From: a virus
Direction: 5' to 3' (one strand)
Virus record (IMG/VR): IMGVR_UViG_3300045988_152616
Coordinates: 1-41,265 of that record
DNA length: 41,265 nt
Shown: positions 1-41,265 of the stretch, piece after piece
How positions within the stretch are numbered: the first letter of the stretch is position 1
Layout of the letters: each line of letters opens with the position of its first letter
The notes under the pieces: generated by a model
Seen by the model: only the letters and a program-made list of their open reading frames with translations
Databases searched by the model: none
What the model was told of the DNA's origin: nothing
Program-made: the position numbers and the translations under genes

Positions 1-100
1 CATGTCGGCCCCTCTCATGTCGGCCCCTCTCATGTCGGCCCCTCTCATGTCGGCCCCTCTCATGTCGGCCCCTCTCATGTCGGCCCCTCTCATGTCGGCC
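1..100. repeat. Tandem 15-nt coding repeat (CATGTCGGCCCCTCT x6 plus 10 nt)
   Basis: Read directly. nt 1-40 are identical to nt 41226-41265. Confidence 0.95.
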
Positions 101-174
101 ATTTCTCCTCCATCCTCATCATTCAACCACATCTTGTGTTTTTCCAGGATGGTTTTCAGTTCGTTTGTGTTCAT
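1..174 (-). CDS. Pentapeptide-repeat protein, N-terminal part (continues at 41265..40803 across the window junction)
   Basis: ATG at 174 with GGAGG 7 nt upstream. Translates [25 protein letters not shown] followed by (ADMRG)n, open to nt 1. The codon phase of the repeat unit matches the C-terminal piece. Confidence 0.8.
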
Positions 175-398
175 GGTTTTGCCTCCCGAATATTATCTTT
201 AATCCACTCAATGTACATAAGCGCGTCAACAAGCTCCTCCTCAATATAGCGGATACGGGTGTCGATGCTGGCAGGGTTGGCCTCCAGGGGCAGTCCGTAT
301 TTTTTCAGGCCCTTTTCCCGCTGGTGGTGGTAGATGGCTGTAATGCGATCCCAGTATTTATCCACGACGCAGCTCCTCCCAAATTTTGCTAGACACAA
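171..398 (-). CDS. Small MazG-like / NTP pyrophosphohydrolase-like protein (probable true start GTG 365)
   Basis: ORF track 171..398. GGGAGGAG lies 7 nt upstream of GTG 365, which overlaps the dcd stop. The KYG...[13 protein letters not shown] helix pattern resembles all-alpha NTP pyrophosphohydrolases. Confidence 0.5.
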
Positions 399-885
399 TC
401 TCCCTGCTCCCCTGGTATTTGCCGTGGTAGGTATCCGTCACCTCCCCGCACACGGGATGATAGGACAGCTGCCCGATCTCCATGTTGGGGTAGATGCGGA
501 CCGGCTCCACGGCGACAATCTCCAGTGTCCAGTAGCCCTTGAATCCCACATCACCATAACCAGCCGTGACGTGGATGAACAGCCCTAAGCGCCCTATGGA
601 GGAACGCCCCTCCAACTTCGGCACCAGTCCGTAGGTCTCCGTCCACTCGTTGGTGCGACCGAGGTAGAGCTTCCCAGGGGTCAGCACAAGCCCCTCATCG
701 GGGATGGTGATGGTCCGTGTCCGGTTGTCCTGCCGGGGATCCAGACAGGCCTCGGTATAGACCATCAACTCCGGGGCCAGGGAGACGTTGTAGCTGTTCG
801 GGTTTACCCGGGCATCGTCCCAGGGTTCTATCACGATGGATCCAGCCTCATGCTGGAGTTTGATTTCGTTACCGCTTAAAATCAT
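358..885 (-). CDS. dcd: dCTP deaminase
   Basis: 175 aa. MILSGNEI..., [40 protein letters not shown] are hallmark Dcd/dUTPase-fold motifs. AGGAGG lies before the ATG. Confidence 0.93.
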
Positions 886-1253
886 GGATTCCTCCTATTT
901 CTCAGACCCGCTTGATACACCGCTTCTAGGAACGCCTCTGCGTTCTCTAACGTACGTTCCCTGCCGAAGCGGTTAGCTGCAGCCTCAATTTTCTTCCAAA
1001 ACTGCGCCCGTTCCGTCTGCCCTTCCCGGACTGCCTGGAACTGCTTTTTTCTTATCTCGTACTCTCCCCGGATCCTTCCCTTCTCTGCCGCGGCATCCTC
1101 TCGAGGGATCTCACCCCGGCGATAGAGGGCATATAGATACCGCATAGCCTGGTAGGCTGCTTGGTCGTAGAGTGGAAGCCCCTCTGGCATGGCATCCCCT
1201 CGCATGGCGTCCCGCTCCCAGGGAAAGGAAAACCTCTCTCCCCCTGTTTTCAT
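882..1253 (-). CDS. Hypothetical protein (123 aa)
   Basis: Start MKTGGERF at 1253 forms an ATGA overlap with the VRR-NUC stop. The longer ORF-track version (to 1361) would overlap the upstream gene. Confidence 0.65.
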   Translation of the reverse strand: MKTGGERFSFPWERDAMRGDAMPEGLPLYDQAAYQAMRYLYALYRRGEIPREDAAAEKGRIRGEYEIRKKQFQAVREGQTERAQFWKKIEAAANRFGRERTLENAEAFLEAVYQAGLRNRRNP

Positions 1254-1627
1254 CGGTACTCTCCCAGGTCTAAGTACCACCCCAAAACCTGCACCGCTGC
1301 CTCCCAGCCGCGGCAGACGCAGGCGAAGTTTCCCGCCTCGCCCAGCTTCTTGATCCACCACTCTTGGGCCTGGCTGGTGCGGCCCCGCTCTGTTTTGAGC
1401 TCGATGTACAGGGCGTGGTACTCCCCTCGCGGCACTGGCAGACAGAGGTCCGGTACACCCTTCTTTACGCCGCCGGCGCGGTCGATGGCCACTTGGGTGG
1501 CGCCGCCTTGGGTCTCATTTTTGATGTGAAACAGCAGGGCGAGCTCCGGATACAGCGCGCGGACCTTCGGCTGCCGGGACCACCGGAATACTGCGGATTG
1601 ATGCTGATACTCTGTCACGTCATGCAC
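1250..1627 (-). CDS. VRR-NUC domain nuclease
   Basis: 125 aa. GVPDLCL ... YIELKTERGRTSQAQEWW matches the D..ExK VRR-NUC core. Confidence 0.85.
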   Translation of the reverse strand: MHDVTEYQHQSAVFRWSRQPKVRALYPELALLFHIKNETQGGATQVAIDRAGGVKKGVPDLCLPVPRGEYHALYIELKTERGRTSQAQEWWIKKLGEAGNFACVCRGWEAAVQVLGWYLDLGEYR

Positions 1628-3114
1628 TCCTTCCCCCCGTGGAACAAACGGTTTAGAATTTGACTGGCCTGCCCCTTGGTTAGTCCGCTTGGGTCAAACC
1701 CTCTGCACCGCCGCCGGATGATGTTCAACTGGTTCTCGCTGGCCGGCTGCTTCCCCCAGCGGTCCACCACATTCCTGTCCCAGAGATACCGGGAATCTTG
1801 GCACTCCTCTTGCAGGTATCGGTATGCCTCGTCTAGCCGTTCCTGCAGGGGCACGCCATTCACCTGCCCCAGTGCATCTGGGCAAGGGATGGTGATCTTC
1901 CGCCGCTCCGGCAGGGAGCACACCAGGGATCCATCTGGCATCCGAAACCAGTTCACATCGTGGAGTTGGTACTTCTGTTCCTCTGCCCACAGGTTGACGA
2001 TCTCCACGTTTTTGATCCAGCTTTCCGGGCAATCCGATGCAGCAGCCGCCCTGACCGGGAGGTCGAAAAGCATGCCCTGGACATCCTGCCGTCGTCTCTC
2101 GGGAACGTCATCCAGATTGATCCCCAGCAGAGAGGGCGCCGTACACAGGGAGGCCTTCCCGGTGGTCCCCACGCAGTCGATCAGGATGAGCCGCTCTTTG
2201 CCGGGATACAACCGGAGTCCTCTTCCTACCATTTGGGTGTAGAGCGCGTCAGACTGGGTGGGCCTTGCCAGGATCACCGTTTCCACGCGAGGAATGTCCG
2301 TCCCCTCCGTGAACACCATGCAGTTGACCAAGCAGGGAATCTCCCCGTCCGTAAACCGTCGGATGATCCCAGCCCGGTCCTTGGTCTCTCCGGTGACAAC
2401 GACGGCGCCAGGGATCCTCGCCGCGATCTCCTCTGCCTGGGCCACATTCACCGCGAAGATCAGGGTCGCCCCTTCCGCTTCCTCCCGATAAGCCTGGGCG
2501 ACGGCGTCAGCGGTGCCCTCCATCGCTTCGGCCAACTCACCGGGGGCGTAATCCCCCAGGCGGGTATGGACGGCGGAAAGGTCGTACCCGATGTTCACCC
2601 GTTTACACAGGATGTCACAGAGGTAGCCGTTTTGGATCCCCCACCGCAAATCTCGGGAGAAGATGATTTTCGAAAACACATCGTCCAGCCGTACCTTATC
2701 CCCTCGGTTCGGCGTTGCAGTAAACCCAAGCGTCAGGCGGGGGCGGAAATGGGAGAGGATTTTTCGGTAGGTCCGTGCAGCGGCGTGGTGGGCTTCATCC
2801 ACGATTACCGTGTCAAACTCGTCCTGGGCGAACCGGTCCAGGCGCCGCACCAACGTCTGCACGCTGGCGGAGATCACATCCTCCCCGTGGCTCCGGCTGG
2901 CGGCACGCTCCACCCCAAAAGAGCAGGCGTAATACTTCCTGGGCTGCTCCACCAGTTCCTCTCGGTGAGAAAGGAGCAGCACCCGCCCCTGCCGGGGTAG
3001 GTTGGCAAAGGTGACGGTTTTGCCCAACCCGGTAGCCATCTGCACCAAATACCGTCCTGGGGGCTGCGCGCTGATGGCGGAGATGGCCTCCTTCTGATAC
3101 GGCCTTAACTCCAT
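1615..3114 (-). CDS. SF2 DEAD/DEAH-box (ResIII/SNF2-like) helicase
   Basis: 499 aa. LRPYQKEA, Walker A TGLGKT, DEAHH, TATP and QMVGRGLR motifs. Confidence 0.92.
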   Translation of the reverse strand: MELRPYQKEAISAISAQPPGRYLVQMATGLGKTVTFANLPRQGRVLLLSHREELVEQPRKYYACSFGVERAASRSHGEDVISASVQTLVRRLDRFAQDEFDTVIVDEAHHAAARTYRKILSHFRPRLTLGFTATPNRGDKVRLDDVFSKIIFSRDLRWGIQNGYLCDILCKRVNIGYDLSAVHTRLGDYAPGELAEAMEGTADAVAQAYREEAEGATLIFAVNVAQAEEIAARIPGAVVVTGETKDRAGIIRRFTDGEIPCLVNCMVFTEGTDIPRVETVILARPTQSDALYTQMVGRGLRLYPGKERLILIDCVGTTGKASLCTAPSLLGINLDDVPERRRQDVQGMLFDLPVRAAAASDCPESWIKNVEIVNLWAEEQKYQLHDVNWFRMPDGSLVCSLPERRKITIPCPDALGQVNGVPLQERLDEAYRYLQEECQDSRYLWDRNVVDRWGKQPASENQLNIIRRRCRGFDPSGLTKGQASQILNRLFHGGKECMT

Positions 3115-3299
3115 GGGGAAGATTCATCTCCTTCCGTGCGTTTGTCCAACGTGTCTCGAACGATATCCAGGATGATGTCTGCCTCCTGCCGGGTGAAGTT
3201 TACCGCCGGCTCGCAGACAATCTGCTTCACGATCTTCGCTGCGTGCTCGGAGATCTTCATCAAGCGGTACGGCGGGATGTGATACCCGTTCTTTTCCAT
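3105..3299 (-). CDS. Hypothetical protein (64 aa)
   Basis: ATG at 3299 preceded by AGGAGG. The upstream part of ORF 3105..3458 lies in the iteron region and is probably non-coding. Confidence 0.6.
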   Translation of the reverse strand: MEKNGYHIPPYRLMKISEHAAKIVKQIVCEPAVNFTRQEADIILDIVRDTLDKRTEGDESSPWS

Positions 3300-3597
3300 G
3301 TTTGTGTCCTCCTTTCTTATCTTGTGGGACCCGTGGGACCGTGTGGGACTGGCGGTCCCACGTGCAAACCCTTGAGCCTCAACGGTTTCCGGGTTTTGTG
3401 GGACTGTGGGACCGATTTCACGTTTTCCTATATAGGAAAAATGTGTACGTGTACACACCCATTTCTATAGGGGGTGTGTGTATGTCCAAAACAGCCCCAC
3501 AGTCCCACACGGGACCGCAAACCCTTCTGTGCCAACGGTTTGCGCTGTGGGACCGATGTGGGAAAATGCCCCAAAATCCCCCGCATCGTGGGACTTT
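3300..3597. repeat. Iteron cluster / putative origin of replication
   Basis: GTGGGAC at 3324, 3333, 3343, 3398, 3406, 3547 and 3588. Inverted GTCCCAC at 3355 and 3502, and GTGGGAA at 3558. These flank an AT-rich core with the perfect 18-bp palindrome TTTTCCTATATAGGAAAA (3423-3440) and GTGTAC repeats. Confidence 0.6.
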
Positions 3598-5427
3598 TCA
3601 CAGAATTTCATCTAATTCTGCCTCCTCTTCTTCTGGAAGAACCAGGCAAACGCACTCCGACAAGATGCCGTTGATCCGCTTGCCTCGGGTCATGTTTTTT
3701 CCCCGGGTCCGAATTTTTCCGTTCTGTTTCAGCCAACTCAGCACCGCCCTTGGGGAAAAGCCGGCATCTGAAACGGCGTCGTGGAATACCTTTCGGATGA
3801 TGTACACCTCGCCGGCCTCGATGGTGCCGTATACATCCCGCCCGGTGCTCTCCGCCGTGGAGGCGGCAAATCGCAGGCCGTTTTGCGCCACCCAATCGCA
3901 CAGAAACTGGTACCCCCGCTCCCCGGTGGAAACGGTGGCCCTCGAGGCCAGAAACTCCGCCATGTCCTCCATGGTAAGCTCCCTGCCATCCTGGAACAGC
4001 CAACCGGTCGCCAGCTTGTCCGCCACTAGGATGGCAGCGGCGGCCATTGCCTGCTTCTCGGTGGTGTCCCGCCGGGAGAGGTCTTTAAACAGGGCGTTGT
4101 ATTCCTGGCGGACCGTGTCCAGCGCGCCGTCTATGCCGTAAAGCAGTTCTACGAACCGACGGCCTGCAAAGCCATAGTTTTGCTTCAGGGCATTGGCCAC
4201 CCGCATGCCGTCTGTAATCACCGCATGGTCCGCCTTGCACTCGATGTCAATCACCCGGTTTACTGCCCCGGCGCCGGCGCTGGTGGAGGTGAGCGGGCTC
4301 TCTCCGGTGGTGAGGATACAGTTCCGCCAGGTCGGGGTCAGATCAATGCCGCCGGCCTTGTTCCCCCGGGTGCGGCCCACCCCCTGGGCCAGCTTGTACA
4401 CGTCGAACTGCGTACGTCCTCGCCCGTCTTTGGCCAACTGCAACTCATCCAAACAGAGGGGCAGGTGATTGAGGAACGCCGCCGTCTTTTCGTGGCCCAC
4501 CACGGTGGCGTCAAAAGTTTTGATGTACGCCCCCATGGCGGGGTCTGCCCACACGGAGGCCGCCAACATCAGCGCCACCGTCTTGCCGGTGCCGGAATCC
4601 ACGCCCCACAGGTGGACGAAGAAGGGCAGCGCCCCCAGGACCTCCAGCAGCGGAGACGCGAAAGATGCCGCCAGTACGATCCTGGCCGTGGTGGACATCG
4701 CCCGGCAGTCTTTGGCCACATCCACCCACGCCTCCCATGTTCCGGAAGAACGGACGCAGGCGAAGAGATTTTGGAAGGCTGCATCCCCGTCAAAAATCAG
4801 ACCATCCACATAGGGGGAAAAGCCCTCCCCCGGAATGTATCCCAGCCGGCCGATGCTCTTCCGCTCTGGGATGCGCTCATAGTTCAAATTCTCAAGATCG
4901 GAGATGTACTGGACGAAGGCCTTTGCCGTCTCGCTGGTGACCGAGACACCACGATCTGCCAATGAGGTGACCTTCTGCGCGGAAGCCAGCGTCGATTTGT
5001 CCACGATGATCTCCCGCCAAGACCTCCCCTTCCGGAAGGCCAAGCGGAGCTTTTCCACCCCGGTGTCGATGTTAACCAACCGCTCCACCGGCATTACCGG
5101 ATGGGGACAAGCCACAAGAGTGGCCAAGCTGGAGGACTTCAGCACGCCGGTGTCATCTGCCTCCCACTCGCCAGCATCCAGTTCCATGGGCTGGCCGGTA
5201 AACATGGTCACATTGCCGGCCAGCATCCGTCCGTCTGGCAGGGAAACCGTCTCGCAATACCGCTTATACATGGTTTTGAACCCGACAAACCCCTGCCGCT
5301 TGGCGTAGTCAGCCATCACCGCCAGAACCCGTTCATGTTCAAAGGGGTTCTTCCGGAAGCTGTACACATATTCGTATGGGGCAACCCCCGCCACGAAGTC
5401 CTCCAGGGAATAACTCAATTCTTCCAT
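3598..5427 (-). CDS. Replicative helicase/ATPase, DUF927 (phage/plasmid primase-helicase C-terminal type)
   Basis: Walker A GVDSGTGKTV, then LMLAASVWADP...LCLDELQ. Start MEELSYS at 5427 follows GGAGGTGG. The ORF-track start 5475 overlaps the upstream gene. Confidence 0.8.
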   Translation of the reverse strand: MEELSYSLEDFVAGVAPYEYVYSFRKNPFEHERVLAVMADYAKRQGFVGFKTMYKRYCETVSLPDGRMLAGNVTMFTGQPMELDAGEWEADDTGVLKSSSLATLVACPHPVMPVERLVNIDTGVEKLRLAFRKGRSWREIIVDKSTLASAQKVTSLADRGVSVTSETAKAFVQYISDLENLNYERIPERKSIGRLGYIPGEGFSPYVDGLIFDGDAAFQNLFACVRSSGTWEAWVDVAKDCRAMSTTARIVLAASFASPLLEVLGALPFFVHLWGVDSGTGKTVALMLAASVWADPAMGAYIKTFDATVVGHEKTAAFLNHLPLCLDELQLAKDGRGRTQFDVYKLAQGVGRTRGNKAGGIDLTPTWRNCILTTGESPLTSTSAGAGAVNRVIDIECKADHAVITDGMRVANALKQNYGFAGRRFVELLYGIDGALDTVRQEYNALFKDLSRRDTTEKQAMAAAAILVADKLATGWLFQDGRELTMEDMAEFLASRATVSTGERGYQFLCDWVAQNGLRFAASTAESTGRDVYGTIEAGEVYIIRKVFHDAVSDAGFSPRAVLSWLKQNGKIRTRGKNMTRGKRINGILSECVCLVLPEEEEAELDEIL

Positions 5428-5966
5428 CGTAACCACCTCCGATCCACCATGCAGTCCAGCAGGTACGCCAGCCACGGAAGCTCCTTCACCGCCGTCTCAT
5501 AGAGGGGGTGAATGTAGTCCCCGTCCCCCGGCTCCGGCGCGAAGGCCAGCTTCACAGCCCACCAGTACCGGTGTTCCTGGAGGAGCGCCAACTCTTCCTC
5601 TCCTTCCCGGGCCAGACGTTCCTCTGCCTCCTGGGCTTTTTTACGGGCCTCTGACAGGGCTTTTCGATCTGGGGTATCCGAGGTCAACCCCAGGTGAAAG
5701 TCCGCGTTGAGACGAAGGCAGGCCTGCAGGAAGGTGATTCCAAAGAGCTCCATCACAAAATCGATCGAGGAGCCACCTTTCCCACAGCCAAAGCAATGCC
5801 ATCCGCCGTCCGGAAAGAGTTTCAGGGAGGGGGTTCGGTCCCCCTGGTGGAATGGGCAGCGGAGGAATCCGTTCCGCGCCGGCGGGTACCCATAGAATCT
5901 GGCTGCTTCCTCCGTGGTGACCTGGGCCTTGATTTGGGCGGCCAGGTCAGAACGGGAAGTCTTCAT
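5415..5966 (-). CDS. CHC2 zinc-finger (DnaG-primase-type zinc-binding domain) protein
   Basis: 183 aa. CPFHQGDRTPSLKLF...WHCFGCGKGGSSIDFV is the CHC2 primase zinc finger. Confidence 0.85.
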   Translation of the reverse strand: MKTSRSDLAAQIKAQVTTEEAARFYGYPPARNGFLRCPFHQGDRTPSLKLFPDGGWHCFGCGKGGSSIDFVMELFGITFLQACLRLNADFHLGLTSDTPDRKALSEARKKAQEAEERLAREGEEELALLQEHRYWWAVKLAFAPEPGDGDYIHPLYETAVKELPWLAYLLDCMVDRRWLRWKN

Positions 5967-6336
5967 CGCCCTCTCCTGTCATCGGTTCCAGCGGGGGCGA
6001 TTCTGGGGAGCCCTCTGGGGCGGCCTCCTTCGGCCCGACAAAGTGCACCCGATCCACGGACAGCTCCGTGTTGCTCCGGCTGTTTCCGTTCTGGTCCTGC
6101 CAGGCATTGGTCCGAAGTTCTCCTTCCAGGACAATTTCTTTTCCTTTGGAAAAGTGGTTCTGTACTATCTCCGCGGTGTTCCCCCAGGCAGTGCAGGGCA
6201 GAAAGAGTTTGACCTCCTGTTCCTTGTACTTCCTGGACCACGCCACCCGGAAGTTACAAACGCTTGTCCCGTTGTTTGTGGTTCTGGTCTCCGGGTCCGC
6301 CACCAGGCGGCCGTGTATAATCGCTTTGTTTACCAT
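5947..6336 (-). CDS. ssb: Single-stranded DNA-binding protein
   Basis: 129 aa. OB-fold pattern NKAIIHGRLVADPE..., acidic tail ending DEDFPF. Confidence 0.92.
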   Translation of the reverse strand: MVNKAIIHGRLVADPETRTTNNGTSVCNFRVAWSRKYKEQEVKLFLPCTAWGNTAEIVQNHFSKGKEIVLEGELRTNAWQDQNGNSRSNTELSVDRVHFVGPKEAAPEGSPESPPLEPMTGEGDEDFPF

Positions 6337-7166
6337 GTCCCAACCTCTCTATAATCCAAAATCGTGTGGAGGGCGCAGGTTGCCCGGCAGTAAGGACAGT
6401 TCCCGCAGCGCTTTGGGGCCTCCCGTCCCTCCTTGATGGCTTGGTACCGGGGCGCCCGGTCCTCTACCTCCGCCAATTTTGCGGCCAAGTCCCCGTCAGG
6501 GATGTACAGCGCCTCCAGACCGGGCGGGTCCTCCTTGGTCCCCACCGCCAGGATGAAAGGCAGCAGATGCCCTTCTATGGCCTGGTAGATGGCACCCTGA
6601 AGGTCATAGCCCCGGCGTACGGCAAAGGGAACGCGGCAGCGGGTCTCCGGGTCCCAGATGTCCTCCGTGTCCCGCATTACCTTTTGGTCTACAATGGCGC
6701 CGTCACAAAATCCTAGGGCTGTTTGTGTTTCCGGAAACTGCCGGACAATCTCCCGGCAGGTCTCGGCGTCCAGTAGGCTGTCGATCTTGATCTTGAACGG
6801 TACCCCCGCAATGGCCCCGGTTCGGATCACCTGCTTTTCCCCACGCATCAGAAGGGTGTAAAGGGGATCCCCTTCCATCCTTCGGATCAGTTCCTCCGCC
6901 CGGAGAAACTCCGACTTCAGGGTGCCGTCCCGCTTAAACAGGCCTGGGTGTTCCGCCCGAAAGGTATCCATCTCTTGGGAGAATGCCGCGTCCACGTAGG
7001 ACCCCACCAGCAGGGCTGTACTCTCCTGGGAGGGCCATTCCCCGCGGAGTTCTGCCAGCGCGGCAGCCTCGCAGCGATCGAAGGCCTTGAATTGGGAGGC
7101 GCTCATATAGGCCATCTGGATTTCCGGGGAAAAGTAGTTCTCCCGGGTGACCTCTGGTAGACTCAC
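6330..7166 (-). CDS. PD-(D/E)XK exonuclease (RecE/Cas4-like, C-terminal Cys cluster)
   Basis: GTG 7166 follows GGAGGTGGAGG and forms a GTGA overlap with the upstream stop. YFSPEIQMAYMSASQFKAF resembles a DUF3799-like N-terminus. C-terminal CGNCPYCRATC. Confidence 0.7.
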   Translation of the reverse strand: MSLPEVTRENYFSPEIQMAYMSASQFKAFDRCEAAALAELRGEWPSQESTALLVGSYVDAAFSQEMDTFRAEHPGLFKRDGTLKSEFLRAEELIRRMEGDPLYTLLMRGEKQVIRTGAIAGVPFKIKIDSLLDAETCREIVRQFPETQTALGFCDGAIVDQKVMRDTEDIWDPETRCRVPFAVRRGYDLQGAIYQAIEGHLLPFILAVGTKEDPPGLEALYIPDGDLAAKLAEVEDRAPRYQAIKEGREAPKRCGNCPYCRATCALHTILDYREVGTW

Positions 7167-7672
7167 GCCTCCACCTCCCCTTCCGCCACCTTCCGCTTTT
7201 GTGCACAGGCTGCACACAGGGTCGCTCCGTACTTCTTCTCGGTGTAGGTCGCCAGCCACCGGGCATCCCTCCCCATCGCCGGGGTGATGGCCTGGCCGCA
7301 ATCTTTGCAGGGGGGCACCGGCGCCTGCGCCTTGGGCCGGAAAGGGCGGACCCGAACGGCGGAAACCACATCCCCAAACGCCTTGATGCCGTGCTCGATG
7401 TAGAGTTGCACCTGCACCCCAGGCCAGTCCTCAAAGTAACCGCTGCCGGCCACCTTCTCGATGGATTTGGACCGGGCCACGTTGAGGATCATGGGTTTGT
7501 TCCCCGCCTCCTTCCAGTGAATCACCGCCTTCTTGGACTTCCCCTCGGCGGTCTGGACGGTTTCCGCTTGGTTGACCTTCTCGATGGTGAGGACCTTTTC
7601 TTCCCCTTCCTGAAAGTCCCCCTCCCCGATGAAGTTCGGGTCAGAAACCACTTTCTTCCAGTGGGTCTTCAC
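7163..7672 (-). CDS. Hypothetical protein with C-terminal CxxC...CxxC zinc ribbon (169 aa)
   Basis: GTG 7672 forms a GTGA overlap with the stop of 7669..7860 and follows GGGAGGTG. C-terminal CKDCGQ...CAACAQ. Confidence 0.6.
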   Translation of the reverse strand: MKTHWKKVVSDPNFIGEGDFQEGEEKVLTIEKVNQAETVQTAEGKSKKAVIHWKEAGNKPMILNVARSKSIEKVAGSGYFEDWPGVQVQLYIEHGIKAFGDVVSAVRVRPFRPKAQAPVPPCKDCGQAITPAMGRDARWLATYTEKKYGATLCAACAQKRKVAEGEVEA

Positions 7673-7860
7673 GTCTCGGCACCTCCCGACAGGATGAACT
7701 CGCAGAACTGTTCCAGGTTCTCGTCGATGTACTCCGACATGGTGAACCCGTGGGTCTGAAACATGAAGTCCAGAAACGGGTCCGGCTCCTCTTTGATGTA
7801 TGCCCGCACCACCTTCTCTGACACAGGGAAGTTGATGGGCTTTGGGAACCACTCACTCAT
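7669..7860 (-). CDS. Hypothetical protein (63 aa)
   Basis: ORF track. Coupled to its neighbours by short overlaps. Confidence 0.55.
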   Translation of the reverse strand: MSEWFPKPINFPVSEKVVRAYIKEEPDPFLDFMFQTHGFTMSEYIDENLEQFCEFILSGGAET

Positions 7861-8083
7861 GGTTCGATTCCTCCTTCTTCTTTTGCTGGTTAATCCAGTT
7901 GTAAATGGTTTTGACCGTAACGTGATAGTGCTCCGCCAAAACCTTCTTGTTCTCCGTCGTCGCCCTCCGTTCAGCGAAGTCTGCCGGGACGCCCCGCCGC
8001 TTGTAGCAGCATTTGCCCTTGCAGTCCAACGCTGGGCAGTGGAGGCAGCGCTGGATTTTCTCCATAGGTTCCGACCGCGGCAC
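7853..8083 (-). CDS. Small HTH DNA-binding protein with Cys-rich N-terminus (start uncertain: 8083, 8065 or 8170)
   Basis: The stop of 8103..8285 is followed by GAGGGAGGA, 5 nt, then GTG 8083. The C-terminus KKVLAEHYHVTVKTIYNWI looks like an HTH. Confidence 0.55.
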   Translation of the reverse strand: MPRSEPMEKIQRCLHCPALDCKGKCCYKRRGVPADFAERRATTENKKVLAEHYHVTVKTIYNWINQQKKKEESNHE

Positions 8084-8102
8084 GCGGGTCCTCCCTCGGT
8101 TT

Positions 8103-8285
8103 CTAAGGGAGGGACTTTCTCTCCAGGGTCGATGCCCTTGTGTTTCCACCTTCACGCCGTTGATCTTCATGACGCAACCTCCATTCACACTTCGGGCAGA
8201 TGTACACCTTTCCGCCTGGTTCTATGGCAGACACATTCCGCCGGTTGCCACAACGGCGGCAAACGCGGTACACGGGGCCGCTCAT
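8103..8285 (-). CDS. Small zinc-ribbon protein (60 aa)
   Basis: CRRCGN...CPKCEW. ATGA overlap with the upstream gene. Confidence 0.5.
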   Translation of the reverse strand: MSGPVYRVCRRCGNRRNVSAIEPGGKVYICPKCEWRLRHEDQRREGGNTRASTLERKSLP

Positions 8286-8446
8286 ACTACACGGAGGGGA
8301 ATGCCCAGACGGGACAGGGCGGCGTTGGTGCGGGCCTTTCGGTCCTTCTTGGCCTGCTCAGCGTGGCGCTTTTTCATGACAGGAGCAATCGCCCGGATCA
8401 TGGTGTCCTCAGCCAAAGCGGCCTTTCTCTCTAACAGTGCGTTCAT
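8282..8446 (-). CDS. Hypothetical protein (54 aa)
   Basis: ATG 8446 after AGAGGAGGAA. ATGA overlaps at both ends. Confidence 0.5.
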   Translation of the reverse strand: MNALLERKAALAEDTMIRAIAPVMKKRHAEQAKKDRKARTNAALSRLGIPLRVV

Positions 8447-8661
8447 TGTGTTTCCTCCTCTTTCTTTCCCTCCGCCCAGGCGATAAATCCAAGACGTGGG
8501 ATTTTCATACGGTTTCCAATAAAGATAAACCGGAACGGGATTGATTCCGGGATTTGCTTCGCCTGCACCCGGATTTTCTGCGGGTCGCACCCGAGTACCG
8601 GAGCGATGTCGGCAGGCGTGAGCACGTCTTTTGTGCTCGCGATGATTTCCTGGTAGGTCAC
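8443..8661 (-). CDS. Excisionase/MerR-type (HTH_17-like) DNA-binding protein
   Basis: 72 aa. LTPADIAPVLGCDPQKIR...IGNRMKIPRLGFIAW resembles a winged-helix Xis-family pattern. Confidence 0.55.
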   Translation of the reverse strand: MTYQEIIASTKDVLTPADIAPVLGCDPQKIRVQAKQIPESIPFRFIFIGNRMKIPRLGFIAWAEGKKEEETQ

Positions 8662-8738
8662 GGTTGGCCTCCCTTCGTGATTGCCACCGTCGCCAACACA
8701 ACAGCCCAGGCGAGGATGGCGAGGCGCAACGGTTTCAT
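8658..8738 (-). CDS. 26-aa hydrophobic micro-protein (MKPLRLAILAWAVVLATVAITKGGQP)
   Basis: Not in the ORF track (too short). ATGA overlap with the upstream stop and GTGA overlap with the downstream start. One predicted TM helix. Confidence 0.35.
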   Translation of the reverse strand: MKPLRLAILAWAVVLATVAITKGGQP

Positions 8739-8950
8739 GGTTTTTCCGCCTGGTCCTTATCTTTTTCGCCGGTTACTTTCGAGTCTAAAAACGCAGAAAA
8801 AAATGCATTAACAATTCCGAGCGCCTCACCAGTAGAAGCGCCTGCATCCACCGCAGAGCGATACATAGTAAAGCACAGGCTCGCAACCATACCAACAGAA
8901 TCACTCAGCTTATCGAGATCGATTTCATTTTCCAAGATTTTTTCCTCCAT
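8735..8950 (-). CDS. Hypothetical protein (71 aa)
   Basis: ORF track. Lies in a lower-GC stretch. Confidence 0.5.
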   Translation of the reverse strand: MEEKILENEIDLDKLSDSVGMVASLCFTMYRSAVDAGASTGEALGIVNAFFSAFLDSKVTGEKDKDQAEKP

Positions 8951-9032
8951 TGTTTATAAACTTATCACAATGCGATTCAAGACATTTCCACATCCAAGCA
9001 TAATGGGCAATCACTCTCGTTCATCGTTGGTT

Positions 9033-9260
9033 TTAATCGGTAACAAACCAATCCTCCGCAATCAAGTCCTCCGCTGTGGGCTGCCACCCACGGCGGGGGC
9101 CTCTTGCTGCCAAACTAGTAATCACACAGCAATCCGGCGTGTTGGTCGGGAATACCTTGAGGTCCGCCCCGCGATATGTATTTCGCCACGCTTCCCTTGT
9201 GATGTACTGTTTGTCCGCATGTCTTGCCTTAATTGCATCGGAGATAATCATGCTTTTCAC
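9033..9260 (-). CDS. DUF2829-like protein (family of Thoeris anti-defence Tad2)
   Basis: 75 aa. ITREAWRN near the N-terminus and GWQPTAEDLIAEDW at the C-terminus match my recollection of the DUF2829 signature (..R.GW.. / W.P...DLLAEDW). Confidence 0.5.
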   Translation of the reverse strand: MKSMIISDAIKARHADKQYITREAWRNTYRGADLKVFPTNTPDCCVITSLAARGPRRGWQPTAEDLIAEDWFVTD

Positions 9261-9287
9261 CTCTCTTCTGTGTTTTCTTGTAGGAAC

Positions 9288-9515
9288 TTACGTTTTACGA
9301 AAGTCGTCCGCAAAAAAAATCCCAGCAGCTTCACTCCGCGTGTCGCAAAGTATATCGGCCAATTTCGCCACAACGCTATAGGGCATTTTTTCGGGATTTT
9401 CAAGGTAAGAGGACATAGTATTCCTATTTACTCCGATGTCTTCAGAGATAGAGGTAATGTTATACCCACGCTCCGCCATCTTCCCCCGAAGCTTTGGAAC
9501 GTCTACGAATACCAT
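9288..9515 (-). CDS. Cro-like XRE-family HTH regulator
   Basis: ATG 9515 after AGGAGG. 75 aa with HTH ITSISEDIGVNRNTMSSYL. Divergent from the cI-like gene. Confidence 0.75.
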   Translation of the reverse strand: MVFVDVPKLRGKMAERGYNITSISEDIGVNRNTMSSYLENPEKMPYSVVAKLADILCDTRSEAAGIFFADDFRKT

Positions 9516-9676
9516 AGTGACCACCTCCTTTCTTTCGTTTTGCGTAAGCTTATGATAGCACCCATCCGCCTGCTTGTCAATACGTTTGGCGAAAGTTTTT
9601 TCGCAAAACGAAAGATTTTTCTTGCGTATTTCTGTGCGGTGTGGTATTATAGGTACACAGCGATGGAGGTGCAAAG
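9516..9676. promoter_or_regulatory. Lysis-lysogeny switch: divergent promoters plus operator repeats
   Basis: Minus-strand TTGACA (9575-9580), 17 nt, TATCAT (9552-9557). Plus-strand TTGCGT (9623-9628), 17 nt, TATTAT (9646-9651). The 12-mer CGCAAAACGAAA occurs at 9603-9614 and inverted at 9532-9543, and a GCGAAAgtttTTTCGC palindrome lies just upstream of the 9603-9614 copy, overlapping its first bases. Confidence 0.65.
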
Positions 9677-10303
9677 ATGAGTGCTCTGTCAAAGATACTT
9701 AAGAAGCGAAGGAAAGAACTCGGCTTAACATTGGCACAAGTTGCAGACGCAGTAGGCGTTACTGAAGCTACAGTGCAGAGATGGGAAAGCGGAAACATTA
9801 AAACAGTTAGATACGAAAAGTTGGCCCCGTCGTCGAGTCTTCTTGGCGTGTCTCCGGCTGATCTCATGGGTTGGAGTAGTGACGACGATCTCCCGTCTAA
9901 TATCTCTCGGATAGAACCCATGCAAAAAATCCCCCTTGTGGGTCAGATTGCCTGCGGGACCCCCATCCTGGCGGAGCAAAATATAGAGGATTACGTTGAC
10001 CTGCCCGGACACATTCGGGCGGACTTCGCCCTGACCTGCAAAGGGGAAAGCATGATCGGAGCCGGGATTAGGACCGGAGACATCGTATATATCCGAAAGC
10101 AGGAAGAAGTAGAAAATGGCCAAATCGCCGCCGTCATGGTAGGAGGTGACGAGGCAACACTAAAACGAGTCTATACCAAACCAGGGGTTGTCCAGCTGGT
10201 GGCGGAAAATCCAAATATAGCCCCAGCGGTTTTTATAGGCAAAGAGGCTGAACAAATTCATATCATTGGACTGGCCGTAGCGTATACACATGTACTAGAT
10301 TGA
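9677..10303 (+). CDS. cI/LexA-like repressor (XRE HTH + S24 peptidase)
   Basis: 208 aa. N-terminal HTH LTLAQVADAVGVTEATVQRWE. C-terminal GESM...TLKRV Ser/Lys dyad region. Confidence 0.9.
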   Translation: MSALSKILKKRRKELGLTLAQVADAVGVTEATVQRWESGNIKTVRYEKLAPSSSLLGVSPADLMGWSSDDDLPSNISRIEPMQKIPLVGQIACGTPILAEQNIEDYVDLPGHIRADFALTCKGESMIGAGIRTGDIVYIRKQEEVENGQIAAVMVGGDEATLKRVYTKPGVVQLVAENPNIAPAVFIGKEAEQIHIIGLAVAYTHVLD

Positions 10304-10317
10304 TTGGAGGAACAACA

Positions 10318-11241
10318 ATGAAGAAAGAGAGAGCGATTCCCATGATCCTTAGTGTTGCACTTGCGTTGTGTTTGGTCGGGTGTGGCAATGACGCGCCGCC
10401 GGAAGAAGAAGCAGAGCCGGAAGCCACACAGCAGTCCAACGCAGAATCTGAACGAATAAAAACAAATGACTTTAATAATGGTGCGTCAGAATACTATATA
10501 AAAAATTTGTGGTTTTCTGTCCCCTCATCCTGGAGGATGGATAACGAAAGGAACCCAGGGACAACATACTTCTACCCACCGTCTGGGAACGGACTGGAGC
10601 TTCTTATGGTGGTGTTTTCAGAGTCAGAAGAATCCATATTGAAACAAGAAAGTGTGGATGGACTTATTTCCGGTTTGGAAGAAGGAAACGAAAACTATAA
10701 ATATACTTCAAGTGCATTTGATAAAAATCTGATTGGCGAAAACTATGCGATAATAAAATATTCTTCCACCATAAAAGGAAATGACTATAACCTCTCAATG
10801 GTATGCTTTGACTGTGATGGAGGATTTGTATATTTCTTGCTCGGTGAATTATCTGATTCTTCCTATGATTATTCTTCAGATTTCAAAAATATAGTTGATT
10901 CTGTCGCAATATCGTCTGTTCCGGCGAAGACAGAACCGGAAGAAAAAAATGCGACCACAGGTGAGATCAACGCCTTAGAGAAAGCGTTGAGCTATCTCAA
11001 TTACACATCCTTCTCCCGTTCCGGTCTGATTGACCAACTCGAATACGAAGGGTTTTCTACCGAAGAAGCTACTTACGGCGTAGATAACTGCGGCGCAGAC
11101 TGGAACGAGCAAGCTGCCAAGAAAGCGCAAAGTTACCTTGATTATTCGTCCTTCTCCAGACAGGGGCTAATTGACCAACTTGTGTTTGAGGGATTCACGC
11201 AGGAACAGGCAGAATACGGCGTGTCTTCCGTCGGGTACTAA
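10318..11241 (+). CDS. Lipoprotein with two C-terminal Ltp-type repeats (superinfection-exclusion-like)
   Basis: GGAGG before ATG 10318. Signal peptide with lipobox LVGC. Duplicated SYL(N/D)Y(T/S)SFSR.GLIDQL..EGF..E.A.YGV resembles TP-J34 Ltp repeats. Confidence 0.75.
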   Translation: MKKERAIPMILSVALALCLVGCGNDAPPEEEAEPEATQQSNAESERIKTNDFNNGASEYYIKNLWFSVPSSWRMDNERNPGTTYFYPPSGNGLELLMVVFSESEESILKQESVDGLISGLEEGNENYKYTSSAFDKNLIGENYAIIKYSSTIKGNDYNLSMVCFDCDGGFVYFLLGELSDSSYDYSSDFKNIVDSVAISSVPAKTEPEEKNATTGEINALEKALSYLNYTSFSRSGLIDQLEYEGFSTEEATYGVDNCGADWNEQAAKKAQSYLDYSSFSRQGLIDQLVFEGFTQEQAEYGVSSVGY

Positions 11242-11295
11242 CTTCATTCCCCCGCCGCCGAGGGCGGCCAAAAATAAAAAACGGAGGAAAACAAA

Positions 11296-12111
11296 ATGAA
11301 AAAGAGAGCCCTAATTATCCTACTCGGAGGAGCGTTTGCCCTGTCCTTGTGTGCTTGTGGAGAAAACGATACCACAAGTCAAGAACCCTCTTCCCCGCCT
11401 GACCTCACCGGAGTATGGACGCAGGTGGGAGCAAGTGAAGGCGACAGCTACCAACAGGCAATCATCTCAGGAAACACCATCACCATCAACTGGGTCGATC
11501 CGGAAAGCACGGCTCTTTACTGGGCTGGCACCTTTGCCGCACCGACCACAACCGACGAGCCATACACCTGGACCTCCGAGAATGATACGTCAAAAACCGG
11601 CACGGCCCTTCTGGCAGCAACGAGCGAAACGAAAGATTTCACTTATGAGGACGGGAAGATCACCTACGAAGTTTCTGCGCTCGGGAGCACAACTACTGTG
11701 TCCCTGGAGAAGACCGGGGATGCCCCGGCTGTGATCGAGGAACCAGAGTCAAATTATGAAGTGACAATTGACAGTGCATCTATCGAGGCTAATCCCTATA
11801 CGGGAGACCGGGCCCTTATCGTAAACTGCACATTCACGAACAACAGCGAGGAAAATGCGGCGCCAGATGTTGCCCTTCATATCCAGGCATTCCAAGACGG
11901 GATTGAATTGGATCCAGATTTCTTTGATTCTTCGTCCTATGATTCAATGTCCGCATCAAGGGAGGTGCAGCCGGGTAATACCTACGAATTCCAGAAAGCA
12001 TTTGTACTGACAAACGAGACGTCCTCAATTGATGTCTCTGTGAGCGAGTTGTTTGCTCTTGACGGTGGAACACTCGCGGAAAAGACCTTCGATCCGGCCA
12101 CTCTCGCATAA
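11296..12111 (+). CDS. Lipoprotein with DUF5067/DUF4352-like C-terminal beta-sandwich
   Basis: 271 aa. Signal peptide with lipobox LSLCAC. C-terminal ALIVNCTFTNNSEE... pattern. Confidence 0.6.
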   Translation: MKKRALIILLGGAFALSLCACGENDTTSQEPSSPPDLTGVWTQVGASEGDSYQQAIISGNTITINWVDPESTALYWAGTFAAPTTTDEPYTWTSENDTSKTGTALLAATSETKDFTYEDGKITYEVSALGSTTTVSLEKTGDAPAVIEEPESNYEVTIDSASIEANPYTGDRALIVNCTFTNNSEENAAPDVALHIQAFQDGIELDPDFFDSSSYDSMSASREVQPGNTYEFQKAFVLTNETSSIDVSVSELFALDGGTLAEKTFDPATLA

Positions 12112-12164
12112 AAGCGCATAAAACAACCGCCCCCGGTGCTACCAACACCGAGGACGGCTATAGG

Positions 12165-12203
12165 GGCAGTAAACTTTGGACAGGGTACTGCCCTCTTATT
12201 TTA
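12165..12203 (+). terminator. Putative intrinsic terminator
   Basis: GGGCAGTA (12165-12172) pairs with TACTGCCC (12187-12194), followed by TCTTATTTT. The loop is long (14 nt). Confidence 0.4.
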
Positions 12204-12226
12204 ACCAAAGATAGGAGGAATTGCAA

Positions 12227-13345
12227 GTGAAATGCAAAAAATGCCATACTGGATTGCCGGAAAAGGCGAAATACTGCCCTCAGTGCGGGGCAAAGATCAC
12301 CTCCGGCCAGGCCACGAAATCCCGGGGGAACGGGACCGGAACCGTATACAAGCGGGGAAAAACGTGGACCGCCGCCAAAACCCTGGGGTACTACGTTTCG
12401 GAGGACAAGCTGCACCGGGAGGTGCGAACCAAGGGAGGCTTTAAGACCAAACGGGAGGCGTTAGAGTATCTCTCCATCCTCGGGCGAGAGCCAGCAACGA
12501 AGGCCCGCACGTTCCGCCAAGTGTACGACCTGTGGTTTCCGACCCACCAAGCAAGCGCGTCCACGATGGGATGCTACCAAGCGGCAATGAAATGGTTTAA
12601 GCCGGTGTGGGGGTATAAACTGGATTATATCACCATAGAGGACCTGCAAGACTGTATGGACGATTGCCCCAAAGGCAAGAGAACTCAGCAGAACATGAAA
12701 GCCGTTTGCGGGCTGATCTACAAATACGCCATCCCACGGGGCCTTGCACGGCTCAATCTGGGCGAGTATTTGCGTGTAGGGGGTACGGATACCGGCCCGA
12801 GGGAAGGCCTGCCAGAGAGCGCTGTAGAGGCCCTAGAGAAGGCGCAGGACACCGTACCGGGAGCGGACTACGTTTTGTGTCAATGCTATTTGGGATACAG
12901 GCCATCGGAACTGCTCACCCTGGATGCCTCGCAATACGACCGAAAGGAAAAGGTGTTCCGGTGGGGAATGAAAACCTCCGCCGGGAAAAACAGGGTTGTG
13001 ACCATCTCCCCCAAAATACAACCTGTTATTGACAGGCTTACTGCCAACAAAATTGGAGGGCCGATTTTCTGCCGCCAGGATGGAGGCGAGATGCCGATCG
13101 CAGAATATCGCGAGTTGTTCTACTCCGTCCTGGATGCAATCGGAGTGGAAAATCCTGTGAACGAATTCGGGTACCACCGCTATACCCCGCATTCTTGCCG
13201 CCACACATTTGCTACCCTGCTTAAACGAGTTAAGGGGTCAGACAAGGACAAGCTGGAATTGATAGGGCACACATCGAATGAAATGCTACGGCATTATCAG
13301 GACGTTGATTTGGAGGATTTGCGGAAAATAACCGACGCACTTTGA
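12227..13345 (+). CDS. int: Tyrosine recombinase/integrase with N-terminal zinc ribbon
   Basis: GTG 12227 lies 8 nt after GGAGG (the ORF track starts at TTG 12221). CKKCH...CPQCG N-terminus. C-terminal HSCRHTFATLL ... GH ... LRHY catalytic pattern. Confidence 0.9.
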   Translation: MKCKKCHTGLPEKAKYCPQCGAKITSGQATKSRGNGTGTVYKRGKTWTAAKTLGYYVSEDKLHREVRTKGGFKTKREALEYLSILGREPATKARTFRQVYDLWFPTHQASASTMGCYQAAMKWFKPVWGYKLDYITIEDLQDCMDDCPKGKRTQQNMKAVCGLIYKYAIPRGLARLNLGEYLRVGGTDTGPREGLPESAVEALEKAQDTVPGADYVLCQCYLGYRPSELLTLDASQYDRKEKVFRWGMKTSAGKNRVVTISPKIQPVIDRLTANKIGGPIFCRQDGGEMPIAEYRELFYSVLDAIGVENPVNEFGYHRYTPHSCRHTFATLLKRVKGSDKDKLELIGHTSNEMLRHYQDVDLEDLRKITDAL

Positions 13346-13426
13346 ATTTGGCCTACTGCATACAAATTGCACACAATAGAGCCGCAAACCGTTGGGGTTC
13401 AAGGGATTTGGCATGTATGGGGTTCA

Positions 13427-13471
13427 AGAGGCCTTGAGTTCGAATCTCAACACTCGGACCAAAAGTTCCGA
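13427..13471 (+). other. 3-prime 45 nt of a tRNA-Pro(GGG)-like gene (anticodon loop to CCA); no 5-prime half present
   Basis: Loop ATGGGGT, stem half TCAAG, variable AGGCC, T-arm TTGAG-TTCGAAT-CTCAA, acceptor half CACTCGG, A73, CCA. No CCGAGTG acceptor partner upstream. TGGGGTTCAAG is duplicated at 13393-13403. Confidence 0.6.
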
Positions 13472-13474
13472 AAA

Positions 13475-13517
13475 CTAGCCTAAACAGGTGGTTTTCGGAA
13501 CTTTTTTGTTGCTCACT
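13475..13517 (+). terminator. Intrinsic terminator following the tRNA fragment
   Basis: GTTCCGAAAAC (13475-13485) pairs with GTTTTCGGAAC (13501-13511), followed by TTTTTT. Confidence 0.7.
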
Positions 13518-13571
13518 TTTTCAAATTGATTTTCGAAAAATTTGGCTATTGCATACCTATTGCATACACGG

Positions 13572-13600
13572 AAAAGAGGCCCACGGAGGGCCTCTTTTAT
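13572..13600 (-). terminator. Terminator (bidirectional hairpin) ending the accessory cassette
   Basis: AAGAGGCCC-ACGG-AGGGCCTCTT sits directly after the XRE gene stop, with T-runs on both strands. Confidence 0.65.
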
Positions 13601-13800
13601 TTTTCGATCAGCTCGCGTGGATCCACTTCTAAAATATCCGCGATGGATAAAAGATTTCGAGCGCTCATGTTCCCGGCCTCGCTTGTCCCCAGCTCGACCC
13701 GCCTGATCTGGCGGATGTTGACGCCGGAGGCATCTGCAAGCTGTTGTTGGGTCATGCCCGCATTTGTGCGGGCGGATTTCAGCTTGTTCTCCATAAGCAT
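13597..13800 (-). CDS. XRE-family HTH regulator (67 aa; ORF track extends to 13827)
   Basis: HTH MTQQQLADASGVNIRQIRRVE. ATG 13800 overlaps the upstream TAA (TAATG). Confidence 0.75.
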   Translation of the reverse strand: MLMENKLKSARTNAGMTQQQLADASGVNIRQIRRVELGTSEAGNMSARNLLSIADILEVDPRELIEK

Positions 13801-13913
13801 TAGAGGGCATGGTATATGCTGTCGCACATGGATTCAATTTCGTCGTTTTCCCAGCCGCTAAAATCTGGCTGCTTGGAGTAGGTTTCGCTCCTGTCGATGA
13901 TGTACATTGACAT
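13800..13913 (-). CDS. Hypothetical micro-protein (37 aa)
   Basis: ATG 13913 preceded by AGGAGG. MSMYIIDRSETYSKQPDFSGWENDEIESMCDSIYHAL. Confidence 0.45.
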   Translation of the reverse strand: MSMYIIDRSETYSKQPDFSGWENDEIESMCDSIYHAL

Positions 13914-13926
13914 TTTATATTCCTCC

Positions 13927-14172
13927 TTAGTATCTCCAGATCCGGAAGTGTGGATCTTCGTTGACGCTCTTCCCGGTGCAGTACTTGTACACCTTGCTTC
14001 CCATGGGCCAGGTTGCCATGGCAATCAGTTTGCCGCCGTCGTACAGCTCTAGGGTGTCCGATGTCCGGCCGTATTTCATGGCGACCTCTCGGATGTTCCC
14101 GAGCTCGGTGTCAAATTCGGCCATGTTGGAAAATTCCCCGTTGTCATAGCGCTTGACGTGGTAGGTTTTCAT
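13927..14172 (-). CDS. Hypothetical protein (81 aa)
   Basis: ORF track. ATGA overlap with the upstream gene. Confidence 0.6.
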   Translation of the reverse strand: MKTYHVKRYDNGEFSNMAEFDTELGNIREVAMKYGRTSDTLELYDGGKLIAMATWPMGSKVYKYCTGKSVNEDPHFRIWRY

Positions 14173-14534
14173 TCGGCTCCCTCCTTATTGGCACGATCCC
14201 ATTCTCTTGTCAGAGTGTACGCCGGAAAATCCAGCCCCCGGCAGACAACGATGCGCCCAAGAACGGTCTTCCCTACGGTGGCCTCCATGACCTCTGCCTG
14301 CTCCCGGGTTATAGATCTGAGCCACAGCCGTTCGGCCATCCGGTGGAGGTGGGACCACAGGGCATCAGCTGCCTGTTCTGCCGTTAAAGGCTTCCCGGTG
14401 AGGATGTATTTCTCCCCGCGCGCCAATTCGGCCTCGTAGAACTGTTCTACCTTCATCCAGTCTGCCCCGAGGGCGTCCAGGATGTCCAGAATTTGAGTGG
14501 TGTGCTTCTGGCCCAATATCTCATGAATTTCCAC
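14169..14534 (-). CDS. Hypothetical protein (121 aa)
   Basis: GTG 14534 lies 6 nt after GGAGAG. No motif recognised. Confidence 0.6.
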   Translation of the reverse strand: MEIHEILGQKHTTQILDILDALGADWMKVEQFYEAELARGEKYILTGKPLTAEQAADALWSHLHRMAERLWLRSITREQAEVMEATVGKTVLGRIVVCRGLDFPAYTLTREWDRANKEGAE

Positions 14535-14553
14535 GTCATTCTCTCCTTCCTTT

Positions 14554-14853
14554 TCAAGCGGCCACGAACTCGCCGGTCATGTTGTCAACGTACCCGATCT
14601 TCTCAGTGCGCTTGCGGCTCCAAGCGTTGGTGTAGACAGCGACCTCAACATAGGTGCGGCTCTTGCCAGCCTTGTTCCAGTCATTCACGCGGACCTTGGT
14701 ATTCCAGTCAATGTCTGCGGCAACAGTCTCGGCGGTGTTGATGGCCTTGGCCAGGGCCCAGGCGGCGCGGAGTGCAGTGCTCATGCTGATGTTGTTAGTG
14801 CGGCGGATGTTCCAGGCGTTTACCATAATCTCATGCATGTTGTACTTTTTCAT
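14554..14853 (-). CDS. Hypothetical protein (99 aa)
   Basis: ATG 14853 after GGGAGG. First gene behind the dedicated promoter. Confidence 0.6.
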   Translation of the reverse strand: MKKYNMHEIMVNAWNIRRTNNISMSTALRAAWALAKAINTAETVAADIDWNTKVRVNDWNKAGKSRTYVEVAVYTNAWSRKRTEKIGYVDNMTGEFVAA

Positions 14854-14894
14854 TTCGCTTACCTCCCGGGGTTCTCCCCCTTGATCTTGTCTAT

Positions 14895-14964
14895 ATTATA
14901 GGCTAATTTTAGCCTATTTTCAATTCATAAAGTGCCCAAACATGACCGGCTAATTTTGTCCTAT
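14895..14964 (-). promoter_or_regulatory. Sigma-70-type promoter with embedded palindromic operator, plus a second operator-like copy
   Basis: Minus-strand TTGAAA (14918-14923), 17 nt, TATAAT (14895-14900). Perfect 18-bp palindrome TAGGCTAATTTTAGCCTA at 14899-14916. Related CCGGCTAATTTTGTCCTA at 14946-14963. Confidence 0.7.
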
Positions 14965-14968
14965 TTGC

Positions 14969-15010
14969 ATAAAAAATAGCCCCCGATCTGAGTGGTATCT
15001 CAGTCGGGGG
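14969..15010 (-). terminator. Intrinsic terminator ending the late/lysis operon
   Basis: Minus strand: CCCCCGACTGAG-ATACCA-CTCAGATCGGGGG, then CTATTTTTT, 8 nt after the stop at 15018. Confidence 0.75.
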
Positions 15011-15017
15011 TTTTGTG

Positions 15018-15281
15018 TCAGGTTGTGTGTTTTACGCGGTCCATGACCTCCGCCCGCTTGGCATCGTTGAAACGGCCCAGGTCTCCCACCAGGTAACCGG
15101 TGATCCGGCGGATGCGCTGGAACGGCACCCGTTCAAAAACGGGAGTGATCCCGAATTCGTCGGGATTGCCGGTGCGGCGGATGGAGATCTCGACAACCTT
15201 TCGTCCTTCTTCCTGCTCCATCATGTCGATGGCTGCCTGGACAATCTCCTCCGGGATATTGTCTGGGTTGTGGATAGTCAT
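15018..15281 (-). CDS. Stand-alone NrdD-type glycyl-radical domain protein (87 aa)
   Basis: ATG 15281 forms an ATGA overlap with the endolysin stop. The C-terminus RIRRITGYLVGDLGRFNDAKRAEVMDRVKH resembles the class III RNR glycyl radical motif (RRVCGYLG...FN.GK..E...RVKH, recalled from T4/E. coli NrdD). Confidence 0.6.
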   Translation of the reverse strand: MTIHNPDNIPEEIVQAAIDMMEQEEGRKVVEISIRRTGNPDEFGITPVFERVPFQRIRRITGYLVGDLGRFNDAKRAEVMDRVKHTT

Positions 15282-16057
15282 TTGAGCAACCCCAGTCTGC
15301 CGAGGATGGCCACAACCTCGTTGCGCTTCATGTGGCGGACGGGAGAGGAACCATCGGAGACGCCGGCCTCCTGTGCCTTTTCCCACCAACCTTCCTTCTT
15401 GGACCAATCATCATCCGGCAGGGTTGCCGCATGGATCTCGGCCTTCTTTACCAGTTCGTACGCCTGCTCGTTGGTCATCTCGGACAGCAGTTTGTTGATA
15501 TCCATATCCTCATCTTCTCCTTTCAGTCGGGCGTTCACACGCTCTGCGATTTCGCCATATTTGCCAAATAAGTAGTTGCCAGGGCACGACTTGCCCTTGT
15601 CCGTGGTGTACCGGTGGGGCACCATGTTGCACACAGCCCAGTTTCCGGTAAAGGCCGGGCAATACTGCTTGCCTTCCTTCCAGATCAATTTCTTGATGCC
15701 GTTTCGCTGGCAGATGTCCACACAGAGGTCGATCAAGCTCTCGAAGGCGGCTTCCGTACATTCATAAGGCTCCTGGTAGCTCTGGATACTGGACACCTCG
15801 ATGGTCACCACCTGGTGATCCACCTTGTGGGAGCAGCACCAGGCCCGGTTTTCCTCGAGTACGTACTGTCCGATGCGGCCATCCGGCCCGATACCGTAAT
15901 GGCTAGAGGCTTCGGAGGTTTGGAACACCTGCCCGCATCCCTCCACGCTGCCAGGACCGGCCATAGTGTGGATGGAGATGCCCTTGATTGTCCCCTGTCT
16001 AGGCTTGGTGCAGTGAGGGGACAATTTCGTGTATACAACTAGCTTACTATTACTCAC
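15278..16057 (-). CDS. Endolysin, N-acetylmuramoyl-L-alanine amidase (Amidase_2/PGRP) with C-terminal binding domain
   Basis: 259 aa. GISIHTMAG...SSHYGIGPDGRIGQYV..ENRAWC pattern. Confidence 0.88.
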   Translation of the reverse strand: MSNSKLVVYTKLSPHCTKPRQGTIKGISIHTMAGPGSVEGCGQVFQTSEASSHYGIGPDGRIGQYVLEENRAWCCSHKVDHQVVTIEVSSIQSYQEPYECTEAAFESLIDLCVDICQRNGIKKLIWKEGKQYCPAFTGNWAVCNMVPHRYTTDKGKSCPGNYLFGKYGEIAERVNARLKGEDEDMDINKLLSEMTNEQAYELVKKAEIHAATLPDDDWSKKEGWWEKAQEAGVSDGSSPVRHMKRNEVVAILGRLGLLK

Positions 16058-16268
16058 CAGCGCTCACCTCCTGTTTTACTTCGGGCAACCCCGCAACAGA
16101 AGTCAGCAGGGAAAGAACCCCGGCCAAAACTGCGGCGGATACCGCCATAATCCAATTGACATCGGACAGCACAGCGGCTGCACCGATGGTGGCAACGGCA
16201 GTCTGAGCCATAGTCTTGATGGCTCTTATCCCGGCAGCCTTCCACCAGAGTTTCCATTTTTCACTCAT
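16050..16268 (-). CDS. Holin (LL-H/phiLC3-like pattern)
   Basis: 72 aa with two hydrophobic helices. IRAIKTMAQTAVATIG...LTSVAGLPE. Immediately upstream of the endolysin. Confidence 0.8.
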   Translation of the reverse strand: MSEKWKLWWKAAGIRAIKTMAQTAVATIGAAAVLSDVNWIMAVSAAVLAGVLSLLTSVAGLPEVKQEVSAGE

Positions 16269-16600
16269 TTCTTCACTTCCTCTCCGTGCATTGGGAGCCG
16301 GTCTATCTCTTCCATAACGGTTTTGAGATGCCCGTTCCCACCAAGATTTTTGTACGCTTGGTACATTTCAACCAAATTTTCCTTCTCGTCCAGAGTGATG
16401 TGCCCTCGGATGATGTAGCACTCGCCGAGGTACCGGACCCGGTCGATCATGAGCACTTTTTGCGCTTCCAGCAGCGCGTCCAGTTTTGTGCTTGTCCCTT
16501 TCTTTGCGGCCCATCTGTGGTTGAGGATTGCTACGATGATGGCGGATAGGCCGGAGGAACCGAGGGCTACAGATACAAGCGTAATCAACATTTCCATCAT
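16265..16600 (-). CDS. Membrane protein of the lysis region (111 aa, N-terminal TM helix)
   Basis: MMEMLITLVSVALGSSGLSAIIVAIL, then a soluble domain. ATGA overlaps on both sides. Confidence 0.55.
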   Translation of the reverse strand: MMEMLITLVSVALGSSGLSAIIVAILNHRWAAKKGTSTKLDALLEAQKVLMIDRVRYLGECYIIRGHITLDEKENLVEMYQAYKNLGGNGHLKTVMEEIDRLPMHGEEVKK

Positions 16601-16938
16601 CCGGTTGCCTCGTAAACCCTTACGGTAACTGTCTGCGCTGATACAACCGGAAATTCGCTTATATCCATGTCCTCTCCTGGGACATTATAAAACGTTGCAA
16701 TCGTTCCGACCCCACTTGCGTTCAACAATACATTGTAGGTAGGATCTGTAAATGCAATAATAATGCTGCCTTTAGCGGCTGAGATGGTTTGACCAGAAAC
16801 ATCCAAATGTTTTTCGATGATAGAGCCGTTTTCTATTGTCGAATAATAGCAATAAACCACTGCCGGACCATACTTAAAGGCAACTGAGACATTCTCCGCG
16901 TTTCCTCCACTCCCCGCAACACTAGGATTCTGAATCAT
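16597..16938 (-). CDS. Hypothetical beta-rich protein downstream of the tail fibre (113 aa)
   Basis: ATG 16938 after AAGGAGG. Visibly lower GC than the flanking sequence. Confidence 0.55.
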   Translation of the reverse strand: MIQNPSVAGSGGNAENVSVAFKYGPAVVYCYYSTIENGSIIEKHLDVSGQTISAAKGSIIIAFTDPTYNVLLNASGVGTIATFYNVPGEDMDISEFPVVSAQTVTVRVYEATG

Positions 16939-16949
16939 AACGCACCTCC

Positions 16950-19889
16950 TTAGCTCAACGGTTGAATCACGACATACACAGTCAGATTGCTTGTAGGTAC
17001 AGTCTGGCAGGTAAATGTCAAACTGTTTGTAGCCTGCCCAGTACACATGATCCCGGCCTCATAATACGCAGACTGAGATGCAATAGCGGGAGTTGGCGTA
17101 ATGAGTTGTGCGGTCTCAGTTGCAGACACGCCGGAGACGGTGACGGTTTGGGTGTTGGAGGACCAGCCAGCGGCGGTGAGGGTGATCGTGCGAGCGAGGG
17201 GTTTGAGAGCGTCTACGTATTGTTTTGTGGCAGCCTGAAGGTCTTCAGTCGGTTCGCCATTCAGAGTGAGCGCCCCCGTCAACGTCCCCCCGCTTAACTG
17301 CAAATACCTTTCATCCGCCTGCTCCTGAGTGAGACCGCTTTCAGGCGCATCCACAGCACCAACCGTGTTGTCTGCGGTGAAGCCGAGGAGTTGGCCTTGG
17401 GTTCCGGTGGGTTCTTTCATTAGCTTATCGCCACTAGTCTGACTAGATCCACCAACGAACACATCACCAGCGAACCATGCGTTGCCGTCCCAATCGAGTG
17501 TGTGAGCGTTAGAACGGGTATTTTCAGAATTGCCGTTGCCCACAATGTGAGCATATGTGTCGGAATTATCCTCAATATTGTATTTACCTTGGACGTGTTG
17601 GTTCTCTCCAGACGCAACAGTAGCTGCCCCTTCGGCATGAGAACAATCTCCGGATGCAACAGTATTCGATCCTTCGGAATGGGCTTCGTTTCCGGATGCA
17701 GTGGTAAACATCCCCTCAGCATGGGACGCACGCCCAGATGCCTCTGTTACATCCCCCTCGGCGTGAGAATTCATACCAGATGCGATGACCCGCCACCCTT
17801 CGGCATGGGAATATTCTCCAGTTGCTTCATTGTGTTCATAATCATTGAAAATTTCCCCAGTAGGATCAGATTGGTCTGCCTTGCCAACAGGGTTTCCCCA
17901 CTCTGCGCCACTTGCTCCCCTTTTAAGAATCTGCCCCTCAGTGCCCCCTTCAGGCAATCCGCTTGGGGCGTCGGACCATTCTTCACCTGTGGAGGTTTTG
18001 GTGAGGACTTGGCCGGTGGTGCCGCCGGAGGGGTTTTCTAAAAACAAACTAGAAAGTTCGCTTCTATCCGAGACAGCTATTCCTGAGTCATCAATGTAAA
18101 CAACATAGAAATTCAAGTCGTCTATATCTGTAGGAGAACTGCCTAAATTATGAATGCAAGCGAACATTGCATAATCCTTTTTGATTACTGCGGGATAGAG
18201 CACCAATTCATCGTCAAACACACAATAAATCGCATAATTATTTTGATACGCTTGAAAAATTTCTGATATAGTTTTGTCCTGACTCCCGGTGGCTGAAACC
18301 CTTACCACCATCACCGGCTTATCACCCCACGCAGCCCCATCAGCAGACTTATAGAGCATCTGCCCTTCGGTGCCACCATCAGGGAGACCACTAGGCGCGT
18401 TTTCCCACGAACTTCCATCCGCTGTCTTGGTCAGCACTTGCCCCGCCGTTCCGCCAGTGGGGTTCGGGATGGCTCCCACATCCTCAGCGGACGGAGTCCA
18501 GGTATCCGGTCGTGCGCCAACATCCTCCGCATCCAGTGTAACATCGGCGCTGAGCGCATGTCCGTTAACAGTTCGGCTGGTAGGCACATAGTCCATCGGG
18601 GGTAACTGAGCGCTCGGAACCTTCCCGGAGCCGTCCAGGGATGCAACGCCGTTGGCTTGCCCCTTCTGCCCCATCGGGATATAATTCCCGACCAGAGAGA
18701 CGGTTATGGTATCGTCCACATACTCTTTGGACGCCGCGTCTGTGTTGTCGGTGGGCTCCGCTAGGTTGGTTATCTTATGACCGCCCATCTGGAGCGCCCC
18801 GGTCATGGGCACAGAACCGTCCGACATGAAATCGCCGGAGCCCGTGCCGTTAGACCCATTGTAAACCTGGAATGTACCGCCGGTCTGCCCGTCAGTGAGA
18901 TATACGGTATAGGTATCCGTGGTACCAGGCGCGCCAGTGCCGGACGTGCGCTCGATACGGTCTACGCTCGCGCCGGTGGGGCCAACCTCGCCCTGTTCGC
19001 CCTTGGGACCGATGACGGAGCCCGCGTTGATGGGATCCCCGGCAGAGAGGGTGATCACCAGGTCGCCGTCCTCGTTGACGGTTGCGTTGGTAACGCTCAC
19101 GCCCTGGGGGCCAGTTGCGCCAGTTTCTCCGGTGTCGCCCTTGTCGCCCTGGATCCCCTGAGGCACCCCAATCACAAACAGCAAATTCCCCTCGGGAGAG
19201 GTTGTTTTGGTCACGGTAACGGAGGATCCCGCCGGGAGCGTCTCTCCTTCCATGTTCATGTTTTCGATGTAGGTCTTCGCCTGCTCTGCCTCTGCGGCCG
19301 CGTTTTCGGCGTCGGAGGCGGAATTCGCGGCAGAGGACGCGGATGTCTCCGCCTCATTGCGGGCGGTCTCGGCATCTGTCTTTGCGTCGCCTGCCTGAGT
19401 CGCCGATGTTTGTGCAGCAGTAGCACTCCCAGATGCCTGGGTGGCTGCTGTTTGGGCCTGCCCGCTGGCCGTTTCGGCCGCCGTTTTCGCGGTCTCTGCG
19501 GCGGCCTGGGCAGCAACAGCAGCGTCCCTTGCGCTGGATGCCTGCCCCGCCGCTGTCTGCGCCTGCTCCACAGAGTCGCCGATGGTGCCGGCGGCGGCAA
19601 CGGATTGATCCCTCGCCGTTTCCGCTGCGTCCTGGGCGTTTTCCGCCGCGGTCTGTGCCGCCGCTGCGCCCTGTCTGGCTGCCTCAGCCTGGGTGGCGGA
19701 TTGGCCAGCCTGGGTTGCTGCGGTTTGGGCGGCTGTTACCTGAGACGCAACTGCATTTTGGGCGTACCCCTTGATAAGCTCCCCTTTTATGCTGGATGTG
19801 GTTGCATTTTGGGAGACAACGAGCAGATCATCGTCCCCCATGGCGGAGGCTGTCGGCAAGTCGGTAATCGCCTTTGGTACATTAGCCAT
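16950..19889 (-). CDS. Tail fibre / receptor-binding protein (979 aa)
   Basis: Ala/Gln-rich coiled region, collagen-like GDKGDTGETGATGPQG, internal ~49-aa repeats, and SHAEG repeats reminiscent of YadA-head/Hep_Hag repeats. Confidence 0.85.
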   Translation of the reverse strand: MANVPKAITDLPTASAMGDDDLLVVSQNATTSSIKGELIKGYAQNAVASQVTAAQTAATQAGQSATQAEAARQGAAAAQTAAENAQDAAETARDQSVAAAGTIGDSVEQAQTAAGQASSARDAAVAAQAAAETAKTAAETASGQAQTAATQASGSATAAQTSATQAGDAKTDAETARNEAETSASSAANSASDAENAAAEAEQAKTYIENMNMEGETLPAGSSVTVTKTTSPEGNLLFVIGVPQGIQGDKGDTGETGATGPQGVSVTNATVNEDGDLVITLSAGDPINAGSVIGPKGEQGEVGPTGASVDRIERTSGTGAPGTTDTYTVYLTDGQTGGTFQVYNGSNGTGSGDFMSDGSVPMTGALQMGGHKITNLAEPTDNTDAASKEYVDDTITVSLVGNYIPMGQKGQANGVASLDGSGKVPSAQLPPMDYVPTSRTVNGHALSADVTLDAEDVGARPDTWTPSAEDVGAIPNPTGGTAGQVLTKTADGSSWENAPSGLPDGGTEGQMLYKSADGAAWGDKPVMVVRVSATGSQDKTISEIFQAYQNNYAIYCVFDDELVLYPAVIKKDYAMFACIHNLGSSPTDIDDLNFYVVYIDDSGIAVSDRSELSSLFLENPSGGTTGQVLTKTSTGEEWSDAPSGLPEGGTEGQILKRGASGAEWGNPVGKADQSDPTGEIFNDYEHNEATGEYSHAEGWRVIASGMNSHAEGDVTEASGRASHAEGMFTTASGNEAHSEGSNTVASGDCSHAEGAATVASGENQHVQGKYNIEDNSDTYAHIVGNGNSENTRSNAHTLDWDGNAWFAGDVFVGGSSQTSGDKLMKEPTGTQGQLLGFTADNTVGAVDAPESGLTQEQADERYLQLSGGTLTGALTLNGEPTEDLQAATKQYVDALKPLARTITLTAAGWSSNTQTVTVSGVSATETAQLITPTPAIASQSAYYEAGIMCTGQATNSLTFTCQTVPTSNLTVYVVIQPLS

Positions 19890-20043
19890 CCTCTTTCACC
19901 TCCGCCGCGCCCTTTCCGGCCTCAGCATAGGCCATCCGGAGCAATTCTCTGGCCCGCGCCATGATCTCCACCTGTTCCCCGGATACGGGGATAGCGGAGA
20001 TATATTTAAACGCCTGGTCTAAATATTCCTGCATCTTCGTCAT
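19882..20043 (-). CDS. Hypothetical protein (53 aa)
   Basis: My own translation: MTKMQEYLDQAFKYISAIPVSGEQVEIMARARELLRMAYAEAGKGAAEVKEDG. The stop overlaps the tail-fibre ATG (ATGGCTAA). Confidence 0.45.
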   Translation of the reverse strand: MTKMQEYLDQAFKYISAIPVSGEQVEIMARARELLRMAYAEAGKGAAEVKEDG

Positions 20044-20044
20044 G

Positions 20045-21607
20045 TCAAGAAATCACTCCTTTGTCCTTTAGGGCTTCCTTTATTTTCTGTACCTGGTAGA
20101 TCAGCAATGGGATGAATTCGCCGTATCGGATTGCGTATCGGTATCCGCTTTCTTTGGTTTCTTCATCGGTCCCCCAGGATTTAATGAACGCCGCGAAATC
20201 CTTTGTTGGGATGTTCAACTCCGAAAGGGTTTCCTCAAGGTCCTGTGCAATAATCCCCATGTGGGTACGGTCGCTTTGCCCGTCGATGAATTTGAACGAC
20301 ACCGGGCGCAGCGCGTCGAACACAGGCAGGAACCGATCCAGCCCGTATTCCACGTCTTTTTTGAAGTTGAGGTCGGACGTGTTTATAGCCGCGTTGACGG
20401 AATACACATCCCCCCACCGAACTGTGCTGCGCCCGAGTGTTACAGACCCATCGGAACTGGGCGTCGGGGAGCCGCTGAACGAAAACCGGCCTGTGGACGT
20501 TGTGCCAAACGAGCAGTTTGTGGTATCCACCCACCAGTTGCCGGCAGATGTCATGCGCATACCGCCGCGATTTGTGACGAATTCCAGGCCGACGCCGGTG
20601 GTCGTGGGTGTAATTTCGATGGAGCCAACCGTGCTCCCTCCCGACGCCAACAGTTCCACCGTTCCGCCGCGCAGTATGGATGCCTCCACGGTGCCGGTTT
20701 GGATTTTTGAGCCGTCAATGTATGTGGTGCCCCGGTAGCTCCACGCCTCTACTTTATCCTCTGCGTTGTTGGCAGTGTTGTTGGCCGCGTTAGCCAAGCT
20801 GTACGCTCTGTTTGCCGTACTCTGCGCGTCATTGATATCCCCCTGGACGGAGCTGGACAGGTCGGAAAATGTAATGGCCCCTGTGAGATTCAGGCGGTCC
20901 GCGTCAATCTGGCCAGTTTTGATACAGGCCCCATTGATGGTAGTTGTACCGGAGGACAAGCCGGTAAACGTAACGAGGCCATTCATTTTGATGGTTTCGC
21001 TAGAGATTGTCACATCTCCCACTTTAAGGGAGATTGTGGATGATGTTGACCCGTTGGACACATCAAGGGTTATTGAGTCCACCTTGACGGAAATGCTGGA
21101 TATCTGCCCCTCCAAATCCTCTGCGATACCCTCTACCTGTAGGAGGATTTCGCTGGCGGACTTGGATATCATGGACCGCGTCCTGGCCAGTTCCCGATCG
21201 TACTGCCGGCGCTCCATGGATTCATAGGGATACTCATCATCCACCTCGTCCAGGTCCGGCGCGGAGATCTCGGAATTGTACAGGCGAGAAAACGACATGT
21301 TTTCGTTGGCGACAACGGAATAGATCCCGCCAACGACAACGCCGTCCCCGATCTCCGCCGCCGGGTCCATCAGGGCCTCCCCAGCGGTGTAGGGCTGGTA
21401 TTCCACGTTCTGCACAGCGGCAAGGATGGAATTCGCCATGGCCTGGGACGCCCAGGCGCAGGTGACCTCCAGCGTTCGCCCCGTGTCATTCCCTGCGGTG
21501 TAATAGGTCTCGCTGTCTACGCTGAGATTCACGCGAGAGATGTTGGACGGGATGTCACCGATGTCCAAACTGCCTGCTCGGGATCCAAGAAAAATAGAGT
21601 CAGACAA
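20045..21607 (-). CDS. Tail spike/baseplate protein with C-terminal intramolecular-chaperone (Peptidase_S74-like) domain
   Basis: 520 aa. C-terminal TSDLNFKKDVE...LRPVSFKF...HMGIIAQDLEE pattern. Confidence 0.75.
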   Translation of the reverse strand: MSDSIFLGSRAGSLDIGDIPSNISRVNLSVDSETYYTAGNDTGRTLEVTCAWASQAMANSILAAVQNVEYQPYTAGEALMDPAAEIGDGVVVGGIYSVVANENMSFSRLYNSEISAPDLDEVDDEYPYESMERRQYDRELARTRSMISKSASEILLQVEGIAEDLEGQISSISVKVDSITLDVSNGSTSSTISLKVGDVTISSETIKMNGLVTFTGLSSGTTTINGACIKTGQIDADRLNLTGAITFSDLSSSVQGDINDAQSTANRAYSLANAANNTANNAEDKVEAWSYRGTTYIDGSKIQTGTVEASILRGGTVELLASGGSTVGSIEITPTTTGVGLEFVTNRGGMRMTSAGNWWVDTTNCSFGTTSTGRFSFSGSPTPSSDGSVTLGRSTVRWGDVYSVNAAINTSDLNFKKDVEYGLDRFLPVFDALRPVSFKFIDGQSDRTHMGIIAQDLEETLSELNIPTKDFAAFIKSWGTDEETKESGYRYAIRYGEFIPLLIYQVQKIKEALKDKGVIS

Positions 21608-22301
21608 GGATCAACACCTCCCCCGCAAACTGGATGGGCTGGCCGTACTCCGTCACCAGGTACCCCGCTTGTTCCGGGATATCTCCAAACCGGATCAATC
21701 GCAGCTTCCCTTCGTCGGTAATGATCCAGTTTCCCGCATCGGAAACGGCAATGAAGGACAACGCCTCCCGCATAGTGAGGTCCCCTTCTTCGTCCACGGG
21801 GTACTCAACGGGGAAATCGTCGGAGAGAACCGTGCGTGGATCCACCGAAACGCCCATGCGTTGGGCAATGTCCGCCACAGCAGTTTCCTGGGGCATGGGC
21901 CAGTTATCGTATACATAGTCCTCGTTGAGCCAGACGTTTTCCGCCTTTAGCATAGCGTCGTAGCCAGTTACCGTGAGGACGCCGGATACCTTATCCAGTT
22001 CCCGCGTGGAGAAAAAGAACACGCCCTTTGGGATCCATTCGCTGACCTGCTCGCCCAAGCACACCCGGACGAACACCTGAATTTGCGCCTGCCTCGGGAT
22101 GGTCCCGATTGGAATGATCTCCATGTCGATCTGCCTGGCATTTACGTTCCCGACCCCCGGGGTATCGAACAGCCCGCCAGAGATGGACAGGGAGACGATA
22201 TTCCCCTGGGTATACTCCTGCCCCGCAATGTCCAATTTCAGTTCTGTCCAGTGGCCTGGATCAGAAAAAATCTGGTTGTAGAGGTCGCTGGTCGTGTGCA
22301 T
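21600..22301 (-). CDS. Tail/baseplate protein (Tal N-terminal-like)
   Basis: 233 aa. Called from its position after the tape measure and distal tail genes. Confidence 0.55.
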   Translation of the reverse strand: MHTTSDLYNQIFSDPGHWTELKLDIAGQEYTQGNIVSLSISGGLFDTPGVGNVNARQIDMEIIPIGTIPRQAQIQVFVRVCLGEQVSEWIPKGVFFFSTRELDKVSGVLTVTGYDAMLKAENVWLNEDYVYDNWPMPQETAVADIAQRMGVSVDPRTVLSDDFPVEYPVDEEGDLTMREALSFIAVSDAGNWIITDEGKLRLIRFGDIPEQAGYLVTEYGQPIQFAGEVLILV

Positions 22302-22305
22302 GGTA

Positions 22306-22662
22306 TCACCTCTCTACCAGAGTCATGGAGCCGCCCTCCACCCAGGTGATCCCGGATTCCACCTTCTCCTGAGTCATCTCCGGGCCCTCTACCCAGAACA
22401 CTTTTGTTTTTTCTGTGCCGTCCAGGTCCAGGTAGGTCACTGTGGATGGCTGGGTGATGAGGTCGGCGATAGCATAGGCGTTTTCCGCCCGCATCCGGGC
22501 GAACTCAACATCAAGCTGCACCTTGCGAATGTTGCTGCGGTGCTCGATGCCGTCCATGGTGACCACGCTGCTCTCCTGCCGGTAGATGGGAGATTGCGCG
22601 ATTCCGCTCTCCGCTAGATAGCCGGAGATGTCGGTGCCGTTAAGCACAAGTTTTGCTTTCAT
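22306..22662 (-). CDS. Distal tail protein-like (118 aa)
   Basis: Called from its position immediately after the tape measure gene. RBS AAGGGGG. Confidence 0.5.
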   Translation of the reverse strand: MKAKLVLNGTDISGYLAESGIAQSPIYRQESSVVTMDGIEHRSNIRKVQLDVEFARMRAENAYAIADLITQPSTVTYLDLDGTEKTKVFWVEGPEMTQEKVESGITWVEGGSMTLVER

Positions 22663-22674
22663 GCACGCACCCCC

Positions 22675-25600
22675 TTAGATCATGGGCGATTTCGCGGTCC
22701 GACGGGCGTTTCCGTTCAGTGCCGCTCGAAGGTCGTTGAATGTTGCTCGGTAGAGTTCCTTGCCATTGATCACCAGCGGGATCTCCACTTGGTAAACTTC
22801 CCGGGTTGCGGCCCCTCTTGGCACCGCTGCTGTCGCTGCTTGGGGCAGGGCGGATGGGGTGTTGAGGGAGGGGCGAGTGACGAGGGATGCACCGTACTCA
22901 AATTGAGACTGTACTTTCTTGATTGTCGCTGCGTTTGCAACAGAACGAGCCATGTTTTTAACAGACTTAACGGCATCATTTGCCGTGGAGTCAACGCCAA
23001 CCACAACACCCTCCGTAATAGGTTTGCCGACCTTATCGCGAAAATCCTTAGACGGAGAGTTTATCCTAAGCTCGCTTCTTGCTGCCGAAAGCGCGTTGCG
23101 TGCCATTTGGCGAAGTTTTGAGTTCAACGCATTCACATTGATTGCTCCAGCGATTGCGTCGTTAATGGCGTAACCTATAACAGTGAAATCTCGAACCATT
23201 TGATATCCGACGCTTCTGGCGGTGTTTATCATGGAAACCATTTGGTCAGTAACGGTTCCTACGGCAGAGCTAATGCCACTCGCTACTTCTCCGTCCGCAT
23301 CTGTACCAATTGCCGGGAAATTCCCTCCGGCGACGGCAGAATCGCCAGTGGATTTTGTTCCAGCAATTAGCTCACTCATAGAGGAGTAAACCGTTGGTGC
23401 ACTACTATCGATTCCTGACGCAGTGTTTTGTCCTATCGTCGTCCCCGTTGCCGGGAAGTTAGACGATTGCACGGTAGCATCCGCCGTCGTTTTCGCTCCT
23501 GTCACTACGTTAGCGGCGGCATTATTTACCGTTCCGGACTGACTGGTAATCCCCTCGGCAACGCCTTGCGCAGCTGTTGCACCGGTCTGTTGCGGCTGTC
23601 CGTCGTTCATCGTCGCGTCAAGGGTTGTCTGCGCTCCGTCCGCCACAGAGGCGGCCGCCATGTTAACCGTCCCCGCATTGGTGATAATCCCGTTAGAAAC
23701 CAAGAAATCCCATGCGGCGCCAATCTGCGCGGCGTCCACACCGGGCATAAGTTCTTGCATCAACTGCATGTAGATTTGCTGGGCGGAACCGGTAAGATGG
23801 TAAGCGCCTTCGTTCATTCCGGTTCCGATCGCTGTCGGAATCTGAACGCCGCCCTCTCTCGCTTCATTGACCTGAGTCTCCAATGCAGATCGCTGTTGCT
23901 CTAACAGACTTGCCCAACCATTCCGTTCGGTTTCAGACATTTGGTTCCAGTGTTCCGCAATATAGACCACCATGTTCTGATAGTCTGCCTGCATCTTAGC
24001 CACATTTTCCTCCAGAGCGGCCTGGTTATCCCCGGATGCTTTTACGATATTGGCGGAGGACTGTGCAATGGCTTGGTCTAGTGCAGCCATGTCGCCCGTG
24101 GTTGCATTGGCGATCTGGTTATAGGTTTCCAAGGTCTGATTGTAGCTGTCCCATGTCCCCTGGGCCGTGTTCAAGTTCTGCTCGCTCTGAGCAAGGGCTT
24201 CATTTGCTGCATCCAACTGGATTCGTAAATCAGAATATTGTTTTGCGGTCAATCCACCTGTATCCGCAAGCATACCCTGTAAAGTATTTACTTGCTCCTG
24301 CGCCACATTGTAATCCCTGGTAGCCTGAGTCAAGTCTTGCCACGCCTGCAACTGCTTAGTAAGCGCTTCTTCGTATGCCGGTTGGATAGCATTTAAGGCG
24401 GCTTCCTGCTTCCGCGCAAAAATCAGATCATCGATAGCGTCGGACACTTTGTATACCGCTCCGGCCTCACTTTCAGACGCCGAAACCGCCCCAGGGACCT
24501 TATTGTTTATGTAGTCTGCAAGGTATGCGGCTCTCTCTTCGTATCCCTCGATAACACGCCCATTAGCATCCGTGATACTCTGGAGTTCACCAACATACTG
24601 CTCCACAATACCCATCTCACTTTGGATGGATGCCATAGATTCACCGACGGACTCTTGTAAACTATTGAAGGAATCTGCATGTTCGTTGATCTGGTCAGTA
24701 GTTTCCTGGATGCGATTTGCAAACTGCTCCGAATAACTGATGTATTCCCCTTCGCTCTGACTGAGCGTCACAATCGCCGCCGCAACACCGGCTGCCGCTG
24801 CGCCAAGCAGAACAAACGGATTCGTAAGCGTTGCGAGAAGGCCCAGGCTAGAAACCAACTGGCCAATTTTGGACACAACCGAGGCAGCAGCAAGAACGCC
24901 GATTGCGGTAGCAACACCCGTAATGGCAGGGATAGCGATATCACTGCTCTCTGCAATATCCAGGAAACCGTTTACCAAGTTGGCCGCAAATTCTTTCACC
25001 TTTGCCACCATAGGAGACAGGGCATCTCCCGCTCGGGCCAAGGCGTCGTTTAGATCGCTAGACGCTTTGTTGGTCTCTACGATTGCAGAATTGGTGTTCC
25101 TCCATTCCTCCGCTGCCGAAACAAGACCTTGACGTGACAACTCCTTTAAGACCAGATTGGCTCTCTCTGTTTCGCTATTTGCGCTCTCTAGTGCAGCGTT
25201 AAACTCATCCTCGCTGGTACCCGCCCAATTGAGCACGTCGGAAAATGTCCCGGTTGCCTTTGACACCCTAATTGTCTCATTTACGGATTCAGCTAAGGAA
25301 TCGATTGGAATAGAATCCCCATAAGTCGCCCAAGCGCCAATGGTCCCGTCTATCATCTTGGTCAGGTCCTCTTGCGAAAGACCTAACGCCTGTAGGTTAG
25401 ACAAAGCCGTTGCACTGGACTGCTCATCTCCAAGCACGGAGTAAAATTGCTGGTAGCTCTGCGCTGTCTGTTCGGCGGTGTACCCCGCTTTCTGGCTGGA
25501 CACCTCCAGAGATGCCATAATCCGGCGATACTCAGAGGTAGACTCTACAAGGTCTGCAATGCCGCTAACGACGGACTGAATCCCGTCGGAGAGCATATCC

Positions 25601-26343
25601 GCAGAGAACACATCCCCAAAGGCGCTGCTGGCCTCTTTGGCTTCATTCCCAGCATCGTCCAGAGACCGGTCCAACTTGTCCGCTGCGTCGGCAGCGTCCT
25701 GCATAGCACTCCGGCTCTGCTTTAGCTCCGTGGAGAGTTTTTCAATTTGCGAAGCGAATTGTTTCGCCTCGGACGATCCGTCGCCAAACTCTAATACGGC
25801 ATTGCTATATGCCTGTTTTAACCCCTTGAGGTCGCCCTCCTGCTGAGAGATCTTTTGACTCAGCCGGTCAAAGGCACTTACGGCCTGGGTAGTCTCCGTA
25901 GAAACGCCACCCATTTCAGCCTGGAGCCGGTTGATTTCTGCGGTTGTATTGTTGATCTGGGTACCCAAATCATTGACAACCTTGTTTTGGCGGTTATAGG
26001 CATTGTTTGCCTTTGTCACCGCCATCACCATTTCGTCCTGGCTGGAATACTGCGCGTTTGCAGCATCTTCCGCCGCCTGGGCCAGCTCTTTTAATTTTGC
26101 GGACTGCCGGTCATACTGGCCATTCAATACAGATAGCTTTTGTTTCTGTGCCTCCAGGGACCGGCCCAAAATATCAGACTGCTTTGCCGCCCGGGTTTCA
26201 GCGCTGTCCAGCCCAGACATAGAGGTGACGGCGGACTTCATTTCGCTGCTCAGATTCTTGATCTGAGAATTTATCGCTTTGAGTGCAGACGAAAATTCTT
26301 TTTCGCCATCAACGCCTACTCGAATAGATACATCCGTTGCCAT
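22675..26343 (-). CDS. Tape measure protein
   Basis: 1222 aa, coiled-coil and Ala/Gln-rich with central hydrophobic segments. Lies downstream of the frameshifted chaperone pair. Confidence 0.92.
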   Translation of the reverse strand: MATDVSIRVGVDGEKEFSSALKAINSQIKNLSSEMKSAVTSMSGLDSAETRAAKQSDILGRSLEAQKQKLSVLNGQYDRQSAKLKELAQAAEDAANAQYSSQDEMVMAVTKANNAYNRQNKVVNDLGTQINNTTAEINRLQAEMGGVSTETTQAVSAFDRLSQKISQQEGDLKGLKQAYSNAVLEFGDGSSEAKQFASQIEKLSTELKQSRSAMQDAADAADKLDRSLDDAGNEAKEASSAFGDVFSADMLSDGIQSVVSGIADLVESTSEYRRIMASLEVSSQKAGYTAEQTAQSYQQFYSVLGDEQSSATALSNLQALGLSQEDLTKMIDGTIGAWATYGDSIPIDSLAESVNETIRVSKATGTFSDVLNWAGTSEDEFNAALESANSETERANLVLKELSRQGLVSAAEEWRNTNSAIVETNKASSDLNDALARAGDALSPMVAKVKEFAANLVNGFLDIAESSDIAIPAITGVATAIGVLAAASVVSKIGQLVSSLGLLATLTNPFVLLGAAAAGVAAAIVTLSQSEGEYISYSEQFANRIQETTDQINEHADSFNSLQESVGESMASIQSEMGIVEQYVGELQSITDANGRVIEGYEERAAYLADYINNKVPGAVSASESEAGAVYKVSDAIDDLIFARKQEAALNAIQPAYEEALTKQLQAWQDLTQATRDYNVAQEQVNTLQGMLADTGGLTAKQYSDLRIQLDAANEALAQSEQNLNTAQGTWDSYNQTLETYNQIANATTGDMAALDQAIAQSSANIVKASGDNQAALEENVAKMQADYQNMVVYIAEHWNQMSETERNGWASLLEQQRSALETQVNEAREGGVQIPTAIGTGMNEGAYHLTGSAQQIYMQLMQELMPGVDAAQIGAAWDFLVSNGIITNAGTVNMAAASVADGAQTTLDATMNDGQPQQTGATAAQGVAEGITSQSGTVNNAAANVVTGAKTTADATVQSSNFPATGTTIGQNTASGIDSSAPTVYSSMSELIAGTKSTGDSAVAGGNFPAIGTDADGEVASGISSAVGTVTDQMVSMINTARSVGYQMVRDFTVIGYAINDAIAGAINVNALNSKLRQMARNALSAARSELRINSPSKDFRDKVGKPITEGVVVGVDSTANDAVKSVKNMARSVANAATIKKVQSQFEYGASLVTRPSLNTPSALPQAATAAVPRGAATREVYQVEIPLVINGKELYRATFNDLRAALNGNARRTAKSPMI

Positions 26344-26354
26344 GCAGTCACCTC

Positions 26355-26908
26355 CTACTTAAAACTCAACAAGCGCATGAATTCGCTTTCGTTGTCCTCA
26401 ATCGTCGGCTTGCGTTTTGCGCCCTCGCTTTTTATCTGCTGGATCGCGATGAAATCAAGTAGTTCCCCAAAAGGAAGGACAAGCGTCTCATGCCGAGAAA
26501 GACCGATTTTCATCCCATACCACAAAAGCCAGGCAGAGGTCAGCTTTCCTCCTGCCTGGCCTCTACGTTTTTTTCGGGCTCGACCTCCACAGTGGTCTTG
26601 CTCCCCTCTGCAACAACAGAGGAAAGGTCAGCAAAAATTTGCTTGAAGTCATCAATCCCGATGCAGGAAAGCACTTCCTTTTCAGTAACTCGGGGAGGAA
26701 CCTCCATGCCGTTATATTCAGCGTAGTCGCTACCAGCGTTCATAACCTGAGTTAAGAACCACATAGCATCCGCGGTCTTTCCGCTTAATACCTGCTGGAG
26801 CCCCTTGTCTGCATCGCCATACTTCTCCTCCAGGGCCACAACGACCCCGGAGGAAAAGCAAGCAAGATGCGTGTTCCCTCTAAAATTCACGTTAATTGTG
26901 CGCATCAC
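26355..26908 (-). CDS. Tail assembly chaperone -1 frameshift product (gpGT-like)
   Basis: Slippery A_AAA_AAC at 26573-26567. The -1 frame stays open for about 70 codons (KRRGQAGGKLTSAWLLWYGMKIGLSRHETLVLPFGELLDFIAIQQIK...) to TAG 26357-26355, just before the tape measure RBS. Confidence 0.75.
26540..26908 (-). CDS. Tail assembly chaperone (gpG-like)
   Basis: 122 aa, between the major tail and tape measure genes. Contains a slippery site near its 3-prime end. Confidence 0.8.
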   Translation of the reverse strand: MMRTINVNFRGNTHLACFSSGVVVALEEKYGDADKGLQQVLSGKTADAMWFLTQVMNAGSDYAEYNGMEVPPRVTEKEVLSCIGIDDFKQIFADLSSVVAEGSKTTVEVEPEKNVEARQEES

Positions 26909-27795
26909 GCACCCTCCTTCGCTGTCACCGTCGCCTTACCAGCCTTAACCGCCTTATTGGCGGCATCAGCTTCCACCACGCCGATCTCCTGGCCAGTGGT
27001 CGCCTGGATGGCAGACATCCCATTCCAGGGCGTCCAGCTAGACACATCCTCGCCATATTCTGCCGGGAGGGTAACGTCCGTGTTCACCTGGTACACATAG
27101 TGGTTCCCGTATGTAATGGAGGGCGCCACGGTAATTTCGGTTTCCCCTGTCTCGGACCCTGCGGCGCTGGAAACCGTCAGTGTGCCCAGGGTCGGATTAG
27201 GGTTTGTGATGTTCAGCGCATCCTTAATAGCTGCCTCCGCGTCGGCCTCGGTGTCCATGGGGGTGGACTGCATCTGCCAGCCGTGTTTGACGCTGTCGTC
27301 GCGCATAACGGTTGCAGTCAGCTCCTTGGCCTGCCACTCGATGGTCTCGCCCTGAGTGACGGCAGAGATGCCGGGATTGGCGAACTGGATTTTGTTGAAA
27401 ACCACCGCAATCCACTTGGTCTGGCCGCTCTGTTTGGCCTTGATGATGCCGCCGAACCCAACATAAGGGATTGCCTGGTCATCGTCGTAGACAATCCACT
27501 GGGGGCTGGAGGTGGTCACACCATCCACGTCCATGGCCTCCTGCTTGAGGCCGAGGATTGCCAGCATGGGAGAGGGAAGAAGATCATCCGTGGACAGGGT
27601 GATAGTGCCGCCGGAAAACTGGTTGTCCGTTTCTGCCACGGCGTTGTCGGCACAAAAATTGTTGCTGTCCCCCTCTTCCAGTTCGAGGGTCAGCTCGGTG
27701 GCCTTGCCGATCAGGCCGCCGTTGGAGTAGGTAACGGTGTTGCCATCGTTGCTGTAGATGGCGTAATAGGGTTTGGATAAACCGATGGTTGCCAT
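26905..27795 (-). CDS. Major tail protein (phi13/TP901-1-like) with C-terminal Ig-like extension
   Basis: 296 aa. MATIGLSKPYYAIY...GKATELTLELE pattern. Confidence 0.85.
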   Translation of the reverse strand: MATIGLSKPYYAIYSNDGNTVTYSNGGLIGKATELTLELEEGDSNNFCADNAVAETDNQFSGGTITLSTDDLLPSPMLAILGLKQEAMDVDGVTTSSPQWIVYDDDQAIPYVGFGGIIKAKQSGQTKWIAVVFNKIQFANPGISAVTQGETIEWQAKELTATVMRDDSVKHGWQMQSTPMDTEADAEAAIKDALNITNPNPTLGTLTVSSAAGSETGETEITVAPSITYGNHYVYQVNTDVTLPAEYGEDVSSWTPWNGMSAIQATTGQEIGVVEADAANKAVKAGKATVTAKEGA

Positions 27796-27801
27796 ATGCG
27801 A

Positions 27802-28278
27802 TCATCCTTTCGAAAGTTTTTTGAATTCTTCTTCCGCTACCTGGACCATCCGTTCTCTGGCTTGTCCTCTAGTAGCTCGAAGCGCGTTCGCGAAAAACGG
27901 GATTTTCTTTGAGAACGAAGTCCCGGACTGCGTCGCTCTGGCGATCATGATATTTGCCTTGCCGTTTGCGTTGTAATCCGGTTGCTGGAAGCCGATCAAG
28001 GTATTGATGAAACCGTTATCGTCCTGCATATCCGCAATACCGAACGAATCCTGTAGCCCAGCTTTCTCCACAGCCGTAATTCCATTTTTGGGGTGGCTTT
28101 CTGTGCCCCAGCTTTCATCAATAGGGATGGCGCTGATGTTCGCAGATACCTGGTTGGCAATAATGGCGCTCCCCTCATACACAGCCTTTTTGACTACGTC
28201 ATCTGCGTTCTCACCTAGAGATCGAATGATTTGGAGGTACTCATTGATTGCATTAGTCGTTACCTTAGCCTTCGGCAT
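27802..28278 (-). CDS. Tail completion / HK97 gp10-like protein
   Basis: 158 aa. Called from synteny between the neck genes and the major tail gene. Confidence 0.55.
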   Translation of the reverse strand: MPKAKVTTNAINEYLQIIRSLGENADDVVKKAVYEGSAIIANQVSANISAIPIDESWGTESHPKNGITAVEKAGLQDSFGIADMQDDNGFINTLIGFQQPDYNANGKANIMIARATQSGTSFSKKIPFFANALRATRGQARERMVQVAEEEFKKLSKG

Positions 28279-28597
28279 CGTCTGTCACCTCCCAATACCA
28301 TTCGTAATGGGTGAATCCCGTTTCCTCTTCGTACTGCGTGGAGTTCAGGACCCAGGCGATCCCGGCGGCGTCAAACGCTTCCTCTATCTGTTCTTTCCAC
28401 GGGTCAAACTCCTGTTTGGTATACAGGTCTGTGTACCCGGTAACAGCCTTTTCCGCGTGAAGGTTGCCTGCCTCCAGGTCGTTGGCTCCGGTTTCTCCCC
28501 AGACGAAATACCGGTCCGAATGCAGCTTTTCGTCGTGGCTGACAGAATCCGTCACCGACGTGTGTGCAGAAATGATTGTTTCGTACCACCTCATCAT
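28265..28597 (-). CDS. Head-tail joining (neck) protein, putative
   Basis: 110 aa. Called from synteny. Confidence 0.5.
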   Translation of the reverse strand: MMRWYETIISAHTSVTDSVSHDEKLHSDRYFVWGETGANDLEAGNLHAEKAVTGYTDLYTKQEFDPWKEQIEEAFDAAGIAWVLNSTQYEEETGFTHYEWYWEVTDDAEG

Positions 28598-28977
28598 GGC
28601 ACCTCAAATTCTTGCTCGATTTTGGCGAGGGTGATGTCAACGGATTCCGGCCATACATCCATCACGGACTGCACCAGATCAACGCGGTACTGACGTCCAT
28701 CCTCTGTGATCGCAACATTTTGGTTGTTCACATTTCCGACGCGCTGCGTCCTGATTACCCGCTCAATGTCCACCTGGTTTTGCCGGCCGCTATAGTAACG
28801 TTGGATCCCTAAACGCTGCTCTTCGTAGCGGAGGGAAACCTTTTTCGTCAGCTTAGGTTCTGGCTGGTATCCAGGACGCGCAGCGTCCTCCACAGAATAG
28901 ATGGTTACAACACCGTCGTTGTAACTCTGGGTGACCTGGTTACTGGGACGATACGGTGCCTTCCACGGCTGGGACAT
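28594..28977 (-). CDS. Head closure / head-tail adaptor (SPP1 gp16-like)
   Basis: 127 aa. Called from synteny and a ..LRYEE...I....R.. pattern. Confidence 0.6.
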   Translation of the reverse strand: MSQPWKAPYRPSNQVTQSYNDGVVTIYSVEDAARPGYQPEPKLTKKVSLRYEEQRLGIQRYYSGRQNQVDIERVIRTQRVGNVNNQNVAITEDGRQYRVDLVQSVMDVWPESVDITLAKIEQEFEVP

Positions 28978-29266
28978 ACTCGCTCACCGCCTTTTGGTTC
29001 TGCATCCCGATGACAAGGGGCTGATAGTTGTTTTCAAACACGTCGAGCGCTCCGTCTCTTGCGTACCGCACGTATTCCATCAAGAGAGTGCGCGGAAGCC
29101 CGTCCTCCATGTAGTCTGCCTCCCCGCCATATTTCAGGTCCAGGTACACAGACCCCGCGGCGATGAGGCCGGACACTTTCGCGTCCGTTGCCTCATCGTC
29201 CCAGGTGATGTTCAGGTAGTTCTTTACATCGGCCAGCAACGTTTCAGGAATGTTTTCCCGTTGCAT
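28940..29266 (-). CDS. gp6-like head-tail connector protein
   Basis: 108 aa. LLADVKNYLNITWDDEATDAKVSGLIAAGSVYL is typical of this family. Confidence 0.75.
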   Translation of the reverse strand: MQRENIPETLLADVKNYLNITWDDEATDAKVSGLIAAGSVYLDLKYGGEADYMEDGLPRTLLMEYVRYARDGALDVFENNYQPLVIGMQNQKAVSEYVPAVEGTVSSQ

Positions 29267-29277
29267 ACCATCACCCC

Positions 29278-29754
29278 TTAAGAGCTTGCCAGGATCCCAG
29301 CTGCACGAAGGGAAGCCAGCAGGCCGTTAAACTCTTCCATAGTAGGAGCTGCGGCTGCGTCTGCAACGGCAGTGGCCATCTTCACGCCGCCCAGCGCGCT
29401 AGTGGTAGCAGCAGGAAGCGTATAAGAGGGGCCGGCGGGGCCCTGGGCCCCAGTATCGCCCTTGTCACCCTTAGCACCCTTCAAATTTTTGAAGGCGAAC
29501 GAAAACACTTTGGCAGTATCAGGGCCAGATGCAGATACCGTTACAGAGGGTGTCCCAGTGTTGGCGTCTACGGTAGCTGTGGGGGTACCAAACCCAGCAG
29601 CAGCACCAGCGGGACCGGTAGCACCTGTTGCCCCAGTTGCCCCGGCGGGTCCCTGGGGGCCGACCTGCTCATTCTGAACACCCTGTTCGAGCTTATTCAT
29701 CTTCTCGGCGGTGATAAGATCACCATCGGTCCAAGTCGTGGGTGTATATGCCAT
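29278..29754 (-). CDS. Collagen-like repeat protein (possible capsid decoration/fibre)
   Basis: ATG 29754 (MAYTPTTWTDGD...). GPQGPAGATGATGATGPAG and GAKGDKGDTGAQGPAGP G-X-Y runs. Confidence 0.7.
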   Translation of the reverse strand: MAYTPTTWTDGDLITAEKMNKLEQGVQNEQVGPQGPAGATGATGATGPAGAAAGFGTPTATVDANTGTPSVTVSASGPDTAKVFSFAFKNLKGAKGDKGDTGAQGPAGPSYTLPAATTSALGGVKMATAVADAAAAPTMEEFNGLLASLRAAGILASS

Positions 29755-29842
29755 CTGAAATCGTCCTCTCTGGTTCAAGTCGTTCCAATCCGTGCTCTTC
29801 CAATCTCCCCCGAGCCAACGAGCCCGGTATCAGCCGGGGGTG

Positions 29843-31342
29843 TTAACCCCCCGACTTGGTCACCGTAACAGTGTAAGATTTGTTCGCGGTACCATTCGCT
29901 GCGGTCACCTTCGCGATCAGGGTGTTTGCGCCTTCCTTCCAGGTAACTGCTCGTCCATTCACGACGGGAGCGGCTGCATCGTCGCTGGGCCCCTGGTTCG
30001 TGATTTCGATGGTCGCATTTGCGTCTGCCGGGATTGCCATGACCGTGTTGGTAGCGTTGGTGGTAGACGCGGTATAGGTAGTAGTACCGGCTGCAAAGGC
30101 GGGAGACAGGGTCAGGCCGCCGATCCGCAGGTCTGCCAGATCATCCACATCGGAAGCAGTGGGGGCTGCGACCTGCTGCACCTTCCACACGGCGGGCTGG
30201 ATGGCGGAGATGTCCAGGACGAAGAAAGCGTTGTTGTCCATGGGGAAGCCGTTTGCGTAGCCCTTGATCAGGTATACGCGCTCATCCTCCAGGAACCGGT
30301 AGTGATCGGAGTACTCAATCCGGCCGTCTCGGGCAGAGCCGATAGCGGCAAAGTACTTGTACCCCAGGCCCATGATCGCCTGGCCCTGCTCCACAGCGGG
30401 GGACTGGATTACAGTCATGGGATAAGGCATCACGTCGTTGGCGTAAGTACCGTTGGGGGTCATCATAGTGGTAGCAGGCATAATCTTCTGGAAGTAGTCC
30501 ACAGGATTGACCACCAGGATCACGTCACGCACATTTCTGGCCTTGCCATTAGGATCCACCGCCATGAGGGAGAGAAGATTACCCACAGTTGCGGGAGACA
30601 AGTCGGACACAGCCACAGGAGCCTTTACGGGGTATACGCCGCCGGTCACAGTCACGTTGTCGCCGACCTGGCGATTCATGCCGATGGGCATCTCGTTGCC
30701 GTCGCCAGCCACAATACCGGCCTCCAGCCCGTTGGCATAGGCCTCATACAAAACCTGCCGCACAAAGCTATCCAGCCATTCAGGGCCCAAATCCAGCATG
30801 GCCTTGCAGACCGGCATAAAGGCGGACAGCTTGAGCAGGCCGGTGTCCACTTCCTTGAATCCGGAGGTCAGCTCCCGGACGATCTCGTCACACAGCTGGC
30901 CCCAGGCAGCTTCCTGGTAGCCGTTGGTGTTCATCATCATCCGGATCGCGCCACGGGTGTTGGTGAACTGGATATGGGACAGCAGAGGGTGGGAAGTCTG
31001 GAGCTCATCGAACACAGCGTCAATGACGGTCTCAGGCATCACCACATCCAGGTTGTTCAGAGCCTGGCGGGGATCCTTTTCCTTCATGGCGCCGATGAGC
31101 TTCTGATAGAAGACCCTCTCCTTGCTGGTGAGCTGGCGCACGCCACGGGCGGTCAATACAGAGGTGTCAATCCCCTGCTTCATCTCCTCCACCTGCTCGG
31201 CGGCTCTCTGCTGCACATCGTCGCCGATGTTCTGAATCATCTCGTCAAAGGCGACCGAGAACGCATCGGTGTTGCCGTCCTTTATGGCCTGCTGAATTTG
31301 GGCCCGGATCTCGTCCCGGGTCAGAGCGTCATTATTTCTCAT
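29843..31342 (-). CDS. Major capsid protein (HK97 fold) fused to a C-terminal cadherin-like/Ig-like domain
   Basis: 499 aa. Follows the Clp-type protease. C-terminus LTLSPAFAAGTTTYTASTTNATNTVMAIPADANATIEI...YTVTVTK. Confidence 0.85.
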   Translation of the reverse strand: MRNNDALTRDEIRAQIQQAIKDGNTDAFSVAFDEMIQNIGDDVQQRAAEQVEEMKQGIDTSVLTARGVRQLTSKERVFYQKLIGAMKEKDPRQALNNLDVVMPETVIDAVFDELQTSHPLLSHIQFTNTRGAIRMMMNTNGYQEAAWGQLCDEIVRELTSGFKEVDTGLLKLSAFMPVCKAMLDLGPEWLDSFVRQVLYEAYANGLEAGIVAGDGNEMPIGMNRQVGDNVTVTGGVYPVKAPVAVSDLSPATVGNLLSLMAVDPNGKARNVRDVILVVNPVDYFQKIMPATTMMTPNGTYANDVMPYPMTVIQSPAVEQGQAIMGLGYKYFAAIGSARDGRIEYSDHYRFLEDERVYLIKGYANGFPMDNNAFFVLDISAIQPAVWKVQQVAAPTASDVDDLADLRIGGLTLSPAFAAGTTTYTASTTNATNTVMAIPADANATIEITNQGPSDDAAAPVVNGRAVTWKEGANTLIAKVTAANGTANKSYTVTVTKSGG

Positions 31343-31347
31343 TCGGG

Positions 31348-32055
31348 TCAGTTCTCCTTTCTGTTATCAAAAAGTTTCATGATAGGGTTGATAGGAACGG
31401 ACTCTTCTGCCCTGGGTTCCTCCGGGGGCTCCTCTCTAGGTTTCTCCTGCTTGGGCACCTCAGAAAACACTCGCTGGATAATCCATCGCTTGGCTGTCTG
31501 GACTACAGGAGCCGACGGGTCTGCGGTGATGGCCGTAGCAAGGCCGTACTCCAGCGCCTGCGCAGGCGTCAACCATGTCTCCGCCTCCATCAGTTGACGA
31601 ACGGTATCAGCATCCATACCGGCCCGCTCGACGAATGCATTGATTCCAACGTCGGTCATGAAATCCGCCTCATCCGCCGCAGCACGCAGGTCTTTGGCGT
31701 AGCCCTCGGCACTCATCGTCACCTGGTGGAGGTAGTAGGCGGACAGGTTGGACGCAATCCTCTCATCGCCAGCCAGGAATGGATAGAGGGCCGCGCTGGC
31801 AACGAATCCGTCTCCATATGTCACAACCTTAGCCTGGTGCTGCCGAAGCGCGTTGTAAATCGCCCAACCTTCCGAAACGGATCCACCGTAGCTGTCGATG
31901 TGAACGCGGATTTCGTCAACCTCGAGCGCCTCGATCTCGCGACGAATCCCATTTGCAGATACATCTCCATCAAAAAATTCGAATGGTACGATGTCGCCAA
32001 AAATGTAGATATCCGCCGCTCTGTCGGCTTGCTGGATTGCATAGTAATTTCTCAC
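31348..32055 (-). CDS. ClpP-family head maturation protease
   Basis: 235 aa. IDSYGGSVSEGWAIYNAL...GFVASAA (Ser protease S14 pattern). Confidence 0.88.
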   Translation of the reverse strand: MRNYYAIQQADRAADIYIFGDIVPFEFFDGDVSANGIRREIEALEVDEIRVHIDSYGGSVSEGWAIYNALRQHQAKVVTYGDGFVASAALYPFLAGDERIASNLSAYYLHQVTMSAEGYAKDLRAAADEADFMTDVGINAFVERAGMDADTVRQLMEAETWLTPAQALEYGLATAITADPSAPVVQTAKRWIIQRVFSEVPKQEKPREEPPEEPRAEESVPINPIMKLFDNRKEN

Positions 32056-32061
32056 GTTGTA

Positions 32062-33237
32062 TCACTCCTTCCCCGTGCTTAGGTTTCGGGTAGCTTCCCC
32101 CATGGTGGCTATATTCAAGGTCATAAAGTGTTCATCGCCCCACGGCTCTGTAATCGGGGGCTGGTTGGCCGCCCGCAGCACGTCGTTGATGGTGAATGCG
32201 CCGGACCCGACCAACTTTTCCACGTTGGCCGCGTTGGCGAAAATATCGAAGTGAATGATGCTAGAGGTGTCAATCCGAAGGAAGTTCCCTCGGCTCCAAC
32301 CCTCATACCCGTACCGCTTCCGATTGATTTCCTCTTGGAGTTGGTCCGCAAGAGGGTCGATGCAGTTTGTGAGGAAGCGTGTGTTGGCATCCGCCGTTCC
32401 CTCGACAGAGCCGTTGACCAACACGGACGGGATCAGGAACCCCCTTGCGGTAAAGTCGAAGATGTCCTCTATCATGGCTCTGATATCCCTTGTGTCCCTG
32501 CTGGCACCAGAAGCCCCGCTGACGTTTTCGTAGGTGTATCCGTCGAACTCTGGCAAGATAGCTCCGTCGCTTTCCAAAAACGGCTTAACCTGGGCGGCAA
32601 TCATCTCTTGAAACTTCTCTGCCCACCCTTTGTCGCCCTGGGCGATTTGATTTACATGAACCTTCCAGTGCTGGCCGTTCCCCCAGGTGTACGCCTTCAT
32701 CGCCGCGGACACCATCCGCCAATAGGACTGGTACAGTCCGTCCAGGATTGGCTTCATGTTTGTTTGGTTCAGCCTCAAGTGGATGACGCTGTTTTCATAG
32801 AACGGATACTGGAATTGGTACTCATCCACTGTGACGCCGCTATACTCGTTTTGCCGGGAGGGCCACAACGCCGGAGGTTCCCAGGTGTCCGCCACCACAA
32901 GCGAATCAAGGTCGCCTCGCTTCATCGTGTCTACCACCAAGGCCTCGTTATTCTGGTACAACCGAGCGACTAACTTATGAAGGAACGCACTGGAGTTTTG
33001 GTTCGTGTTCGGAGATACGTTCCACAGGTAGTACTCTCTCCCCTTTACCTCTTCGTTGGCTTGGAAGGTGCGGAATTCGCACCGCCCCAACGCATTGGCA
33101 ACCATGTTCACGCAGACCCAGAAGGACAACTCGCGCACCTGGTACTCCTGTGCAGCGTCGAACAGCTCGCGACAGGTTACCTCAACAGGGTCAGACTGGC
33201 TTCGCTCCCGAAGCCATCGAAAGAAATTGATTCCCAC
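32062..33237 (-). CDS. Portal protein (HK97 family)
   Basis: 391 aa. GTG 33237 after AAAGGAGG. Lies between the terminase and protease genes. Confidence 0.88.
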   Translation of the reverse strand: MGINFFRWLRERSQSDPVEVTCRELFDAAQEYQVRELSFWVCVNMVANALGRCEFRTFQANEEVKGREYYLWNVSPNTNQNSSAFLHKLVARLYQNNEALVVDTMKRGDLDSLVVADTWEPPALWPSRQNEYSGVTVDEYQFQYPFYENSVIHLRLNQTNMKPILDGLYQSYWRMVSAAMKAYTWGNGQHWKVHVNQIAQGDKGWAEKFQEMIAAQVKPFLESDGAILPEFDGYTYENVSGASGASRDTRDIRAMIEDIFDFTARGFLIPSVLVNGSVEGTADANTRFLTNCIDPLADQLQEEINRKRYGYEGWSRGNFLRIDTSSIIHFDIFANAANVEKLVGSGAFTINDVLRAANQPPITEPWGDEHFMTLNIATMGEATRNLSTGKE

Positions 33238-33263
33238 CAGTTCGCCTCCTTTCAGTTTTACTT

Positions 33264-33304
33264 AAAAGAAAAGAGCCAACCGCCGATCTCTCGGCAGTTG
33301 GCTC
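33264..33304 (-). terminator. Terminator-like hairpin inside the late operon
   Basis: 13-bp stem AGCCAACTGCCGA/TCGGCGGTTGGCT (one G-U pair), loop GAGA, then CTTTTCTTTT on the minus strand. Sits just upstream of the portal RBS. Confidence 0.5.
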
Positions 33305-33331
33305 AATGGCTCTCGAACTTGGAAACTGATT

Positions 33332-33496
33332 TTATTTTTCCCAGCGGATTTCCCCGCTCCAATTGCAACGGGTCCCATCCTTTCGTTTCTGCTTGCAAGT
33401 GACATACACCCCGCGGGCCCCCGGCGTTACCGGGTGGATCTTTTTCCCGCACCTAGGGCAGCAAAACCAGGTTTGTCCATTGAATTCTTTCAGCAC
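33332..33496 (-). CDS. Small zinc-ribbon protein (54 aa)
   Basis: My own translation from GTG 33496 (GAGG 7 nt upstream): LKEFNGQTWFCCPRCGKKIHPVTPGARGVYVTCKQKRKDGTRCNWSGEIRWEK. Confidence 0.45.
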   Translation of the reverse strand: MLKEFNGQTWFCCPRCGKKIHPVTPGARGVYVTCKQKRKDGTRCNWSGEIRWEK

Positions 33497-33505
33497 ACGC
33501 AAACC

Positions 33506-35182
33506 TCACAATCGAATGGCTCCAACAGGCGGAATTTCCACCGGCATCCCGTCCCCCAACGTTGGCTCAACAACCATGCTGGCCACCAAGGCCATAAACG
33601 GGTCCGTTTTCCGGCTTCTGGCTTCAATCTTGGCGTAAATAAAATTTCCTGTATCCACACCGAGCTGACGGCTGCTTGCCACCCGCTTGGTGTTGTTCAC
33701 CGCCCACCGAAGACACGGATTGTCCCCCCAGTGGAACAGGCCACGGTCAAAGCATTCTTGAATGACTGGTTCCACCTGCATGATGTCAGACGGGCGAATC
33801 ATCTTGACTCGGGTCTTGTCCGCTGCGTCAAAGCCGATCTTTCGCAGGCTCTCCGAAACTAACGTCCACCTGTAGTGGTCCATGGCAAGCATTTTCAGGT
33901 TGTATTTCTCCGCCGCCTTGGCAATGTATTGGGCCAGCAAGTCCGGATGGATGGACACATCGTCCACCACTGTTACCAGCCCGCGTTCAGCCCACTCTTT
34001 CCACGGAGCTTTCACACGGCTCAGCATTCTTGATTGTAAGCACATCCAGGCGTGGTTGATGTCGTAGCGTTCCGCTCCCCTGCGAAAGTGCAGATTCACT
34101 GCCGCCCAGTCGGACAGCTCGGCATAGTCTATCCCGACGGTGCAGGACCATCCCTGAAGATCTGGTACCGTTTGGTTTGTGGCCTTGACCTTCTCATAAT
34201 CGGTCACCGCGATCTCCTTGAAGCCAGCACGGATTCCCATGCGTTTGGTAATGAAATCCCCATTCTGCTCCGGGTGGTCTTTCCAATCCCGGTACTCGTC
34301 CGCGATCTCTTGTTGGAGGTGCGGCATGTAGTACAACGACGGATTTGCCATGAACCAGTTTTCTGGATCGTGAACTTGGTCCTTAGACTCCAGGCAGCAG
34401 ATGAAGGGAAGAAACCCGTTGTCCTCCTCCCCCTCAAACAGGATCCTTCGTCCTCTGGCCAGATAATCGTCCAGCGGTCCATCCGAAACTTCTCCGTTGG
34501 AGGTGAAGATTCCGACGCGCGGCTGGGCCACCTTCCCCTGGCCGGTGATAAACACCTTAATATTGTCATAGTTCTCAAAGGCATGGACCTCGTTGAACAC
34601 TACCTTACCAGAGCGCATACCGTCCCGGCCCTTCGGGTTATTGGTCCGCCCCTTCATAACCCCTTTGTTCTTTCGGCCTTGGATCAGTTCTTTGGTATGG
34701 TAGTAGTGCTTTCGCAGCTTGTTCTCCCACTTCGGCGTCTCCAAAACCTCTGCCAGATCCTTGACCGGCGTGACGGCCTGTTCCTCATTGTTGGCACAGA
34801 TGTCAACATTGTAGTGAGCGACCGGATTGTACGGAGAGATGGAACACGCAGAATCGAACGCAATGAATCCATCCTTCCCAGCACCACGGCCTACCATGCA
34901 GAGAACCGTTTTCCACCGTGGCGTCCCGTCCGCTTTGTAGGTGCAATCCCAAAGCGTAAGCAAGAATTCCTCCCAGGGGAAGAGCCGATCATAGGGGAAA
35001 TACTTTACCAACCCGAGGTAACGCCCAAGCTGCTCAAGATCCACATGGATGTCCTCTTGGGAAAACACGCGCCGAACATAAGCCGCCAACGCATGTTGTT
35101 CCATGCAAGCCCGCGGTATATCCTGTTCCACGCTCTCTAAATATCCAAGGACCTCTTTAGGGATCTCACAGGGCATCGTCAT
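33506..35182 (-). CDS. terL: Terminase large subunit (start uncertain: 35176, 35182 or 35233)
   Basis: About 558 aa. Walker-like VLCMVGRGAGKDG. Called from synteny with the small subunit and portal. Confidence 0.9.
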   Translation of the reverse strand: MTMPCEIPKEVLGYLESVEQDIPRACMEQHALAAYVRRVFSQEDIHVDLEQLGRYLGLVKYFPYDRLFPWEEFLLTLWDCTYKADGTPRWKTVLCMVGRGAGKDGFIAFDSACSISPYNPVAHYNVDICANNEEQAVTPVKDLAEVLETPKWENKLRKHYYHTKELIQGRKNKGVMKGRTNNPKGRDGMRSGKVVFNEVHAFENYDNIKVFITGQGKVAQPRVGIFTSNGEVSDGPLDDYLARGRRILFEGEEDNGFLPFICCLESKDQVHDPENWFMANPSLYYMPHLQQEIADEYRDWKDHPEQNGDFITKRMGIRAGFKEIAVTDYEKVKATNQTVPDLQGWSCTVGIDYAELSDWAAVNLHFRRGAERYDINHAWMCLQSRMLSRVKAPWKEWAERGLVTVVDDVSIHPDLLAQYIAKAAEKYNLKMLAMDHYRWTLVSESLRKIGFDAADKTRVKMIRPSDIMQVEPVIQECFDRGLFHWGDNPCLRWAVNNTKRVASSRQLGVDTGNFIYAKIEARSRKTDPFMALVASMVVEPTLGDGMPVEIPPVGAIRL

Positions 35183-35528
35183 CACCACCGGATGGTTTCG
35201 CATTAAGCGCCTGATCCTGGAACCCGAGGGCACGCCAGATATTTAACATCTGGGAAGAGATTCGGGCGATCTTCTCTACGCTCTTGTTGTCTGTGGTTCC
35301 CTTCTGGTTGGCACCGTTTTGGTACTCCACATACACCCCGCGCTCCGCGATATCTTCGGCCAGCATTTTCTCCAGGCACCACAGACTCATGTACTCGTTG
35401 ACCTTATCCACATAAGGCCGGCTCACCAGCCCGCGGGATTGAAGATCCTCCAACAGATCTTCGCGAAGCTGCTTGTAATCCGCGGTCTTTTCGTAAACCG
35501 CGCACAGACCAGATGCCTTTTTCGGCAT
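35166..35528 (-). CDS. terS: Terminase small subunit (P27 family)
   Basis: 120 aa. Called from the pattern ...LVSRPYVDKVNEYMSLW...VEYQNGANQKGTTDNKSV and its position. Confidence 0.8.
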   Translation of the reverse strand: MPKKASGLCAVYEKTADYKQLREDLLEDLQSRGLVSRPYVDKVNEYMSLWCLEKMLAEDIAERGVYVEYQNGANQKGTTDNKSVEKIARISSQMLNIWRALGFQDQALNAKPSGGDDDAL

Positions 35529-35643
35529 GTTATCACCTCACCTATACGCATAGTATAGTATATACAGAAAGGACTGCACCCCACACGACCGGCCGTTTTC
35601 GACCTCACCTCGTTTTTTTTCGAGGGGGGGGTACAAAAATTTT
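35529..35643. other. Candidate cos/packaging-initiation region
   Basis: Intergenic between the HNH endonuclease and terS genes. Contains a G8 run (35624-35631), a T8 run and a CCTCG/CGAGG inverted repeat. Confidence 0.4.
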
Positions 35644-35985
35644 TCAGTCCCACCGCTCGTCCGTCAGCCAAACTTTTCGTGCGGGAAATTTTTTCTGCGA
35701 TTCCGGATGTAAATCCTCATGGCATTTTTTGCAAACGCATTCGAGGTTCCTTCTTCCGTTCTCATCGAACACACTCAGCGCAAGGTCTGGCCTGTCCTTA
35801 AGATGGTTTATGTGGTGGACGATATACCCTTTAGTGTATCGCCCTTTCTTCCTACACTCTTGACATTCGAAATGATCGAGCCTCAACACCTCGGCCTTAA
35901 GCTTTCTCCACTCCGGCCAGGAGTAGAATGCATCCACGTTGTCTGCAGCAACCATCCCGGAGAGTTCTTGTAGGGTGTGGGGCAT
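35644..35985 (-). CDS. HNH endonuclease (terminase-associated)
   Basis: 113 aa. CQECRKKG...HHINHL...CKKCHEDLH. Confidence 0.9.
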   Translation of the reverse strand: MPHTLQELSGMVAADNVDAFYSWPEWRKLKAEVLRLDHFECQECRKKGRYTKGYIVHHINHLKDRPDLALSVFDENGRRNLECVCKKCHEDLHPESQKKFPARKVWLTDERWD

Positions 35986-36052
35986 AATATCATTTCACAT
36001 CCCAGTAATATCTACGTTCCCATAAATGAACATATATTATTTAGTCCCAATC

Positions 36053-36368
36053 TTACTTCTTGTTGCAAAACACATCTTCGTCCGGCATTACAAACCTGTA
36101 GTTAAAAACAATAGCTCCTGCTCTTGTTACCATATTGTCGATGTTTTGGTACGGAACCGATATTCCATTGCTTGTTACCAGCTGAGTATCTGCCGGCATC
36201 CCTGCGAACGAAGTCTTTAATGAACATATCCTACCAGGCGCAACTTGTACCACATCCCCCTCCGAGATATGTACACCGTTCAGAGACGAACTTCCATTAG
36301 TTAAGTCAAGGACAAAGTGGAAGCTCGCCCCTCTGCCCCCCCCCATAAATCACAGGGTTTGTAATCAT
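36053..36368 (-). pseudogene. Small beta-rich protein gene interrupted by a G9 homopolymer (paralogue of 36393..36650)
   Basis: ATG 36368 has AAGGAG 9 nt upstream and encodes MITNPVIYGGG, then shifts frame in the C9/G9 run at 36336-36344. With G8 it would read through into ORF 36053..36346. The N-terminus (MI.NP) and C-terminus (FVMP.E.V) parallel the neighbouring gene. Confidence 0.55.
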
Positions 36369-36392
36369 ATTGATACACTCCTTATCTCTAGT

Positions 36393-36650
36393 TCATACGA
36401 CAACTACATTTTCAGCGGGCATAACAAACTCACAGTTTTTTTCCCTTCCTCCAAACTCATTATACGGAACAGTCTTGCCAGATTCCGTTCTGACGTTTGG
36501 GCTTGGGCCATTTCCAAGATAATACGCACTATGGACAAATTCCCCTGCGGAGGCATTGCTTGGAAATCCATAGTAAATCACACCTCCGCTATCAAGTTCT
36601 GTTATTGTGAATACCCCCCCAGTTTTAGGGGCGAATGGATTGTTTATCAT
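36393..36650 (-). CDS. Small beta-rich protein (85 aa), pattern reminiscent of a single divergent InlB B-repeat
   Basis: ORF track. ...SGKTVPYNEFGGREKNCEFVMPAENVVVV. Lower-GC region. Confidence 0.55.
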   Translation of the reverse strand: MINNPFAPKTGGVFTITELDSGGVIYYGFPSNASAGEFVHSAYYLGNGPSPNVRTESGKTVPYNEFGGREKNCEFVMPAENVVVV

Positions 36651-36651
36651 G

Positions 36652-36894
36652 TTAATCTCTCCTTGCTAAAAGATACTCTTCATATAGTCTGATGAGCAGA
36701 TACCGCAGATCGTCCGGAGTAAGCCCACGGTCTTTTGCAAAACATATGAGGTCGCTCCACACGGAATTCATCCGCTCTTTATGCCTCTGCATGTCCAGGT
36801 CGAATCTCTCCGGTTGGTATCCATATTTGCTGGACACCTCCCCGACCTTATGCTTTTTAATTCTACTTGCTCTTGATATGTTGTCTTGCATCAT
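36652..36894 (-). CDS. Hypothetical protein (80 aa)
   Basis: ORF track. The start lies 2 nt downstream of the tRNA 3-prime end. Confidence 0.5.
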   Translation of the reverse strand: MMQDNISRASRIKKHKVGEVSSKYGYQPERFDLDMQRHKERMNSVWSDLICFAKDRGLTPDDLRYLLIRLYEEYLLARRD

Positions 36895-36895
36895 A

Positions 36896-36971
36896 TGGTG
36901 GCTCCCCCTGGCCTCGAACCAGGATATTCCCGGTTATGAGCCGGGATCTCTGCCTCTTGAGATAGGGAACC
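36896..36971 (-). tRNA. tRNA with CAU anticodon (Met, or Ile2 if lysidinylated), 76 nt, CCA encoded
   Basis: Manual cloverleaf: GGTTCCC-TA-TCTC-AAGAGGCA-GAGA-T-CCCGG-CTCATAA-CCGGG-AATAT-CCTGG-TTCGAGG-CCAGG-GGGAGCC-A-CCA. All stems pair, with one G-U in the acceptor. Confidence 0.88.
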
Positions 36972-37166
36972 GTATATGGCCCTAAATCCTCGGGCCATGC
37001 TGCGGGTTGTTGTCCGGCTTTGCCCGCGAGCCGGGAAAAGAAGGAGGACCCGATATTCATGCCGCCTCGGTGCCGGGCGGCGAAGCGAAAACCCACTTCT
37101 CTTTTATTATACCATACCATTTTCTGAAATCTATGAAATTAGGGAAAGCGTCTTTGTACCCAATGC

Positions 37167-37652
37167 TTAAATCAAGAAAAAAGTTACTCCATCGACTTCT
37201 TTCCCTGATTGGATCCTACGGCTCACGCCGGATGGCGTCATGTAGTTGTCTGCGGCGGCTGCGATTATGGATGGATACGCCTTTCTCTTCCCGTCCCTTC
37301 CGACCATAGCGCATGGCTTCCTGTTTCCGGGTGCGTACATCAGATTGGAAAGAGCCAGGTTCTTTGGATCTCCATCGATCACGCCTACACTATACCCGTC
37401 TCTCTTCCCATCCATCCAGATGTCCCGCATAAGCGTTTTTATAGACATGTTTTTGACTGTCCCTTGTAGGTGGATGGCCACCATCATGTATCCCGCCCCG
37501 GAATTCCAAAACGTTTTCACGACGAATGGAGTTTTTCTCCCCCGCCACGGATGATAGCTGCGGATCCTCGCCATATTGGACAACTCGTACATCCCATCCG
37601 TCCCAGGAATCGGGCGCCATTGTTCATGTTCATTTGTGTTTTTCATGGACAT
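37167..37652 (-). CDS. NUMOD4/HNH_3-type homing-endonuclease-like protein (HNH apparently degenerate)
   Basis: EQWRPIPGTDGMYELSNMARIRS is a NUMOD4 motif. VGVIDGDPKNLALSNL aligns to the HH.DG...NN...NL motif but lacks the His residues. The C-terminal AYPSIIAAAADNYMTPSGVSRRIQSGKEVDGVTF is IENR1/NUMOD1-like. The likely start is the ATG at 37646. Confidence 0.7.
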   Translation of the reverse strand: MSMKNTNEHEQWRPIPGTDGMYELSNMARIRSYHPWRGRKTPFVVKTFWNSGAGYMMVAIHLQGTVKNMSIKTLMRDIWMDGKRDGYSVGVIDGDPKNLALSNLMYAPGNRKPCAMVGRDGKRKAYPSIIAAAADNYMTPSGVSRRIQSGKEVDGVTFFLI

Positions 37653-38136
37653 TCCTCATTTTCCCCAGATGAATATCTTCTGCATTGATCTTTCTGCAAA
37701 TAATTTTGTAGTTATCGTCAGTTACCAAATTAGGGCGTATCACCACGCACCGTCCCTCTCGATCAGCCTGGACCAGCTCCCGCAGCCGATCCAGGTCGTA
37801 CTCGTCGCCCAGGATGTCCTCGATGGCGGCGAGACGAAGGACAGCATCATCAACACCGCCTCGTATGCCCCACGATCCAGATTTTAAGGTGTGCGTTAAC
37901 CGCTTCACTTCTCTAGCCCCTCCGTTCTGGCTTTTTAGCTCAATGATTTCCTCCGGCTCCAGCCCGGTGTCCTCGTAGGCGGCGAGGCGGTCAATCATTT
38001 TCAAATAAGGGCATGTCCGATCTGAAACGTTTGGGCATTTAAACGCACTTTTGCAATATTCCGTGCTGCACAAAAATCCTCTTGTTTTTTTCCCAAATGT
38101 CACAAAATTACCATCTCGTTTTGTCAACCGTTCCAT
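37630..38136 (-). CDS. Hypothetical protein (168 aa)
   Basis: ORF track. Contains RLAAYEDTGLEPEEI, a motif I recall from many Firmicute phage proteins. Confidence 0.6.
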   Translation of the reverse strand: MERLTKRDGNFVTFGKKTRGFLCSTEYCKSAFKCPNVSDRTCPYLKMIDRLAAYEDTGLEPEEIIELKSQNGGAREVKRLTHTLKSGSWGIRGGVDDAVLRLAAIEDILGDEYDLDRLRELVQADREGRCVVIRPNLVTDDNYKIICRKINAEDIHLGKMRNVHEKHK

Positions 38137-38544
38137 TCAGTCCTCCTTCTTCGAACCGCGCCGCAGATACTTCGGCATACACTCTCCCCATGGCCCGAGG
38201 ATCTCCTGCGCCAGCTCCACGGCTTCTTCTTCATAGGTGTGGGGAATCTCTCCGTCCTTATCGACGTAGGCGAACCACATTTCTGCGAGGGCGCGTTTCA
38301 ATTTCTCGTTTTCTGCCTGGAGCGTGGAGAGGGCGGTGGTAAGGTCTTGGATCAACTCGTCCTCGATAGATTCTCTTTTACGGCTAAAACTTTTCCCTTT
38401 CCTGATCAGCTTCTCAATGTCCGTCCTGCTCTCTGCGGCAGACTTATCGGCCGTCACTCCATGCGGGCATGGCACGCCATCTGGCAAGTGGCACTCGGGC
38501 TGCCCGTTGTATTCGCACTCTTCATGTCCATAGCATTTAGTCAT
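38137..38544 (-). CDS. Hypothetical Cys/His-rich protein (135 aa)
   Basis: ATG 38544 (MTKCYGHEECE...) overlaps the upstream stop by 8 nt. Confidence 0.55.
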   Translation of the reverse strand: MTKCYGHEECEYNGQPECHLPDGVPCPHGVTADKSAAESRTDIEKLIRKGKSFSRKRESIEDELIQDLTTALSTLQAENEKLKRALAEMWFAYVDKDGEIPHTYEEEAVELAQEILGPWGECMPKYLRRGSKKED

Positions 38545-38830
38545 TATTGTCCTCTTCTCCCTCCGGTGGGCGGCGGTAGTAATCGGCGTAGCCAGCAGCC
38601 CGTCTACAATAAGCGCATGGAGCGCACTGCCCATCAAGGTAGTAGCACCCAGCACAGGTAAGCGGCTCGTTCGGCGGGGTGAGGGTGGGCTGTGCGTTGA
38701 TTTCCCACAGCACATCCTCCAGTAGGCCGACACCATCAGTATCGTCAACGTCCGTATGCGCGTCGATCCATTTCTGGACGGTTGCACGGAGTTCTGCTCT
38801 ATCGATCGGTTCAATCTGTCGTACTGCCAT
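38537..38830 (-). CDS. Hypothetical protein (97 aa)
   Basis: ATG 38830 after GGAGGTG. C-terminal Cys cluster CAGCYYLDGQCAPCAYC. Confidence 0.55.
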   Translation of the reverse strand: MAVRQIEPIDRAELRATVQKWIDAHTDVDDTDGVGLLEDVLWEINAQPTLTPPNEPLTCAGCYYLDGQCAPCAYCRRAAGYADYYRRPPEGEEDNND

Positions 38831-39002
38831 CTTTTTGCACCTCCAATCCATTCCCTCCAAACGGTCTATATTCAATTGGTTCTTGTTTCCCCTCCCAACG
38901 CCATCCACAGTATGGACAACTTTTGCAAGGAGTTGGCCGCCCTGTGCAAATTACACTATTTATTAGTATATCGCCACATTTAGGGCATGTCTCAACAATC
39001 AT
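38811..39002 (-). CDS. Small zinc-ribbon protein (63 aa)
   Basis: CPKCG...CKSCPYCGW. Confidence 0.55.
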   Translation of the reverse strand: MIVETCPKCGDILINSVICTGRPTPCKSCPYCGWRWEGKQEPIEYRPFGGNGLEVQKDGSTTD

Positions 39003-39035
39003 CTTTCAGCGCCTCCAATCTTATGCCCCCCTCTG

Positions 39036-39692
39036 TCAGATATGGCAGTCAACGATGGTCAGGTACCATCCGGCCTCAATCGCAGGCTGGATGAATCGCT
39101 CTTTGTACTCATCTCTGAACTGCTCCATCTCCTCCGGCGTTTCGGAGCTCATGCCCCACCACCCCATCTTACCTTTTGCGTGCCATGCGCCGTCCGGGGT
39201 CACAACCGCGTATGTGGAAAATCGTGTTTTTGCTTTGATATATGCCTCCTCTGAAGGATACAGCCGGTTGAAATATTCAGGCGTAAAAAACCTTCTAGCA
39301 AAGCAGGTCTCGAACGGTTCTAGGTTTTCGCGTCGGCGCTGCTCCATGGCATCGAAGTCAATGTCTGCCACCAGGCAGCAGTCGTATTCGTCATTTTTGT
39401 ACCTGCCGCCCCCGAAAATAGACGGCGTTCCGCGTAAGCCTGAGCCCTTGGCTGATACCAGCAGCCCTGGCCAGCGGCCTCCGAGCTGATACCAGTCCCA
39501 CTTGGCGTTTGGGTTCTCCCAATATCCGCGCTTTCCGGTTTCTTCGTCGACGTCGAAGTCCTCGTCCTCGACGAACGTCAGGTATTCTTTCGGGCAGTCA
39601 CCCATGTTGTTCTCCTGATAGGGGGCGAGGAGCCGGTCGACTTCTTCTTCCGTCCCGGTCTTTGTGAACACCGCAACTGTAAAGTGGCTCAT
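39036..39692 (-). CDS. Conserved phage hypothetical protein (218 aa)
   Basis: ORF track. NPNAKWDWYQLGGRW motif. Function unknown. Confidence 0.65.
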   Translation of the reverse strand: MSHFTVAVFTKTGTEEEVDRLLAPYQENNMGDCPKEYLTFVEDEDFDVDEETGKRGYWENPNAKWDWYQLGGRWPGLLVSAKGSGLRGTPSIFGGGRYKNDEYDCCLVADIDFDAMEQRRRENLEPFETCFARRFFTPEYFNRLYPSEEAYIKAKTRFSTYAVVTPDGAWHAKGKMGWWGMSSETPEEMEQFRDEYKERFIQPAIEAGWYLTIVDCHI

Positions 39693-40132
39693 TTTTTCAT
39701 TCCCTCCATTTCGTTAATTCTCTCCATCACCATCTGCACGGCTTCGTCCGTTAGCGGCCTCCCGCACACAGGGCAAAACTCAGCATTTGTCCAGACCACT
39801 TCGTCTCCGACAACAACCGAAAACCCACGGTCATCTAAAAGAGAACACTCCCAATTTTCAGACTTTTTGCCCTCGTTGTTACACCAAGAACAACCCATCC
39901 ACACCTTCTCCACCTGCTCCCTGGTGGGGGCCATATAATTCCTCCAGTTTACAATGCGCTCTTTTAGTTCTCTATTTTCAGCTTCCAGTTCATTCTCCCT
40001 TGTCGGTGGGATGAGAGCGTCTAGAGCAACATCCAAAGCGGCTATAAACTCGCTAATCCTGTCTGCTTCTCCACAGACCTCGATTCCTCCATTTTTCAAT
40101 ACCTTTATGGCTTCTTCCCTCGTCATGCTCAT
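39689..40132 (-). CDS. Hypothetical protein with CxxC...CxxC (147 aa)
   Basis: ATG 40132 after GGGGAGG. ATGA overlap with the upstream stop. Confidence 0.6.
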   Translation of the reverse strand: MSMTREEAIKVLKNGGIEVCGEADRISEFIAALDVALDALIPPTRENELEAENRELKERIVNWRNYMAPTREQVEKVWMGCSWCNNEGKKSENWECSLLDDRGFSVVVGDEVVWTNAEFCPVCGRPLTDEAVQMVMERINEMEGMKK

Positions 40133-40449
40133 GGGTGGGCCTCCCCAAAGAATAGTTGGCGAATCGAAAGAAGTTCTTTTTGTGCGTGATACCTCCATAT
40201 CCCGAGGTATTCGCTCAGGTTATCCGTTTCGATGTGGGAAGCAATCTCGACAACGCTCATGTCGGAAATTAAATTTCGTAATTCCTCAAAGTGTTCTTGG
40301 CTGCGACCATTTTTAAATGGTTCATCCGGTTCCCGCAACGCCTCCGCCGCCATCCGGTACATCTCCCGAGCGGCTGGGCCTGGCGGGTGCATGGTTTCAA
40401 ACCATTCGGCGGCTTGTTCTTTAGTGGCTTTCACTTTTCTCCCCTCCAT
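40129..40449 (-). CDS. Hypothetical protein (about 106 aa; alternative GTG start at 40434)
   Basis: The ORF-track N-terminus overlaps the HExxH gene. Internal starts lie near that gene's stop. Confidence 0.5.
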   Translation of the reverse strand: MEGRKVKATKEQAAEWFETMHPPGPAAREMYRMAAEALREPDEPFKNGRSQEHFEELRNLISDMSVVEIASHIETDNLSEYLGIWRYHAQKELLSIRQLFFGEAHP

Positions 40450-40789
40450 CGCCTTCACAAAACAACTCTTCGCAAAGTTTTTCATATCGTTCGTGGATTC
40501 TATCAAAAGCCTTTTGCCATTCTTTTCCGTGCCCAGCTTCAATTCCAACTGCAACATGAGCCAACTCATGCGCGAATGTTTCTGTCTGTATCACAACAGG
40601 TTCATTCGCGTTCAACTCAATCAACGGAGGGTTACCATCTCCAAATCCAGTGCGTCCGAATCCGTCCTTTATGTCTGGATTCCAAATCGCCTGAAAATTT
40701 CCTGCTTTCTCCGGATAAAGTTCCTTGAATGCCTCGAGCAGCAGGCAAAATGGATCATTCTCGAAGGGGCTCTGCATTAACTTTCTCAT
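40421..40789 (-). CDS. Putative zinc metallopeptidase (HExxH, SprT-like)
   Basis: 122 aa. TFAHELAHVAVGIEAGHGKEW. Confidence 0.6.
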   Translation of the reverse strand: MRKLMQSPFENDPFCLLLEAFKELYPEKAGNFQAIWNPDIKDGFGRTGFGDGNPPLIELNANEPVVIQTETFAHELAHVAVGIEAGHGKEWQKAFDRIHERYEKLCEELFCEGDGGEKSESH

Positions 40790-40802
40790 TGCATCTCCCT
40801 CC

Positions 40803-41265
40803 TCAATGCCTCACGGCTTCCCCCCTGGTTATGTAATGATGGATCCCAGGTGCGCACTCGTTCCAGCGATTTTCGTCAAAATTTTGCACCTCTACGGTCT
40901 CGCCGACGCGATAGACGAAACTGCTATCATAGTCGCTGCAAACCTCATTCCCGGCTGGTGTCCCATCCAATTCTGTAATGCTAACCACAACGGCTTTATT
41001 GGCCCGGCATTTTCTACTGGTAGAAGAGGATCTTTTTGCATCAGTCGGTATTTTAAGCTTGACAATTTTCCCATCGGCTTTCTTGAATCCTATGTACTCC
41101 CCTACTTCGGGGCAGGAGAATGGATAGAATAGATTTTTAGCCGAATCTATGTATTTTGCCCAGCTCATGACGGCCCCTCTCATGTCGGCCCCGCTCATGT
41201 CGGCCCCGCTCATGTCGGCCCCGCTCATGTCGGCCCCTCTCATGTCGGCCCCTCTCATGTCGGCC
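40803..41265 (-). CDS. Pentapeptide-repeat protein, repeat plus C-terminal domain part (continues from nt 174..1)
   Basis: (ADM[RS]G)n, then a C-terminal domain ending [22 protein letters not shown]. This resembles the DUF5758-type domain I recall fused to phage pentapeptide proteins. Confidence 0.8.
41166..41265. repeat. Tandem 15-nt coding repeat (6 units plus 10 nt; CTCT/CGCT variants)
   Basis: Read directly. Same unit and phase as nt 1-100. Confidence 0.95.

Follow-up and report, generated by a model that had tools for sequence, protein, structure and literature searches.

A Five-Gene Cassette with an acr-aca-Like Layout Adjoining attP in a Temperate Phage of Gut Oscillospiraceae

The complete temperate phage genome analyzed here (41,265 nucleotides, referred to below as the window) is that of a phage of a gut bacterium, with gut Oscillospiraceae being the host group of the phages that carry the cassette described in this work. 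The cassette consists of five coupled genes (g1–g5) located on the minus strand between the terminator of the late operon and attP. On balance, we favor its interpretation as an acr-aca-like, autorepressed, and early-expressed operon, most likely serving anti-defense. The layout is that of phage genes disarming bacterial immunity, which makes the four cargo proteins encoded by g1–g4 candidates for new immune inhibitors. In related phages, the promoter and the terminal helix-turn-helix (HTH) gene are kept while the cargo between them is swapped, a signature of acr-aca operons (PMC9410906, PMC13551039).

Anatomy and Setting of the Cassette

The coordinates of the genes and of the accompanying elements are listed in Table 1. 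The original prediction, which placed in the slot between the lysis genes and attP an autonomous accessory module of five genes with its own near-consensus promoter, tight coupling, and its own terminator, is borne out for all of these elements. Genes g1 and g2 are separated by 19 nt and g3 and g4 by 13 nt, whereas g2 and g3 overlap by 4 nt (ATGA) and g4 and g5 overlap within TAATG. All five products are found in identical form in at least 24 human-gut metagenome contigs, where they were called by independent gene callers. The G+C content of the cassette (0.536, compared to 0.543 for the window) and its GC3 (0.65–0.78, similar to the adjoining genes) agree with the earlier remark that its composition resembles that of the phage core. 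With dN/dS in the range of 0.07–0.27 (0.10–0.27 for g1, 0.15–0.26 for g2, 0.15 for g3, and 0.07–0.24 for g5), g1, g2, g3, and g5 are real genes under purifying selection.

Table 1. Features of the cassette and its surroundings (positions in the window)
Feature	Position	Strand	Description
Integrase gene	12221–13345	+	
attP core	~13417–13461	+	Identical to the 3′ part of the tRNA-Pro(GGG) gene flanking the integrated relative L145
Cassette terminator hairpin	13598–13572	−	−19.0 kcal/mol, z −5.19
g5	13800..13597	−	67 aa
g4	13913..13800	−	37 aa
g3	14172..13927	−	81 aa
g2	14534..14169	−	121 aa, GTG start
g1	14853..14554	−	99 aa
5′ leader	14862..14880	−	Small GGGG-N4/5-CCCC hairpin, directly followed by Shine-Dalgarno GGGAGG
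Promoter, sigma-70-type	14923..14895	−	−35 TTGAAA (14923–14918), 17-bp spacer, −10 TATAAT (14900–14895)
IR1, operator palindrome	14898..14917	−	ATAGGCTAA-AA-TTAGCCTAT, 20 bp (9+2+9)
IR2, imperfect upstream operator copy	14945..14964	−	ATAGGACAAAATTAGCCGGT; core GGACAAAATTAGCC at 14961–14948
Late-operon terminator hairpin	15010–14980, U-run to 14971	−	−21.9 kcal/mol, z −5.7

Positions 13436–13461 match exactly the T-arm and CCA end of tRNA-Pro, and no complete tRNA was found by ARAGORN at the attP site of the window. Once integrated, the phage has the cassette as its outermost block of genes, adjoining tRNA-Pro at attR, with its slot set by attP. On its other side, the terminator of the late/lysis operon, which sits after a stand-alone NrdD-C gene and is kept in seven related loci, insulates the cassette from late transcription. 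The terminator of the cassette itself looks bidirectional; its T-run is longer on the plus strand, so that, when the genome is circular, transcripts of the integrase gene may end there too. A search of Rfam with positions 13300–15100 returned nothing above threshold. The lysogeny operon across attP includes a gene for an Ltp lipoprotein (7.7e-34), the recognizable exclusion gene of this phage, co-oriented with the genes of the integrase and of CI, which bears a Peptidase_S24 autocleavage domain.

A Conserved Regulatory Frame with Exchangeable Cargo

The promoter of the cassette matches the consensus at 11 of 12 positions and is kept across the sister phages. Only two sites of this level are present in the whole window, compared to 0.2 expected in random sequence, and the other one, at 9580, lies upstream of a cro-like gene. 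Palindrome IR1 takes up the entire spacer between the −35 and −10 elements, overlaps the latter, and forms the invariant core in the alignment of seven loci; a g5 dimer is predicted to bind it. IR2 is found 47 bp upstream (the spacing of direct-repeat family D1), and these two sites are the only occurrences of the operator motif in the window, where 0.16 would be expected. In three of the related loci (L001–L003), the IR2 site is a better palindrome, TGGGCTAAAATTAGCCCA. Neither of the two promoter palindromes was mentioned in the original prediction. The fold of the leader (−10.1 kcal/mol, z −2.0) is weak taken alone, and the leader is kept, as GGGA/TCCC and GGGC/GCCC variants, in cassettes with differing HTH types.

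All other cassettes that contain g1 also have a palindrome in the promoter spacer, the sequence of which varies with the type of HTH. Recognition helices of the (V/I/F)N(I/L)RQ type pair with half-sites GGCTAA, CGCTAA, CGCCAA, or CGCCTA, whereas those of the VDQAxxSRWE type pair with ATATCATA or TATGTAT. Across the cassette types, the operator half-sites change along with the recognition helix, which lends comparative support to the predicted binding and repression by the regulator. Scans of IMG/VR and of the JGI metagenomes with the promoter pattern returned only loci that had already been seen, as well as one truncated contig.

Seven related loci (alignment A3) share with the window the terminator, IR2, the −35 element, IR1, and the −10 element, with their HTH proteins 75–92% identical to g5. 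A comparison of conservation and co-occurrence, suggested along with the original prediction, finds the promoter, operators, and HTH gene kept, and the genes between the promoter and the HTH gene exchanged between related phages. The genes of these loci were taken from strand-restricted ORFs and from the gene calls of the collection itself, and HTH matches in IMG/VR at about 60% identity, mostly domains of larger proteins encoded elsewhere (e.g., of 261 residues), were left out. Fourteen cassettes, representing nine arrangements of cargo with a g5-type HTH and five with other HTH types, contain about 20 cargo families, of which 13 were seen once. Within the conserved frame, the cargo orders (numbers denoting proteins by their size in residues) are g1-g2-g3-g4, g1-g2-79, g2-149-PAPS reductase-ParB, 66-g2-162-66, 72-g2-180-162-164, 64-119, 65-g2, and g1-41-63-81-g2-g3. 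One ORF is a chimera of g2 and the gene of a 66-residue protein, two cargo genes, and represents a recombination scar.

The cargo proteins are mostly 37–180 residues long and contain no recognized domain, with the exception of the PAPS reductase and ParB (417 and 205 residues, respectively) that form a pair in the cassette of L002. Several of them are extremely acidic, with the net charge reaching −14 for the proteins of 64 and 79 residues. The products of g1–g4 and nine other cargo proteins have no match among the 5027 models of PADLOC-DB v2, and the PAPS reductase of L002 has only a domain-level match to DndC/BrxP (6e-8). No sequence likeness of the cargo proteins to a known anti-CRISPR or anti-defense protein was detected in NCBIfam, Pfam, and the PDB, and no gene of an endonuclease or methyltransferase is present in any cassette examined. 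The class of the PAPS-reductase/ParB type has been described in Aca-regulated operons, where it is linked to evading defense based on DNA modification (PMC13551039).

Cassettes led by homologs of g1 also occur in unrelated phages, with differing terminase and capsid modules. Their layout is the same as here, and their palindromes are different, tracking the recognition helix of the HTH. An HTH ORF ends within 1 kb downstream in 44 of the 47 loci that have a g1 homolog and at least 1 kb of downstream sequence, corresponding to 11 of 12 distinct architectures.

The Encoded Proteins

The product of g5, a single-domain HTH protein of the XRE type (Pfam HTH_3, 7.9e-10), is the only one in the cassette that belongs to a known family, as had been originally proposed. 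The closest solved structures are those of the restriction–modification (R-M) controllers C.AhdI (6.8e-5) and C.BclI (6.7e-3). There are weak matches to antitoxin models of the HipB, HigA, and MqsA types; in PADLOC, g5 matches generic HTH components only. No Aca-named entry was returned from the PDB even at E ≤ 10, and no Aca-named model is among the NCBIfam matches; structures of Aca1, Aca2, and Aca10 have been published (PMC8633003, PMC8434428, PMC9410881). The g5 protein is predicted to be an Aca-like autorepressor of the cassette promoter.

The products of g1–g4 belong to no known defense, toxin, or anti-CRISPR family. None of them has a significant match in Pfam, PHROGs, NCBIfam, PADLOC, or among the PDB sequences, and PDB sequence searches with either single sequences or profiles A1 and A2 gave nothing. 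The best result for g1 in the family searches was phrog_28198 (a PHROG of unknown function) at a non-significant E of 0.0018. A hit to the AcrIIA3 model at E 0.14 (12 bits, with the cut-off at 70) in the searches with g1–g4 was treated as noise. Comparison of positions 13300–21000 with GenBank phages yielded no nucleotide match, tblastn found g1 neither in GenBank phages nor in PLSDB plasmids and g2 not in GenBank phages, and a full-text literature search with four peptide strings from g1–g3 retrieved no paper.

The g1 protein is basic (pI 9.85) and is encoded by the most widespread of the cargo genes, always the first in the operon where present. Its relatives, all of them unnamed, fall into 207 clusters when grouped at 90% identity. 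Grouping at 50% identity gives 170, these small relatives having come from searching 1.84 billion representatives with a profile, and 10 longer relatives have no informative fused domain. The fold checks that had been proposed were run for g1 and g2. In the confident AF2 model of g1 (pLDDT 89.8), a helical hairpin is combined with a four-stranded sheet, whereas that of g2 (pLDDT 89.9) is mainly helical. Foldseek returned no match at E ≤ 0.001 for g1 from the PDB or BFVD, or for g2 from the PDB. The best PDB match of g1 had E 0.14 and TM of about 0.3, and the only near match in the searches with the two models was to an uncharacterized protein of a gut Myoviridae phage (3.8e-3). A ParE/RelE-like assignment of g1, considered for its two helices and sheet, was dropped, with no structure of RelE, ParE, or HigB among the 50 best PDB matches listed.

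The acidic g2 protein, whose gene turns up in many different sets of cargo, has relatives in 49 clusters, all metagenomic and unnamed. In turn, g3 is rare, with only four clusters among 5.8 billion proteins; it also occurs in L140 and L145, immediately preceding the HTH gene there. The very acidic g4 protein (pI 4.07) is the product of an orphan micro-ORF that is confined to this cassette type and for which no diverged homolog was found. The coding status of g4 rests on the AGGAGG ribosome-binding site 8 nt upstream of its start, GC3 of 0.68, and its calling by independent pipelines.

Possible Function and Comparison with Known Systems

In the acr-aca-like operon that we favor, entry of the DNA or induction would lead host RNA polymerase to fire the near-consensus promoter, yielding a burst of g1–g4. 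The g5 protein, the last to be translated from the shared mRNA, would then build up, and its dimer would bind IR1 and IR2, reducing transcription to a low level, in the lysogen as well. The products of g1–g4 would be interchangeable small cargo, probably binding and inhibiting components of host immunity such as CRISPR-Cas or restriction systems. Binding and repression by g5, early expression, and the anti-defense role of the cargo are inferred here. Most Aca families comprise single-HTH proteins of about 60–65 residues encoded at the end of the operon, and Aca operons have consensus promoters whose core contains IR1, often accompanied by a similar IR2 (PMC9410906). The cassette likewise has a small HTH regulator gene that ends an operon of small accessory genes on a mobile element, IR1 in the core of a near-consensus promoter with IR2 nearby, and a conserved regulator with varying upstream cargo. 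The absence of PADLOC matches for the cargo and the observed range of dN/dS also back an anti-defense operon. No known Acr or anti-defense inhibitor was found among g1–g4 in NCBIfam, Pfam, and the PDB, or with the folds of g1 and g2; known acr genes adjoin only about 15% of the aca-like genes in genomes (PMC9410906). These results count against anti-defense, as do three further observations. Membership of g5 in a named Aca family could not be detected, and the solved structure nearest to it is that of an R-M controller; toxin–antitoxin and controller-protein systems typically autorepress through promoter palindromes as well; and g1 shows unusual conservation, a basic character, and tight linkage to an HTH gene, which could mean a specific partnership of the two.

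The original prediction had guessed at a prophage-expressed abortive-infection, exclusion, or toxin–antitoxin module, which is disfavored by the operators, the swapping of cargo, and the lack of matches to defense models. Defense or superinfection exclusion, with g1–g4 steadily expressed at a low level in lysogens in order to block other phages or abort their infection, seems unlikely, although it would suit the place of the cassette at the extreme end of the prophage beside attR (tRNA-Pro), its own host-type promoter and terminators, and autorepression, which would permit homeostatic expression in the lysogen. A fixed slot with variable cargo is also the look of prophage defense hotspots. Against this stand the lack of matches to defense models among the roughly 20 cargo families (the domain-level one of the PAPS reductase aside), the nature of the cargo, which is mostly small and without enzymatic domains and in several cases highly acidic, and the presence of a recognizable exclusion gene on the other side of attP. 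Moreover, the promoter equals that of the cro-like gene in its closeness to the consensus, suiting a burst on entry.

A type II toxin–antitoxin or addiction system, in which g1 (or g4) would be the toxin and g5 both antitoxin and autorepressor in the HigB-HigA order, stabilizing the prophage or aborting infection, is in our estimate very improbable. The frequent presence of an HTH gene shortly after g1 homologs, the basic character, size of about 100 residues, and two-helix plus β-sheet topology of g1, and the weak matches of g5 to antitoxin models all point in that direction, and autoregulation by antitoxins typically uses promoter palindromes. However, the frame with its operators and a matching HTH (85–92% identical) exists without g1 in L001, L002, L071, L111–L116, and L150, which argues against g1 and g5 being such a pair, as does the separation of g1 from the HTH gene by 0–5 unrelated genes; the obligate adjacent pair of a type II system is thus not seen. 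Furthermore, g5 is a bare HTH with no additional toxin-binding segment, g4 has no relatives, the model of g1 has no significant match among solved toxins, with RelE, ParE, and HigB included, and no recognizable toxin fold or family emerged from Pfam, NCBIfam, PADLOC, or the Foldseek search of the PDB. Equally hard to sustain is a role as a regulator of the life cycle, with g1 as a small antirepressor or switch protein silenced by g5 and affecting induction or immunity rather than host defense. In its favor, the cassette is an autonomous and, as predicted, tightly repressed operon near the late genes, with a resemblance to the arc-ant region of P22 immI, and g1 is conserved, always first, and linked to an HTH in many phages. 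On the other hand, the remaining cargo is swapped freely, g1 has no Ant, KilA, or Bro domain, and a CI with its own autocleavage domain does not need an antirepressor. The identical cassette adjoins at least three different sets of lysogeny or early genes (L130, L133, and L134), and, with g1 cassettes present in unrelated phage backbones, g1 would need to act on many different repressors. All three readings are less likely than anti-defense.

It is conceivable, although we would not yet call it probable, that g1, g2, g3, and possibly g4 are founders of new anti-defense families, with folds not yet represented among solved structures, in phages of human-gut Oscillospiraceae, and that the g5-type and VDQA-type HTHs, along with the palindromes that fill the promoter spacer, represent new Aca families. 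To our knowledge, most characterized anti-defense genes come from phages that infect Proteobacteria or one of a few Firmicutes (such as Listeria, Streptococcus, and Staphylococcus), with almost none from gut Clostridia. Strictly anaerobic Clostridia dominate the human gut. The locus offers a conserved regulatory frame (the promoter with both of its operators and the HTH gene at the end), a clear code relating operator to HTH that holds for several types of cassette, and a short list of small proteins, kept by purifying selection, that belong to no known family, the two modeled ones with no known fold. If the anti-defense reading is true, the frame could serve as bait for further candidate immune inhibitors in gut viromes, new Aca families could anchor the mining of anti-defense genes in gut Clostridia, and individual proteins could indicate which defenses matter in Oscillospiraceae. 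If the cassette instead serves to protect the lysogen, it would represent a new and compact defense module.

Among the known systems, the R-M controller proteins C.AhdI and C.BclI come nearest to g5 in sequence of all proteins with solved structures. Such C proteins, which are small, dimeric, and of the HTH type, recognize palindromic boxes within the promoter of their own gene and thereby time the expression of downstream genes. Unlike in R-M units, however, neither the cassette nor its relatives contain an endonuclease or methyltransferase gene, and the regulator gene is the last rather than the first. With HigBA the cassette shares a small basic protein encoded first, an XRE-type HTH downstream, and (as predicted) autorepression through a promoter palindrome, whereas its partners are neither obligately paired nor adjacent, its HTH has no toxin-binding extension, and g1 bears no structural likeness to known toxins. 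The AcrIIA1 loci of Listeria temperate phages, which likewise lie close to the prophage's lysin end, provide another Firmicute example of a conserved promoter palindrome in an acr locus. AcrIIA1 differs in being a two-domain protein (HTH and inhibitor), compared to the separate minimal HTH encoded at the end of the present operon, and the two share no sequence similarity. In the Listeria loci, the locus-encoded HTH domain acts as the autorepressor and the companion inhibitors vary (bioRxiv 10.1101/787200).

The acr-aca operons (Aca1–Aca14) differ from the cassette in that g5 has no detectable kinship to a named Aca family and the cargo includes no known Acr; we know of no Aca family characterized in gut Oscillospiraceae. 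In common, they have a short operon for small unknown proteins that closes, at its 3′ end, with the gene of a small single-domain HTH protein, a near-consensus promoter of the host type with a palindrome in its core and a similar one in its vicinity, a location on a mobile element where the regulator is conserved and the cargo exchangeable, and, in a sister cassette, cargo of the PAPS-reductase type (PMC9410906, PMC13551039).

Genomic slot and composition of the cassette

The window represents a complete circular genome of a temperate phage, the ends of which join within a 15-nt tandem repeat. On its minus strand, genes for a tail fibre, a holin, an Amidase_2 endolysin and a stand-alone C-terminal domain of NrdD precede the five cassette genes (g1–g5), which lie between the lysis operon terminator and a tRNA-Pro-identical attP, as the original prediction had placed them. 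Since attP separates the cassette from the lysogeny genes, the cassette is outermost in the prophage, adjoining the tRNA; in the integrated relative L145, host NUDIX and Na+/H+ antiporter genes are found beyond tRNA-Pro.

Independent pipelines called the same five products, in no fewer than 24 contigs from human-gut metagenomes. Genes g1 and g2 are spaced by 19 nt and g3 and g4 by 13 nt, g2/g3 overlap in ATGA and g4/g5 in TAATG, and a strong Shine-Dalgarno sequence stands in front of each of g1–g4; the support for g4 consists of its ribosome-binding site, GC3 and gene calls. The description of an autonomous unit with its own promoter, coupling and terminator is thus borne out by the reading frames, overlaps, hairpins and promoter. 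Its G+C content, predicted to be similar to that of the phage, is 0.536 compared to 0.543 for the window, with GC3 (0.65–0.78) comparable to adjoining genes. Judging from dN/dS values of 0.07–0.27, purifying selection acts on g1, g2, g3 and g5.

Coordinates of the cassette and of other features in the window
Feature	Position	Strand	Description
Terminal repeat array	1-100 and 41170-41265		CATGTCGGCCCCTCT (CCCGCT variants), making up both ends
Tad2-like gene	9033-9251	-	72 aa; PF11195, 4e-8, 34 bits vs cut-off 25
CI repressor gene	first in block 9677-12111	+	HTH_3 + Peptidase_S24; opposite side of attP
Ltp-type surface lipoprotein gene	after CI, block 9677-12111	+	PF07553, 7.7e-34; superinfection-exclusion family
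DUF5067 lipoprotein gene	after Ltp gene, block 9677-12111	+	
Integrase gene	12221-13345	+	N-terminal zinc ribbon; after DUF5067 gene
attP core	~13417-13461		45 nt; identical to 3' part of tRNA-Pro(GGG) flanking L145
Inverted repeat	13461-13475 / 13491-13505		perfect, 15 nt; adjoins attP core
Tandem direct repeat	13546-13567		CTATTGCATAC x2; near attP
Cassette terminator hairpin	13598-13572		closes cassette; -19.0 kcal/mol, z -5.2
g5	ORF set ends 13597	-	67 aa
g4		-	37 aa
g3		-	81 aa
g2		-	121 aa, GTG start
g1	ORF set starts 14853	-	99 aa
Leader hairpin	14862-14880	-	GGGG-N4/5-CCCC, abutting Shine-Dalgarno sequence
Promoter	14923..14895	-	TTGAAA-17-TATAAT; 11/12 consensus positions
IR1	14917..14898		ATAGGCTAA-AA-TTAGCCTAT; whole 17-bp spacer and start of -10
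IR2	14964..14945		imperfect copy, 47 bp upstream, immediately past late terminator
Late-operon terminator	15010-14980		hairpin + U-run upstream of cassette; -21.9 kcal/mol, z -5.7
NrdD-C gene	15018-15281	-	87 aa; last in lysis operon
tRNA-Met (CAT)	36896-36971	-	complete; between minus-strand ORFs

Several neighboring elements deserve mention. The cassette terminator has a better T-run on the plus strand and may, like lambda sib, end integrase transcripts in the circular form only. The repeats between 13461 and 13567 may serve as arm-type sites for the integrase or as binding sites for accessory factors. The terminal array comprises at least about 13 copies, with the contig closing on itself inside it, and could represent replication-origin iterons or an in-frame pentapeptide repeat in ORF 40803-41258 (-). 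The NrdD-C gene is kept in all sister phages, and the C-terminal ~35 residues of its product correspond to the glycyl-radical loop of the anaerobic ribonucleotide reductase NrdD (RRITGYLVG...FNDAKRAEVMDRVKH; NCBIfam 5.9e-11, Pfam NRDD 2.2e-6). By analogy with GrcA/YfiD, this protein could be a 'spare part' mending oxygen-damaged NrdD in a strict anaerobe; we know of no such spare part for NrdD described so far.

Promoter, operators and the terminal HTH protein

Only one equally good promoter is present elsewhere in the window, at 9580 before a cro-like gene, compared to 0.2 such sites expected in random sequence. The promoter palindromes IR1 and IR2, absent from the original prediction, are the only sites in the window matching the 14-nt operator core with two or fewer mismatches (0.16 expected), and a dimeric HTH protein bound at these sites would occlude RNA polymerase. 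As predicted, g5 alone is recognizable, as an XRE-type HTH (HTH_3, 7.9e-10); among solved structures it is closest to C.AhdI and C.BclI, controller proteins of restriction-modification systems, and no Aca-named structure is found among its matches even at E <= 10.

Homologues of g1, 61–94% identical, are found in phages whose terminase, portal and capsid genes are unrelated, as well as in genomes of Oscillospiraceae (Pseudoflavonifractor, Gemmiger and uncultured relatives). Among the 47 g1 loci with enough flanking DNA, 44 have an HTH ORF ending within 1 kb downstream of g1, which covers 11 of 12 distinct architectures. Every g1 cassette of this design has a consensus-like promoter, most have a second upstream palindrome, and the spacer palindrome is present in all except L083, where none was found in the scan, and L140, which has an imperfect repeat. 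The palindrome varies by cassette in step with the HTH recognition helix; experiments aside, no line of evidence argues more strongly than this match for control of the operon by its own terminal HTH protein.

Recognition helices of terminal HTH proteins and the corresponding operators
Helix	Operator
VNIRQIRRVE	GGCTAA..TTAGCC
VNIRQIQRVE	CGCTAA..TTAGCG
FNIRQVQKLE / INLRQIQKM	CGCCAA..TTGGCG
INLRQVQKI	CGCCTA..TAGGCG
VDQAVISRWE	ATATCATA..TATGATAT
VDQAHISRWE	TATGTAT..ATACATA

Many g1 cassettes end not in a minimal HTH but in a protein of 159–172 residues (L082, L086, L093, L117, L123), with a conserved N-terminal domain (TNREAYVFGWVFGRLNA...) lacking a Pfam match and fused to the HTH, an arrangement that recalls regulator-inhibitor fusions such as AcrIIA1. 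In Flavonifractor phage Cormatin (L143; ON453905.1, 24151-25384), a cultured phage of Flavonifractor plautii, an island oriented opposite to its neighbors encodes a 115-residue hypothetical protein, a 164-residue regulator with an HTH 62% identical to g5, and a 136-residue hypothetical protein; this phage may be an experimentally tractable relative. The leader hairpin is also kept in six other loci (L074, L086, L093, L121, L124, L140) despite their differing HTH types and operators, with compensatory variants (GGGA/TCCC, GGGC/GCCC), and may be an mRNA-stabilizing or translation-tuning element. Structured leaders bound by Aca (anti-CRISPR-associated) proteins are reported from other acr-aca operons (PMC13551039).

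Cargo families and their exchange

In sister phages, which share the lysis genes and the NrdD-C gene of the window, a seven-locus alignment reveals a nearly unchanged terminator, IR2, -35, IR1 and -10, and the terminal HTH is 75–92% identical to g5, whereas the intervening genes vary. The suggested check of conservation and co-occurrence thus yields a kept HTH and promoter with exchanged cargo, g1, g2 and g3 recurring in varying combinations. About 20 cargo families, 13 of which were seen only once, are distributed over 14 cassettes. A 41-residue chimeric ORF (L145:1988-2113) combines the first 22 residues of g2 with the last 25 of the 66-residue family, joined at a DV/FDYI-like motif common to both; the fusion is evidently a scar left directly by recombining cargo genes, pointing to cassette reshuffling. 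An identical five-gene cassette adjoins at least three different lysogeny or early gene sets (L130, L133, L134).

Cargo between promoter and HTH gene in the window and related loci (numbers, protein lengths in residues)
Locus	Cargo order
Window	g1-g2-g3-g4
L003	g1-g2-79
L145	g1-41-63-81-g2-g3
L002	g2-149-PAPS reductase (PAPS_reduct + DUF3440)-ParB_N protein
L071/L111	66-g2-162-66
L112	72-g2-180-162-164
L001	64-119
L150	65-g2
L140	g1-53-g3

Neither single sequences nor profiles of g1–g4 gave a significant match in Pfam, PHROGs, PADLOC, NCBIfam or PDB sequences. AlphaFold2 models are confident for g1 (pLDDT 89.8; a four-stranded sheet with a helical hairpin packed on top) and g2 (89.9; mostly helical), and Foldseek returned no PDB match at E <= 0.001 for either; in BFVD, the g1 model matched only an uncharacterized gut-phage protein (3.8e-3). 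The g1 family comprises 207 clusters at the 90% identity level and 170 at the 50% level, its members all small and unnamed, g2 has 49 clusters, g3 has 4 in 5.8 billion proteins, and g4 has no relatives beyond this cassette. Both g1 and g2 are absent from GenBank phages, and g1 also from PLSDB plasmids. The 64- and 79-residue cargo proteins each have a net charge of -14, and the pI of g4 is 4.07; such extreme acidity is common in DNA-mimic inhibitors.

Proposed function and relation to Aca-controlled operons

The best explanation, to which we assign slightly better than even chances, is an autorepressed, early-firing anti-defence operon, because of its Aca-like anatomy, the PAPS-reductase cargo of the sister cassette L002, the acidic proteins and the Tad2-like gene. 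The latter, of a known anti-Thoeris family, is located in the early operon downstream of the cro-like gene and the 9580 promoter; therefore, the phage already invests in counter-defence. The strong promoter would fire early, leading to expression of cargo proteins that would counter host immunity, and g5 would bind IR1 and IR2, repressing its own operon. Autorepression by g5 through these sites is considerably more likely than the anti-defence label of the cargo.

The position of the cassette and its host-type promoter would also suit a prophage-expressed defence or exclusion module, but this is unlikely: barring a domain-level PAPS-reductase match, no cargo family matches a defence model, the cargo proteins are small and without recognizable domains, and the recognizable exclusion gene (Ltp) resides instead in the lysogeny operon, whose genes are the more obvious exclusion cargo for this phage to express in the lysogen. 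It is even more doubtful that g1 and the HTH protein form a toxin-antitoxin pair, a reading suggested by their linkage and gene order: cassettes with this HTH and these operators can lack g1, unrelated genes are found inserted between g1 and the HTH gene, g5 possesses no additional domain, and the g1 model matches no toxin fold. The abortive-infection, exclusion or toxin-antitoxin role originally proposed is thus not favored. A life-cycle regulator resembling P22 immI appears just as improbable as such a pair, since the phage CI has its own autocleavage domain and the spread of the cassette over unrelated phages fits poorly.

The cassette is a real autonomous, horizontally shuffled operon, and its four uncharacterized proteins are promising candidate immune inhibitors of a new type, carried by phages that infect Oscillospiraceae of the human gut. 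Unlike in named Aca loci, g5 has no detectable membership in a named Aca family, and none of the cargo proteins is similar to an established inhibitor; of the aca-like genes in genomes, only about 15% are accompanied by known acr genes (PMC9410906), and a survey found many unannotated small genes in Aca-regulated operons (PMC13551039). The same survey reported there DndC/SspD-related PAPS reductases, linked to evading DNA-modification-based defence, a cargo class shared by the sister cassette L002. Aca regulators are mostly single-HTH proteins of about 60–65 residues at the end of short operons, with near-consensus promoters, IR1 within the core promoter and frequently a similar IR2 (PMC9410906), and they repress a promoter harmfully strong if unchecked (PMC9410906; AcrIIA1 in Listeria phages, bioRxiv 10.1101/787200). 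The small terminal HTH, near-consensus promoter and IR1/IR2 of the cassette reproduce this anatomy, and by analogy its regulatory design places it among Aca-controlled anti-defence loci.

Follow-up and report, generated by a model that had tools for sequence, protein, structure and literature searches.

A small third gene in the phage lysis cassette

The window, by which we mean the whole 41,265-nucleotide stretch of viral DNA that was analysed, is a complete temperate-phage genome, and the features described here all lie on its minus strand. Its lysis cassette starts with a holin gene of 72 aa (positions 16050 to 16268; Pfam Phage_r1t_holin, 2.7e-15), which is followed by a gene for a 259-aa N-acetylmuramoyl-L-alanine amidase endolysin (15278 to 16057; Pfam Amidase_2, 6.1e-17). 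A third gene, here called mini-NrdD, occupies positions 15018 to 15281 including its stop codon. Read from the sequence, its ATG is at 15281-15279 and its stop codon at 15020-15018, and the start overlaps the endolysin stop in an ATGA (15278 to 15281), an arrangement that indicates translational coupling. The original prediction had placed an 87-aa ORF at exactly this position, without stating its strand, and had recognized the overlap with the upstream endolysin gene; both points were borne out. The encoded protein, MTIHNPDNIPEEIVQAAIDMMEQEEGRKVVEISIRRTGNPDEFGITPVFERVPFQRIRRITGYLVGDLGRFNDAKRAEVMDRVKHTT, has 87 residues, none of which is a cysteine.

RNA folding identified an intrinsic terminator directly 3' of the mini gene (14971 to 15010), consisting of a 12-bp G+C-rich hairpin (15010-14980) and then CUAUUUUUU. 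The fold of 15020-14955 reached -23.7 kcal/mol (z = -6.6), and none of 200 shuffled sequences was equally stable. A simple terminator scanner overlooked this hairpin. Beyond the terminator, at 14923-14895 of the minus strand, there is a promoter-like TTGAAA-17-TATAAT. Given this succession of terminator and promoter-like site, we infer that the mini gene closes the late/lysis transcription unit. A promoter scan, which is not conclusive, found no sigma-70-like promoter upstream of the mini gene inside the amidase gene. As far as can be judged from the DNA, the gene appears to be co-transcribed with the lysis genes, and since it is coupled to the endolysin and no promoter of its own was found upstream, its expression may be late-lytic. 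That may be an odd moment for boosting dNTP supply, unless lysogens express the gene too.

Free and integrated copies alike retain the gene order holin-amidase-mini, and related phages (L002-L014 and L161-L164) keep a -4 or -1 overlap of the mini gene with the amidase gene. Searches with tblastn detected no NrdD core and no NrdG anywhere in the 41-kb phage genome, so the window gene is an orphan member of its family that must rely on host genes. One integrated copy (L161) retains host flanks, and no nrd genes were found within 10 kb of it. In INPHARED the mini-protein had only 10 matches, all of them on uncultured human-gut contigs.

The C-terminal segment corresponds to the radical loop of NrdD

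The mini-protein falls into two parts. Residues 1-53 (15123 to 15281) form an N-terminal domain that AF2 predicts as βαββ and that has no place in canonical NrdD, the class III ribonucleotide reductase (RNR). Residues 54-87 (FQRIRRITGYLVGDLGRFNDAKRAEVMDRVKHTT; 15021 to 15122) are homologous to the extreme C-terminus of NrdD. Pfam NRDD (PF13597) scored 28.1 bits against a gathering score of 26.2, with residues 54-85 aligned to profile positions 533-562 of 562. Two NCBIfam NrdD equivalogs matched with E=5.7e-11 and 8.7e-11 over only their last ~35 model positions, at 30-42 bits versus curated cut-offs of 326-764 (TIGR02487/PRK07111/PRK14704). PHROG 487 ('NrdD-like') matched the C-terminal end at 1.8e-6. 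Among solved structures, the P. copri NrdD 8P23 was found with E=4e-4 from the single sequence and 1.9e-13 from a family profile. Pfam Gly_radical (PF01228) gave no match at E<=10, leaving NRDD alone, and no GrcA model was among the NCBIfam matches.

These alignments identify Gly62 (codon GGT, 15096 to 15098) as the predicted radical-bearing residue. It aligns with chain residue 715 of 8P23, which is native Gly711, the radical glycine (the chain has 743 residues and the protein 739, hence the shift in numbering), and Y63 and R70 align with Tyr712 and Arg719. In a profile alignment to T4 NrdD (1H78), the family glycine falls on the 'A' of ...RRTCAYLG... at position 580, which we take to be the G580A crystallisation mutant. 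In P. copri NrdD, where Gly711 carries the radical, a short helix follows the Gly loop and the tail equivalent to DRVKH rests on the core surface (PMC11226230). The model of the mini-protein has an extended loop and a predicted helix at 73-80 that matches this short helix.

The NrdD C-terminal domain (8P23, 1H78, PF13597) thus shares with the mini-protein the Gly loop, the tyrosine that follows it, the arginine and the C-terminal helix and tail. The mini-protein differs in having a separate gene and a new ~50-aa N-terminal domain, and in lacking the ATP-cone, the 10-stranded alpha/beta barrel and the Cys (finger) loop of the ~550-800-aa NrdD, as well as the four-cysteine Zn-ribbon that precedes the Gly loop. 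The original prediction had claimed both this resemblance and these absences, and its author held that the idea would fail if the glycine of the RxxGY motif lay outside the radical-glycine register and proposed a search with an NrdD profile. It is upheld by the profile score, by the length and composition of the protein and by G62, which coincides with the radical glycine whether the sequence alone or the family profile is aligned. Given this homology and register, we conclude that the ORF encodes a putative NrdD-type glycyl-radical module made up of the N-terminal domain, the Gly loop RRITG62YLVG, and the C-terminal helix and tail.

The mini-protein belongs to a large family under purifying selection

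The window protein fits a family of ~85-100-aa proteins in which an N-terminal βαββ domain precedes FxRIRRITGYLVG..(F/W)N.(A/G)K..E..DRVKH. With phmmer it aligned over its full length (query 1-86) to many proteins of 86-103 aa (E 1e-25 to 1e-10). At E<=1e-3 the search retrieved 1820 cluster representatives, of which the 150 top-ranking were short proteins without exception. Overall, homologues number in the thousands. Short ORFs were present in 153 of the 160 loci fetched (median 92 aa), the identical protein occurs on 7 contigs, and hundreds of 87-92-aa homologues share 89-100% identity. Thirteen columns are invariant in the family (R56, R58, R59, I60, T61, G62, Y63, G66, N72, K75, E78, R82 and H85). 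Many loci were retrieved with the pattern RRITGYLV, which makes motif invariance among them partly circular; a pattern-free HMMER search yielded the same motif. No dedicated model for the family exists in Pfam, NCBIfam or PHROG.

Across 152 pairs the median dN/dS was 0.11 (range 0.03-0.37), with the N- and C-halves both constrained, and there was no sign of relaxed or diversifying selection. The N-terminal domain was predicted with pLDDT 84-90 from the family alignment (E2-4, H11-25, E29-36, E43-49), and Foldseek returned no match to it at E<=1e-3 in PDB or BFVD. By whole-protein BLASTP, the window protein is collinear with the minis of the split operons described below (40% identity, E=4e-15). 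A profile comparison of the N-domain only, phage versus split-operon lineage, was weakly significant (hhalign, E=5.9e-4, probability 29%), and the case for homology of this domain therefore rests mainly on the collinear whole-protein alignments.

Mini genes accompany truncated NrdD enzymes

In Selenomonadaceae, several Clostridia and one phage lineage, the adjacent NrdD stops at, or a few residues from, the position of the radical glycine, and every truncated NrdD whose context could be checked adjoins a mini gene, usually together with nrdG. The Gly motif is missing from 83 of the 120 best Selenomonadales NrdDs, which end in ...CPRCGRTEAEHHHHQVIPRIHCGN, aligning to the segment before the glycine. 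The complete genome of Selenomonas sp. TAMA-11512 has the order MscS, truncated NrdD, mini, NrdG, and a second lineage, seen in 163 blocks, has the same order. S. sputigena has MscS, full NrdD and NrdG, and the mini gene is absent. Among Clostridia, 24 of 120 NrdDs are truncated, with various tails (ERIKRIK*, ERIRRIKSYKV*), and the two whose context was examined both occur with mini, nrdG and nrdR.

Phages show the same complementarity. In a survey of 79 phage NrdD loci, a mini gene accompanied none of the 69 that have a Gly loop in cis, whereas one lay immediately downstream of nine of the 10 truncated NrdDs (...EKVRRIK*; Fisher p=4.9e-11), and the tenth ends at a contig edge. The two-gene NrdD loci are L036, L049, L051, L058, L120, L124, L168, L172, L178, L179 and nine of L180-L255. 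In these split systems the Zn ribbon remains on the core, whose tail past the ribbon is ~15-20 aa. The window holds no such adjacent two-gene catalytic subunit, since it lacks a core gene.

We dismissed, by reasoning, a frameshift, an intron or a split intein as explanations of the split NrdDs: the gaps between core and mini are 0-136 nt, or an unrelated gene lies between them, and the mini's own ~55-aa N-domain and the short core tail also oppose such a reading. Second RRVCGY motifs in L100, L125 and L134 lie in frames without a start codon, and that of L100, when translated, is non-coding noise.

These split enzymes imply that minis function in trans. The original idea of a stand-alone piece acting in trans on an NrdD core thus gains strong comparative support, with minis beside truncated NrdDs and complementary to one-piece NrdDs. 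Comparative data, without biochemistry, show that the class III RNR of Selenomonadaceae, several Clostridia and one phage lineage appears to be made in two pieces, and that the mini-protein is apparently an essential, separately encoded piece of the enzyme in related bacteria and phages. When minis lie next to nrdD, the NrdD is split in about 20 loci and complete in 3. On present evidence, the clearest role of the family would be that of an obligate subunit of split NrdDs, and most of the adjacency evidence concerns splits, not repair. An obligate-subunit role in split NrdDs had not been foreseen in the original prediction. In two loci (L130 and L131) the mini gene is paired with nrdG and nrdD lies elsewhere in the genome, so that even a mini without linkage to nrdD can be an obligate subunit.

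Some mini genes accompany complete NrdDs or oxidative-stress genes

Three operons (L150, L175 and L176, the last from a lineage seen in 129 blocks) combine a complete NrdD with mini, nrdG and nrdR. In these, the last 33 aa of the mini-protein are identical to the cognate NrdD at 31-32 of 33 positions, and the codons otherwise differ only synonymously (6-8 differences). In 6 Ruminococcus/Oscillospiraceae genomes, a rubredoxin-rubrerythrin gene begins 25-57 nt after the mini gene and a divergent Crp/Fnr-like regulator precedes it. Rubrerythrin is the commonest neighbour family of genome minis (8 of 127 neighbours), an association limited to about 10% of genome loci. The rubrerythrin-linked minis and the operons with full NrdD plus mini show that the family extends beyond split systems. 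In addition, the natural truncated NrdD cores appear to mimic the fragment left by O2 cleavage.

The phage protein shares 38-47% identity with minis of the split, full-plus-mini and rubrerythrin contexts, which does not discriminate among them. That the mini is a spare part for O2-damaged complete NrdD, as originally proposed, is supported only indirectly, by the full-plus-mini operons, the cleavage-like cores and the rubrerythrin context; there is no biochemical or expression evidence for it.

A possible role for the phage copy, and its alternatives

We lean, with confidence a little better than even, towards the hypothesis that the mini-protein is a functional autonomous NrdD radical module that re-arms host NrdD by way of host NrdG. 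Because the phage has neither NrdD nor NrdG, the activase would be that of the host: NrdG, a radical-SAM enzyme, would abstract a hydrogen atom from Gly62 of the free mini-protein. Once activated, the protein would dock this loop in the barrel of a host NrdD that has no radical loop of its own, has had that loop cut by O2 at the glycine, or has not been activated. From there the radical would move to the Cys-loop cysteine and ribonucleotide reduction would restart, much as GrcA/YfiD re-arms pyruvate formate-lyase (PFL). Activation by NrdG, docking to host NrdD, the timing of expression and rescue from O2 damage as the benefit to phage or lysogen are all inferred. The glycyl radical domain (GRD) of NrdD is inherently mobile and has to swing away from the core before NrdG can reach it (PMC12662201). 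The repair reading does not explain how a module acting in trans would oust the Zn-ribbon/GRD already present in a complete NrdD.

Alternatively, the host NrdD may be naturally split, in which case the phage copy would be an extra or replacement obligate radical subunit that raises the number of active RNR complexes, as an ordinary auxiliary metabolic gene and not for repair. We regard this as unlikely, although several observations favour it: split NrdDs with minis are common in Selenomonadaceae, Clostridia and phages, they account for most nrdD-adjacent minis, and L130 and L131 illustrate that distance from nrdD does not preclude an obligate role. However, the Ruminococcus minis sit with rubrerythrin and the Crp/Fnr-like regulator, away from nrd genes, operons with full NrdD plus mini exist, the type of NrdD in the host is unknown, and what a phage copy would add is unclear if the host already makes the subunit. 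It is also conceivable, though improbable, that the phage protein is a decoy that titrates NrdG or blocks NrdD cores, lowering host dNTP for superinfection exclusion or host control. This orphan gene lies last in the lysis cassette, close to the integrase, a moron-like position in which exclusion or conversion genes are often found, and the phage carries another exclusion-type gene (Ltp lipoprotein); a decoy, too, would have to keep the motif that NrdG recognizes. Yet homologues are the sole source of the radical glycine in split enzymes, which argues that the family is catalytically productive, and the phage copy keeps every residue that is invariant in productive minis, including Y63, R70 and the DRVKH tail, with no trace of relaxed or diversifying selection.

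The N-terminal domain leaves room for a further reading, in which it confers a new specificity and the mini-protein donates its radical to, or regulates, some protein besides NrdD, be it a different glycyl radical enzyme or one not yet identified. This domain has no recognizable relative, some family members carry long unrelated N-terminal extensions (210-314 aa), and most minis are unlinked to nrd genes. We nevertheless consider such a partner very improbable, since the Gly segment is of a type specific to NrdD and follows the C-terminus of the cognate NrdD at nearly every residue, the PFL-type Pfam Gly_radical match is absent, and NrdD and NrdG are the only recurrent enzyme partners in the neighbourhoods. 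Least credible of all is that the gene has no function and merely survives from the 3' end of an nrdD gene of phage or host, even though its likeness to NrdD is confined to the last ~34 residues and database annotators call such ORFs 'anaerobic ribonucleoside triphosphate reductase'. A dN/dS of 0.11 shows that it is not a remnant, and its conserved length and start, its conserved non-NrdD domain with a confidently predicted fold, its translational coupling and dedicated terminator, and the abundance of homologues all point the same way; as far as sequence analysis can do so, a remnant is refuted.

Since related bacteria and phages appear to use the mini-protein as a separate piece of the enzyme, the phage copy probably acts as an exchangeable "radical cartridge", something that only one other enzyme has so far been known to possess. 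A broader synthesis, which we advance tentatively and at slightly less than even confidence, is that ~90-aa proteins carry the class III RNR glycyl radical in trans as a detachable cartridge. Certain bacteria and phages would have it in place of the NrdD C-terminus, and their class III RNR would be the first of its class known to occur naturally in two pieces, divided at the site of oxygen cleavage; it would back up a complete NrdD in others; and temperate gut phages would carry the cartridge alone to re-arm O2-damaged host NrdD.

Comparison with known systems and significance

PFL has spare parts in GrcA/YfiD and T4 Y06I, which are autonomous glycyl radical cofactors; the binding of YfiD to O2-cleaved PFL needs no additional truncation (PMC13450708, PMC8683613). 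Like these, the mini-protein is short, is encoded on its own and repeats in its C-terminal half the radical segment of a glycyl radical enzyme. Activation would presumably come from that enzyme's activase, and the protein would stand in, in trans, for a loop that is lost or inactive. One of the PFL spare parts, Y06I, is likewise encoded by a phage. Natural NrdD cores also end where O2 would cut, as YfiD acts on O2-cleaved PFL. The likeness to GrcA is one of architecture only: the mini-protein is homologous to NrdD (RRITGYLVG) and GrcA/YfiD to PFL (RVSGY), it has 87 aa versus 127, and its N-terminal half is predicted to be folded, whereas that of YfiD is disordered. It is encoded by a stand-alone ORF with its own start, stop and terminator. 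In many genomes, moreover, the enzyme is truncated at the gene level and has no radical carrier but the mini, and we know of no report of such an arrangement for PFL.

Another parallel is Pseudomonas aeruginosa NrdJa/NrdJb, a split class II RNR (Crona et al. 2015, cited in PMC9669993). There, as in split NrdD, a barrel chain and a small C-terminal chain come from adjacent genes. NrdJa/NrdJb belongs to another RNR class and uses adenosylcobalamin chemistry, and NrdJb carries a Zn-finger/IscU-like reducing tail, not a radical cofactor. Nor, to our knowledge, is NrdJb known as an orphan phage gene.

Neither a split class III RNR nor an NrdD spare part was found in the literature searched, which did not include most papers in subscription journals. 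A June 2026 review reports no spare-part protein for any glycyl radical enzyme except PFL (PMC13450708), in line with the statement in the original prediction that NrdD has no established equivalent of GrcA. The mini family thus offers a concrete, abundant and directly testable candidate for an NrdD spare part. If the repair hypothesis is true, PFL would no longer be the only glycyl radical enzyme with a spare-part system, and strict anaerobes would have an oxygen-tolerance factor carried by a virus. In gut ecology, it could help to account for the synthesis of DNA precursors by strict anaerobes after O2 exposure and for the carriage of the mini gene by prophages. RNR classification and annotation pipelines now label truncated cores as complete NrdD, and they enter the minis either as hypothetical proteins or under the name 'anaerobic ribonucleoside triphosphate reductase'. 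Structural and mechanistic studies would gain from the split enzymes, whose core and glycyl radical domain occur naturally as two polypeptides and which lend themselves well to trapping the NrdG-GRD complex.

Phage-encoded complete NrdD/NrdG (PHROG 487; T4 nrdD/nrdG) likewise represents phage manipulation of anaerobic dNTP synthesis. The window phage differs from such phages in having the radical piece only, with the catalytic core and the activase coming wholly from the host, and related phage lineages carry a one-piece or split nrdD together with nrdG.

A phage late-operon gene encodes an NrdD-like glycyl radical segment

The minus-strand late operon of the phage runs through terminase, portal, capsid, tape measure, tail fiber, holin and amidase genes and then reaches an 87-aa ORF, here called mini (15018-15281, minus strand; ATG at 15281-15279, stop at 15020-15018). 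Read from the sequence, its ATG shares an ATGA (15281-15278) with the TGA of the gene directly upstream, a 259-aa Amidase_2 endolysin on the same strand that follows an r1t-type holin, in agreement with the coupling that had been noted. No internal promoter was detected for mini, a strong hairpin with a U-run lies directly 3' of it (-23.7 kcal/mol; z = -6.6), and a near-consensus promoter-like site for the next unit lies beyond the hairpin (14923-14895). From its sequence setting, mini appears to be cotranscribed with the lysis genes. We found neither a core of NrdD, the class III ribonucleotide reductase (RNR) catalytic subunit, nor its radical-SAM activase NrdG anywhere in the window.

The original prediction held that mini resembles the glycyl radical segment of NrdD while lacking its barrel and Zn-ribbon cysteines, and that it would be refuted if the conserved glycine did not align with the NrdD radical glycine. 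The likeness is supported by several models, with the NrdD match confined to the extreme C terminus (residues 54-87 are FQRIRRITGYLVGDLGRFNDAKRAEVMDRVKHTT). Pfam NRDD scored 28.1 bits (gathering score, 26.2) over profile positions 533-562 of 562, NCBIfam NrdD equivalogs matched at E = 6e-11 and 9e-11, far under their whole-protein cutoffs, and PHROG 487 gave a further match. Among structures, Prevotella copri NrdD (PcNrdD; 8P23) matched the single sequence at E = 4e-4 and the family profile at 1.9e-13, and T4 NrdD (1H78) matched at E = 0.02. Profile alignment to T4 NrdD places the family glycine opposite the A of ...RRTCAYLG..., which we take to be the G580A crystallization mutant. Mini lacks cysteine, which rules out a Zn ribbon, and is too short to hold a catalytic barrel. 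In register with PcNrdD, G62 of mini corresponds to the radical Gly711, Y63 to the conserved Tyr712 and R70 to Arg719 (numbering as in PMC11226230; the 8P23 chain has four extra N-terminal residues). Since G62 falls on the radical glycine, the refuting outcome did not occur.

Mini belongs to a large, constrained family

The identical 87-aa protein is encoded by 7 contigs, and over 100 clusters share 89-100% identity with it, every one 87-92 aa long. Pairwise dN/dS among 18 homologues had a median of 0.11 (range, 0.03-0.37), with both halves of mini constrained, and an integrated prophage copy keeps holin, amidase and mini with different cargo downstream. When 1.84 billion representatives were scanned with HMMER, without any motif pattern, 1,820 matched at E ≤ 1e-3; the best 150 of these were all short (mostly 86-120 aa), many of them aligned over residues 1-86. 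We conclude that mini is a functional gene in a large unnamed family, and we rejected the reading that it is a remnant of nrdD. No dedicated model of the family exists in Pfam, NCBIfam 20.0 or PHROGs v4, where members match only the tails of NrdD models, and no cultured phage in INPHARED carries the gene. Some relatives are longer (P0147, P0157, P0166, P0172 and P0232; 210-314 aa), with a long unrelated N-terminal extension before the ~90-aa module and, in some, a C-terminal extension as well.

A diverse 30-member alignment has R56, R58, R59, I60, T61, G62, Y63, G66, N72, K75, E78, R82 and H85 invariant. Using this alignment, AlphaFold2 confidently modeled the N terminus as a beta-alpha-beta-beta domain (pLDDT, 84-90), with the Gly loop extended and then a helix at residues 73-80; this helix agrees with the short one after the PcNrdD Gly loop (PMC11226230). 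The N-terminal domain had no significant structural neighbor in PDB or BFVD.

Mini accompanies both truncated and complete NrdDs

We fetched 80 viral and 80 genomic loci (L numbers), and 153 of the 160 contain a short ORF (median, 92 aa) rather than a full NrdD. Many were obtained via the pattern RRITGYLV, and the conservation of the motif across loci is to that extent circular, which does not apply to the HMMER search; neighboring genes were called with a greedy ORF heuristic. Mini occurs in four kinds of context: beside a split NrdD, beside a complete NrdD, in a stress module and as a phage orphan.

In the split loci (L036, L049, L051 and L058, viral; L120, Mailhella; L124, Selenomonadales), the adjoining NrdD ends soon after the Zn-ribbon CxxC...CxxCGR without a glycyl motif, mini supplies that motif, and nrdG usually adjoins. 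Among the 120 NrdDs closest to that of L124, 83 lack the motif (750-788 aa; Schwartzia, Selenomonas and Selenomonadaceae) and have a common conserved tail, ...CPRCGRTEAEHHHHQVIPRIHCGN; the remaining 37 (777-789 aa) end ...FERIRRITGYLVG...DRVKH. MAFFT aligns the truncated Selenomonadales tails with the pre-Gly segment, which puts the end of the truncated core about 0-3 residues from the radical-Gly position. The complete genome of Selenomonas sp. TAMA-11512 and a lineage in 163 database blocks have the order MscS, truncated NrdD, mini (94 aa) and NrdG, and S. sputigena has the syntenic order MscS, full NrdD and NrdG, without mini. Of 120 clostridial relatives of the L150 NrdD, 24 are truncated or degenerate at exactly the radical-Gly site. 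Their tails vary (…HERIKRIK-stop, …SERIRRIKSYKV-stop, …GFERIRRISCTPC…), which suggests, on sequence grounds, independent truncation events; the two examined in context both have mini, nrdG and nrdR.

A survey of 79 closely related phage NrdD loci, with mini sought within 4 kb, gave the same association. A cis Gly loop was present in 69, none of which had mini, and the other 10 NrdDs end …EKVRRIK-stop, one residue short of the Gly position, with mini immediately downstream in 9 and the tenth locus interrupted by the end of its contig (Fisher P = 4.9e-11). NrdDs ending at or near the radical Gly (L124:5683-7959, L168:4001-6295, L172:4001-6259, L178:3001-5508, L179:3001-5289, L051:4085-5923 and L180-L255, ten loci) come from Selenomonadaceae, several Clostridia and one phage lineage, and have the ordinary annotation "anaerobic ribonucleoside triphosphate reductase." Given these truncated cores with their minis, we regard mini as a putative catalytically productive glycyl radical subunit acting in trans, a strong genomic inference. 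The natural truncated cores look like a genetically encoded version of the O2-cleavage fragment, cut at the glycine; such cleavage is general glycyl radical enzyme chemistry (PMC13450708, PMC12288474). A frameshift, intron or split intein fits poorly, by reasoning only, since core and mini are separated by gaps of 0-136 nt or by an unrelated gene, mini has its own N-terminal domain, and only ~15-20 aa of core tail follow the Zn ribbon.

The truncated Selenomonadales tail (EAEHHHHQVIPRIHCGN) is itself conserved, and this conservation suggests a role such as docking of mini. Selenomonas sp. GACV-9 (L130:6767-8770) and a Mitsuokella MAG (L131:6735-8855) have MscS, mini and NrdG with no nrdD between MscS and mini; their core gene must be elsewhere or missing. 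In phage locus L049, a 354-aa ORF (4731-5795) separates truncated nrdD from mini; judged by sequence alone, this ORF may encode an endolysin-like protein that binds peptidoglycan.

Complete NrdDs with their own Gly loop are followed by mini, nrdG and nrdR in L150, L175 and L176, the last representing a lineage in 129 blocks related to Clostridium sp. CAG:1219. The last 33 residues of mini are identical to those of the cognate NrdD at 31-32 positions, the two C termini covary by lineage (…AEEHDRVKH versus …AEVRDRVKHM), and the DNA of matching ends has 6-8 synonymous codon differences. A full NrdD with a mini of near-identical C terminus is the arrangement that would be expected of a spare. In a related lineage (P0503), NrdD is full length and mini is absent. 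In L176, a 217-aa ORF without a Pfam match (5333-5986) separates nrdD from mini.

Stress-associated and orphan minis

Six Ruminococcus/Oscillospiraceae genomes (L092, L121, L128, L143, L144 and L148; mini at ~7970-8260 of 16-kb loci) have a divergent Crp/Fnr-like regulator before mini and, 25-57 nt after it, a rubredoxin-rubrerythrin fusion with one or two N-terminal rubredoxin-like domains. Rubrerythrin or ferritin-like neighbors occur at two more loci, and rubrerythrin is the commonest genomic neighbor family (8 of 127 neighbors; NrdG-type radical SAM, 4). S-adenosylmethionine synthetase also adjoins mini in two genome loci. Orphan minis on diverse viral contigs have neighbors enriched for endolysin modules (PG_binding_1/3, CHAP, NlpC/P60, GH25 and Amidase_3), holin and integrase, the same cargo position as that of our phage.

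A proposed mechanism and its alternatives

Without a core or activase of its own, the phage mini must rely on the NrdG and NrdD of its host. In NrdD, the glycyl radical domain is intrinsically mobile and leaves the barrel for activation by NrdG (PMC12662201), and the free radical domain GrcA/YfiD can be activated and then complements its cleaved enzyme (PMC13450708, PMC8683613). Given this precedent, that mobility and the observed orphan status of mini, we propose that NrdG would place a radical on G62 of free mini, whose Gly loop would then enter an NrdD barrel with its own loop absent, cleaved or unactivated and pass the radical on to the Cys loop, so that dNTP synthesis could go on. The homology, selection and family contexts of mini are likewise observed; its activation and docking, like the rescue from oxygen and the timing, are inferences, and every functional statement about it comes from comparative genomics alone.

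Alternatively, the host NrdD may itself be split and the phage mini an extra obligate subunit, with the same activity and a different biology. This cannot be excluded, since the NrdD of the host is unknown and minis of every context are equally distant (38-47%) from the phage mini. A decoy titrating NrdG or NrdD is disfavored, given that the family is, by inference, productive in split enzymes and that the phage copy retains every invariant residue under purifying selection. Action on a partner other than NrdD is disfavored as well, as the C terminus is NrdD specific and tracks the cognate NrdD.

Mini would work like GrcA/YfiD/Y06I yet is not a member of the GrcA family, having an NrdD-type motif instead of the PFL-type Gly_radical domain; and although homologous to the NrdD C terminus, it is itself no NrdD. 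The split class III arrangement is analogous to class II NrdJa/NrdJb (PMC9669993). The literature that we searched describes neither an NrdD spare part nor a split class III RNR, and a June 2026 review knows spare parts only for formate lyases (PMC13450708), consistent with the earlier statement that NrdD has no established equivalent. Autonomous glycyl radical proteins are a known kind, to which mini would add one for RNR that also has a form in split enzymes.

Other features of the phage genome

The window holds the complete genome of a temperate, siphovirus-like phage. Its replication genes sit at the left end and include a dCTP deaminase-like gene (DCD/dUTPase superfamily; 358-885, minus strand), the phage's second nucleotide metabolism gene. 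A lysogeny-side cargo block (9677-12111, plus strand) comprises a CI-like HTH/S24 repressor (9677-10303), an Ltp-type surface lipoprotein of a family linked to superinfection exclusion (10300-11241) and a 271-aa lipoprotein-like ORF whose homologue in prophage L163 bears DUF5067. The tyrosine integrase (12221-13345, plus strand) has an N-terminal zinc-ribbon domain (Zn_Ribbon_1/DZR matches), unusual for a phage integrase. Downstream of mini's terminator, a separate small transcription unit (13597-14853, minus strand) holds three ORFs without Pfam matches (99, 121 and 81 aa) and an XRE-type HTH protein. The cargo at this position differs in the related prophages L161-L163, which have a 200-aa DZR_2-like ORF, a 107-aa ORF and an HTH protein. 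The major capsid protein (29843-31342, minus strand) has a C-terminal cadherin-like beta-sandwich domain, and the right end of the contig encodes a pentapeptide-repeat/DUF5758 protein (40803-41258, minus strand).
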